From NCBI GenBank assembly GCA_035221665.1, contig CM069156.1, positions 29,388,001 through 29,452,000 of the forward strand: DNA of 64,000 nt, in the 5' to 3' direction. Origin of the DNA: Okamejei kenojei (lineage: Eukaryota). Position 1 is the first letter of the stretch. Each line of letters starts with the position of its first letter. The notes beneath the pieces were generated by a model that was not told where the DNA came from, did not search any database, and worked only from the letters and a program-made list of their open reading frames with translations. The position numbers and the translations under genes are program-made. Below are positions 1-64,000 of this stretch, piece by piece.

Positions 1-978
1 CATAGGTCTGTCAAAATGCCCAGCATGAGACTTTAGTGCTGAGATCTTTGCTCTTTGTAAGTTTTGATAATGCAATGGTCCATAATGTGCAGCTGGAAAT
101 GTAGCTACAAGTTTCCCAATTACCTTAGCAACATGTCGAATAGTCGTTTTTTTTTGGCACAAGCAAGGCTATTACATGCCTCTATTAAATCTGCCGTTTT
201 GTTATTTGTTAAAGTATTGGTCATGTGATTTGTGTTCATCGTGAAACCCAGATAATCCATTACGATAGAGGGTGTTAACTTTGATTTGTCTGGATGGATG
301 ACGAACCCCAGCTTTTGAAATAGTAACTTGGTGGCTGTCACAGCTAATTTAGCCAATTCCAAGGTTTTTCCCACAATCAAGATGTCATCAAGATAGGCCA
401 TCACTATGTGGTTTTGTTTTCGTAAAGACGCCAATGCCGGTTTCAATATTTTGGTAAATAACCTGGAAGCTGTTGTTAGTCCATTAGGCAGCGCTCTATA
501 CTGCCACAGCTGCCCCATCCAGACAAATTTCAAATATCTTCGGTGATCTTTATGTATAGGTACTGAATAGTATGCATCTTTTAGGTCGATGCAGGCCAGA
601 AGTACCCTCTGGAAATCAGTTGTTTGGCAGTTTCAAATGTTTCCATCTTGAGTGGGTATATTGCACAAAAGTATTCAGTTAAGTCAATAATAATACGACA
701 TCCACCATCTTTTTGGTTTTGGTAAAGATGTTCGATACAAACTCAAGAGGTTCATGTTTGGTTTTCTCTATTACTCCCTTAGCATATAATCTAAATAGCT
801 CTGCATGTCCCACTTTCTCTTTTTGAGAAAGCACAAATTTCTGGCTAGGTATATGTTGAACTGGAGGGAGGAGTTTGTTAATAAATTCAATTTTATAACC
901 CTGAATACTGTGTAATATAAAGAGGTCAGAAGTTATAGAGCTCCATGCATCCCCAAACAGGCGCAAACTGCCTCCCAC
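1..978 (-). pseudogene. DIRS reverse transcriptase, frameshifted
   Basis: ORFs 679-978 and 120-533 are pieces of one RT with the YLDD motif, joined through frameshifts. Confidence 0.85.
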
Positions 979-2224
979 TTGTGAGGTTATACATGCAGTA
1001 TTCCCAAGGGAACCAGACCCACACCTCCATGGTTACTGGTGGTGTTTGGTCTTCCGTCCTTGGTTCTTGGGAAGTGGAGGCGCTGTGGTGTGGGGTTGAG
1101 GCATTTTCCATGCAGGTCGCTCTGGGCCATGGCGTAAAAAAGACCTTTGTGAATATGGCGTGACCTTTGGGTTTCCACCCGTCACCCTGTCGGGGTGGAA
1201 GCGGGGCCTGTTGGGTGTTGCGTAGGGATGCTGCCATCGGTATGCTGGTGGCCTGCTGGTAGAAGGTGGTTTTATCATGCCCACTGCTTTGGCTTCCTCA
1301 TCGAGGTCCTTGACCTGTTTAGGCAGGTCATCCCCAAACAGCAAGTTCGGCGACGGCGTAGCGCTGGCTTTGCACAACCCCGCAAATTTGGGGTTGAGCA
1401 TGGGACGGATTGAGCTCTTCCTGAAACAATTGATTTCATATTGAGCGTTGCAGAACAGAGCTAACGCATCCTGCTGCTCTTCCGTCATGTCTGTACCATC
1501 AATGGACCTGACAAATGCAGTGATTCCTGCAGTTAGTAGTTTTAGAATTTTCTTAGTTTTCAATTCTTGTGCCCTGATGCTAGGGCTTATGTTCCCCCAT
1601 ATGGGAGTATTGAAGGTAGGCACATTCAGTGATATGCAGTTCTCCGGGGTCACATACTTGGCTGTGGTTTCGGTTATTACCTGCTCCTGTAGCTGGTGCG
1701 TAGTCAGGTAATTAATGTTTGTTGCTAACCGTGTCTGAAGTGGTTGTCCTTTCTGGGATGGCTGTGCAAATTTGGACACCATCCCCAAAGGTTCCTCTTC
1801 CTACATCCTATGCAATTTTGGATCTTCCGTCAACCCCTCAAGACCCTTCTGCACTCCGAGGAGGGAGAGATGTTGGACAGTCCTGGATAAGGAACTGTCA
1901 TGGACCTGTGTGATCCACGGGACCCATGCTCCTGCTGGAGTAGGTCTGTCTGGAGTAGTTGCTCCATCATCTGCTCCATGCGGGTAATGCAATCGCCATC
2001 CCTATCTGCGAACGGCAGATCGTCGTCCCCAGACTCAGCTGAGTCAATGGGGCCATGACCGCCAGTCCGTACTCTGTCGGGGTGGAGTCTACCGGTAGAA
2101 AGCCGGTGCCTGCTGCTCCAGCGGGGCTACGCGACTTCCACGCGGATCTACCGCCAGTCCGCGTCTTCCGGACTGAAGTTGTGGAGAGTCGGTGCCTGCC
2201 GTATGAACGGGGCTACACAAAATC

Positions 2225-3131
2225 TCCGATGAATATTTTTTATTAGTTGTAAATACATATTAATATAAAATACTTCTTACATACATTCATAATATTATTA
2301 ATATTAATATTAACATTTAAGACTTTATATTTCTATACTTTTTTTTTATTAAGTAAGAATAGAGAAAAATAATATAGAAAATAAGGAAGTGAATGGAGTA
2401 TTAAAAAGTTATCCATCGTTGGAGATATATCCATGATTTATTTTACGTAATTCTTCATCTATTCTATTATTCAGGCCTCAGTCAGGCCCTCGCACCGAAC
2501 CACTTTGACCCTGTAGATATTCAATATATGGAAACCATATCCCTCTGAAAAGATCCAACCTGTCCATTAGGACAAGCCTCAATCTTTCCAGATGGAGTGT
2601 CTCCGACATTTCTGTATTCCACATTTTGATTGTGGGGGATGTAGGACCTTTCCAGAATTTTAATATTAATTTTTTCCCAATTATTAAACTATAATCAATA
2701 AAAATTCTTTGATTCGTTGTTATTAATTGATCTGTTTCCAGTATTCCCAGTATTATTAACCTTGAGTCAAATGTCAGGTTCATATTAACAACATTCAAAA
2801 TTATCCTAAATATTTCTATCCAAAATTTTGTAATTTTTACGCAATTTGTAAATGAGTGTGTCAGATTAGCTTCTAAGTGCTGACATTTATCGCATATGGC
2901 AGATACATTTGGAAAAATGTTATATAGTTTGGATTTTGAGTAATGTAGTCTATGTAATATTTTAAATTGTATAAGAGAGTGTCTAGCATTTAACGAACAG
3001 CGGTGTATGTGTTGTAAACTTTCATCCCATACTTCTGGTCTGATAATTTGACCTAATTCGTTTTCCCATGATTGTCTATATATTTCTGTTAATGGGACAT
3101 CATTTTCCAATAGGATATTATAAATGTATGA
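2225..3131 (-). mobile_element. 5'-truncated L1-clade LINE (ORF2 C-terminus and 3' UTR)
   Basis: ORF 2478-3110: IQFKILHRLHYS, CDKC...HSFTNC zinc knuckle, FRGIWFPYIEYL end. Flanked by TACACAAAATC (2214-2224) and TACACGAAATC (3132-3142). Confidence 0.88.
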
Positions 3132-3139
3132 TACACGAA

Positions 3140-3540
3140 ATCAGCGCAGATTTACCGCCGGTCCGCGGTCTTCCGGACTGATGCGGTGGAAAGTCAGTGC
3201 CTGCCATATAAACGGGGCTACTGGACCTTCGTGCGGTTTTACCACCAGTCCGCAGTCTTCCGGACTGTCGCGGTGGTGAGTCGGGGCCTGGCGTATGAAC
3301 GGGGCTACCCAAATTCCGCACAGTTTTGACGCCAGTCCGCGGTCGTCCGGACTTAAGCGGTGGAGAGTCGGGGCCTGCCGTATGAACGGAGCTTCCCGAC
3401 TCCCGCCCGATCCTACCGCCAATCCGCAGTCTCCCGGACTGTAGCGGTGGAGAGTCGGGGCCTGCCGATAGAACGGGGCTACCCGACTTCCGCGCTGCCT
3501 TCCCGCCAGTCCGCGGTCCGGACTGCGGAACGGGGGCTGC
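3140..3540 (-). repeat. 87-bp coding tandem repeat (~4.5 units, plus ~1.5 units at 2085-2217)
   Basis: Unit GRxRTGGKxxRxSGSPVHTAGPDSPPxQS repeats in ORF 3118-3651; the same DNA unit occurs at 2141-2217. Confidence 0.9.
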
Positions 3541-4484
3541 CGTAAATTCAATGGCCTGCTCCGGGGAATTTGGCCGCTGAACTTTCTTCAAACTCTCCGT
3601 GGCATGCTTGGAAGCAGCCCTCTTCTTACTTCGAGCCTTCTCCATGCTCACGAAGTCTGGGTGCTCTGTAAAAGATTTAGAAAAACACAGAGCACCAAAC
3701 CAACATTAGTAAAACTTACCTGAGGGTCCTTTTTAAAGTGGCCGGTAGAGGAGCTGCGCTCCTCCCAGCTTGTTGGTTGCAATGCGAGCGACGATATGTC
3801 GCGCATGCGTGCTGGCGGGGTCTTCACGAAGTCACTCACGTGACTCTGAAGTAAAACAGCCTATTGCACTTTTACTGTTTATGTATTGTGTATATATATA
3901 TATATATGGTCTATGGTATATAGATACACTGAACTTTTATCTCCTGTTCTGTATTATGTTTACATATTCTGTTGTACTGCAGCAAGCAAGAATTTCATTA
4001 TCCTATCTGGGGCACATGACAATAAAACTCTCTTAACTCTTGACTTGGACTTAAGCAAAAAAGGGTTCTTGGGAAAAAAGAACTACCTTAAATTCAGTTG
4101 CGTCTGGTTGGGTAACTATGGGAGGGTGAAGACTATTCCATGCTTTAATTGTGCGGGGGAACCCCATGGAGCGGCCAGCATCTCTGGATAGAAGAAATTG
4201 GGTGACGTTTCGGGTAGAGACCCTTCTTTAGACTCCTTCTGGTTTTAGTGTTTTCAGTTTAATTTAAAGATACAGCGTGGAAACAGGCCCTTCGGCCCAC
4301 CGATCACCCGTATACTACACACGTTAGCGACGCAAGTCAAGAGTGTTTTATTCTCTCATGTCCCATTTTGAACAATTAAATCCTTACTTGCAGCAGCACA
4401 ACAGAAGATGTAAACATAGTACTCTGTACACAATGTTATAAACGAGAAAACAAAACAGTGTATATTTATATATGAATATATAAC

Positions 4485-4487
<3 letters not shown>

Positions 4488-4548
<61 letters not shown>
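4488..4548. repeat. (TG)n microsatellite
   Basis: About 30 TG units. Confidence 0.98.
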
Positions 4549-4552
<4 letters not shown>

Positions 4553-4734
4553 TTCACACAATTTCACTCCTGGGATTAATAAAGTTCTATCATATGGTAT
4601 CGTGTGTGTAGGAACTGCAGATGCTGGTGTAACCTGAAGATAGACACAAAAGCTGGAGTAACTCAACAGGTCAAACAGAATCTCTGGACAAAAGGAAAAT
4701 ATTACGTTTTGGGTTGGGACTGAAAAAGGTTCCT

Positions 4735-4890
4735 GCACACCTTTGGAATGTGGAAGGAAACAAGATCACGCGGAAAAAAACAATGCGATCAAAGGGAAAA
4801 GGAGCAAACTCCATACAGACAGCACCCATATTCAGGACCAATTCCGGGTCTCTGGCACTTTTAGGCAGCAACTTTATGACCAATGCACTG
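4735..4890 (-). mobile_element. HE1-type V-SINE, partial
   Basis: Reverse strand shows the V-domain-like GCTGTCTGTATGGAGTTTGCTCC...CACATTCCAAAG and a tRNA-like head. Confidence 0.7.
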
Positions 4891-5039
4891 CCCCATAGTC
4901 TTGAACTGAATTAAAACACACAATAGCTGTAAAGGGCATAGCATCACTTAGAGATTTATGACTGAAAATGGATAGTTTCTTTTTTTTAGTAACCAAAGTT
5001 ATCAACGTATAATTTTTTGTGTGTTGGAAAACAAAATAT

Positions 5040-5270
5040 AGTGGCACAGCTGGTAGACTTGCTGCCTCACACGCTAGAGATCTGTGTTCGATCCTGTCCT
5101 TGAGCACTGTCTGTGTTTAATTTGCACATTCTTCCTGCAAGCGTGTGGGTTTCCTCCCACATCCAAAAGACGCATTAGCTTTGTAGGTTAACTTGTCTCT
5201 GTAAAATTGCCCCTAATGTGTAGGGAGTGGGTGAGGAAAGTGGGATAACAGAACTTGTGTGAATGGGTGG
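5040..5270 (+). mobile_element. HE1-type V-SINE
   Basis: tRNA-like head (GTGGCACAGCTGGTAG...GTTCGATCC) and V-domain (TTTGCACATTCTTCC...GGGTTTCCTCCCACATCCAAAAGAC). Confidence 0.8.
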
Positions 5271-5720
5271 TAGACAACAAAACTGGAGAAAATCAGCAGG
5301 TGAGGCAGCATCTATGGAGCGAAGGAATAGGCGATGTTTCGGGTTGAGACCCTTCTTCAGACTGATATCGGGAGGGGGGGCGGGATAAAGAAAGGAAGAG
5401 GCGGAGACAGTAGGCTGTGGGAGAGCTGGGAATGGGAGGGGAAGGAGGGAGAAAGCAAGGACTACCTGAAATTGGAGAAGCCAATGTTCATACAGCTGGG
5501 GTGTAAACTACCCAAGCGAAATATGAGGTGCTGTTCCTCCAATTTGCAGTGGGCCTCATTCTGGCCATGGAGGAGGCCCAGGACAGAAAGGTCGGATTCA
5601 GAATGGGAGGGGGAGTTAAAGTGCTGAGCCACCAGGAGATCAGGTTGGTTATTGCGAACTGAGTGGAGGTGTTGTGCAAAGCGATCACCAAGCCTACGCT
5701 TGATCTCACCGAGGTTGATC
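5270..5720 (-). mobile_element. Penelope-like element (PLE), 3' fragment with pseudo-LTR
   Basis: ORF 5462-5722 (GEIKRRLGDRFAQHLHSV...VAQHFNS...EEQHLIFRLGSLHP..MNI) is the GIY-YIG C-terminal half; hammerhead-like motif at 5331-5363. Confidence 0.88.
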
Positions 5721-6316
5721 ATATGCTGAATAATCTAACCACATTTTTGTTTGGAAGGGGAAAGAAATAATAGAAATTCCATTCATTGCAACCTGTAAAA
5801 AGAGTTGAGATACTGTATATTAATTTTGCTGCATGTCATTGTGGTATATATGTCTTGATTGGTGAATATGTTTAGTTTGTGACTTTACTTGAAGCAGAAA
5901 TAATATGTGAATGCTCCATTGAGCATAATTCCGACTGGTCTTGGCTAAGCACATTATTGCACACGTCATGCAAGCCGTCTTAAATGACTACCTAAACTGT
6001 CATTTGACAACCTAAAAAGTTGCCTAGGTTGCCCGGCTGGAAACAGAGAAAACAAGTTAAGTGAGAGCCCCGTTTAGGAATTAAAATTGAGCTAGTTAAT
6101 TAAAATAATCTGGAATTCTAAAGCTAGTATCTGTATCAGTGGCAATAAAATAGTGGATTGTTCTTCAAACCAAAAAAAATCTTGCTGTCCGTATTCTGGC
6201 CACATCCGTGTAGTTGATACTTAACTTCTCTCCAAAATGTCTCAGGAAGTCACACAGTTGTACAAAACCACTTCATATGGTAGGAACGCCATCTCAAGGA
6301 CTAGAGCAATTCAAGA

Positions 6317-6910
6317 TGGACAAAAATGCTCGAGAAACTCAGCAGGTGAGGCAGCATCTATGGAGCAAAGGAAATAGGCAATGTTTCGGGTCGAGGCCCT
6401 TCTTCAGTCTGAAGAAGGGTCTCGACCTAAACTTTGCCTATTTCCTTCAATTCAATTCAATTCAATCTTCAATTGTCATTGTGCAGTGTACAATACAGAG
6501 ACAACGAAATGCAGTTGGTATCTCCGAAGGGCGAACTTACGAATAAACAAGTCATACTTCTACATATGCAGTGGTATCTGTGCAATTTGCTGGTGATTGG
6601 ATAGTCCGGGGGGGGGGGGGGGGGGGGGGGGGGGGTGAGGGGTAGAGACAGGTAAGGTGCAGCGTTGAGAAGTGTGACAGCCGCAGGGAAGAAGCTGTTC
6701 TTGAGCCTGCTGGTCCAGCAGCGTTGGGCGATCTTCACCACCCTCTGCAGAGCTTTCCGGTCGGCAACAGGGCAGTTACCATACCATACTGTGATAGTAT
6801 GGTACCATCACATACCATACTTCGCTCCATAGATGCTGCCTCACCCGCTGAGTTTCTCCAGCATTTTTGTCTACCTTTGATTTTCCAGCATCTGCAGTTC
6901 CCTCTTAAAC
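6317..6910. mobile_element. Fold-back PLE pseudo-LTR pair with a nested Rex1-like fragment
   Basis: Inverted arms centred on CTTCTTCAG-T-CTGAAGAAG at ~6408; 14-bp TSD AGAGCAATTCAAGA at 6303-6316 and 6911-6924. Confidence 0.85.
6449..6819 (-). mobile_element. Rex1/Babar LINE 3' fragment, internally deleted, (TTGAA)n tail
   Basis: Minus strand reads ITVWYGNCPVADRKALQRVVKIAQR joined to TSRLKNSFFPAAVTLLN. Confidence 0.8.
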
Positions 6911-8364
6911 AGAGCAATTCAAGAGGTGACTCTCAATTACTTTTCAAATGTTTTTAGACATGGGCAGTGAATGCTGGCACTGTGAAGGATGCCTATTTCC
7001 CAGTATTGAATTTATAAAAAACAAAAGGAATGTTGTCATTATTCATTATCTATAGACACTTTGTTTTAATGTGTAATCAGATTGGTCACTGTGTAAGTGT
7101 TTGATGGGCCAGTCTGCTTATAGCTGAAAGTCTTGCTCAGCAATAAACAACAATGTTTCTTCAATTTCCTCTCCCCAAAATCAGGGTAAAATGTACTCAT
7201 CATTCAGCATTACACCACATGGCTTGATGTTCATGAGTACCAGCAATGTTACTGGATCTATAATTCAAGGAATGGGATTCAAAATCCCACCCAATCCATG
7301 TAGGAATAAAAGTCCAGTATTGGGAATAGGACAACATGCAATAGCTGTAAAGATATCATTGCAATCCTAAACATTTTAGTAAAGGACCCAGTGTGGGACC
7401 ATATGTGACTGTCACTTGATCTTTCAAGTTAGCTTCTCACTTGTTTTGAGTTAAGACCACCAATGTTTTCATGACAAACGGATGGGCAATGAATGCCACC
7501 CTCATCTTGTCAGGAAAGTCTCAACAACGGGGAATAGATAAATTAATTGGTGGAGTAGCCCCACCAGGCTTTGATGCTTAAGAAAATCTTTCTGTTTAAT
7601 TTCACAAATTCTAATTTTTCTTGGCCTTGAAAAATCATTTCACAGAACATTTCAATCTCATCTGTTTTCTCTGACTAACAATTCATTTATTTAAAGATAA
7701 AAATATATTTTTTTAATTCCAAAATGCCACTGGGAATGACTCAGAGAGGAGATAGAGAATCACTGACAGTGGCAGATGCAGTTTGGCCCAAACTGTGTAT
7801 CTGTTTTATAGAAATTCTCTCACACAAAGACATAAAAAATGTACACAGGGTGAAATAAGCTCACGGGGAATGGAATTGAATTAGCGCAGTGAGTCAGAGA
7901 AAAGATCTGGCAGAAGAGTGAACTCATCATGTAGAGAACGTCGTGAGGTGATTAAAGAAGGAAGGGTAGAAAGTACTGGGTGTTGTACAGGCGAAGAAAT
8001 CTGCAAATGTCACAGCACCCCACCCCCTAGCAGGCTATGCAACGCACTACACCATGCAGAAGGGATGTGAAAATGCTGGAGAGATGCAGATATGGTTGAT
8101 CGTGTGAGGGATAAGTTACGAGAGCACCTTTTTAAATACAGTCTCTTCCCCTAAGCCTATTGAGACTTTTAAGGTAATTGTCATTAGTGTATATAAAATA
8201 ACAAGTTATGGGATGGGCTCCTTAAAGATATGGATGAGCAAGCTCATGAATGTTAAAAGATTGTTTGACCATTTGTCAACAAGCATTTACATTAATTAGC
8301 CAGACAACAGTAGTATTTAAAGAGGAAGGGGAGGGGCTTTGAGTATGGTAGTGAATAGATTAGC

Positions 8365-8760
8365 AATATACAACACTGTCATTTCTGGGTTTAGATGTTC
8401 CAGGTTCAAATATTGCTTACAAGATTTCAGCTTAAAACTCCAGGCTGACACTCCAGTGCATTACTGAGGGCTTGCTGCATTGTTGGAGGTGGCATCCTTT
8501 GGACAATATGTTAAACTGAGCCCATCTTCTCCTGGATGTACATGATCATAGTGAAGAAGGGTAGGGAAGTTCTCCCTGATGCCTTGACCAATATTTATAC
8601 CTCGGTTAACATGACAAAAAAATTATTGGGTCAGAACTGTTTGTTCAACCTTATACACAAATTATCCACTTTATTTCCTGAACAGTAACAGTGACCTCAC
8701 ATAATTTTCTCTACAGTGTACGGGACATTCTTAAGATGTGAAAGGTGCTAAAGAAATGCA
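8365..8760 (+). mobile_element. Degenerate SacSINE1-type DeuSINE
   Basis: CCAGGCTGACACTCCAGTGCATTACTGAGGG...GGAGGTGGCATCCTTTGGA...CCAATATTTATACCTC...GTGAAAGGTGCTA...AAATGCA resembles the recalled Deu-domain consensus. Confidence 0.7.
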
Positions 8761-9799
8761 TCAGCATTTGATGCATCAGCCTTTAGTGGGATCTCAGCGT
8801 TTGAGAAGAAGAAATTGAGGTGAACCAAATAAAAATTCTATAGTGAACTTTGCAACTCACTGTACCCATACACTGCATGACTTGTCCAGTCTGTCACTTC
8901 TCCAAAAATACACAAGAACTTTGACATTATCCAGGATAAAGTAGCCCACTTGATCGGATTTCCTTTCACCAATCTAAACATCTACCCCTTCCCCTCCACC
9001 AGTACACTTTGCCCACAATCTGTACCATCTGCATTGCTGTTACTCATCTTGGCTTCACCAACAATGACGCCAAAATACACAACCTCAATAGGACAACAAG
9101 GCATGAGTGCTTGGAATCCCGTCACTCATTGGTTCCTTCCAAGTTAAGCACCATCTTCACTTGAAAATATATTGCTTTTCTTCATTTTTGTTGGATCTAA
9201 ATCCTAAACTCCCTCTCCAATATTGTGGGGATATCTCCACTTGGGGCACTCCATTTCTATGTTTTCTCTCAACATCTTCTTAACAGCCTCTGCACAGTAA
9301 ACACATGAATGTGGAAAATTCTAGCAAGGTTTGACAGACTATTTGCAGGAAGGTTGTTGCCCCAGGCTATTTATCTAGATACAGGGGTCAGTCACAGAAT
9401 ATTTAGAACTAAAATGGGGAGAGATTTATCTATTCAAAAGGTGATAACCTGTGGAAATTCTCTATGACATAAGGGTGTGGAGGCCAAGTCATTATATATT
9501 TTTAAGAAATGTATTTCCAGGCAAAAAGGCATCAAGGAAATGAAATCTGAGATGCCACTAAGGGCCTCTCTTTCTAAAAGAAACCACGTTCTTTCCAGAT
9601 TACCAAGTATTCCTCACTCTAATATATTCCTCATAAAACACCACTGTTCTCATTTTGTTACCTGTTCCTATGATTTATGGGTTTAGTGTCAACTATGTTG
9701 TTTATTGCTACCTTAACTTTCACGTTGCCTTCTGTTGGGCCTAGAATAATCCAAGCTCCTACTTTTACCACCTCACTTTGCAGGAGGCACAGTCTGTAG

Positions 9800-11800
9800 G
9801 GTTCATCTCACAGCTGAAGTGCAAGGTCAAAGGGTCAGGCTTGTGACATGGGCAAGATTGAAAAAAGGATAGGGGTAAGATCATCAGGCCTTTGTTTTCA
9901 TTTTGACCACACCAGCACTTGTATTTATGTGGCAGGTTTAGCTGAATTTCTGATCAATTGTAATCCACCCCAGGGCATTGAGAGTTGCAGACAAGGCACT
10001 GAGTATTAATGGTAGGCAATCAATAAATATTGGAGATGGTTAATGTTTGACATATTTGTGGCACAAATGTAATTTACCATATACCATACACTGCCTGAAT
10101 GATAGAAATAAGGAATTGCAGAAGCTGATTTAAAGAAAAAAGACACAAAGTGCTGCAGCAATTCAGTTGGTCACGCAGCATCTCTGGAGATCATGAATAG
10201 GTGACATTTCGGGTTGGGACCCAGGAGCCCGAATGGTATATAGGTCCTGTTGCATGCAGGCACGGAATCCTTTATTAGCTGAGAAGCTGCAATTGAAATT
10301 GAATATAGTTAAATCGTCAATTAATATCCCTGCCTCTGATGATGGATGTTTTAAGGTCACTGAAGAAGCCTATGACACAGTCCCAAGGAACTCTTGCTGT
10401 GATGTCCAGGGGCTGGTTTGATTCGTCTTCGACAACTACAATCTTCTTTGTCCAAACATTGGAGTGTTTCCCCTTTTATGCGCATTGTTTCAGTTCAGCT
10501 ATGGTATCCTGATCCCACATTTAGTCAAATGCTTCTATGATATCAAAGGAGGTCCCTTTGACCAACCCCTAGAATTCAGCTCTTTGGTCCTTGTTTTCAT
10601 CAAGGCTGCCATGAGGTCTGAAGTCATGGTCTCAGCAAAAGTTAAAAAGGACATCAGTGAGTAGGTCAAGGAATAGAGTAGAATTAGGCCATTCGGCCCA
10701 TCAAGTCTACTCCGCCATTCAATTATGGCTGATCTATCTCTCCTAACCCCAATTCTCCTGCCTTCTCCCCATAATCTCTGACACCCATACTAATCAAACT
10801 ATTATTGCTGAGTAAGTGCTATTTGATGGCATTGTCAATTAAGGCATTCATCACTTTGGTGCTAAGTGTAGATGGAATGGGTGTAATTAGTCAGATTGGA
10901 TTTGTCATGTATTTTGTGAAAATGGGACATACTTGGTCAATATTCTGCACTGTCCAGCAGATTATCGTATTGGAACTGGAGTGTAGATCTTTAGTCCTAC
11001 AGTCTGGTTCCCTCATGTTTGCCTTACTCAGTGTCCTCTTCATTTCTTGATATCATGTGAAATGGCTTGAATGATAATGTGGGGCTTTTAAGAGGAAGCA
11101 ACATTTCTGTTCAGCATGATTGTGAAGGCTTCATCCTTTCTTTAGCATTCACGTGCTGGATCCCACTGTTGTTGAGGATAGGAATGTTCTTGGAGCCTCC
11201 TCCTCGGGTTAGCTATTTAATTACCAACAATCAATCACAAATAGACTTCTCCAATTTCAGGTAGTTCTTGCTTTCTCCCTCCTTCCCCTCCCCTTCCCAG
11301 CTCTCCCACAGCCCACTGTCTCCGCCTCTTCTTTTCTTCTTCCCACCCCCCCCACATCAGTCTGAAGAAAGGTCTCGACCCGAAACGTCACCTATTCCTT
11401 CGCTCCATAGATGCTGCCTCACCCGCTGAGTTTCTCCAGCATTTTTGCCTACCACAAATAGACGCAGTAGGGCTGCTAAACTTTGATATGATCCATTGCT
11501 TATGACATGGGTTTGCTTTTTCAGATGTTGCTCAGCACATGAGTGCTCCGTCCTATATTGTAGGTTCACAATGCTAGCATTTTTAGGCATGTCCGGTGCT
11601 ACTCCCGGAACTGCGTGCTTCACTGAACTAATGATGATTCCCTGGCGAGAGCAATGGTAGAATAAGGCCTATGCTCAACCATGAAGTTACAGACCATGAC
11701 AGTCTATATTTCTGCGACAACTGAATAAATGCCCAGTTTTGAGCTACCAGTTCTGTTCTGAATCTCTTCTATTTTTCACATCAGTAGTGCCATTAAAGAC
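9800..11800 (-). mobile_element. Highly decayed non-LTR retrotransposon with younger PLE and CR1 inserts
   Basis: RT-like remnants without an open frame; PLE pseudo-LTRs at ~10105-10225 and 11245-11455; CR1 3' tail at 10672-10795. Confidence 0.45.
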
Positions 11801-13567
11801 AGGAATTTTGTCTCCACACTGGTTCTGACAAGATCTGATAACTTCAGATTCAGTGATTTACTTTTACAAAGCAAGTTCCTCAGAAATTCCTACTGGGTGG
11901 GGGTGGATTGTCAATGAGACAGGATTTATATTAAAGGAGTTCCTCATGATTGTGCTGGTCTCGCAGGTTAGCTGTGCCAAGAGCATGTTTTGCATCAAAC
12001 CGATAAGGTGCCTGCAATATACATCTTGTGATAGCATTGGCAGCAGCTTCAAACAGCCAGGAATGCTCAGTAAGTCCTCCACTACACTGTCACAAATACC
12101 TCAACTTCAGTTAAGAACCTGATACTACATTACTTCCCAACCAGCTGCACAATTCCCTCTCAAAATGAGACCGTCCCCTCACCCCAGAATCAGGTCATGG
12201 GTTCAAGTATTGTGGAGCCTTGAGATTCATTCTTCTGCAACTGTGGTGAATGTGCGAAATTGTGACTGTATGCCTCAATATTTCCATCATAATACATAGG
12301 GAGAGTGTAACTGGAAAAAAACTGAAAATCCTTAAAGTCTGATGAATTCTTAGTTTGAGTTGTCAGCTGTGTCACCGTGGGCTTTTTCTTGTCTGAGTCA
12401 GAAGGATGATGTTTCAATCTAATCCAGACTTGAGCGAGGTGCAGTAGTGAGACAGAGGAGCCATCTTTCAGAAATGTTAAACATTTTCTATTAACTGAGA
12501 GTAGTCTAGGCCCTCGTGACTTCTAAAACCAACGATAATTTTAGTTCACCTTTAAGTCTTAATCAGTAACAGCAAAGCTAAACAAACAACCAACAGTCAT
12601 TTTTAAAAAGCAATTCAGGGAAACTGGGTGCCTCTTTAAAACTGTATTAAACTGACAGAAAATGAAGCTTTTAAGCTGACAGCATCATGCCGAGTTAATT
12701 ACTTCTCTTTTTAAAGTTATCAATGTGATTTCTCTATCTTTGCCACTTCAAATTTATTTAAATATCTTTCTGCTGATTGTCTATTTTCCATCCTTTTGTG
12801 ATCTTTTAGTTTATGTGACTATTTGTCAGGGAGATTGCCCAGAAGCTGGGTCTGGGAGCTTCACTGACGCATTTGTCTGCATGGTTCATTAACATACATA
12901 TTGCTGAGGTACCTCCAGATTGTTGTGGGGGTGGAAGGCTCATTGATTCATACAACCACTGGCAATTGTTATGTGTCATCGTCATACTCAGCAGCATGCA
13001 ACATAAGCCTGGGGCTTTTGCGCTTAATCCTGGGGTTGGTGAATGCATTGGGCAGCTCTGAGAGTGGTGGTAAGAATAGAGACAAAGAGAGAGGTTGTCA
13101 CAAGCAGTTCCATCCACTCTTTGTGTGCTGGTCCAAGAGGAGGATCTACTATCATCCGATACAATTGTCTTACCCTTAAATCTCTTTTCCACTTGTAAAT
13201 TTAGCTGCACACTGTATGTCTCTCTTCATTCTATCTTATTGTACTTGAGTTCGGCTTGATTGTATTATAGTCATATAACAGGCCCTGTGTCCAACTTGCC
13301 CATGCCGATCACAATGCCCCTTCTACACTAATCTCACCTGCCTGTATTTCGTCCATATTCCTTCCAAACCTATTCTGTCCATGTACCTGTCCAAATGTCT
13401 TTTAAATGATGTGATAGTAGCTGCCTCCTCTGGCAGCTCATTCTGTATACCCACTAGCGTTTGTGTGAAAACATTGTCCCTCAGGTTCCCCACTCACCTT
13501 AAATCTATGTCCTTTGGTTCTTGAAAACCCATACACTGGATAAAATACTGTGCATTTACGCTATCTA

Positions 13568-13875
13568 GTTTTAATTTAGTTTAGAGATGTATCACGGAAA
13601 CAGGCCATTCTGCCCACTGAGTCCGCACCAACCAGCTATCCCCGCACACAAATACTAGCCTACACTACTAGAGACAATTTTACATTTATACCAAGCCAAT
13701 TACAAACCTGTACATCTTTGGAGTGTGGGAGGAAACCGAAGATCTCAGAGAAAACCCACGCAAGTCACGGGGAGAATGTACAAAATCCGTACAGACAAGC
13801 ACCCGTAGTCAGGATTAAAATCGGGACTCTGGCGCTGTCAGACAGTAGCTCTACCGCTACGCCAACATGCCGCCC
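13568..13875 (-). mobile_element. HE1-type V-SINE, near full length
   Basis: tRNA head, V-domain and CR1-like tail ending CTAAACTAAA on the minus strand. Confidence 0.85.
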
Positions 13876-14262
13876 ATCTATTCCCCTCATGATCTTAAAC
13901 ACTTCTTTAAGATCACCCCTCATTCTCCTGCGCTCCAAGGAATAAAGTCTTAACCTGCTCAACCTCTCCCTATACCTTATGCCCACAACTCCTGGTAATA
14001 TCATTATAAATGTTTTCTGCACCCTTTTCAGTTTAACAACATATTTCCCATAACAGGGTAACCAAAACTGAACACAATATTCCAAATAAAAATCTTGTAC
14101 AACTGCCTCAACCTCTAAACTCAAAACTCTGACTGATGAAGGCCAATATACCAAACCCTATTTACCTGTGACACCACTTCTAAGGAACTATGTATCTGAA
14201 CTCCTAGATCCCTTTGATTGACAACAACCCCCCAGAGCCCTGTCATTCACTATGACATCTAA

Positions 14263-14991
14263 AGGGCCTGTTCCACTGACACGACCTTTCAGCGACAGTC
14301 TTCGACCTTCAAGCTCGAGGGCACTCGCCTGGAAAACCTCAAGCTGGATCGACCGTCAGTGATGAAACCGCGAGCTGGATCGACCGACCGCGCACACACA
14401 CACTGCAAAGCGGGGGCTAGGGAAAGCGGGGGAGCGCTGTCTGAAATTCACACCCGCGATGAACAGAAAGGTAAAAGACGGATGCACAGCGTACGGTAAG
14501 TCCTTTAGAGCGCGCGGGGGGGGGGGGGGGGGGGGGGGAGAAGGGGAGAGAGGGAGAGGGGAGGGGAGAAGAAGTGGAGACAATTTTAAGAAGATGGACA
14601 ACTTATAATAAAGTTTAGCGGGCATTTTACATTACCGGTCGGTTTTCCTTGGTCCTGAAAACTCCAATGAGCCAATTAAAATGCCCGGTCAGCGAAGGAG
14701 ATTACCTGCGGCTGCCCTCGACTGCCTGTCACTACATTGCGATCCTACTCTACTGCACTACGAGTTCAAAAGAACTATGCCGACCAAATTTTACTTGCGG
14801 AAAATTTTTCAACATGCTGAAAATTTTTCCTCAACCAAACTGAGGCCAAGAGTATGCGGGAACTTCCCTCAAGCATGAAGGAGAGTTCCAGTGACCTCCT
14901 AGGACCACGTGTCGACCATGCTGCGAGTTTGTGTCGACGGCAAACTCTTCTAAACTCTCGCAGATTAGGTCACCGCAGTGGGACAGCCCCT
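14263..14991. mobile_element. Non-autonomous TIR DNA transposon (PIF/Harbinger-like MITE)
   Basis: TIRs AGGGCCTGTTCCACTG / CAGTGGGACAGCCCCT, flanked by TAA and TTA; CpG-rich interior. Confidence 0.75.
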
Positions 14992-15552
14992 TTACACTCA
15001 CAATCTGTATCAAAGTTATCTGTATTAACCATTCCTCAGCGCACCGATCATGATCCTCTTGCAATCTTTGATAACTATCTTTGCGTCCTATGATGCCACC
15101 CAATTTAGTGTCATCTGCAAACTTACTAATCTTGCTTTGTACTTATTTATATGCAGTATTATCTGATTTGGAACGGAATGGAATACCTTATTGTCACATG
15201 TGACTAAGCACAGTGAAATTCTTTGCTGCATACCCAATGTATACAAATTTGATTGGATATCACGTAAAACAAAGCTTTTCACTGTACCTCAGTACACGTG
15301 ACAATAGACATAAACCTAAACACCCCTCCAGTGCCCCTAATGAATATAGAGCCCTCAGTAACTTCTCATTTCTTCACTTTGCATCCGTATCTCATACTAT
15401 ACCCTCTTTGTTCCTATCCTTTGGTCTCCTGATGCCGGTGTCCTGAAACTTGCTAGGTCCTATGCAAATAACATCAAATTGTACCTATCTGCCCACCCCA
15501 GTTCCCGGCTACTGCAGGTCTCCCTGACCTGAAATGCTTTGCACAACTAGTT

Positions 15553-15909
15553 CTCCGGGGAGCAGGCGGCCACTCCAGACATTTTCCAAGCCGCTGAGGA
15601 GTGTTCACCCGACGCCGGAGTTCCAGCTTTCCGGCAAAGAGGGCCTGAAAACATCAGACTGGCTGCGGAGACCACAAATAGGCCCCGACCTCGGGTGATC
15701 ACAGAGGAAGAGGACTAAACTTTTTGATGCCTTTCCCCACAGTGGAAAATTTTGATTCTGTTGTGGGGGGACGTTCATGGTGAATTCTATAATGTGTTGT
15801 GCCATTTTTCTTATTTTTAATTTTTTTCTATGGATGAACGGAAACGTTATAACTTATTTTATGTAAAGCACTTTGGTTTCAACGCTATATAAATAACATT
15901 TACTTACTT
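15553..15909 (+). mobile_element. Retroposon with an L2-type 3' tail
   Basis: GC-rich head; tail TGTAAAGCACTTTGG...GCTATATAAATA...(TACT)n; flanked by an ACTAGTT duplication (15546-15552, 15910-15916). Confidence 0.6.
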
Positions 15910-16769
15910 ACTAGTTTTTCAGGCCATGGATTCTAGTAGTTTACAAGCTCAAGGTCACAATCACTAGCTGTACCCAATGTCCTGCAAAATCAGTGGACAG
16001 CAATGATAGAATGGGGACAGTGGAGCTTACTGTATGCATTTGAAGCTCATATACTTTGCAATTACTTTGCAACTGCACTGTCATTCTGCAGTATTTTAAT
16101 AAAACACTTGTCAATCTCATCGTAATTACTCTAAAGTGTTAGGAGATGAGTTTGCACTTTTCAGTCCCTCAAGCTTTGGGTTCCTGTTCTCTATTAGACA
16201 AACATTGCACTAAAAAAGGTTAACTTTTTAATAAATCAGAATGGAAGATCTTGCCAGATCGATCTCTCTACTTCAAATGCCAATTTTGCTGCATTTAGAA
16301 TCATGGAGTTAAAGAATCATACAGTACAGAAACAGGCCTTTAGGCCGACCAATTGTATGCCAACCATCAAATACCTAACTATATTAATCCCATTTGGTCC
16401 AATCTTGAAGATAGATCCCAACGTGAAACGTTGTCTGTCCGGTTCCCTCCAGATGTCGCCTGATTCCTGAGTTCATTCATCAGTTAGTTTTGTTGCTCAA
16501 GATTACAGATCTGCAGCGTCTTTTGTTTCCAGTAACCTATTACGCGTTAGCGATTCAAGATGCTAATCCAAATGCTTCTTAACTCGTAACCCTGTGAGAG
16601 TTTCTGCCTTCATCACCTTCTCAGGCAATGAGGTGAAATATTATTCTCCAGATTTCTTCTAAACTGCTCACAATTCTCTCTATCTTAGACATCTCTGCAA
16701 TGTGGAAATGGTTCTTACTATTACTCAAACTATGCCTATCATAATCTGGTATAACTCTCTCAGGTCCCC

Positions 16770-16906
16770 TTCTTCTTCTTCTTCTTGCGTGTGGCGTGCC
16801 CAGCCTAAAGACAACTTGTTCTGTTTGATCTTCTGATGGTGCACACCAGGTTGATTGCATTTGTCGACACAGGGTGGACCACGTGAAGGTTGCAATCTCC
16901 CACCCC
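16770..16906 (-). mobile_element. Short retroposon headed by an HDV-like ribozyme, (GAA)n tail, copy 1
   Basis: 14-bp TSD TCTCTCAGGTCCCC (16756-16769, 16909-16922); homologous to 57069-57211. Confidence 0.85.
16853..16906 (-). ncRNA. Predicted minimal HDV-like ribozyme
   Basis: GGGGTGG GA GATTGCA ACC TTCACGT GGT CCACCCT GT GTCG AC AAA TGCAATC gives P1, P2, P3, L3 and J4/2 in the HDV order. Confidence 0.78.
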
Positions 16907-19159
16907 AATCTCTCAGGTCCCCCATCAGCCTCCTCTCCTCCTCAGCTGATACCTCACAGTGACATAGAGACAGGTTCCATCCTGACAACATATGCTGTCT
17001 GTGCGGAGTTCGCAAGCTCTCCCTGTGTCTACGTGGATTTCCTCCAGGTGCTACCGTTTCATTCTGCATTCCAAAGACGTGTGGGTTTGTAGGTTAATTG
17101 GCCTCTGTGAATTGCCCAAGTTTATAGGGAGTTGATGTGAAAGTGGAATAACATAGATAATCGATATGGCCTAAGTGGGTTGAAACCACCTGATTCCTTG
17201 CTATATTTCAATCAATCAGAAAACAAATGAAACGTAATAGGTTGGAAAACACAAACTGCTGGAGGAACTCAGCGAGTCGAGCAGCGTTTGAGGAGGAAAA
17301 GGAATGGTAAATGCTTCAGGTAGAAGCCCTGCAACAGGACTGAGAACGAAGAGGAAAGATAGTCAGCATGAGACAGGGACCACTATATCCAAGACTTAAC
17401 CTTGGACCCACACCTAAAACTGTCTCTCTCACCTAATTAGAGTCAGAGTCATATAGTACAGCATGGGAAACAAGTCCCCAGGTCCAACTCGTCTTGCTTG
17501 CAATGAGGTTGCCTACCTGAGAAAGAACCATTTGCTTGCATTTGGCCCATATGCCTTTAAACCTAAGCATGTGCATCTGTCTAAATGCCTTTTATGCAAT
17601 TGTACCTGCCTCTACCACTTCCTCTGGCAGCTCATTCCATATACCCACCATCGTTTGTTTGAAAAAATGGCCTCTCAGATCCCCTTCAATTTTTTCTCTC
17701 TCCTCATCCGATTTTGGCTCCCCTACTCTGGGAAAAAGTCTGTGACCATTCACTTCATCAATGCCCTTCTAATGCTATAAGATAACCCCTCAGTCGCCTT
17801 TGCTCCAAGGAGAAAACCCCCAACTTATCCAGACTCTCTTAATAATTCAAGTCCTGACAGTCCCAGCAACAATTTTATGAATCTCTTTTCCACCCTTTCT
17901 AGTTTATTGTGTGACCTTGCTATGAGTCAATTGGGTTCCAGCTGCCTACATTATAATATTTAATGTATTTCAATATCACTTATTTTTTAGATGTTCTGAC
18001 GCAATAGGCACGACAGAAATATGAGGTGTGAAGTGATCTGAGTGGGAGCTACTTCTGTGTTACTGTACTTTGGCACGCTGACTTAATCAGCTCCCGGATT
18101 ACACCAACAAGTGGACCTGACTTGAGTTTTGCACTGACCAAATCAGACTTATCATGATTTTAAATTATCATGTGACTGTGAAGACATAATGAATTGGGGG
18201 AGGAAGGAAAGCACTCTCTTTATACTAAACCTTTATTACCATGACAACGGCAATGCTGCTAAGATACCAGTGCTGCTTTCTGAAACACTCAAGTGTTTAC
18301 ATTCAGGGCTGCAGGATTTTTCTCACTAGTGCTGCCTTTCCTATGGAGCAGTTGTCACACTCTCAGCACAGAAACAGGTCCTCCAGCGAATTTGTCCATG
18401 TCGACCAAGTTGGCCAACTGAGCTGGTCCCAATTGCTTACTCCTGCCTCATTTCCCTCTCATCCTTTCCTAATCATGTAGTTGTGCAAAGGTCTTTTAAA
18501 TGTCGGGATGTACCACTTTCTCTGGTAGCTCATTCCATATACCCGCCACCTTGACAAGGTTGCCCCTCAGGTCCCATTTAAATTTTTCCCCATTCACCCT
18601 CTACCTTCTAGTTTAGACTCTCCTAGCCTGGGGGAAAAGACCCTGGGTATTCGCCTTATCTAAGCTCCTCTTGATTTTATCAACCTCTATTAAGGTCACT
18701 TTTCAACCTGCTACATTCCAGAGTATAAAGACGCAGCCTATCCAATCTCTCCTTATAACACAAGCCCTCCAGACTTCAAATCATAAAACGCACCATAGAA
18801 ATATATATTTTTTTTACAAAAGGATGTCTGACGAAGGGTCTCAACCCGAAATGACACCCATTCCTTCTCTCCAAAGATGCTGCCTGTCCCGCTGATTTAC
18901 TCCGGCATTTTGTGTCTACCTTCAATTTGAAAGAGCATCTGCAGTTCTTTCCTACACAGGTTTTATCTAAAATCTGCTCACTTAAGAGCATATTGACCTG
19001 AAAAGTTAAGTTCCTCATAGATAATATTGAATATTTACATTTCACATTCTATTCACTCTATGTCTGAGAAAATATGGTAATTCCAGATTTGCATGGCTTT
19101 TGCTCCAGCTGTGGAGAACCTGGGGCTAATGCATGTTTGATACTTTCCCATGAACACTA

Positions 19160-19770
19160 TGTTACTCCAACATTTTGTGTCTACCTTTTGGATTGTACCT
19201 GGACAGTAAACTGGATGGGTCCAGGAACACTGAGGCCCTGTAGAAGGGACAGAGCCGGCTGTACTTTTTGAGAAGGCTCCGCCCATTCAACATCTGCAGT
19301 AAGATGCTGTAGATGTTCTATCGATTGGTGGTTGCCAATGCCATCGTCTTCGCTGTTGTGTGCTGGGGCAGCAGGGCAAAGGTTGCGGACGGCAACAGGA
19401 TTAACAAACTCATCTGGAAGGCTGGCTCTGGTCTGGGGGTGGAGTTGGATTCATGGGAGGTGGTCTTGGAGAGGAGGGTGCTCCTCAAACTGCGGAGCAC
19501 CTTGAACAATACAGCTCACCCCCTCCACGACACACTAGTCAATCTGAAGAGTTCCACCACGATGCAGTACAGAACGCCACAGGAGATCCTTCTTCCCTGT
19601 GGCTATCAAACTGTACAACTACTCCTCCCTATGCATGGGGTAGACTGACTCCCCTTCCCCCGCACAACCCCGATCCTTTCCACTTGTCACTTTAATTTCA
19701 TATTTAATGTATCTTACGTTTTATGACTTTTGGCAGATCAATTTCCCTCTAAGTTCTATCGTATTGTATT
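19160..19770 (+). mobile_element. Rex1/Babar LINE 3' fragment
   Basis: ORF 19313-19648: FYRLVVANAIVFAVVCWGS...NKLIWKAGS...HPLHDTL. Confidence 0.8.
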
Positions 19771-20499
19771 CACCGAGCCTTATCGTAACGCAATGTTACG
19801 ATAAGCAGGCAATGTTATTTACTGTCCATGTGATGGCTCTATATTCCATTTCCCTCTTTCTCCCCCCCCCCCCCAAAACAAGAGAAAGTATTCATTAGAA
19901 AGACAATACCAACTGCGATGCTGGCGGGTTGTGTAGCTAAGACTAGATCCACTTTTCCAGGAGGATAATTGGGAAGTTGAATATATTCCTCAATGAACAA
20001 TCTAATTGCTAGCCCTTATATTTCAGCAGCCACTCACACTTCTGAAATAAAAAAAATTACTCTGCTGCTTGTGCGTGCTCTCTCCGCCTAGTATCACCAG
20101 TACAGTCCTCTTTATAAAACTGGTATATATCTCGATCTTTATAAACACCCACAGTTTAGGTGGAATGGCTACAATCCGTCTCAAATATTGAGAGAAATCT
20201 CACTGTGGATATGGTGACATGGAGGGTTTCTTACCTATCTTCTCAACACCTACCATTTGGAAAGATGCATTTGGATTAGACATTTAGAGAAAGTCCATTG
20301 TTCTGTGTGCAAGTTTCAGAGAAATTAATCCAGACCTGGTTGTTGATTGTGGAATGGGAACAGTATTAAGGATAATCTGGACTTTATATCGGCCTGGGAC
20401 CAGTGTCTGAACTGGAAGAATATGATTGATAGCAATACACATGGAATGCCATCTCCATCCTGCTGCAGTGCTTTTCTGGCTCCATGATTTGGGAACAGC

Positions 20500-21000
20500 T
20501 CATTTCAACACCACAATAAATTGTTGAGTTGTAGATGTAGCCCAGTCTATCAGGCAGACCAGACGTTCCATCTTTGACTCCATCTACAACTTGGCAAACA
20601 GCCAACATAACCAATGGTTTGTCCCACTCAGTCATTCCTTCTCTGCTTTCATCAAGCAAAAGCTTGAAAGCGCGCATCACCAGATTCTGGCACAGCTTCC
20701 ACCAGACTCAGGTACAGATTCCTCCCCTCTGTTATCAGGCTTCTGAACAGTCCTTCCATAAGCTAGGGTACTGTCTGATTCAGCTCTACCCCATTGCAGA
20801 CATTGGACTTTCTCTGGCAACTTATGCGCTACAATGATGAAATTCTGCACTCTGCATCTTCTCCTGTGCTCCATCTATTGTACTTGAGTTTGACGATTTT
20901 ATTTGTGTAGTATTATTTGATTTGATTTGATTGGGTAACATGCAAAACAAAGCTTTTTACTGCACCTTGATATACGTGCCAATAATAAACCTAAACCTAA
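20500..21000 (+). mobile_element. Decayed Rex1/Babar 3' end
   Basis: SLKARITRFWHSF motif and a tail ending AATAATAAACCTAAACCTAA. Confidence 0.6.
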
Positions 21001-24000
21001 AAGGATGCCATTAGGGAATTCTACTCAATTCATTGTTTGTGGCATCTTTCTATGCATAAACAGGTAGAGTTCATTGGTACGCGTCTGTGAAGGCAGAAGT
21101 GTAGTGGGAGCTTTACAATATATTTGATTAGCATTTACAGCTCAGACACATGCTGTTTGGCTTAACTGGTCCCTGCTTGTGTTTACACAAGATCCTCTTT
21201 CTACTATCCTTCATTTACCTTGTAGGTCAATAAGCTCCAGAATTCTCAACTGGTTTTATTGATGGAAGCCTTCTGCTAATGCCTAGTTCTCATCTACATC
21301 ATCCAACCTCCATCATCCCAACCCCTTCAACATACAAACATCATCACCCTGCCTCTCTGTGTTCTGCATGTTTGGATATTATTGCCGCACTAGCTATCCT
21401 GGCCTCTTTGCTGACCATGATCTATTTAGTTCACCCTGATTTTAACCAAGTGCTGTTCAGGCAGATGTAGATTTTAGTCTATATTTCCCTTGTGATTTCA
21501 TCTTGATCCAGATGTGAAGCTGGTGTGCTCATCTGCTCATTGTTATAATGTGAAAAATCAGCACCTGACAACTGGCTGAGGGAAGCACTTAACCTATGCT
21601 GAAAGATCATCTACTGTGTGAAAGATATACTTTGGTCTACATGAAATGTTATTGGTCTCCCAGTGTAAGATGTCTGCAAGTGAATGCTGCTGACTGGCAC
21701 ACTCCAGGGTGAAGGAGTACATTGTGAGAGGATGAAGCCCGGTACAACCATTGCAAAGGCTCAATCAGGAGGACCATAGTCCAAGGTCCTGCTGAAACTG
21801 AGTACTGAGGGATTAGGCCCTATGTAACAGTCTCTCAGACACTTCACGGGTGCATTATTTTAAGAGGAAACAAGAATGGAATTGATGCATTGTGAGAGAA
21901 TGTATTGAATAAATGGCAAAATAAACATACAGAAAGACTTGCTCCGATTGTTTATACTGCATTATGAATAAAGTTTTAAATTAACCTAATCATAGAAGAG
22001 ATTTTCCAAAAAACTTGTTAATTTGCAGTTTCAGCCTGTTGAATGAAGAACCTTTACTCCCAACAAATCTCAGCCTACTACTGAATCTGAACCACCTCAT
22101 CTCCTCCTCCAAATACCATCTTCTCCCGCATCTCATTTTAGCACTCCCATCCATTCCAATGCTGGTGATTATATCCTCCCATCCCTCCCCATTCCATCTC
22201 CCAACCTGCTAACCTGCATTGCTAAAGGCTAAAGTCTATAAAGCCTAGCCACTGAGTTCAATATAACCTACCTGCGTGTCCAGGTACATTTGGTGCTCTT
22301 ATTGTATAGTCCTCTGGAGATCCAATGTGAGAGATGAATGGGAAACTTCAATGTTGAGTCTGTCAAGTTTAGCTACAGTTTATGTTAACAGACTCTATTT
22401 TACAGGTTAACTTAGTCATTATCCAAACGTTACTTAAAAGTGCCAAAGACTTAGAGCACATAGTGCTGACGTAGTTTATTCCTTGGCAGCAATCTAATTC
22501 TCTGTGAAAGTTAGTGGGTGGTGTCAGAAGAACCTTTTAACCATGATTGAACACTCTATTTGAATGCTGTCAAAGTCAGAACTACCAGCCAAAGATCTGT
22601 ATCTGTTCTTTGCTCAGTAAAGGAAGATTTGCATTTATATAGCATCTTTTATAACCCCAGGAGATTCTATAATCCACCTACAGCCACTGGAAACCCTCAG
22701 TAGTTATATGATAATAGCCAGATAGTTTATTTTTGAGATATTGACCAAGGGATAAACATATGTTTGAACAACAAGGAGAACAGTCTTGGTCCTTGACATA
22801 GCAGATAGGTTTTACTGTAATGTTTTAATTGAAAGATGATTTTTTCTGATATTTTTATATTTCTCCTAAATCTAACACTATCCCCAATTTCTTTTGAAAT
22901 CCATGGTTATGCCACCTTTCTGATTTCATTTACATTATAGGACTGCTTTTATTACTTCACCCCTCTTGCAAGAAATGCCAACAATTAATGATTATTTACT
23001 TAACCATGTTTCTTATAAGAGGACATGCAGATCTCACAACCTCACACAATTTTACCACTACTTTGGAACCACAAGGGACCATAGATGCTAAAATCATGAA
23101 CAACACACAAGCTACTGGAGGAACTCAGCAGATCAGGCAGCATTTATGGATGGAAATGAACAGGCAATGATTTGGATGAGGACTTTTCTTCAAGACTGGA
23201 GTAGAGGGGAGATAGCTGGTAGAAAGAGGTGAATAGAAGAGGTCAAGGGCTGGCAAGTGATAGGTGGATGCATGAAACAAGGGGTTGATTGGCTGATGAA
23301 TCAGGGTGGAAATGATGGACATGATGATCACAAAAGCTCGAGATGCAAGTGCAGAAGATAAAAGGCTGCAGAGGGTGAAATCTGAGAAGAAAGGAATGCG
23401 AGTAGTGAAATGTAAAAAGCAAGGGAAGGGATAGTTGCTGGGAATGGGAGGAATAGAGGTGGGGGGAGATAAGCAGAAAGAGGAGGTGGAGGAAACAAAT
23501 GAAACTGGGATGACAGAGAGCAGGGGGAGAGTATAGAAAGTTGTGTGTGAGGACCTCACATTTTTATTTCTACTCCTCCCGCCAAAATGCACAGACATTT
23601 TGTAAATATGACTTGTTTCCAGCCAAAGTTACTACTTGAAAACAATCAATCTCACCTTGTGTTGCATGTTAAGAATCCTCTATCAATATATTTCTCTCAA
23701 CCATATGAACTTTTATCTTATGGTGTATGTTTTATCTGGTACTATATCCACTTGCTCCCTTTATCCATCCTGCTAGACACATCCCCAAATAAATTTCTTA
23801 TGTCTAATTTCTCTTCCATAAAGCCTAATCATGTTTAGTTTCAATAAATGATCTATCATTTCTTTAATTCCAGATTTTCCCTGACAACTGTTTTGGTGGC
23901 AACTGATATAGCTCTTTATTTTATCTCCCTTGTTGAACAGCAGTGTTGCATATATTGCTTACTGATCTGCTAAAAAAACATTTATCAGAACCAAGGCATT

Positions 24001-24620
24001 TTGAAGGTCACAACTAATGCACACACACTATCTCTACGGCCAATTATTTTTATTTTTTAAAGTTAAATTTTATTACAGGCATGTACATATCCTGGTCCGA
24101 ACCACTACAAACTTTGTTAAACGGTTACATTATTTTAATCACACTAGGAATAAAGATCATCATTTACAGGAGATCAGCCATCCTTCACCCTATTCGTTCT
24201 TCTGGTAAAATAATCACTAATTTATGAGAAAAATTTGGATGTTTTTCAGTTTTTTCCCCTTGGTTAATTGCTATTTTTAGCCTGCTTTCAATGTTACAAA
24301 AATACCCGATTAGTGTCTCGGCCATTTCTTTATTCCCTATGAATAATTCCAGTCTCATCTACAAAATAATGCTTTTAGATTACGACTCACTTCCTCTTTA
24401 AATATATGTCTATCTTTATCCTTCTTGTTGTTTTATGCCTATATAGTTTTTTTCTCAATTCTTAAGGCATATATTTTGGTCAGTTGTGGCCCGAATACCA
24501 TGAATAGGCCCTTTTGCCCAAGATATTGGTATCGACAACTATGCCAAATTAAACTACTCTCATCTGTCTGCACGTGGTCTATATCCCTTCATTCTCTGTA
24601 TGCTCATATGCCTGTCCAAA

Positions 24621-25040
24621 TCCTTACAACTATAAAAATCTGATCTTGGATGTCTATTTATTTATCTATTTATTTATTTGTGTGTGATCACCTCTTCTCG
24701 AAAAACCTACGCGGTAACAGTAATATTTTAACATATTTCGATAGAGATTCATCCCGTGGAGTCCAAAATTGCCTTATCTGAAAAATGAATGCATTATTTC
24801 TCGAGTTATTAATCAAAATGTTCAAAAATCTGAAATAACTTAGAAAATAAAACCGGCTGGCTGTGGCTGATGACATGATGACGTCACAATGAGTATGCAC
24901 GCTGTGTTCCACTCGCTGCGAATGATGTCACCCAGCCGCTGCCTGCTCCCCTCCTCCTCCCCCCCTCACTCCTCCCTTTCCCCCCCCCCCTTCAACCGCG
25001 TGTTGAGGGGACGGAATCCAACGGGTCCCACTTGGTCTAG
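24621..25040 (+). mobile_element. Non-autonomous Helitron
   Basis: Starts TC, ends CTAG after a subterminal hairpin (GGGAC...GTCCC). Inserted between A and T of a LINE tail (CCAAA|TATCTCTTAAAA) with no TSD. Confidence 0.82.
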
Positions 25041-25379
25041 TATCTCTTAAAAATAGTGAGGAGCTTAGGATGATGATAAGCAACAGTAATTAAATTTGGT
25101 CTACTGTTTTCTGGGATATTGCTGTTTACAGTGTCTTTATAAGTAGATTAGAACCCCTGGGACAGAGTGTGGAAGAACGTTATTTGTTAAGTTGCTTGTC
25201 TCAAGGCACCTTGTTGTTTCTATTCAAATCAGTGAATGCTGCTGTGTGCTGGAATAATTAGACAGGACGTGATGTGTTGATGCATCTGACGTTTCAATCA
25301 TTTGTTTTCTCCGAAATAGAATTGCTTGGTTTGCAATCAACTTGCAACCACATTGTGCTGTGGATTAAGGTAGAGGTTA

Positions 25380-26700
25380 GACTCTGAGCCATACAGCACA
25401 GAAACCAGCCCCTTGGCCCAGCTCATCCACGTCGACCAAGATGCCCTATTAGGCTAGTCCCACTTATCCGCATTTGGCCTATACCTCTTCAACTCAATGG
25501 TATGAACATTGAATTCTCCAATTTTAGGTAACTACAAAACTCTCACCCTCTCTCTTCTTCCTCCAACTCCTCGCCCTCCCCCTACTGGACTTGCACCTAT
25601 TTCTTCCCTTCCTCTCATCTTCCCTTCCACCTATATTCCTTCCTCTAGCAATTTACAATTTACAACTCTTCAATTATTTTGTCTCACACCTTCTGTCTCT
25701 TCACCTCTGGTCTTCGTCCACCATCTGCCGATCAAGAAAATCCCACCTGTTTCAACATATTACCTGCCAGGCTTTGTCCTGCCCTTTCTCTCTTCCAGCT
25801 TTCTTCCTCCCCCTATATTCAGATAGAAGAAAGGTCCCGACCCAAAAGGTCACTTATACATGCTTTCCAGAGATGCCGCCTGACCCGCTGAGTGACTCCC
25901 GCATTTTGTGAATTTTTCTTACCCAGCATCTTCAGTTTCTTGTATCAAAATCTCCCTCTAAACCTTTTCTACCTTTATACCTATTCAAATGTATTTTAAA
26001 TGTTGTTTTATATACCTGCCTAAACTATTTCCTCCTGGCAGCTTGTTCTATAGCTCTGGCCCTTGTGTCCTAGCAACATTATTGTAAATCTTCTCTGTGC
26101 ACTTTCCAGCTTAATGGTATCCTTCCTATACCAGGGTGAGCACAAATGAACACAATACTCCAAGAGCAACCACACAAATATCTTGTACATCTGTAACATA
26201 ATGTCTCAACTTCTATACTCATTTCCTTGACTGATTAATGCCAATAAGCCAAAAGCCTTCTTCACCACCCTATCTATCTATTACACCACTTTCAGAGAAT
26301 TATATACTTGTATGCCTAGACCTCGTTGCTCTCGAATGCCCTACTGTTCACTGTAAAGATCTTGTCCTGGTTTGACTTCCCATAATACAACACCTCACAC
26401 TTATCTACATTAAACTCCATCAGCCATTCCTTGACCCACTTGCCTCGCTGATCAAGATCCCCTTGTAATTCTTGATATCCTTCCTCAGTCTACGAAACTA
26501 CCTAAGTTAGTGTCATCAGCAAACTTACTGTTCATGCCTTGTACACTCTCATCCAAATCATTGATATGAACGACAAACAGCAATGGGCCCATCACTGAAG
26601 CATACAGCTCGTCACAGATCTCCAGTTCGTAAAAAAATTCTCCACCACCACCCTCTGTTTCCTACCACAAAGCTAGTTCTGTATCCAGTTGAGGCACTTC
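25380..26700 (-). mobile_element. Decayed CR1 3' region with a PLE 3' insert (~25490-25950, + strand)
   Basis: FADDTNL and LEYCVHLCSP remnants; PLE signature ATGAACATTGAATTCTCCAATTTTAGGTAA. Confidence 0.65.
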
Positions 26701-26945
26701 TGGCTCCTCTCAGGTATTGAGTAGAGTCTGTATAACCGCCGGTGCCAACAGGCCCTTATAAACAAGAAACATTATTATACATTTCTGAATGCTGAGCTTA
26801 AAGGCCCACCAAGAAATTAAGACTATTTCTTCACTTGCATATATTTTGATTTGAGCACAGAGCAATACAGAGGGAATGCTACACTGTTGTATTGCCATCT
26901 TTCTGTTTATTCTCAAATTTGAAGGAGAGCAAGGAGTTCTTCTTG

Positions 26946-27357
26946 TGTAGGAAAGAACAGCAGATGCTGGTTTAAATCAAAGGTAGACACGAAATGCTGG
27001 AGTAACCAAGCGGGTCAGGTAGCATCTCTGGAAAGAAGGAATGGGTGACGTTTCGAGTCAAAACCCTTTTTCAGACTGTCTGAGTTAAGACGTGGTCGCA
27101 GAGTCGGAGGGAAGGAGGAATCACAGAGGGGGAGCAGTGAGAGGATGTTGCTGAACTCTCGTCAGAGAGAAGAGGAGAACGTCTTCAAAGTAGACATACC
27201 TTGAGGAGATTTCGCAGTGGAGCAGACAAAATGTGTAGGAAAGAACTGCAGATGCTGGTTTAAATTGAAGCTAGACACAAAATGCTGGAGTAACTCAGCG
27301 GGTCAGGCAGCGTCTCTGGAGAGAAGGAATGGGTGACGTTTCGGGTTGAGACCCTTC
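26946..27357 (-). mobile_element. Non-autonomous PLE with two direct pseudo-LTRs, inserted in a DeuSINE
   Basis: Direct repeats 26946-27077 and 27232-27357; 11-bp TSD AGTTCTTCTTG (26935-26945, 27358-27368). Confidence 0.85.
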
Positions 27358-28376
27358 AGTTCTTCTTGATGTCCTGGGTATTATTTATCCTTTCATCAAA
27401 CATCACGAAAAATTAATTATCAGGTCATTATCTCTTTGTCATTATGAGAGCCTTCTGTGCAAAACACTGACACTGTGATTTTTAATATCGCACAGTAAAC
27501 ACACTTAATGGGCTATTAAGTGTTTTTGAATGTCCTGATGTGATGAAAGTTACTATAAGATACAAATCTGATTATTAAAGGAACATCGATCAGAAATGAA
27601 AGATAAGGATAACATGAGTCAATGTGTGAATCCTTTGAGTGGCCAGGTTTGAAAGATTTCTCTTGGTCTGGAGCTCTCATTTGGCATACCCAGTTATACA
27701 TCCCAGAGACAGGATAAAAATGTTAGACCAGTAAGACTGACCCACTGCCAAAATGTAACCAGCCATTTCCCAATCCCTTCCATTTCTATGTAACCTGCTC
27801 AGGGAGAGAAAATAAACAGGTCTCCAACATTCAGACAATCAAACCCAAGTCACAAGATCATGTTGACTGCATATTTGATTGTGAACTAAATACGTCCATT
27901 TGGTTTTCATGAATTTCTCCAGCCAGTAGATGTGTAGATTGCTTCTTTTTGTAGCTACAATAGGTCAGAATTCACCGTAGTGAGGGAAGCACTACTTATG
28001 GCACCACCTCTGTATCAAATGAGCATTAGAAGATTATGGTCAGGGCTTCGGATATCCCCACATTTCACACAAAACCTAACATGCATTCCATTTTGTCCTG
28101 TTGGCTGACCTACATTTCTAATATCTCTATGCAGTCAATTTTAATATATCTAGTGTCCCAATTATCTCCTCGTTCAGTATTACTTTGGAAACCTCTTACT
28201 TCCCTGGTGAAGCCAGATGTAGACTGTTTATTTAGTTTCTTAATAGTGACTTCAGTATTCATAAGTAAGTTCCCATTTTTGGGCACCGGTACTTGCACTA
28301 TTGTTGTTTTAGTTTTGAATTCCCACTATGTTAGGAACTAATTTTTTCTCCTATGTTTTTTTTCCTTGTCTTTCAG

Positions 28377-28498
28377 TAATGCCCCCTTCTCATTGGCTGC
28401 AGCGTTGGCAAGGGCAACAACAAATGAAATCCTTCAGAGTGACCTTTCCCTTCTTCATTTTGTGCCGAAGCTCTTGGATGGCACCGATGGGATTACTC
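28377..28498 (+). CDS. PPM1E: Protein phosphatase 1E, coding exon 2 (not in the ORF track frame)
   Basis: Polypyrimidine-TTTCAG acceptor, GTAAGT donor; translates [40 protein letters not shown], resembling mammalian PPM1[20 protein letters not shown]; phase joins exon 3. Confidence 0.92.
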
Positions 28499-29937
28499 GT
28501 AAGTAGTATGAAAACCAGGAGAGGGAAGATTGAATCAATTCCTCCCTAAAGCTCCTATGGAGACACTTGGATTGTTTTACTCGATGAGACTATCATTTAT
28601 CTCTTAATTAGCATCAATAAAAATGAAGGCAGTCCAAAATACTGCAGATGCATCTGTAGCAAAATAGAAAACTGCTGGAGGAGCCCAGTGGGTCAGGCAG
28701 CATCTGTGGAAGAAATAGACAGACGGCGTTGAAGAGTCTATGTGAAGGGTCTCAGCCGAAAATGTTGACTGTCCATTTCCCTCCAGAGGTACTGCCTGAC
28801 TCACTGTGTTCCTCTAGCAGCTCTCCCTTTTTGCTCAGTAAAAATACATTTCACTTTGTTAATTGTGGAAGTTGCAACTTGCAGCAATGCTTCCTAAATT
28901 GTGATTGCACTTCAGAGATACTTGATTTGCTGTGGAATATTTTGAGATGTCTTGAAAATGCAAAACACTGTACAGAAATTCAGGCTTGTCTCCATTTAAG
29001 AATGTGTTGCTCCTGAACTAATGAGGGAGAGGAATCCAGGAAGAGGCATTTTATCTTGGGAGATAGCTACTGCACAGTGAGGTTAGTTATAGTCTATGTT
29101 TCTCTGTTGGGTCTTTTCTGAAACATTCCAACTGGTGCTCTTTAAGGAGAAAGAATGGGGGAGGGGGAAGAGATCTATTTGTAACCTACTAGTTATCACC
29201 CAAGTGACAATGAGTCTCATCGTATCTTTACTCAACACCCCACTCACACACAAAGCATTCAATCTCATACAGGTGCCTACACTTCCACCCCTCCCCTCAC
29301 TACAGATATACACTAAAGTTAGTGATGGAAACAGGACCTGGTTGATTACACTTCCCTGCACCATTAACCCAAGGTGTTGATGTCAAATGACTGACTCAAT
29401 ACACATATTAGAAATTCAGTTTGGGAATACCTTATTTTTTTAGTTTGACATTGTATCAGTTTGGTGCCACCTGTGAGTAAACTGTTGAAAATGGAAATCT
29501 GCCAAATGCACAACAGTACCTAGTTGAAGGACATGTAGGGGTGTGGATAAGTTTGATAGCAATGCAGATAACCAGGCAAGCAGTGTAGTAGAATGAGAAC
29601 AGAAAAATAGAGAATTTTATTTTATTGCTTTACAAGCACCCTTGATTACTCAAACACGCTCACTGCAGTAACTTGATTTTTAAAATGTAGTCCTCGCACA
29701 TCACACGTCAATGTGCTGTGGTCAAACACGGTAGCCTATTTGTGTACAATAAAGATTTCACAAATAACAGTGAGACAATCTATTTTGTTAACTTATTCAC
29801 TGTTAAGTCAACAGGAAAAGTACATAAAGTTGCATCAACCACTGCGCATGACCTATTTTGATCTCGGAAAGTCTTATGATGCTATCGATCAAGTGGGCCT
29901 ATGAAGAATCCTTCTTAGATGTCAGAAATTCATTTCT

Positions 29938-30638
29938 TTTTTTCCCTTTTTCTATTATTTATTTATTAGAAGCAAGTGTACAGAAATGTAACCAACGGCA
30001 TATGACATAATACAGTTATTGTACAGCTTCAATTTTGACTTTTAGCTACAGTTAAGAGAAAAGAAAGGAGAAAAATAGAAAGAAAGAGTGGGATGTGCAA
30101 GGATAGAACCCCTAGACTACCAAAATGGTGTAGCCAAAGAGTAAGTAAAATAAATAAGAAAGGAACAGAGAAATAAAAAGACAAAAAAAAGAAAGAAGTG
30201 ATGATATACCTGCCTCACATCCCTCCCCACCCATCACCCAACCCGTAATTAGATTTAACTCCAAAATTGTGTTGTACCATACTATCCTTGTAATAAATCA
30301 ATGAATGGTGTCCATGTCTTCGAAAAATGCTCTGGTTTTTCTGCTAAGACAAGTCTAATATTTTCAAGATGTTGTGTCTCAGACACGTTTGTAATCCACA
30401 TTTTAAGAGTAGGAACAGATGTATGTTTCCAGAATTTGAGTATTAGTTTTTTCACCATTATCAGGCCATAATTAATGAAATATTGATAGCTCCGAGCAGG
30501 CTTCTGACGTACCTAGAATAATCAATTCCGTGTCGGGGTCCAATTTTGTTTTTAGTGTTTTTGAGAAAATTTCAAAAATTCCTCTAGAAAAATTATGTAA
30601 CTTTATACAAGAGGCTAAAGGAATGTGTTATAGTTGCT
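29938..30638 (-). mobile_element. 5'-truncated L1 3' end inserted in an RTE-like RT remnant (~29790-30900, +)
   Basis: 14-bp TSD AGAAATTCATTTCT (29924-29937, 30639-30652); A-rich tail; host reads QQEKYIKLHQPLRMTYFDLGKSYDAID. Confidence 0.78.
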
Positions 30639-32216
30639 AGAAATTCATTTCTATTCTGTGTCTGTTACACAACAAAATTCAAATCTGTCTCTAGTGTACA
30701 ACATCATTGGTCCGACAATAACATCCACAATGAGACCCTGGAAAAAATAGATTATTTTCCAGATCTCAAGAGCTACTTCTTGGCAAAGGCTGACATTGGT
30801 GATGAAATTAACTACCACCATAGTCTTTGCTATCTGAAGAAGAGGCTTCAAAGATCAAAATATCAAGGGGCCAAAGTTCGTAATCTAACCCAGGCGGCAC
30901 AGATCCCCACTTTCCTGTTTGGTTCAGTCACTGCACACTAGAACTCCCTACTCAACAGCATAATAGGAGCATCTTCACCAGAACAGTAGCAGTTAAAGAA
31001 GGTGTCTCACCACCACCTTTACAACTGGATAGGCAATAAATGCTGGCCTTTGCAGAAGTACCTATATCCATTAAAAAATGTAAAATGAAAAAGCTGATAA
31101 TGGAGTCATACCACAAAATATCCCCAATCCACTGGCAGAATAAGTAAACCAACACCAGCTTCCATTACCAAATCAACAGCCCAACTTTAAGCCCCATATT
31201 ACATACAGCTAGATGCAAGGAGCAGATCACATCATGTGCATGCCCAACACCTAACTCCTGAAACGGGCAAAACACAAAATGCTGGGGGAATTCAAGTGGG
31301 TCAGGCAGCATCTGTGGAGGGAATGGACAGATGATATTTCGGTTTGGGATCCTTCTTGAGACCTAACCCGAAGCATCACCTGTCCATTCCCTCCACAGAA
31401 GCTACCTGACCCACTGAATTCCTCTAGCAGTTAGTGTTTTGCTCAAGATTCTAGCATCTGTAGTTTTTGGTGTCTCCTGAAATAGGCACTTTAGTTTTAG
31501 CTTTGTCATGGTAAGCAATTACCAGACAAACAGAGAAAATAACTAAACTTTGTTCTCAATGTCTCCGGAAGAAAATTTAATATTTTCCCCACTTTACAAA
31601 ATTCCGTTATGCATGACTGTTCAAAATTGAGAAATTCAGAATGACAGAGAACCATGGGTCCCTCTATCAGTATGAGGATTCCCAATGAGAATGGTGAAAG
31701 CAGCACACCTTTTTCCACCCTAACCCCTCAGCTGCCTCATCGAACACTGACTTTCCCCATTTGTCAGTCTTTGGAGCCCACAATGGCTTCATTGAACCAC
31801 CTCAGAACCCATGGATGGAAGCAAGTTATCAAACTGCAAGGAAATAAAAATATTTTGTTGGCTCTAGCTGATGGGTCGCCATGTTGGCTCCACCATGTCC
31901 ATTGTCCATTGGTGCTGTCTGATTCTTTACATTCACCTACAGCAGGAATTAGTGCATGTGTTTTTAATTTCAAAATATAAATATATATTTGCAAGTTTTA
32001 TGAACAGGCACCAAATATCAAATATCACCATTCTCAGTACACGCCATATCATTCCATTTACATTAACGCAGCAAGACAAGATGTGACACATGTGACATAC
32101 CTCTTGACACATGGTTCTGGACCGTGGTATGTGCCGATTTGGTTGTGGGCAATTTCTTGCAGCAGAAGACCTGCAGGTTTCAGACAAACTAGAGGGCACT
32201 AAGTTAATAATCATCA

Positions 32217-34670
32217 AACATAGAAATTAGGTGCAGGAGTAGGCCATTCGGCCCTTCAAGCCTGCACCGCCATTCAATATGATCATGGCTGATCATCCAA
32301 CTCAGTATCCCGTACCTGCCTTCTCTCCATACCCTCTGATCCCCTTAGCCACAAGGGCCACATCTAACTCCCTCTTAAATATAGCCAATGAACTGGCCTC
32401 AACTACCCTCTGTGGCAGAGAGTTCCAGAGACTCACCACTCTCTGTGTGAAAAAAGTATTTCTCATCTCGGTCTTAAAGGATTTCCCCCTTATCCTTAAG
32501 CTGTGACCCCTTGTCCTGGACTTCCCCAACATCAGGAACAATCTTCCTACATCTAGCCTGTCCAACCCCTTAAGAATTTTGTAAGTTTCTATAAGATCCC
32601 CTCTCAATCGCCTAAATTCTAGAGAGTATAAACCGAGTCTATCCAGTCTTTCTTCATAAGACAGTCCTGACATCCCAGGAATCAGTCTGGTGAACCTTCT
32701 CTGCACTCCCTCAATGGCAATAATGTCCTTCCTCAGATTTGGAGACCAAAACTGTACGCAATACTCCAGGTGTGGTCTCACCAAGACCCTGTACAACTTA
32801 AGTAGAACCTCCCTACTCCTATACTCAAATCCTTTTGCTATGAAAGCTAACATACCATTCGCTTTTTTCACTGTCTGCTGCACCGGCATGCCTACTTTCA
32901 ATGACTGGTGTACCATAACCTCACATTTATCCACATTATACTGCATCTGCCAAACATTTGCCCACTCACCCAGCCTATCCAAGTCACCTTGCACTCCTAG
33001 CATCCTCCTCACAGCTTAGTGTCATCCGCAAACTTGGAGATATTGCCTTCAATTCCCTCATCCAGATCATTAATATATATTATAAATAGCTGGGGTCCCA
33101 GCACTGAGCCCTGCGGTACCCCACTAGTCACTGCCTGCCATTGTGAAAAGGACCCGTTTACTCCTACTCTTTGCTTCCTGTTTGCCAGCCAGTTCTCTAT
33201 CCACATCAACACTGATCCCCTAATGCCGTATGCTTTAAGCTTGTATACTAATCTCTTATGTGGGACCTTGTCGAAAGCCTTCTGGAAGTCCAGATATACC
33301 ACATCCACTGGTTCTCCCTTTTCCACGCTACTAGTTACATTCTCGAAAAATTCCACCAGATTCGTCAGACATGATTTACCTTTCGTAAATCCATGCTGAC
33401 TTTGTCCAATGATTTCACCACTTTCCAAATGTGCTGCTATCCCATCTTTAATAACTGACTAGCAGTTTCCCCACTACCGATGTTCGACTAACTGGTCTGT
33501 AATTCCCCGTTTTCTCTCTCCCTCCCTTCTTAAAAAGAGGGGTTACGTTTGCTACTCGCCAATCCTCAGGAACTACTCCAGAATCTAAAGAGTTTTGAAA
33601 GATTATCACTAATGCATCCACTATTTCCTGAGCTACTTCCTTAAGTACTCTGGGATGCAGCCTATCTGGCCCTGGGGATTTATCGGCCTTTAATTTATTC
33701 AATTTACCCAACACCACTTCCCGACTAACCTGGATTTCACTCAATTCCTCCTTTGGCCCGCGGTCCCCTGCTATTTCCGGCAGATTATTTATGTCTTCCT
33801 TAGTGAAGACGGAATCAAAGTAGTTATTCAATTGGTCCGCCATATCCTTGTTCCCCATGATCAACTCAGCTGTTTCTGACTGCAAGGGACCTACATTTGT
33901 TTTAACTAATCTCTTTCTCTTCACATATCTATAACAACTTTTGCAGTCAGTTTTTATGTTCCCTGCCAGTTTTCTTTCATAATCTATTTTTCCTTTCCTA
34001 ATTAATCCCTTTGTCCTCCTCTGCTGGTCTCCGAATTTCTCCCAGTCCTCTGGTATGCTGCTTTTTCTGGCTACTTTATACGCATCATCCTTTGCTTTGA
34101 TACTATCCCTGATTTCCCTTGTTATCCACGGATGCACTACCTTCCCCGATTTATTCTTTTGCCAAACTGGGATGAACAATTTTTGTAGTTCATCCATGCA
34201 GTCTTTAAATGTCTTCCATTGTATATCCACCGTCAACCCTTTTAGAATTAATTGCCAGTCAATCTTGGCCAATTCATGTCTCATACCCTCAAAGTTACCT
34301 TTCTTTAAGTTCAGAACCAAGTTCAACACCCACCAGCGTTTTCTGCCCCTTAGTGTTTTGCAGCTCTACCCATACCGATTCCACATCCTCCAAGCTAATG
34401 TCCTTTCCATTGCGTTAATCTCCTCTCTAACCAGCAACGCTACCCCACCTCCTTTTCCTTTCTCTCTATCCCTCCTGATTATTGAATATCCCTGGATGTT
34501 CAGCTCCCAGCCTACGTCCCCTGAAGCCATGTCTCCGTGATCCCAACTATATCATAATCATTAATAGCTATCTGCACATTCAACTCGTCCACCTTATTAC
34601 GAATACTCCTTGCATTGAGACACAAAGCCTTCAGGCTTGTCTTTACAACGCTCTTACCCCTTATACAATT
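32217..34670 (-). mobile_element. CR1 (HER1-like) LINE ORF2 with deletions and frameshifts
   Basis: APE start LCLNARSIRNK...GITETWL; [56 protein letters not shown]; CR1 3' UTR. Confidence 0.95.
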
Positions 34671-35030
34671 ATGCTGAAAAGTAGCAGCTGTTTCAGTGTG
34701 CATACCTGGGAACAGCCCTCAGCCACTGAGTGCTGTGTAACACAGCTGTTGGGGATGGAACTCCACGGAGATCACTTCATCTCTTTCCAGACCTTCTTTG
34801 TAAATGTACATTCCAGAATTTGATGGATGACGGTCTCATCCCTAAACAACCGTCTTGAGGGCAGCCTGTGGGGAACTGATTCACCCTACCACTCAACCAT
34901 TGTTAGCAGCATAACCAAGTGTTCTGAGAGAGCTTTATCCTCTGTGATCAACTTAAGGTCCAGAAACCTTCACACATCGAGTAAATTGTTATTCTGCCTA
35001 ATCTCTCCCTCACTGGGTTAATTGAGCTGT
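34671..35030 (-). mobile_element. Decayed Tx1/L1-like LINE C-terminus, split by the CR1 (continues ~32090-32216)
   Basis: Frameshift-corrected CPQDGC..ETVIH.ILECTFTKKVWKEM...GLFPGMHTET zinc-knuckle region. Confidence 0.55.
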
Positions 35031-36639
35031 GATGTAGTGATTGAGTACTGTTGAATACATGCCAAGTACACAGCTGGGGTGGTTTCCAATTAATGTATTC
35101 ATAGTTTCTTTGAAGAGCTTTATTAAGCTACAGTTATGGATCCCGTGATGACTCCCAGTGAATCAGTTAAAAAGAAGAAATACATAAAGTTGGCTGGTTC
35201 CTTGAATAGCTCAGCATGGCCAGTGATTCAGACCAAAGGAAATATGGTACTGGTTCAAACCTTGGCAAAGGAAGACTTTCATTTGTAGTGTGTCATAGAA
35301 CAGGACAGCACAGGAACAAGACCTTCGGCCCACAATGTCTGTGCCAAACATGATGCCAAGTTAAACTAATCTCCTTGGTCATATCCATCCATTCCTTGCA
35401 TATTCATGTGCCTTTCTAAAAGCCTCTTAAGTGTCACTACCACTGCCACCTCTCCTGGCAGAGCTTTGCAGCCAACCACTACTCTTATGTAAAAAAAACT
35501 TGCCTTACTTATCCCCATACGTTGCCCCTCATCTTTAATCTATGCTCTCTAGTGCTTGATACTTCTACCGGGGGAAAAAAGAGTCCTGACTGTACCCCAT
35601 CTATGTTTCCCATAATTTCACACACTCTTATCAGGTCTTCCCTCATATTCCAAAAGCAATCTGCGGCCAATTAAGAACTTTTAAAGTGGTCATTGCAGAA
35701 AAGCGTAGGTAGTTGTGCCCAACAAGATCCCATGATATTTGATTTGATTGAGAGATCAAAATCAGTCAACTTGTTTGGAATTGTTTCAGGCTTTATTTCA
35801 CGCAGGGATTAGACAGGGTCTCAGTTTATCAACTTGTCAAAATGATGATGCCTCCTGACTGTGCAGCCCTCCATGAGTATGGCATTCTCAGTTCCACCCT
35901 GGGAGCGTCAGCCTGGATTATGTTGTGACTTGAATTCACAACCACAGATTAAGACCACTATGCAAAGTCATAACAGATGGGCAATGTTCACAGGCACAGT
36001 TCATTGACAGTGGAGGCCTCTGATCTACTGTAATACACTTTTCACAAATGCTTCCCCCCCCCCCCACCACCCCCCTTTAAAAATGGAAGCCTTGGACAAA
36101 TCAAACTTATGGTTTCAAACCCATGCCATGGCACTAAATAATACCATGGCAATGCATAAAATACAGCCACTATAAGGCATCAAAGTTTTGGGGTTGATGT
36201 GCTTAGCAATTGTAACCCTTTCCCGAGACTCACCAACACCTGCACTCCTCCCTCTGCTACTTGAGATTCTCCCCAAGCTAAATGATAGCAAAGCTGACAA
36301 TTCATCTTAGAACATAGAACAGCACAGCACAGGTACGGGCTCTATGGCCCACAATGTTTGTCCCGAACATGATGCCGGTAAACTGATCTGCCTGTACATG
36401 ACCCAAATCCTTCTATTCCCTGCACTTCCATGTGCCTATATAAAAGCCTCTTAAATGCCACAATCATATCTGCCCATAAACCACCTCTGGCAACCCATAC
36501 CAGGCCCCCACTACTCTGTAAAAAACTTGCCCCACACATTTCCATCAAACATCCCCCTCTCACCTTGTAGCTATGCCCTCTAGTGTTGGAAATTTCCACC
36601 TTGGGGAAAAAAGATTCTGACTGTACAGATAGGTTATGA

Positions 36640-37950
36640 TGTGTAGGAAAGAACTGCAGATGCTGGTTTAAATCAAAGGTAGATCACAAAATGCTTGAGT
36701 AACTCAGCGGGACAGGCAGCATCTCTGGAGAGAAGGAATGGATTACTTTTCGGGTCGAGACCCTTTTTCACAAGGTTATGACCTTCGATTGACATGCCCC
36801 TGCTTCTTTTTTCCATTCAAGTTAGGCACCCAATTATCTTGGACATATAGTTTATTTCGTCCTCACCTTCCATCCAACCAGCCTTTGCATCCAGCACATC
36901 ATTATTCGACATTTTCACAAGCTGCAACGTGATCCTATTTTCTGCCCTATCTTCCCCTCCCACTCCTTTCTGCTTCGCGCAAGGACAGCTCTCATCTTGA
37001 CTCGTCTCTAACCTTTGCAAAGGGTGGTTTGGTCATCTATCCCCACCCTTCGCTCTCCCTTTCCTTTTGCTCTGGCACTTCCCCCTGCAAGGCTAGGAGA
37101 AGCAACACCTGTCCCTATATCTCCACTCTCACTAACATCTAGGGACCCAAATAGCCTTTCCAGGTGAAGCAGAGGCACCTTGTCTAGTCTACTGCATAGG
37201 ATATTCTTGATGTGGCCTCCTGCACATCGGTGAGATCAGGTACAGATTAGGCAATCGCTTTGCGGAGCACCTTGCTCTATCTGCAATGCAACTGGAGCTC
37301 ACAATTACTAGCCATTGCAATTACCCTCCCATCCCCACACTGACCTGTCTGGCCTTAGCCCCCTCTACAGCCAGGACAAGGCTAAACGCAAACTAGAAAA
37401 ACAGCATATCATATTCTATCCTGGTAGTCTAGATCCCAATGGCATGAACATTGAATTCTCTAATTTCAAGTAACCTGCTCTCATTCGGTCAATCTAGCCA
37501 TTGCGATCCTCCCACTCACATTGTTCGTTCCTATGCTTCCCCGCCCATCACCTAATCATTCCTCTCATCAGTTCTCTTACCTCTGCCATGCTTCCATTTG
37601 CTCACCTTACCTCCTCAGTTAATCCAATGCTCAACTTTCCTGTCCCATCAGATTCCATTAACTGTAGCTCCTGGCTACCTCCACCTGTCCTGTGCCAATT
37701 TGGTTGTTATCTCCACCCCTCTCTCTCCCACCTGATTCCCATCCACCAATCCACCCCTCCTCACCATGAGTGTACAGGTCCTTGGCCCACCCCCTCACCT
37801 CTTTATACCAGCTACCTCCATGATATTATTTCAGTACAGAGGAAGGGTCTCAAAATGGCAATTTACCATTTAGCTCTGTTGATGCCGCCTGACCTGCTGT
37901 TCCTCCAGCAGTTTGTTTTTCCTTCCAGACCAGCATCTGTGGGTTTTTGT
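36640..37950 (+). mobile_element. Decayed PLE 3' part with pseudo-LTR remnants
   Basis: HIGEIRYRLGNRFAEHL remnant at ~37225; ATGAACATTGAATTCTCTAATTTC; inverted pseudo-LTR at 36640-36770. Confidence 0.7.
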
Positions 37951-38999
37951 GTACACAAATATTTTATCATAATTTATAGTATCTCAGTAGTCAGTTGCAG
38001 AATCCATTTATTTGACTGATGCTGGGGATTTATTCCTATCTTGGTCTATGTTTTGTGGTCTTGTTTTGTTCTATGTTATGGGCTTTGAATGGTTAGTCAA
38101 GTGAAAGTAAGTCATGTCCTGCGCAATTCTGCCTATTTCATCATTGCTGGCATCAGGTGTTTGATTCAGGTGAGAATACACATTCTTTCCAGTTAGGAGC
38201 CCAAGCACTGGAGGAAAAAATTCCATTGCCAATTGTAAAAATCAATCTTCACCTGGGTTTCCACGATGGAGATTAGGAAGATTGGCATCAAAGCGACCGT
38301 GCAAATTTCACTTATCAGATTACGATGAAAACAGCTTGCTCCCACAAGAAATCTAGAGATATGAAAGCAAATTGGGGAGAGGCAGGTCCAAAATGATTTC
38401 AAGAAATGCAAGACAGTCCCAGGGAATTCAAGAGAATAACAGAGAGATATTTTAAGGTGGATTATCCCTAGGGAGAATTGAAAGTAACAAAATAATAGTC
38501 AGTGGGCAGTGACAGAAGATCGAGGAGGACGATTATGCACGTCATGAACACCTGCAAAGACCAGTTGGTTTAAATGTCCTGATTCTGTACAATACTGAAT
38601 AATAAACACCATGCTAAATAAAAATCTGAAGAAAATGTTCCATATAAAAATGGATTATCCATTTGGAGGTCATTTTATTGACAGTGACGACGAGACCGTG
38701 TCCTAATTACGGCAGAGAAAATTGACTGGCTAGTTAGTTAGCACGTGTTACTTAAAAGTGATGGTCGAGTGCTTGTTGCATCTTGTGCTTTTTCACCCAG
38801 ACCTGTAAATCCATTTAGTTTCTGGAGACATTGCTATTAATGTACTTTAAAAAAAGTTGCATCTGACCAACAAAAACATAGGCTCAGGTGGGAAGGGGAT
38901 CGAAGCAGGTCAGAGAGCTGAGAACAGTCTCAAGGGTGAATTTACTGGTCAGGCACCTCCTTGCATTGTTGGAGTAACTGTTGGAGCTTTACCCTTCTA

Positions 39000-40020
39000 T
39001 ACCTTCGGATGACGAAATAAAAACAAAGACTCCACACGGTTGTCAGGCCGAGTATACATACACTATTTCCACGGCCAAAGATGTGCGTTAAAAACCTAAC
39101 GCTTCCCCACTCTCCCGACGTCATTGAAATGGACAAGTTTGGGATGGGAGGCCTAGTGGGGGTGACAGCCTCGGAAAGAGACAACGACACGTGCTGTGTT
39201 CCCGTTGTCGCCACTAGTTATGACTTCATCCAACGAGCAGTCCGAGTCCCCGGCTTCAGCACCTCAGGCCCTCCCCATTAACCAGTTCCACTTACCGTCC
39301 AGAGCGACTTCTCCCCCATCGACTGTGTGAGGAGAGGGGGGGGGGGGGGCGAGCACGGAGCGCGGGCACACTCCGTGATGACAACCAGGTGATGGTGCAC
39401 GCGGGTCCTCGGGTCCCCCACGTGACCCCACACACCCCTCGCGCTCGAGGCCGCCGACGCCCCCACGTGACCAACAGTCGAGGGGCCAGACTACGGATTA
39501 TAGAGCAGCGCCCCACGTGATCGCCGCCCCGGCAATATCTCACGTCTCCAGCTCCCCCCGTGACAGCCGGCACATCACACGTGACTGGATAGGTCGCCGC
39601 GCAGCTGACCCTTATTTCTGAATGAATGGGAATTGACCAATTTTTGTTTCTAATTTAATTAATTGAAATATATATATATTAATTAGTACAGGTGGGGAGA
39701 AGGCAGGAGAATGGGGTTAGGAGGGAGAGATGGATCAGGCATGATTGAATAGCGGAGTAGATTTGATGGGCCGAATGGCCTAGTTCTACTACAACATCTT
39801 ATGACTGTCCCGGGGGGGGGCACGGAGGGTAACGCGCTCCCCCACCCATGCGCTGCTGGCTGACGAGCCCGACGCCGGTGGGGGTGGGGGAGGCGCGGAA
39901 TCCTCCCTTCACGAATGTTCGGCCTCGCCCGCCAGTCCATTGGGGTGGGAGAGTCTGGGCGGCCTTACTCCCCGTTACCGTTTTAAGGCGATGGCGGGAT
40001 GCCCATCACATAGTTCGGGC
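39000..40020. promoter_or_regulatory. Intronic CpG island with an E-box cluster; candidate antisense promoter
   Basis: High CpG density in a CpG-poor window; CACGTGA at 39419, 39464, 39514 and 39578; CACGTG at 39188 and 38742; minus-strand donor ACG|GTAAGT at ~39295. Confidence 0.65.
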
Positions 40021-40021
40021 T

Positions 40022-40336
40022 TCACAGCGGCGCAGTTGGCAGAGTTGCTGCCTTACAGCGCCAGAGACCCGGGTTCGATCCTAACCTCGGGTGCTGTGCG
40101 TGTAGAGTTTGCACATTCTCCCTGTGACGACGTTGGTTTTCTCAGGGTGCTCCTGTTTCCTCCCACGTCCCAGAGATGTGCTGATTGTAGGTTAATTGGC
40201 GTCTGTAAATTGCCCCGAGTGTATGGGGAATGGATGAGAAAGTGGAATAATGTCGAACTGAGAACGGGTGATCGATGGTCGGCACGGACTCGGTGGGCCG
40301 AATGGGTTGTTTCCAGGCTGTGTATTTCAATCAAAT
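40022..40336 (+). mobile_element. HE1-type V-SINE, near full length
   Basis: GGCGCAGTTGGCAGAG...GGGTTCGATCC head, V-domain, tail GGGCCGAATGGGTTGTTTCC. Confidence 0.85.
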
Positions 40337-42222
40337 AAAAAAAAAACATTTTCATAGTTGCCCAACAGTGAGGAATATTGCACACCTCGAGGAAGTTCAT
40401 GTTATCATCCAGATGCATAGGATTTCCTTTCAGGCAGACAGCCAGGTGAAAATATTTGTTTTAATGCAGTTGCTAGAAATCTACAGTAGATACTGGAAAT
40501 ACCCAGCAGGTCAGGCTGCCGCTGTGGGAAGAGAAACTTCTATTAAACTTTCAGGTCCAAGGTCTTTGGTCAGTGAGAACTCAAGGAGGAGCTGTCCATT
40601 CAGCACCATGACCGTATGAAAGCAAACCTGAGCGATAGTTTGCAGCCAGATTGGGCTCCAGTTCCCCAATCAGGCTTCAGTAGTGGCTGGGTCAATGGAC
40701 CAACAATCCAGAGACATGGACCAATGCTATTTTGGACACAAAGGATTTGAATACCACAGAACCTGGTCCATATATAAGGCTTCTGGATAGGCACATGGAT
40801 ATGTGGGGAATGGAGGAATATGGATCATGTGTAGGCAGAGGAGATTAGTTTAACTTGGTATTATGTTTGGCCCAGACATTGTGGTCTGAAGAGTATATAT
40901 ATATATATATATATATTTCAGCTATTTATTCTGGATTATAAAACAATGGTATATATTAATACATCATTGTAAAAATATTAACAATTTTCGTGAAGGGCCC
41001 AGAGGTTAACCAAAAGATTTAATCCACAATTTCCACATACATTAGCTGGACCAGAATTTGGACACAAAATCCTCTACAAACATTGACCTGTTCTCATAGG
41101 TCTGATGTGGAGATGCGAGGGACAGTGTCCATGTGTGGAAGTGATGGGTTGAGTCCAGAGGAGAGTTGGAGATTTAGGTGCTCTAACGCACTAAAATGTT
41201 GGACTTGAATAAAAGCAATTGGGACTTTGAGTAACTTTGCTATCAGAGAAAGATGATATCTTCATGCACAGTCACTGATACAACTCAACCTGCTGACAAG
41301 GGTGAAGAGATAAGGTTCTGCACAATCGCTGTGTGCTGTAGGCTGACTCAGCGGCCTGTTGTCAGGTCCCTCTGTGAATGATTGATGAATAATACTCTGC
41401 ACTGCAGGCCGGGTTAGACCAAGAGATCTGTTCCATCTGTTCCCCATGGCCTGTCAGTAATTATTAATGTGGTGTGGAAATATTGTATGCCTGGTGGGGG
41501 AGGGTGGCAAATACACTCGACTTGCATTTCATGACCTCAGGATGCCCCAGTGTGTTGAAGTGTTTATTTGAAATGTAGTCAATATTACAATGGATGGAAT
41601 GTAGAAGTCAGTTTACACAACATAAACAGCCACAAGGAACAATATGATATAAGCCAGGCAATCAGTTTCTGTCACGTTGATTGAGGGATAACGACTTGAT
41701 GTGACAAAAGGATAACCCCTATTCTTCAGGGTATTTTGCCAAACCAATATCCTGTGATGTTTGACAGGTCTCAGTTTAAAGCCTCACATGTGAGGCAGCA
41801 CCTATGTCGAAACAGCACGGCCCTGCACTACTTTTTTTGTGCGTAAGTCCCTTGAGTGGGTTAGAATCCAAAATGACTTGGAGGCAAGTGTTCTGCCCAC
41901 TTAACTACTGCAGGTCAGGTTACTTCCCTGTTTTTTATTTGCAGAACCATCATTGTTTTATGCTCCATTTTTCTGCCCTTGAAAACCTTTTGTGTGAAGA
42001 AGTGTGTCATCCGGCCAGTGAAGTCAGGCTGTAACATTCACCTCTTGATAGCTATAGTGTAACCGCAGCTGGCTGGCATCGCAATTGTCTGGCACTGATT
42101 TTCCGTTAAATCTTCCACAATTTTAAATATATATTTATTTGCTCGTGGGTTGTGCACATTGCTGACTTGACCTGTCTTTGTGCAACAGAGAGTTGAATGG
42201 TTTAACCCTTATGCTTTTCCAG

Positions 42223-42422
42223 AGTTTGACTCAACGAAGCTAGCCCGAATGGTGTTCACCACGCTCCACGTGGTCTGCTGCAGCTGGGTGAAGGACCTGC
42301 CTTTAACAAGAAGATCACATCCCTATTTCGAAACATCAATTCATGCCATCAAAAACATGCGCAGGAAAATGGAGGATAAACATGTTTGCCTGCCTGATTT
42401 CAATAGTCTCTTTAATCTAGAG
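42223..42422 (+). CDS. PPM1E: PPM1E coding exon 3
   Basis: TTCCAG/GTAGGT sites; [11 protein letters not shown]...[30 protein letters not shown] (PP2C RxxMED motif). Confidence 0.96.
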
Positions 42423-44539
42423 GTAGGTAGATATAGGCTGACATAACATGATATGAACTTTTCTTAGCCTATCCCTACATTGCTGGCCTTTTAAGCTTCA
42501 ATTGACTCCTCCGGGCTCCTTAAAAACTACAAACATCGACCATCAATTTTATAAGTTGCTTGAAATTTCTTAAATTCCCATTCATCTATTCTTTAAAAGA
42601 TAGTTTATTTCTATCTGATGGGTTTATGAGGAGATCTCTTGGTATCTCTTTCTCGCCTTAAGATTTGTTGAACACATTTCAATGTATTTTATTCTCTTAC
42701 TCTAACTGCCTCTCCCTCAGTCCTCTGTCGAAGCCAAGGTGATACTCTGGGTTCTTGCACCAAGGCCACCAGTACCCATGGATCTGTCTCCCATTCATCC
42801 TATGCTAGGCCGAGCAGTGAGAAATCTGATTGCAGAGTGCATCAGGTTTAAGTCCCATCCAACAGCTGGAAATGAAAACATTGTCTATCAGGCCTAGGAT
42901 TGAAATGGGACTTTCTTATGCATGTGGCTTGGTCGGGCTTTACCTGATGCATACTTTCACCACCTGCACTTGTTTTCTTGGTTCAATTTTAAATACATTT
43001 GTTAAAAACCTTTCCCTGACAGACTACTTGAAACCCAGAGAGAGAGAATCTCTCTTTACCCACGAGCAGAGTCGACAAGGCACAATCTCAGAAAAAGTGA
43101 ATTAATGCAGCAGTGATTTAAAGACATTTGCATTTCAGCAGTGTTTCACCAACTCAAGAAGTCCCAATGCATTATACAGCAGCTGAGTAGTCATTGCAAT
43201 AATGTAGGTAATGCAGCAGCCATTTGTACACAGGAAGCTCCCAATAAGTGAAATGATAACCATATTATCCGGTTTTAACTTTTGAAAAAATAGTGTTGGC
43301 CAGGACACAAGAGAACACTCCCTTGAATTATTTCAAAAGCTTCATTAAATCACTTCTACCCATCAAGTTCGACAAACAGGACCTTGTTTAGCATTTCATT
43401 GAAAAGGTGGCATCTCCGCGAATGTTGCACTCCCTCAATCTGCTACTGGGAGGTTAACTTAGGATTTGAGGCTGAAGGCCACAACTGATCCTCAATTGAC
43501 ACATCCTTCATCAAGATGAGCTGCCATTTGAGTCTAGGCAACACTTCAAATCAGAGTGTGTCCTGAGAAGAGGCAATGAATCTGGTGATGCTTAGAAAGA
43601 TGCGGCAGTAATAGCTGTCATAGAAAATTATTTCATTAAACAGCGGCCTTGTCTGTCTGTATCTGAATAGTTAGCGTTTGTTGAGGGTGGATAAGGCAAA
43701 AATGAAAGTAAATGAGATGGATGAAGGCAAGGTTGGGACTGGAAAGATGGTGGGAAACAAAATGACAAAAGCTAAGAAGAAAGGGTGGAAGAAAATTAGG
43801 CATGGAAGTTGGTGGGGGAGGCTTAAGTATAAGTGAGTGGAAGTGAGGCAGCAAGTCAGTGAGAGGACAAGAAAGGGGGAAATAAGAAAATTAATGCTGA
43901 GTGGAAAGGGTGGGGGGTGGGAGAAAAGACGAGGCAGATGATCAATAAATGGCAAATTAAAAGAAGGTATAAGTGGTGAGGGGATGAGGAAGAGAAAATA
44001 GTGATTATTGGAAGCAGGAATTCAAATGAGTCTGCTTTTGGAGAGGAAATTTATGTAGGAAAATTGTATGTATGTAATGTACCCCGGATGCCCATTATTC
44101 TTTTGTTGTTTGTGGATTGCACGCGATCCAAAGTGTTCCCCATTTACAAAGCAGGCTACTCCTCAGGAATTCTTAGCCACAAATTACTTTAGTAATGCAG
44201 TGAGATGTTGCACTTTGGGAGGCTGTATGTAAGGGGAAAGTAAAAGTATAGATCCTTAACAACATTGATGTATAGAGGGATCTTGAGGTCCAAGTCCATA
44301 GCTCCCTGAAAGTGGTAACACAAGTAGATAGAGTGGTGTTTTGGAGGCATTTAGTTAGGCAGATGGATATGCAATGAATGGAGGGATATGAATCACAAGC
44401 AGGCAAAGGACATTAGTTTAACTAGGCATCATTGATGACACAGACACTGTGGGTCAAAGGGCCAGTTCCTGTGCTGTATTGTTCAATGTCAACATCATCT
44501 TTGTTTCTCTGCCTATCTGTAATGTTTTCCACCCAACAG

Positions 44540-44728
44540 GACCAGGAAGAACAATCATTTTTTGCTGTGTTTGATGGACATGGAGGGGTGGACGCTGCAA
44601 TTTATGCCTCCATCCACCTTCATGTGAACCTGGCCCGTCAGGAAATCTTCCAGCATGACCCTGCTGAGGCCTTGTGTCGTGCCTTTCGTCTCACGGACGA
44701 ACGATTTGTCCAGAAGGCTGCCAGAGAG
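44540..44728 (+). CDS. PPM1E: PPM1E coding exon 4
   Basis: [28 protein letters not shown]...FVQKAARE; 189 nt; DGHGG motif. Confidence 0.97.
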
Positions 44729-45716
44729 GTTTGTGATCAAGATCTGAAGAAACCTCGCACTGAATGTGTCCAACAGGGCTGTCTCTCACTTGTATACGAT
44801 TTCGGTCCCATATGGAAGGCCATTTGTTGCCTGAATCAACATCTCACTGAGTGAGGTGGTAACTAGAAGCTGTTGCCATGCATGTGATGGATTGGTGCAA
44901 TGAGACAATGAAATGGGCTGCCAATGTAATCTGAGTACAGTGTTCACCACCAAGTGATTGTGAGCAACTCTGCTGGGTCAAATTAGTTATTTGGCCTTTA
45001 CTATCTCTTTGGGAAGGCGATCCAATCTCCCACTCTCCTGTTTTTAACCTATTCAAGTTAAATGTCCAAAATACACTTAAAAGATGGAACCAATGGAGTC
45101 AGATTTTGGTTACCTATTTGGGCACCTTGCATACCTTGCCACCCCTCTTTGCTAAGAAATGCGCCCTCATCTTTTCTGACTCTTGTGCCAGTTATTACCT
45201 ATTGACCACTCTTGATTTAATCCTGCACAGACTAATGCCAACCTCTGCTCTCCCCAGAGTTCCCGATGATACCTTCAGCCACTCACTCACCAGCGCATAA
45301 GCAGCTGCAAGCAGAAAGTGAGAAATGTTTATAATTGTGAGTGGCAAGTAAGGGGGTCAAAAATGCATCCCCAGTGTCTCTAATTCTTCCAGCTACCTCT
45401 ACGATACCACCAAAAATGGGGAAGAGATTTCAGGAAACTTCCACCAAAGAACCATCACAGTAATCACCACTTGTGCTATGCAGCATCACACTCCATGCAG
45501 CACAACAGGATATTTTAGTATGATGTGAAGGGGTGAAAGGCAGACAGCCTAAATTGTAAAGTGATCCTCCTCCATCTGATGAATCAGGCTAGGATAAATT
45601 TGGGGAGAATCTCACATGTCCTGGTCAGGAAGTTCTGAGCAGGGAGGGGTCAGGCGGGTGTATGGAAATGCTGATAACTTTGATGATAACCTACAGTTTC
45701 ATTCGGATTCCCTCAG

Positions 45717-45860
45717 AACCTGCGATGTGGCTCAACTGGAGTGGTGACCTTTTTGCGGGGCAACATGCTGCACATAGCCTGGCTTGGGGACTCCCAGGTA
45801 ATGCTGGTCCGAAGAGGCCAGGTCGTGGAACTGATGAAACCACACAAACCTGATCGAGAG
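45717..45860 (+). CDS. PPM1E: PPM1E coding exon 5
   Basis: [48 protein letters not shown]; CCTCAG/GTAATT sites. Confidence 0.97.
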
Positions 45861-46958
45861 GTAATTGAGGCACAGTGACAGCATGTTGAATTTTCTTGAC
45901 ACAAATGTGCACTTATGATGATGGGGATTGTACATGGCTTTATGGACTGGAAATTGCCTCAGTCTCTCCCTCACAACTCCTCTGCTAAGGGAAATATATC
46001 GTGCCTTCCCTTAGGTCAATCATAATTTTATACACTTAAGTCAATGTCCCTCAATCTTTTCTGTCTTAAAAAAAACAGACTTAACCTATGATGTCTGATC
46101 TGATTGTAAGCTCAACATTTCCATGTTACCGTTTTATCTGCTGCTTTTCAAGAATCTTAAGTTTGCCTTAAAGAAATCAAATACTCAACTTCCACTGCCT
46201 TTTAAGGAAGAGTTCCAATGGATTGCGATCCTCTTGAGAGAAAAACAATTCACCCCAACTCTGTCATAAATGGACAACGCTTGTTTTTAAATAGTAGCCT
46301 TTTGTTCTAGATTTTTCCTGTAAAAGAGATTATTATCTATGTATTCACCCTGTCAAGAGAATCTTCAGTGATACTGCAGATACTGGTATATTGAGCAGAA
46401 AAAAAAAATTGCTGCAGGAACTGAGTAGGCCAGGCAGCGTCTGTGGAGGGAGATGAATAGATTGTGTTTCGGGTCAGGACCCTTCTTCAATCTGAGGAAG
46501 AGTACTGACCTGAAATATTGTCTCTCCATTTCCCTCCATGGATGATGCCAGGCTTGTTAAGAAATTAAGGTCTTATTTGTCTTAATCATGTGACTTCCCA
46601 CGCTGCTAAAATCCATGCAGCTACAAAAGGTTCACACAAAGGGTGGTGGGTGTGTGGAACAAGCTGCCAGAGGAGCGGCTGGTACTATCCCAATGTTTAA
46701 GAACAGTTAGACAGGTACATGGATAGGACAGATTTGGAGGGATATGGACCAAATGAGGGCAGGTGGGACTAGTGTAGCTGGGACATGCTGGTTGGTCTGG
46801 ACAAGTTGGGCTGAAAGGCCTGTTTCCATGCTGTATCACTCCATGACTCTATGACAAGCCTAGCATACCCATCCTTTCTCTATAAGATACTCCATCCATC
46901 CCTGTTATTGGTCTAGTGAGCCTTCTCTGAGTTTTGAACACATAAACATTAAGAATGA

Positions 46959-47632
46959 AGGTAGACAAAAGTGCTGGAGAAACTCAGCGGGTGAGGCAGC
47001 ATCTATGGAGCGAAGGAAATAGACAACATTTCAGGCCGAGACCTTTCTTCAGACTGAAGTAGGGTGGGGGGGGGGGAGACGGGGGGCAGGAAGAAGAAAG
47101 GCAGAGGAGTAGCCAGAGGGCTGAGGGAGAGCTGAGAAGGGGAGGAGACTGCAAGGACTACCGGAAAATGGAGAAGTCAATGTTCAAGCCGCTGGGGTGC
47201 AGACTGCTCCTCCAATTTCCGGTGGTGCTCACTCTGGCCATGGAGGAGGGAAAGTTGAAGTGCTGAGCCACAGGGGATCAGGTTGGTTAATGCGGACCGA
47301 GCGGAGGTGTTCGGCGAAACGATCGCCAAGCCTATGCTTGGTCTCACCAATGTAGATCAGCTGACATCTAAAGCAGCGGATGCAATAGATGAGGTTGGAG
47401 GAGGTGCAGGTGAACCTCTGTCGCACCTGGAACGACTGCTTGGGTCCTTGAATTGTGTCGAGGGGGGAGGTAAAGCGACAAGTGTAGCATCTCCTGCAGT
47501 TGCAAGGGAAAGTACCCGTGGAGGGGGTGGTGCAGGTGGGAAAGGAAGAATTGGCCAGGGAGTTATGGAGGGAGCGGTCTTTGCAGAAAGCAGACAGGCG
47601 GGGAGATGGGAAGATGTGGCGAGTGGTGGGGT
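46959..47632 (-). mobile_element. PLE 3' fragment (Cys-rich linker, GIY-YIG, pseudo-LTR)
   Basis: ORF 47229-47663 with NLIYCIRC..CQLIYIGET; 12-bp TSD CATTAAGAATGA (46947-46958, 47633-47644). Confidence 0.9.
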
Positions 47633-49494
47633 CATTAAGAATGATATCATACATAGTACTCATGGTGTGATCTCACCAATGCCCTTTCTAACTGAAACAT
47701 AATCTCTCTATTTCTGTATTCAATTTTACTATCCTTTGCCTTTTTACATACTTTGCAATCTTTAATAATTTGTTTTGATGTTGGTTTCTAATTTATTCAG
47801 TTTTTCTTTATTCTCCTACCATCAATTTCTTGCCACCTTTTTCAAAGTCCTCGCAGATTCTAGGTTTCCTGCTCTTTTTTCAACATTATTGGCTTTTCTT
47901 GAATATAACTTCAACTTCTCGTTAGTCCCAGTAAGACCTTTGTTTTTGTCATTGTTTAATTTGTGTTTGTTAGAAATTGTTAATAATTTATTTCAATGTG
48001 TGCCATCATTGAATCAAGTTTCCCAGTCCATCTTAGTTAATTCTGTCCTCATAATAACATTGTTTATTTGGTAGGTTCAGATTAAAGTTCCCAGTTTCAA
48101 AATTATCTCAATTCCCTTTCAACTTCTTTATAAAGCTCATATGTTGACTCTTACCCAGAAGCTATTTTACCATAAGGTTATTAATTTGCTCTGTTTCATG
48201 GCACAATATTAAACCTGTTCTCTGTATAGTTCCTCCACATACTGAACTGTAAAACTATTTTGAATATATTCCATGTAATCATTCTCCACAGCAATCCTGC
48301 AATGTGCTTTGTCCTGGATGATTGTTTTACCCATGTTCATGTACCTCTACTGTAGTTGTCCGATGTATACTCAACTCAAGAATTAGGAGAGTGTTTCTGC
48401 TCCTTGATTTTTCCAGGCTAAGTGCTTCCCTCTACTTTCTTTATCCTGCTTTATCCCCAGGAATATCCTCACAATCTGCTGCTCTTCTAAAAGCCAAGTA
48501 TAGAAAGAAGGAACTGCAGATGCTAATTTACAAAAAAATACTCAAATTACTCAACATCTGGAGAGGTGCTGCCTGACCTGCTGAGTTACTTGGCGTCTTT
48601 TCTTCTAAAAGCCATCTTTCTTAACCTTTTTAATTCACAACATTAATCATTATGCAACTATGACTCCAAATTCCTGCTTAGCTGTGAATGTTTTGTGCAT
48701 TCAGATATCATGACTTTAGCTTTGACTCATTTCCCTGATGTCACCAGAATCATTATGCCTAGGACTTTTGTTAAGTTCCCTGCTTTGTAACATTGAAACA
48801 CTGAATCTGAGGTTACTCTTTCCTACTCATTCCTGAGGTTACTCTTTCCTCAGATCAAACCCAATCTACCACACTATTCATTCAGTTATCCAAGACACAG
48901 GTCTGAATTTAGTTTAGAAATACAGCATAGAAACAGGCCCTAGTACTACATTATTCTACTTTCTCATCCACTCCCAACACACTAGGGGTACTTTACAGAG
49001 GTCAATTCACCTACAAACTAGCATGTCTATGGGATGTAGGAAGAAACCAAAGGACTCCCACACAGTCACAGGGAGAACATGCAAACTCTACATAGGCAGC
49101 ATCCGAGATGAGGATCGAACTCGGGTCTCTGTCGCAGTGAGGCAGCAGCTCTACCAGCTGCACCACCATGTGCCAAATTCAGTGTCGATCTATCCCCTGA
49201 TTCAATACCCTACCATCTACTCCACTCATCTAGTTAGATCCTCCTGCGCCACTCTGGTACTGTAACAATCCAGAAATTATTCACTGTGATCCTCTGCACC
49301 ATTTGGACTTGTGCTCCTCAATCTCTTACAGCAAAATCTCATTACTATTTTTATCTGTGATGCTGATTCTTGGGTGAACCAAGCAATTGGATCACCTCCA
49401 ACCCTCCTCCCACTCAGCCTCCTATATCGCCAATCTCAAGGTCATGTAACTGTCACAACAGTTTTCCAACTCTTCCTTTTTTTTGTTCCTTCAG

Positions 49495-49588
49495 GATGAA
49501 AAGCAGAGGATCGAGGCACTCGGAGGTTGCGTGGTCTGGTTCGGGGCCTGGAGAGTTAATGGAAGCCTTTCTGTCTCCAGAGCGATCG
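49495..49588 (+). CDS. PPM1E: PPM1E coding exon 6
   Basis: [31 protein letters not shown]; CTTCAG/GTAAGG sites. Confidence 0.97.
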
Positions 49589-51198
49589 GTAAGGTTTTTT
49601 AGATTTGGAAACTGATTTTCAGCATTTGTCCACCCACACTTCATAGTGATACCCAGAGATACGCAGAATCTCCTGCTGCTAAGAATGTGCAGGCCACTTT
49701 GTCCAACTGATCTATGCTCTGTAGGATAAGCTTCCCACTCCCTTTCACACCATCAACATATTTTCCTAATTCCTTTCCATCTGGTTCCCCCTTAAATTGA
49801 TCTCTTCTACCACTACATTAAATTGATCTCTTCTACTTCTACTCTTCTACTTGCCTCAACCACTACATATAGGAGCAAGCTCCACCTTTTCGCCACTTTC
49901 TGGATGGAGAAATTACACTTGAAATATGCATTAAATTTATTATTGATTCCCATATCCTTAGCCCTGTGCTCAGCCACGTGGAGATATCTTCCCCACGCAC
50001 AACCCGATCAAATTGCTTCAGGATCTTAAACCAGGAGACTCCTCATCTTTGTCAGTCATTCCTGATTTTAATCAATGTAAATCTTTTCTTCACTATCTCC
50101 AACATTTTTGACAGAGACAAGAACTGTGCCAATCACTCTGAATGTGACCTGGTGAATGGATACTGTGGATTATCCAAGCTTCCTGTTGTTTCGAGGGTGG
50201 CGGGTATATAGAATGAGCTGCCAAAGGAGGTAGTTGAGGCAGGTACTATAACAACATTTAAAAGGCACTTGGACAGGTACATGGATGGGAACGGTTTAGA
50301 GGGATATGGGCCAAACGCGGGAAAATGGTAAGGGCTTAGTAAGGGCACCTTGACAAGTGTGGACATGTTGAGCCGAAGGGCCTGTTTCCATGCTGTACGA
50401 CTCTGATCCAAAATTATTGTAATTTCCAAGTTTATGGTTTTAACCAGGACATACATGCAAATCATTGGAATGCAGGCTTCGTATCAATTAAGTGGTTGAA
50501 AAGAATGACTCCCAAATAGACATTAATTTTTGGGCACCAATCACTACCACTAATATGTCCTCCTAATATTGATAACGATTCAAGGCAGATTTCTCCACCA
50601 GTATTTTCAGTGGTGACCTCCCTCCCCTAACTAACTATAGAAACAGTGGGAGTGCAAGCGTTCACTTGTAATCATGGTTGGTTTTGTCGAGCTTGTGCAT
50701 TGCTATATTGGCAGCCTTGGCCTTCTGAGATTACTCATTCCAAGTCCAGAGACTTGAGCCAACAGTCCAGGCTAACACTCCAGTACTGAAAGAAGGCTGC
50801 ACCTTTAAGGTGAGACATTACACCGCGCCTTTGTCTACATGTTCAAGTGTATGTAAAAGGCATAAGAGCACCAGCACAAGAGCTCCACCCAGCATTAATC
50901 TCTGAATGTTTGCCAAAAGCAATAGATTATCTGTTCATTTTGGAAACTTGTTGCTCTAAAATTGGCATTGTCTTTCCTACAATTAACATATCAGGAATGT
51001 TCTTTGAAGTACTTTGGGATGGTGTGCAGTAATGAAATGTGTTCTCTATAATGCCTGGCCCTGATCTGTCTCAGTCGGACAGATGCTGTGATGTGTGTTT
51101 GTTTCTGACCCTCTTGTTGCTGATATTAATGGAGCAGTAATGCAGGTTGTTCCCTTGATCTCTGTTTTCACTAACCCACCACTCTTTGATTGCTTCAG

Positions 51199-52202
51199 GG
51201 GATGCTGAACACAAACCATACATCTGCGGTGAAGCAGACAGTGACACGCTCATGCTGGACGGGACCGAGGACTATCTCATCCTCGCCTGTGACGGCTTCT
51301 ACGATACCATGGAACCGGAGGAAGCAGTCAAAGTGGTGGCCGACCACCTCAAGGAGAACAACGGTGATAGTAGCATGGTGGCGCACAAGTTGGTGGCGTC
51401 CGCACGAGACGCTGGTTCCAGCGACAACATCACCGTCATCGTGGTCTTCCTGCGGGACCTGAACGCGCCGCTGGAAGAGGAGGAGGCCAACGGAGACTCA
51501 AAGTGGTCAGGCAACTCTTTTGACGGGGCACAGGGCGATGGCAGGGACGATAAAGAGAACCAAGGTGACTTCCAAGGACCTCGGACCCTGCCTCACTATG
51601 GGACTGGCTCAGAGCTAGCCCAAGATACTCGCGAGGATTCACTCACCGACAGAACTAGTCTGACTTTAGGCCCTCAGGTCATCCTCCTTTGCGGCCAAGG
51701 TTCGCAGGGTGATCAAGCGCTGGCGGCCAGTGCCAAGGACTCCCCTCCGCCACAATGCAGACCGAAGAGGGCCGATCCACCCAGCGTGGAACTGCCGTTC
51801 TCAACCTTGCAGGAACGAGGGGATTTTGAGCTGGACGAGGTCCGGCCTTGTCAGCCTTCGCTGGCGGGCCAGAGCAAAAGCCGGAGCAGCAGGGCAGAGA
51901 AGCCGGCTCCCCTCTGTCCCGCCACCCAGGATAATCCCACCACAGCCCACAGAGTCGCCTGCGCAGTGAATCAGCAAGGACAGCAATCAACCCCGCCGCC
52001 ACAGCATGGCCCATCCCTCCTCACACAGAGACATAGCAGCAAAACCAGCGCCGGGCCAAGCAGTCGGAATCGCAGGGGGGCAACTCACTGGGAATCACGG
52101 CAGAAAAAAGTGGGCAGTATATGTCACTTGGGCTGGGCTGGCGTCAGCTGGCACCAGCAGATGGCAACTAGTTTACGTGGCGTCTGTCTACTGCAACAGT
52201 AA
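51199..52202 (+). CDS. PPM1E: PPM1E last coding exon
   Basis: [11 protein letters not shown]...[12 protein letters not shown]...[14 protein letters not shown], then DDKEN and DSLTDRTSL as in PPM1E rather than PPM1F; stop TAA at 52200-52202. Confidence 0.95.
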
Positions 52203-54443
52203 ATAATTCACGTAGTTCCACCATTACTAGACCAACACCCCTGCCCCCTTTCCCAGCCTTTCTTCACTAGATTACTTACATTTCAAATGAATAGTCAGCA
52301 TGCTATCTTATATTCCAGCCTAAGAGTAGCTTAGCCACATCACCCATATGAGAGTCTAATCTGTTTTTCCCCCAAAACAGAGCTGGCTTCACCATGGTGC
52401 CTTTTGTGACTGAGGACACCTCACTGATATTGACCAGGGATATGAGCAGACCTAGGTCGGAATGTGAAGTAGAGGATATTTGTGTAGGGTCTTCATTCAC
52501 GTCAGGCAAGAGGTTCCCTTTGCACTCTTGGATGGGGATCATCCCGAGCCATGCTGATCATTTATAAGCCCCGATTTGACCTGCTGGTCAGATACCACTT
52601 ACTGGGCCACCTCAGTGGGCAGCTGAGAACCAGCCTCGTTGGTGTTGGACTGGAGTCACATTTAGGTCATTTGACATGTTTTATTCCTTAAAGGAAACAA
52701 TAAAATAGGTTTTTGTGGAAGCAAGGGTTACCTTCGTACATTTATTTCCTATGAGGTGATTGCAAATTCTCAAATTGCCCAAGATGCGATTAAACTTTTA
52801 CTCTGTGGATTATTGGTCTGGTAATAACTACAATAGACATTACTCAGTCTTTAATATCTTTCTCCTACCCGAATCTAGTGTTCATTTTCATTTTACTATG
52901 GACTATCTCCAGCTGGTCTGGTGATGTGACTATCCCCCACTCCCCAGAAATGGGCAATCGCCAGGAAACAACTAGAAGGTCAAAGAGAACTTTGCTCAGA
53001 TATTCACTTCTAAAATTTAGAGACAGTCAAAAAAACTGGCCTGAGGGAAAAGATCCAATTGTGAAGGGGAAGTGGAGTGGTGAGTTAGCGTGGCAGTGAA
53101 TCTTTCTGAAACTGTAGAGCTCAAAGAAGTACAGTAATCATGACGCTGTTAGCATTCAATAGTGAGAAGTATTTAAATGTCTCTTGCTGTAGATTTCATT
53201 TGAAACTAATCAAATCCATTTTCAAACTAATTATTCTCACATCCATAAAAGTTTTCCCTCAAGGATCCTGTAATAGTTACACATTGAATAGTTGTTCTTT
53301 AATATACAGTAATAAACTAGTCTTCTGATCAGGTCAATTCACACCAAATACCAATAGTAGCAACCCCATGAAAGCAATGAGTTCACTGTAATAGTTAACA
53401 TTTATCACGTATCTCCTCAACAAACTAAAAGTAATTCTGTACATGTATAATGCATTAGTAGTTCTGATCCGAGTATATACCTGTATTGGTACCTGTACCA
53501 GTCTGATTATTAACTGTGCTAATACACTGTTCATATGCAATGGAACATATGCCACTTTCTGTAGCAGCCCAACTGTGATCAATGTACCAGCATTGGCAGC
53601 GAGGTCCCACAATATAATTTCACCTGCATTGGTAACCTTTAGTAATCCAGCCATTCAACTGAGCTATTACTGGTCTAACTGTGCATTTATTTGGCATTTG
53701 TGGTCTGACTGTAGTCCACTAAAGCATTGATACAACAGTCCAATGATATATGTGTACAGGTACTCACATGGTCTGACACTACTTATATTCCTGTGCTGGT
53801 ACCTGGTCTGATTACAGAAGTATCTGAAGGTACTGACTGTTCACCTGTAGCAGCTCAACTGTACTGCTCTAACTGCATACCTGTTCTGGTACTTGTCATT
53901 CTACAGGGACTAATCATACTTGTACCAGTTTCACGGCATACCTGCATTTGAACCTGTGGCAGTTTGACTCTGCTACTTCAAATGCAGCAGTTCCCTGTAG
54001 TTGTGGAGGTACTGACACACTTATAGCAGCTTGATAGTGCAGTTCTGTTCATGTGTACTAGTTCCACACTTTAGAGCAATCTCGTTTTGTAAAACGCCGT
54101 GTTTAAATTAATGCAGCTGGTAGTAGCAAGTAGTCTTTAACTTGGTTTGAATTTCTGTACCCTTTTTTGCTGCTTGCTCAAGTAACAAACTCAGTTCCAA
54201 TCACTATCAATATTTCATGTTGAGTATCTTGTAATTTTTAAATGGTATTTCTGGTGATTATAATGTAAAAATTATATATATAAAAATAATCATAACTCAA
54301 CAATTTCAAGAGGTGACTATTGTAATTATCTGTTTAATGCTGTTTTGTCTGTGTACATTTTGTGTTCTCTGTAATATGTGATGTGTATTGAAAATGATGG
54401 AGCACTTTGTATTACCAGAAACAAAGTTAACAAGCCTTTAATG

Positions 54444-54449
54444 ATTAAA
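54444..54449 (+). terminator. Candidate PPM1E polyadenylation signal (ATTAAA)
   Basis: Lies at the end of an AT/TGTA-rich, repeat-poor stretch that looks like 3' UTR; transposon density resumes at ~54680. Confidence 0.35.
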
Positions 54450-55570
54450 GGAACTGGACCAGTTTGACGAGCCCTTATTTTCTTGCTGAGCTGCAATGTT
54501 GGTGGGGAGGGATTTTCCATAATGTGCTACCTCTGGTTTTAATATAAAACTGTCATATGAAATTTCAGTCACACAAATAATAGCCACTCTTTCATTGGCG
54601 CATGGTCTGTAATTTTATGGATAGAAATCTTGTAACACCTTATCCAACGGTCTTGGAGGAACACCTTCACCATTTATAATAACAAGAGACTGCAGATGCT
54701 GGTTTATACCAACAACAGACACAAAATGCTGGAGTAACTCAACAAGTCGGGCAGCATCTCTGGAGAAAATGGATATGTGACGTCTCGGGTCAGGACCCCT
54801 CTTCAGACTCAACCGTCACCATAGTTTGGGAAGATGTCAAACACCACCTCAAAGGGCAATAAAGACCACCCTCCTATATCCCAAGAACAAACAAAAACAA
54901 ATCCATTATAATTTCTTTGCCAGAGCTCTCCTGCTGCTGCCATGTGGTAATTCATTCCAAGGGATTTCCAGGAGGTTGTTTAATTATAGAAGACACCGAA
55001 GCTGGTTAGCTCCGTGCTTCTGGAAAGTTTAATCTGATTTTACAAGGTCATATAAAATGTTGGTACCATCACGATGATCTACATGCCACGAGACAGCCCA
55101 TTTCTATGGATTCTCTAATAAAGAATTGGTAGAATAGTCTTGAATTACAGCTCAATCAATTGGATTATTGATAGCTGTATTTACCTCAAGGGATATTATC
55201 CAATGACCAATGGCAGCTTTAATAAATTAATGCAAAAATCCCAGGGTAAAGTTCTTGTTTGTCATGATCAAGAGGTTGCAGTACTTGAGTCATGCAGCAC
55301 GGAAACAGGCCCTTTGGCCCAACGCACCATGCTGATCACTGTCCTTATACCCAAGTCTTGTTTTCTTTTCAGCTACTCTGGGCAAAAAGATGACATTCAC
55401 CATATTTATTCCACTCATTATTTCTATACTCTTCTGTAAGAAGCCTCCTGATCTCCAAGGTATGAAGCCTCAGCATGCCCAACCATTGCCTCAAGTCTTG
55501 GAGAACATCCTTGTAAATCTTCTCTAAATCTTTCCAGCTTAATGACATCTTCCTATTACAGGGTTTACTT

Positions 55571-56071
55571 CAGCATTTCTCAACCCTTTTACCCTTGAAA
55601 TAATTTTGATGTCTCAGGGAACCATTACATAAAAATGACTAAATAACATGGGTGAATGAGGGACTGTACCTGCACGCCAGGAAGCACAGACAGGACTGAT
55701 GGAGACCGTGCATGCGTCTGTACTCGAGTGAGTCACTTGATGATACACAAATCCGTCACATGCAGCTCCTGTCCACTGACCACGAAAGGCCGTTTCACAC
55801 TGGTGCCATATAGATGTCGCTAAATGTATTCCCTATGATTATTATATTTTTTTAATGATATACCAGGTTGAAGACTTTATTATAATACCCAAGAAATTTT
55901 CCAAGAATATGCCGAACATGTATAATAAAATTTTCGAATATGAAATTAAACACAAAAATGACTCAAATGCATTTACATATGATTAGCCTATTTATCACTA
56001 TTCCTCTCGGAACCCCTAGCTACCTCTTGCTGAACCCTAGCGTTCCGGGGAACCCCGGTTGAGAAACGCTG
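55571..56071. mobile_element. Non-autonomous hAT (Charlie-like) DNA transposon
   Basis: TIRs CAGCATTTCTCAACC / GGTTGAGAAACGCTG; perfect 8-bp TSD GTTTACTT (55563-55570, 56072-56079). Confidence 0.88.
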
Positions 56072-57068
56072 GTTTACTTGATCTACTCTTCAAGTTTCTA
56101 CTAAAATTTACTTACATAACCACAAATATAAAATCTTTGGAATAAAATACCTAGTTGGTGTAAACTGTTTGGCACAATTATTGAGGATGTGTGGCTCAAT
56201 AGAAACAGGTCAAGGCATTTAAGAAAAAAGCCTTGCAGCTCCACAGACCCAGGTGTAAGCCTGACTACAGGTGACAATAATAGACAATAGGTCCAGCACC
56301 GCCATTCAATGTGAACATGGCTGATCATGATCATGGCTGATCATCCACAATCAGTACTCCATTCCTGCCTTCACTCCATATCCCTTAACTCCGCTATCCC
56401 TAAGAGCTCTATCTAACTCTCTTGAAAGCATCCAGAGAACCACAACTCTGTGTCAAAAAGAGACTCCCTTTTCGTACGGAGTTTGTACATTCTCCTCGTG
56501 ACAGAGTGGGTTTTCTCTGGGGTTCCAGTTTACTCCCACATCCCAAAGACGTGCAGGTTTGTAGGTTAACTGGCTTACGTAATTTGTCTCTGGTGTGTAG
56601 GATTGAACTAGTGATCATGCGCAGACTCATTGGGCTGAAGGGCCTTTTTCCACATTGTATCCCTAACTAGTGCATAAACAGTTATAAAAACAATGTTTTT
56701 GCCCCATTCCATTTAAAGAGTAAAGTGGTAACCAGGTGTTTTATTAAAACAGCTGAAAAATTGTTTAACTCCAAAATACATCCCAAAATGTATCCTCTCT
56801 ATCAACTTAACAAAATTATTTTGAGTATCTTTGTCAACGACATAACAAATTAAATGTTTTATAATTAAAATACTTTAATAAAACATTCCTACTCCAGTCT
56901 GACCTTACAAAGGGCATAATTTGAAAGACTTGTAGGATTCAATAATGCTGACATGAGCGGATAAATCTGCTTGTGCCTACAGATGCAGACTCTAAGGAAA
57001 AAAATGGAATTGAACGTTACAGCACAGGCCCATCAGCCCAGTATCTGTGCCTAAACATGATGCCAAGC

Positions 57069-57122
57069 GGGGTGGGAGATTGCAACCTTCACGTGGTCCG
57101 CCCTGTTTCGACGAATGCAATC
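57069..57122 (+). ncRNA. Predicted minimal HDV-like ribozyme (54 nt)
   Basis: P1 57069-75/57098-104 with G1.U wobble; P2 57078-84/57116-22; P3 ACC/GGT; L3 TTCACGT; P4 reduced to GT-TTCG-A; J4/2 CGAA. Confidence 0.85.
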
Positions 57123-57211
57123 AACCTGGCATGCACAATCAAATAAGTTCAAATAGAACAAGTTGTCCTACAACTTTAGGCTGTGCACGTCATACGCAAG
57201 AAGAAGAAGAA
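57069..57211 (+). mobile_element. Short retroposon headed by an HDV-like ribozyme, (GAA)n tail, copy 2
   Basis: TSD GCCAAG (57062-57067, 57212-57217) inside a CR1-tail fragment; one extra C at the 5' junction. Confidence 0.85.
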
Positions 57212-58103
57212 GCCAAGTTAAACTAATGTCTGCCTGCACGTGATCCACATCCCTCCTTCCCCTGCATATCCATGAGCCCATCTAAAGCTTCTTAAACATC
57301 ACTACTGCATCTGCCTCCACCACCACTCAGCATGTTCCTTGAAGGTTCCAGGGAGGTTTAAGACTCCATCAGCCAGCTATCTACAACTAGGCACACACAC
57401 TGAACATTTTAAGGTGTAAAATGAACAAGAGAAAAATAAAAAAGGTAATAATTATGGATGATACATGTTAAAATAGAACTGTTCTGTCCCTTGCATGGTT
57501 ACTGCCAAACTTAACTGTCAGGTGGGAGATCAATGCTATATAATTTCCACCCATTAAATTATACATAATGACATTCAATTGCTCTTCTGCTTTAAATACG
57601 AGTCATCACCAGCAAGGTGACTCACAGATTTCAGACTGCAACAATAGGTTTAAAATAAAATCAGCTGGCATCAATTCCTTGGAAGTAATTATTTTTAAAA
57701 ACTCTGCAATTCCCAATATTCCAGACAATAGCTACACATGATAGGGAATGATGAATGGACAAGGCAACAGGTAGTCCAACAAGGTCACTACCCCAATTCT
57801 GATAGAGTGGCAGTCATGTCAAATACTTTCATCTGCCTTTTAATCATTTAAAAATAAAGAGGAATTTCGATGCCTTTACTTCTAAGAACACACTCTCCTT
57901 CACACCACCTCAAATAAAAAGATTAATTCCTAATATGGAAGTCAGCAAGTTAGTGAACTACTCCAGACTCGTCAACTCCAAAATAAATTGCTTATTATTA
58001 AGAACTTGGCTTTTTGTTTTATGCTTCCCACTGAATTCAGAATACACTTCGATTCAACAAAGTATTAAATATCATGACCGAAAAGCAGGCACAGTCCAAA
58101 GAG

Positions 58104-59349
58104 GGTACACAAAAGGCTGGAGAAACTCAGCGGGTGCAGCAGCATCTAAGGAGCGAAGGAGATAGGCGACATTTCGGGTCGAGACCCTTCTTCAGACTGG
58201 TCAGGGATCAGGGAAACAAGAGATATAGACGGTGATGTCCACACCAGGTCATCACAAATGGCCTCATTCTTCAGAGAACGGGGATTCCCCTCCGCCACTA
58301 TAGATGAGGCTCACACCAGGGTCTCCTCCATACCCCGCAATACTGCCCTCTCTCCCCATTCCCCCACTCGCAAACAGGGCAGAGTCCCCCTGGTCCTCAC
58401 CTTTCACCCCACCAGCCGGTAAATACAACACATAGTCCTCCGCCAGTTTCGCCACCTCCAACGTGACCCCTCCACTCGCCACATCTTCCCATCTCCCCCC
58501 GTCTGCCTTCCGCAAAGACCGCTCCCTCTGCAACTCCCTTGTCAATTCTTCCCTTCCCTCCCGCTCTACCCCTTCCCCGGGCACTTTCCCTTGCAACCGC
58601 AAGAAATGCTACACTTGTCCCTTCACCTCCCCCCTCCACTCCTTTCAGGGACCCAAGCAGTCCTTCCAGGTCCGACAGAGGTTCACCTGCACCTCCTCCA
58701 ACCTCATCCACTGCTCCAGATGCCAGATGATCTATATCGGTGAGACCAAGCGGAGGCTTGGCGATCGTTTCGCCGAACACCTCCGCTCGGTCCGCATTAA
58801 CCAAGCCGACCTCCCGGTCGCTCAGCACTTCAACTCCCCCTCCCATTCCGTATCCGACCTCTCGGTCCTGGGCCTCCTCCACGGCCAGAGTGAGCAACAC
58901 CGCAAGTTGGAGGAACAGCACCTCATATTCCGCTTGGGGAGTCTGCATCCTCTGGGCTTGAACATTGAATTTTCTCAATTCTGTTAACCCTTGCTGTCTC
59001 CGCCCCTTCCCACTTCTCCCTCAGCCCTCGGGCCCTGGCATTCCCTCTCTCTCCATCTTCCTCCCCCACCCTAGTCGCACTAGCTTCTCATTTTCACACC
59101 ACAAACAGCTTACAATGGCTTGTTCCCTTTATCATCGATACTTTTTTGCATATCTTTCATTCATTGTTCTTTATCTCTCCACATCACCGTCTATATCTCT
59201 CGTTTCCCTGATCCCTGACTAGTCTGAAGAAGGGTCTCGACCCGAAACGTCGCCTATCTCCTTCGCCCCTTAGATGCTGCTGCACTCGCTGAGTTTCTCC
59301 AGTCTTTTGTGTACCCTCGATTCTCCAGCATCTGCAGTTCCTTCTTTAA
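58104..59349 (+). mobile_element. Young 5'-truncated PLE with inverted pseudo-LTRs
   Basis: ORF 58463-58987 (CxxxxCxxC linker, YIGET GIY-YIG). 58104-58238 is the reverse complement of 59181-59318. TSD CACAGTCCAAAGAG at 58090-58103 and 59350-59363. Confidence 0.93.
59221..59254 (+). ncRNA. Minimal type I hammerhead ribozyme motif in a PLE pseudo-LTR
   Basis: CTGAAGA-A-GGGTC-TC-GACCC-GAAAC-GTC: intact core, 5-bp stem II, palindromic ACGT stem III. Confidence 0.72.
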
Positions 59350-59414
59350 CACAGTCCAAAGAGACCTGGATTTGAGAGATTTTGAATGGACGCATGGATA
59401 TGTGGGGATATTGA

Positions 59415-59710
59415 GGGCGGTACAATGGCACAGCGGTAGTTGCTGCCATACAGCGCTTTCAGCGCCAGAGACCCGGGTTCGATCCAGACTACAGGTGATC
59501 TGGACAGAGTTTGTACGTTCTCCCAGTGGCCGCGTGGGTTTTCTGAGATCTTTGGTTTCCTCTCATACTCCAAAGACGTACAGGCTTGTAGGTTAAATGA
59601 CTTTCTAGAAATACAAATTGTTCATAGTGTAGGATAGTGTTAATGTGCGGGGATTGCTGGCCGGTATGGACTAGGCGGGGCTGAAGGGCCTGATTCCACG
59701 CTGTATCTGT
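59415..59710 (+). mobile_element. HE1-type V-SINE
   Basis: tRNA head with GGGTTCGATCC B box, V-domain, CR1-like tail. Confidence 0.82.
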
Positions 59711-60452
59711 CGATTTTGGCTTCATCTTCGGCACAGTTATTGTGGGGCAAAGGGCCTGCTCTTGTGCTGTACAGTTCTATGTTCCATAAAAGGAAATGAT
59801 TAAAAACAAATGAACATGGCCAATTAAGGCTATGTTGGAGGAAATAAACTCCCCTTTAAATTGGTAATATTGCTCTCAGAATAACACTCCAGTCAAAAAG
59901 TAACACTGGTTCAATATGCTAGGATGTAATTTCCCCGTGAATAATTTACACTCCATGAGCCCGCATCAATGCCATGGAAAGGCTCAACTAAGCAGCGGAC
60001 TTGCTCACATGCCATTTGCCCGATCAGACAGTGGTTTGAACATAAATTATCAAGTTGCCTTTGGTTCTACTTCATTCTCACTGCCAACTCCAAAAAGTGC
60101 AACTCTGGTCTCAAAGCAACTCCCTGACACTGCTGTCAAGCAGCTTGCTATGTGTGGGAAGGAGGAGGATAGTTTGTGCCAATTTCCTTCAACTTGACCT
60201 TTACTTGGAAGAAACAGCGTCAGAAGTGTGTATTAACATGCACCAGCCCAAAAGTACTATTCTGGGCATGTTCAACATCCTCAGGCTCAATCGCATGCTT
60301 ATTGGTAAAGACAGAACTTGTCTTTATGTTGTTTAGGATATGTAGTAATTTGCAACATAGGAAAAATGGTACAATTATACATACATTTATGCTACCAAAT
60401 AATGAAAGGCATAGTGGACGAGGAGAAAATATTTCCAGTAATGGGAGAGTCT

Positions 60453-61050
60453 AGGGCTTGTCACACTTAGGCTATTTTTGAGATGACTACAGGCGACGAG
60501 GCTGTCGCCACATGGTCGCTGGGGTGTCGCCTGTATGGTCGTGAGTAGTCTCCTCAGTCACCCGAAGAGTCGTAACGTCTTTCTGGTCGCCACTGGATTT
60601 TCAGCACGTTCAAAAATTATCAGCGAGTAGGCGACAGTGGGTTGATGCCAATGAGCGTAGCTTGACTTCTCCTGACGTAGGTGCTGTCGTAGGTTGTCGC
60701 CAGGTGATGTAGGTTGTCGCCTGTGTTGACCGGTGAATTCCATTGGCAACTACCTATGTCAACCGGCGACAGGTACCGGCCACTGAATTGTCTTCAGTTG
60801 TCGCCGACAGGGTCTTTAGCTTGTCACGTGTGGATGTAGGTTGAGTGCAGTTGTCGGAGGTTGTTGCCTGTGTGGTCGTAGGTGGACGTCCTAATGGGTT
60901 GCCAGTTGCTTGCCATCGACTAGACATTGACATAGACAATGTCGTAGACATTGACGTAGGGGGGGGGTCCAGTCACCGGTTTTTCGGTAACCTGCTACGA
61001 CTATGGCAGTCGCCTAAAAAAAAAAAAATCACGTAAGTGGGACAGGCCCT
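60453..61050. mobile_element. Harbinger-like MITE inserted in a CR1 3' fragment
   Basis: TIRs AGGGCTTGTCACACTTA / TAAGTGGGACAGGCCCT; 3-bp TSD TCT; interior rich in GTCG/CGAC. Confidence 0.8.
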
Positions 61051-64000
61051 TCTAGGACCAGAGGGTTCAACTCAGGACATAGCTTAAGAATGGAGAAGAG
61101 GAATTTCTTTAGGGTGGTGTATGTGATGAAATTCATTGCTTAGCTGTGGAGGTCAAGTCATTGGGTACTTTTAAAGTTGAGATTGATACATTCTTGATTA
61201 GCGAGCGTGTCAAACATTATGGGGGAAAAGGCAGACCAGGATTGAGAGGGAAAACAGATCAGCCATGCTGGAATGGCAACGCAGACTTGATGGGCTAAAT
61301 CGCCCAATTCTGATCCCATGTCTTACGATCTTTCACATCCAATCCACCATGAAATGCCCAGAAGTTATTTTTAAAACCAAACTTGCTGTTAATTATGGGG
61401 CACATGTTGGTCCAAGCCCCTCACCCTCCCCACCCCTTCAAAATGGTAGCATAGGATATTTAAATGTCTCTGAGACAATAAGCAAAGGCCTTGTCTATCC
61501 TTCCAGCTGAAAGATAAAGCCAGCACAGCACTCAATGTCTGGTATTACATTGCCTGTTTTATCTGGCTTAGTTCTTGAAGTAGGATTTTACCCCATAGAT
61601 CCTACCCAGCAAGTCATGGGCTGCTATTAATGTACAGAAGAACTGAGTCTTTGCATTGACAACTTGGAACACCACAGTATTGATTCACTTTCTCTGCAGC
61701 TTGTTACAGGCACCTCTTGATACTGATGGTAAAAGTGAGGTACACACTTTCTCTTTTTTGACAGGTGGGGCAATTACATGCTCACAGCTACTTCGAGCAA
61801 TATGCAACAGCTTCAATGTACACTGGCATCATCCCAGCACAGAAAAATTCACTCAGATTAAATTTATAGTCAGAATGCAGGATAGCCTTGGGGAGACTAG
61901 CTCTGGCTCATTTGTATAACCACAAGGCAGTTGCCATGTTAGATTAACAGCATCAATCTCACACACCCACACAAATAGAACCAAGATTGTACCAGCTTTG
62001 AAAGAAAAAGTATCAAAAAAAAAAAGCAAAACAAAGTCTACACTGAGCATCCAGGTCCATCACTGGAACTCTGGCCCATTCCCACTCCAGTCTGCAATGC
62101 TCCAACAATGTTCAACACAAACTCGCGGTGCAACATTTCATTTTGACTGGGTACAGCGCTACATTTCATATGAAGTGCGCAGGGTTTCACTTTTTTCCAC
62201 ACCTGTGGCTTTCTCTTTGATTTAAATTAGATTTGTGTCCTTCACATGTTTTGACTATTGTCACTCTCCATCTTATCACAGACATACTCTGTTCCCTCTA
62301 CCCTTTTCTCCTTTCTGTATTTAATATACCTTCTGAAAGGTCCTGAACTTGATTGAAAGGTACAGCATTGATCACCTCTTCACACACTAATTCTATGCTA
62401 TCCTACTTTCTCATACACTCCCTGCACCCAGGGGCATTTTGCAAAGGGCAATTAACTTAAAACTCCACATCTGTGGAAGGTAGGAGGGAACCAGAGCACC
62501 TGGAAGAAACCCACGCAGTTACCAAGAAAACATGCAAACTCCACATATATAGCATCAGGGGTCAGGGTTAAACCACGGTCTCTGGCATTGTGAGCAAGCA
62601 GCTCTGAGCTGTGCTGCCCAATAATGTCAACTTTGTTTCTCCATTGAAGCCGCCCAACCTGCTGAGTCCTTTTAACATTCTATATTGTTGCAGATTTCCA
62701 GCACCTGCTGTTTTTTTGCTCCAGGATCTCGTCGTCCTGACAGGATGAATGTGGGGAAGAAGCTTTTCATAGAAGACTACAATTAAAATGTTAATTTTTC
62801 TTTACCTTTCAGGAGGATCGTAAGTTTTTGAAATTCTTTCTCACAATGCAGTGGAAGCATGTCACTGATTTTTTTCAAAATGTGTGTAAAGATACGTGAA
62901 AGACTCAAAAGTAAACAGAACTGTGGAGTTGATGATCCATCATCTTATTAAATGATAGAGCAGGCATGAGGGACTGAGTGGTCAAGTCTTGCTCCTGATT
63001 CTTATATTTATATCAGATGTTAAGTGACACTTTTCTCAGCTAGATGCAAAATATCTCATAGTGATAATTAAAAGCCATGGAATTCACTACACTGTCATCT
63101 AGCTATGTCAGTAAAAGAAAATACAAAACTTTGTTAACTGCCACTCTACCTTGTGGCTCTCTCAAATCCATACAAACACAATAATTAGGATAGAACAGTA
63201 GGGTAGTTCTGGTTACCACACTACAGCAAGGATGAAGACTTATTCTGAAGATGGGTGCCAATCTAAAACATCATCCATCCATGTTCTTCAGAAATGCTGC
63301 CTGACCTGCTGAATTACTCCAGCACTGTGTGTTTTGTAAAGTTGCATCTGCACTTCCATGTTTCTACATGATTCCATGATACTTCATGGACTTTTACATG
63401 ACAGCCTCTCTCCCTGTACATTATTTGTAGATAAAAGAACGAGATTGGATTGAGTTCAAGGCAAATGAAAAATATAGGGTTAAAACATTTCCACATTCCT
63501 GTAGGAGGGGCATTCTGACCACAAACAGGTATGGTACACACCATGTTTTGTTTAAGAGTGAAACCCAGGCATGATTTATAATTACATCCAAACGGTCCAA
63601 GTGCATAGTGACTAGGACCACACCAGCTATTAGAGCTCAATGCCTATAAAAATGTGCGGCCACATTACCTCAGGTCTGTAAGGAAACATCTGGCTCTACT
63701 GGTATATTTATCTGCAAATAGTTCCAAAGATTTCTGGAAGCCAGAACAAATTACTGATTTCCATCTCCATTTTGCGATTACAAGAGGCAGATGATTTCAG
63801 TGTTGTATTTCCATGCAAGCTCATGCTTTGAATTCAATGATTCAGGAGTAATGTGCTGTCAGAGTGCCATGTTGGCCAATGTTCTTGCCAAATTCTGCTC
63901 ACCTACATTATTGCTGTTTTGTGGGATTTCTGTGAAAAGTAACTGTTCATTTGCAAACACAAAACAATTTCCCCCACAAGCCACTGAGGAGTTCTCTGCG

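Follow-up and report, generated by a model that had tools for sequence, protein, structure and literature searches.

A 137-bp retroposon in an intron of the skate Okamejei kenojei belongs to a non-autonomous family that very probably arose by internal deletion from a 3.04-kb Vingi-type LINE and is released from its transcripts by a ribozyme, mobilised in trans, and subject after insertion to mostly neutral decay. By this model, a source copy would be transcribed by read-through within a host transcript; the predicted ribozyme would cut just before the first nucleotide (G1), using C44; the LINE protein would bind the freed RNA in trans via its 3′ end and a 5′-3′ stem; and insertion would occur by target-primed reverse transcription with priming on the (AAG)n tail, after which most copies would decay neutrally. 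The same model is shown for R2 SIDEs in the available part of PMC3414825. The element described here (copy 1) lies with a second copy (copy 2) in a 64,000-bp stretch of DNA, the window, which corresponds to C26:29388001-29452000 of the 2.76-Gb genome. The features of the two copies are as follows.

16770..16906, minus strand: non-autonomous bipartite retroposon, copy 1, 137 bp
16909..16922, minus strand: upstream target-site duplication (TSD) of copy 1, 14 bp; 16907-16908 are two untemplated T
16756..16769, minus strand: downstream TSD of copy 1
16839..16852, minus strand: rest of the LINE 5′-UTR part of copy 1, with the 5′ arm of the 5′-3′ stem
16811..16838, minus strand: junction region of copy 1; by eye, in the family, short pieces appear to resemble the reverse complement of the LINE 3′ end
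16777..16810, minus strand: LINE 3′-end part of copy 1 (last codons, stop, 3′ UTR, stem 3′ arm at ~16792-16802, tail start)
16770..16786, minus strand: (AAG)n tail of copy 1
57069..57212, plus strand: copy 2, same family, G32 subfamily; ribozyme 57069-57122, short TSD 57062-57067/57212-57217

Read on the minus strand (16906-16770), copy 1 starts with GGGGTGG, ends with (AAG)n, and sits between exact 14-bp repeats, with the two extra T's separating the duplication from G1. Copy 2 is 85% identical to copy 1 and starts at the identical G, and its duplication is a different one (6 bp exact, or 9 bp with one mismatch). The preliminary description had taken copy 1 to be an independent second insertion with the same start, which its own 14-bp TSD, opposite strand, and common G1 confirm, and had listed three ribozyme differences from copy 2 (U-A/U.G in P1, GTCG/TTCG, and CAAA/CGAA), which are indeed the sole ones in nt 1-54. 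Copy 1 is one ordinary copy of an abundant family.

Nucleotides 1-54 are predicted to form a self-cleaving, HDV-like ribozyme that lacks P4, with the following parts.

16853..16906, minus strand: predicted P4-less HDV-like ribozyme, 54 nt; predicted cleavage 5′ of 16906
16900-16906/16871-16877, minus strand: P1, 7 bp, with G1.U36 at the cleavage site
16891-16897/16853-16859, minus strand: P2, 7 bp
16888-16890/16878-16880, minus strand: P3, 3 bp
16881-16887, minus strand: L3, 7 nt, with U20 and G25
16885/16870, minus strand: P1.1, C22-G37
16863, minus strand: C44, predicted catalytic cytosine (J4/2 CAAA); its position matches J4/2 of Rfam HDV-type models

The predicted fold has the 7-bp P1 with G1.U, the nested double pseudoknot of P2, P3, and L3, one P1.1 C-G pair, and the J4/2 cytosine of HDV-like ribozymes, together with a 2-nt J1/2 and 5-6 nt before C44, then two A's. 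A strict HDV descriptor matched only copies 1 and 2 on both strands of the 64 kb and none of 160 shuffles of other 441-481-nt loci, bearing out, as a prediction, the HDV-like fold that had been proposed from inspection. The P4 loop placed in that fold did not survive: the canonical P4 helix is absent, leaving just a 5-6-nt loop, because its pairs would use G37, which is needed for P1.1, and C44, the predicted catalytic base. The C22-G37 pair is present in both window copies and in 25/26 copies of a sister family described below, and the catalytic position is C in 25/27 LINE copies, with an equivalent C in 25/26 sister-family copies. An Rfam scan of the window gave no ribozyme at gathering level, and none for copy 1 itself; for another family copy (L004), the best match was the HDV model RF02682, which covered nt 1-54 exactly and scored 15.9 bits (cut-off 44; E 0.45). 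By nested folding, the ribozyme is not unusually stable (z 0.49).

The preliminary account of the retroposon did not name its parent, a LINE with the same ribozyme. At the 3′ end, the last 36-41 nt of the element are common to 30/30 LINE loci; within them lie the last codons and the stop codon of an RT ORF that ends in a cysteine knuckle. At the 5′ end, LINE copies open with the same ribozyme; an ATG lies at ~nt 106, and an APE domain comes after it. Copy 1 is identical to LINE copy L257 at 52/54 and 63/70 nt, and LINE copy L282 carries both ends on one 3,043-bp element with a TSD. Of the LINE 5′ UTR, the short element retains ~70-77 nt, and a short rearranged stretch links these to the final 36 nt of the LINE; the element thus shares both its 5′ and 3′ ends with one autonomous LINE, as bipartite non-autonomous LINEs do. 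Stops or frameshifts interrupt every LINE copy seen. Four other loci (L122, L140, L157, and L164) derive from this LINE by separate internal deletions, each with a different junction.

In Pfam searches, three pieces of the LINE ORF matched RT, a weak APE, and a weak zinc-knuckle; no RNase H was found in these pieces or in the homologue P0241, and the RNase H family PF00075 was absent among the 120 homologues listed. The LINE also carries terminal motifs that we take to fit the Vingi clade. The parent is probably Vingi-type, a label drawn from its architecture and these presumed motifs rather than from a tree with reference elements. A compact single ORF with APE and RT and without RNase H agrees with the definition of Vingi as a compact single-ORF APE element lacking RNase H (PMC13708176, available part). 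P0241 (1,019 aa, from an ENA assembly) has 75% identity with the skate LINE, and the matches after it are at 40-56% among those listed, the named ones being mostly from arthropods; this likeness possibly reflects horizontal transfer.

The genome also contains a 3.3-kb RTE LINE family (L081, L090, L100, L191-L220), found through DUF6451, many copies of which start at the same place, without a G at position 1. That the element is instead a parasite moved by this RTE might be argued from the RTE's (AAG)n tail, the same tail unit, and from its 5′ end, which resembles a long-P4 HDV fold. We rejected the RTE as parent: it has no 3′ sequence in common with the element beyond the tail and just a 19-nt core match at the 5′ end, whereas both ends of the element are almost identical to those of the Vingi-type LINE, so that the RTE reading is largely refuted and its probability is practically negligible. 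When we looked for a LINE that combines this ribozyme with a longer P4, 51 matches came up; every one of the 30 inspected was a decayed or interrupted short copy.

HDV-like folds recur in other Vingi-type families. Two have complete, P4-bearing HDV folds at the 5′ end by descriptor (L345:144-208 and L347:163 onward, both on the plus strand) and a third has a weak Rfam HDV match (L344:212-282, plus strand); of the eight 5′ regions scanned, five had no descriptor or Rfam match. Together with L346, L348, and L349, these loci represent at least three Vingi-type families, besides the parent, that begin with HDV-like folds keeping P4. A young Vingi-type family (L340 at C9:12614567-12616900, L350-L352, L354, and L355) has a 778-codon stop-free frame and near-identical 3′ ends in six loci, and was possibly active recently.

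We estimated the size of the short family from a 29-mer pattern at its 3′ end, which had 2,298 exact genome matches (the reversed control had 0), ~2% of them LINE ends. This 29-mer was found in 3/30 copies picked by their 5′ end and in 12/29 best BLAST matches, and three family copies were met by chance in 446 kb of flanks not chosen for them; together, these recovery rates and the flank density imply roughly 6,000-23,000 copies, on the order of 10^4. From the first 91 listed places on contig 1, 90 were analysed (the duplicate L030 was skipped), and removal of two LINE ends (L161 and L166, in which the 3′ pattern follows coding sequence) left 88 copies picked by their 3′ end. The 5′ end of these copies lay at G1 in 63/88, within 6 nt of it in 79/88, and further in for 9. 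TSDs of at least 8 bp (median 12) flanked 49/61 near-full-length copies compared to 2/175 swapped-flank controls. In a DNA run from a related species, 320 contigs have loose ends exactly before 57069, indicating that the same element boundary holds there. Thus, the family has TSDs, a simple-repeat tail, and no ORF, and has multiplied as a unit, as SIDE-type elements do. The base before G1 is T in 39/61 family copies and 20/26 sister copies, which may reflect target preference or untemplated addition. One locus (L148) holds a head-to-tail dimer within one TSD, a ~93-nt partial unit and then a full copy, such as a template jump would produce.

Heterogeneous 5′ ends, which the preliminary description had named as a result that would count against it, are not what the family shows. 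Short templates are often copied in full whatever makes their 5′ end. The further claim, that identical 5′ ends imply self-cleavage, stands only in part: the fixed G1 holds family-wide, but two ends of a 140-nt element cannot separate cleavage from an internal promoter. A better comparison is offered by the sister family (loci L301-L314, L321-L339, and L360-L399), which was found with a pattern forcing a different P1. Its members are ~165 nt long with TSDs and an (AAG)n tail, a 27-mer from their 3′ end has 1,159 exact matches, and they have a 52-nt P4-less fold with the same L3, C22-G pair, J4/2 layout, and catalytic C. Among 26 unselected copies with an ungapped 52-nt core, both partners are changed relative to family 1 in 5/7 P2 pairs, 2/3 P3 pairs, and the two inner P1 pairs; only two lineages are compared, so these changes represent at most ~9 events. 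A higher count, in which 10/18 pairs were changed on both sides, was dropped, as the sister copies used for it had been selected by pattern for a 7-nt P1 strand; in an unselected sample the P1 strand is 6 nt in 26/28 parsed copies. The sister P1 has 6 bp, and the first base of 30/38 aligned copies is the G whose partner is the final U. With a 7-bp P1 starting at one G and a 6-bp P1 starting one G later, the 5′ end follows P1 geometry. No parent LINE of the sister family was found among 33 ribozyme-picked loci, 40 3′-end-picked loci, or 20 stretches of other Vingi-type matches; from its architecture we infer a Vingi origin. A third recurring string proved to belong to another repeat and has no P1.

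These observations bear on the possibility that an internal RNA polymerase II promoter in the LINE 5′ UTR sets the start at or near G1, with a ribozyme that is weak or merely trims read-through transcripts. Such a promoter would meet the LINE's need for a translatable RNA, Kojima 2018 expects bipartite LINEs to be Pol II transcripts, and Pr77 of trypanosome L1Tc is both promoter and ribozyme (PMC4035085, available part). Against this, the 5′ end tracks the geometry of P1 across the 7-bp and 6-bp forms, one G apart, and the stems have been exchanged wholesale with pairing kept, which a DNA promoter does not require. We consider the promoter unlikely as the main determinant of the 5′ end and favour release by the ribozyme.

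Sequence variation within family 1 mostly reflects decay of inserted copies. Rare non-CpG substitutions occur at 87/2268 in P1-P3, 20/725 in linkers, and 10/394 in L3. The outcome that had been named beforehand as refuting, stems broken as often as loops, is literally what these counts show (87/2268 vs 20/725), yet the pattern is what neutral decay predicts. The pairing retained in copy 1, which had been emphasised, is present but says little in a single genomic copy; both window copies keep all pairs, and all 18 pairs and the core bases are intact in 16/88 copies. Inserted copies, copy 1 included, decay mostly neutrally, with the fold unselected after insertion. Copy 1 has a private change, U39G, found in 0/81 other copies. 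Selection acts on source copies, so shared variants rather than private ones test the fold.

Among shared variants, positions 8, 32, 42, and 45 vary beyond the CpG baseline, and all are unpaired or compatible with pairing (U-A or U.G). The LINE has A32, C44, and T45, and the U-A/U.G and J4/2 differences between the window copies are family-wide variants; we rejected CpG decay as the source of the A32/G32 split because the LINE has A32, making G32 derived. C44T (11/82) is at the level of other CpG cytosines (9-14 of ~80). Genome-wide matches numbered 567 for C44T and 1,311 for G45A, a comparison that is not a clean CpG test because the LINE has T45. Two variants run the other way: G6T (5/74) disrupts P1 and could represent a small lineage, and C44A was seen in 2/82 short copies and 2/27 LINE copies. 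No compensatory change was found within family 1. Overall, respect for the fold is confined to variants that have spread.

Both families and the LINE retain the catalytic C and U20/G25, and the base after the catalytic C varies freely (T, G, A, C) across all three. This contrast weighs against the idea that the pseudoknot was kept from the LINE as a cap that binds protein or blocks exonucleases, or else as a translation element, and no longer cleaves because P4 is gone. R2 HDV folds do also protect RNA and aid translation (available parts of PMC13708176 and PMC6765202), and the lack of P4, the single P1.1 pair, and the 6-bp sister P1 all suit a structural role; P4-less HDV ribozymes nevertheless cleave in vitro (PMC10879173, available part), and we regard a fold without cleavage as quite improbable.

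Besides the ribozyme, both families carry a stem that would join the RNA ends. In family 1, the 10-11 nt that follow the ribozyme complement the 3′ terminus; the 3′ half of both window copies folds at z ~ −2.3; and A61G and C59T, which are common in short copies compared to the LINE, each add a stem pair. The sister family has an equivalent 5′-3′ stem of unrelated sequence. Among loci with the LINE 5′ UTR, 13/30 are inverted, head to head with a LINE 3′ piece and with the ~2.5-kb middle absent (L251, L255, L259, L263, L266, L268, L269, L271, L273, L274, L276, L278, and L279). Two unrelated stems and these inversions suggest that the two ends of Vingi RNA may be kept in contact while it integrates, and this would account for the origin of such short derivatives.

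Bipartite non-autonomous LINEs are an established class that includes R2 SIDEs, NARTc/RIME/SIDER, RTE-N, and deletion derivatives of Vingi-1_EE (PMC3414825, PMC4035085, and PMC5786205), and Kojima 2018 names Vingi among four derivative-making clades. SIDE-type elements and the skate element alike consist of LINE 5′ and 3′ ends only, have no ORF, and are, or in the skate element would be, mobilised in trans, and SIDEs and NARTc also start with an HDV-like ribozyme. Unlike the SIDE types, the skate element is a vertebrate one, dispersed, present in ~10^4 copies, and 135-145 nt long including the 54 nt of a P4-less ribozyme; R2Dwi_SIDE, by comparison, is 529 bp long and confined to rDNA. The tRNA- and 5S-headed elements SINE2-1_ACar and SINE2-1_AMi are also short and have Vingi-derived segments. 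In contrast to these, the skate element has no small-RNA head and carries instead the LINE's own 5′ end: its head is the LINE 5′ UTR, not a tRNA-, 5S-, or 7SL-derived sequence of the kind found in Pol III SINEs. In structure, the ribozyme resembles drz-Mtgn and theta ribozymes, which also have P1, P2, P3, L3, P1.1, and the J4/2 cytosine and no P4. Theta ribozymes sit behind phage tRNAs, whereas the skate ribozyme heads an animal retrotransposon, and no tRNA was found within 16500-17200.

The kind of element is thus already known; the family appears to be a new form of it, a SIDE-type Vingi derivative with a predicted P4-less HDV head. Literature searches yielded no description of this retroposon family, whose novelty is provisional, as other sources, Repbase and Dfam among them, could already hold Vingi ribozymes or this family. 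According to the available part of Kienbeck 2024 (PMC10879173), minimal HDV ribozymes are defined by loss of P4, nearly 99% are in phages, and the eukaryote set comprises human, mouse, and protists. If a vertebrate LINE and its 140-nt parasite do begin with a P4-less HDV ribozyme, minimal HDV ribozymes would gain a role in eukaryotes. The skate element would also represent a natural minimal template at a time when Vingi proteins are being engineered as gene-insertion tools (PMC13708176, available part), and thousands of sense-strand copies could cut host introns.

The sister family bears a likeness to the mammalian CPEB3 ribozyme, giving a testable origin for a conserved mammalian ribozyme. 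Four sister copies that had been selected by pattern for a 7-nt P1 strand scored 31.5-36.4 bits on the CPEB3 model RF00622 (cut-off 35), and in L301, 23 consecutive bases match the CPEB3 consensus; six typical sister copies, with one C fewer in P1, scored 23-28 bits. Neither family falls within the CPEB3 family: family 1 had no RF00622 match, and 1/10 scanned sister copies exceeded 35 bits. The sister family matches the Rfam CPEB3 consensus through P3, L3, and most of P1, and family 1 shares with CPEB3 the G1.U36 and U20/G25 pairs, C22-G37 with a U.U neighbour, and the same 7-nt L3; the available part of PMC4836649 reports the corresponding CPEB3 features (G1.U36, G25.U20, and a P1.1 with one G-C plus U-U). 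The CPEB3 ribozyme has P4 and is single-copy, whereas the skate families are P4-less and abundant. Convergence seems the likelier reading, given the functional constraint on L3 and the commonness of G-rich P1 stems. Descent is less likely but conceivable, since a Vingi fossil from the human genome is listed in Repbase (PMC5753468, available part). No transposon origin for CPEB3 was proposed in the CPEB3 literature searched, including the available part of PMC10919898, and PMC8233481, on CPEB3, contains no occurrence of ‘origin’ or ‘retrotranspos’. A more sweeping scheme, in which Vingi elements are an animal source of P4-less and CPEB3-type HDV ribozymes, both skate families are active RNA parasites made of a 52-54-nt ribozyme and a 5′-3′ closing stem, and mammalian CPEB3 is a domesticated 5′ end of this kind, is doubtful.

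The host gene of copy 1 is PPM1E, for which the window contains the following features.

28378..52202, plus strand: PPM1E coding exons 2-7; exon 1 is at C26:29339494, upstream of the window
54444..54449, plus strand: ATTAAA, probable PPM1E poly(A) signal, from contig ends

PPM1E exon 1 lies ~48 kb before the window and exon 2 at 28378-28500 on the plus strand, placing copy 1 antisense in intron 1, as had been described, so that copy 1 cannot cut PPM1E pre-mRNA. The last PPM1E exon is 93% identical to that of Amblyraja radiata and 90% identical to that of Rhinoraja longicauda, which marks the animal as a skate. The candidate poly(A) site proposed earlier at ~2.6 kb before copy 2 gains a weak hint from contigs of three runs of uncertain type, probably RNA, which begin at the last exon (51198) and end at 54437-54464, close to ATTAAA, whereas a contig of a DNA run goes on to 54712. 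A cluster of ATTAAA/AATAAA motifs at 56849-56882 (plus strand), ~190 nt before copy 2, is a possible distal poly(A) site; contig ends gave no support for it. The suggestion that cleavage by copy 2 might affect PPM1E termination finds no support in these data.

Could copies 1 and 2 nevertheless have been kept to regulate PPM1E, copy 2 through termination and copy 1 through antisense RNA? Both keep all pairs, as 16/88 copies do, and a DNA contig of a relative extends 22 nt into copy 2, a weak hint that this insertion is common to that relative. But copy 1 is antisense with a private U39G, copy 2 lies 2.6 kb beyond the probable poly(A) site, and at ~10^4 copies intact ones near genes are expected. 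We consider a regulatory role very improbable; no effect of copy 1 on PPM1E or other host role is indicated, and neutral decay after insertion remains our reading of copy 1, as of most copies. All three copies or fragments in PPM1E intron 1 are antisense, a number too small to establish a bias. The upstream flank of copy 1 can pair with the ribozyme at −21 kcal/mol compared to −12 for copy 2, values obtained without a control.

Further copies or fragments near PPM1E lie at L286:2898-3006 (minus strand), L289:9036-9060 (minus strand), and L294:7043-7099 (plus strand), the last of them 3.4 kb before a Walker A exon on the plus strand that we take, by synteny, to belong to RAD51C. Other broken retroelements in the window are presumably, from their translations, an RT fragment with an upstream ORF (120-1800, minus strand), a CR1-like RT remnant (32302-34365, minus strand), and two Penelope-like endonuclease ends (47229-47672 and 58436-58987, plus strand).
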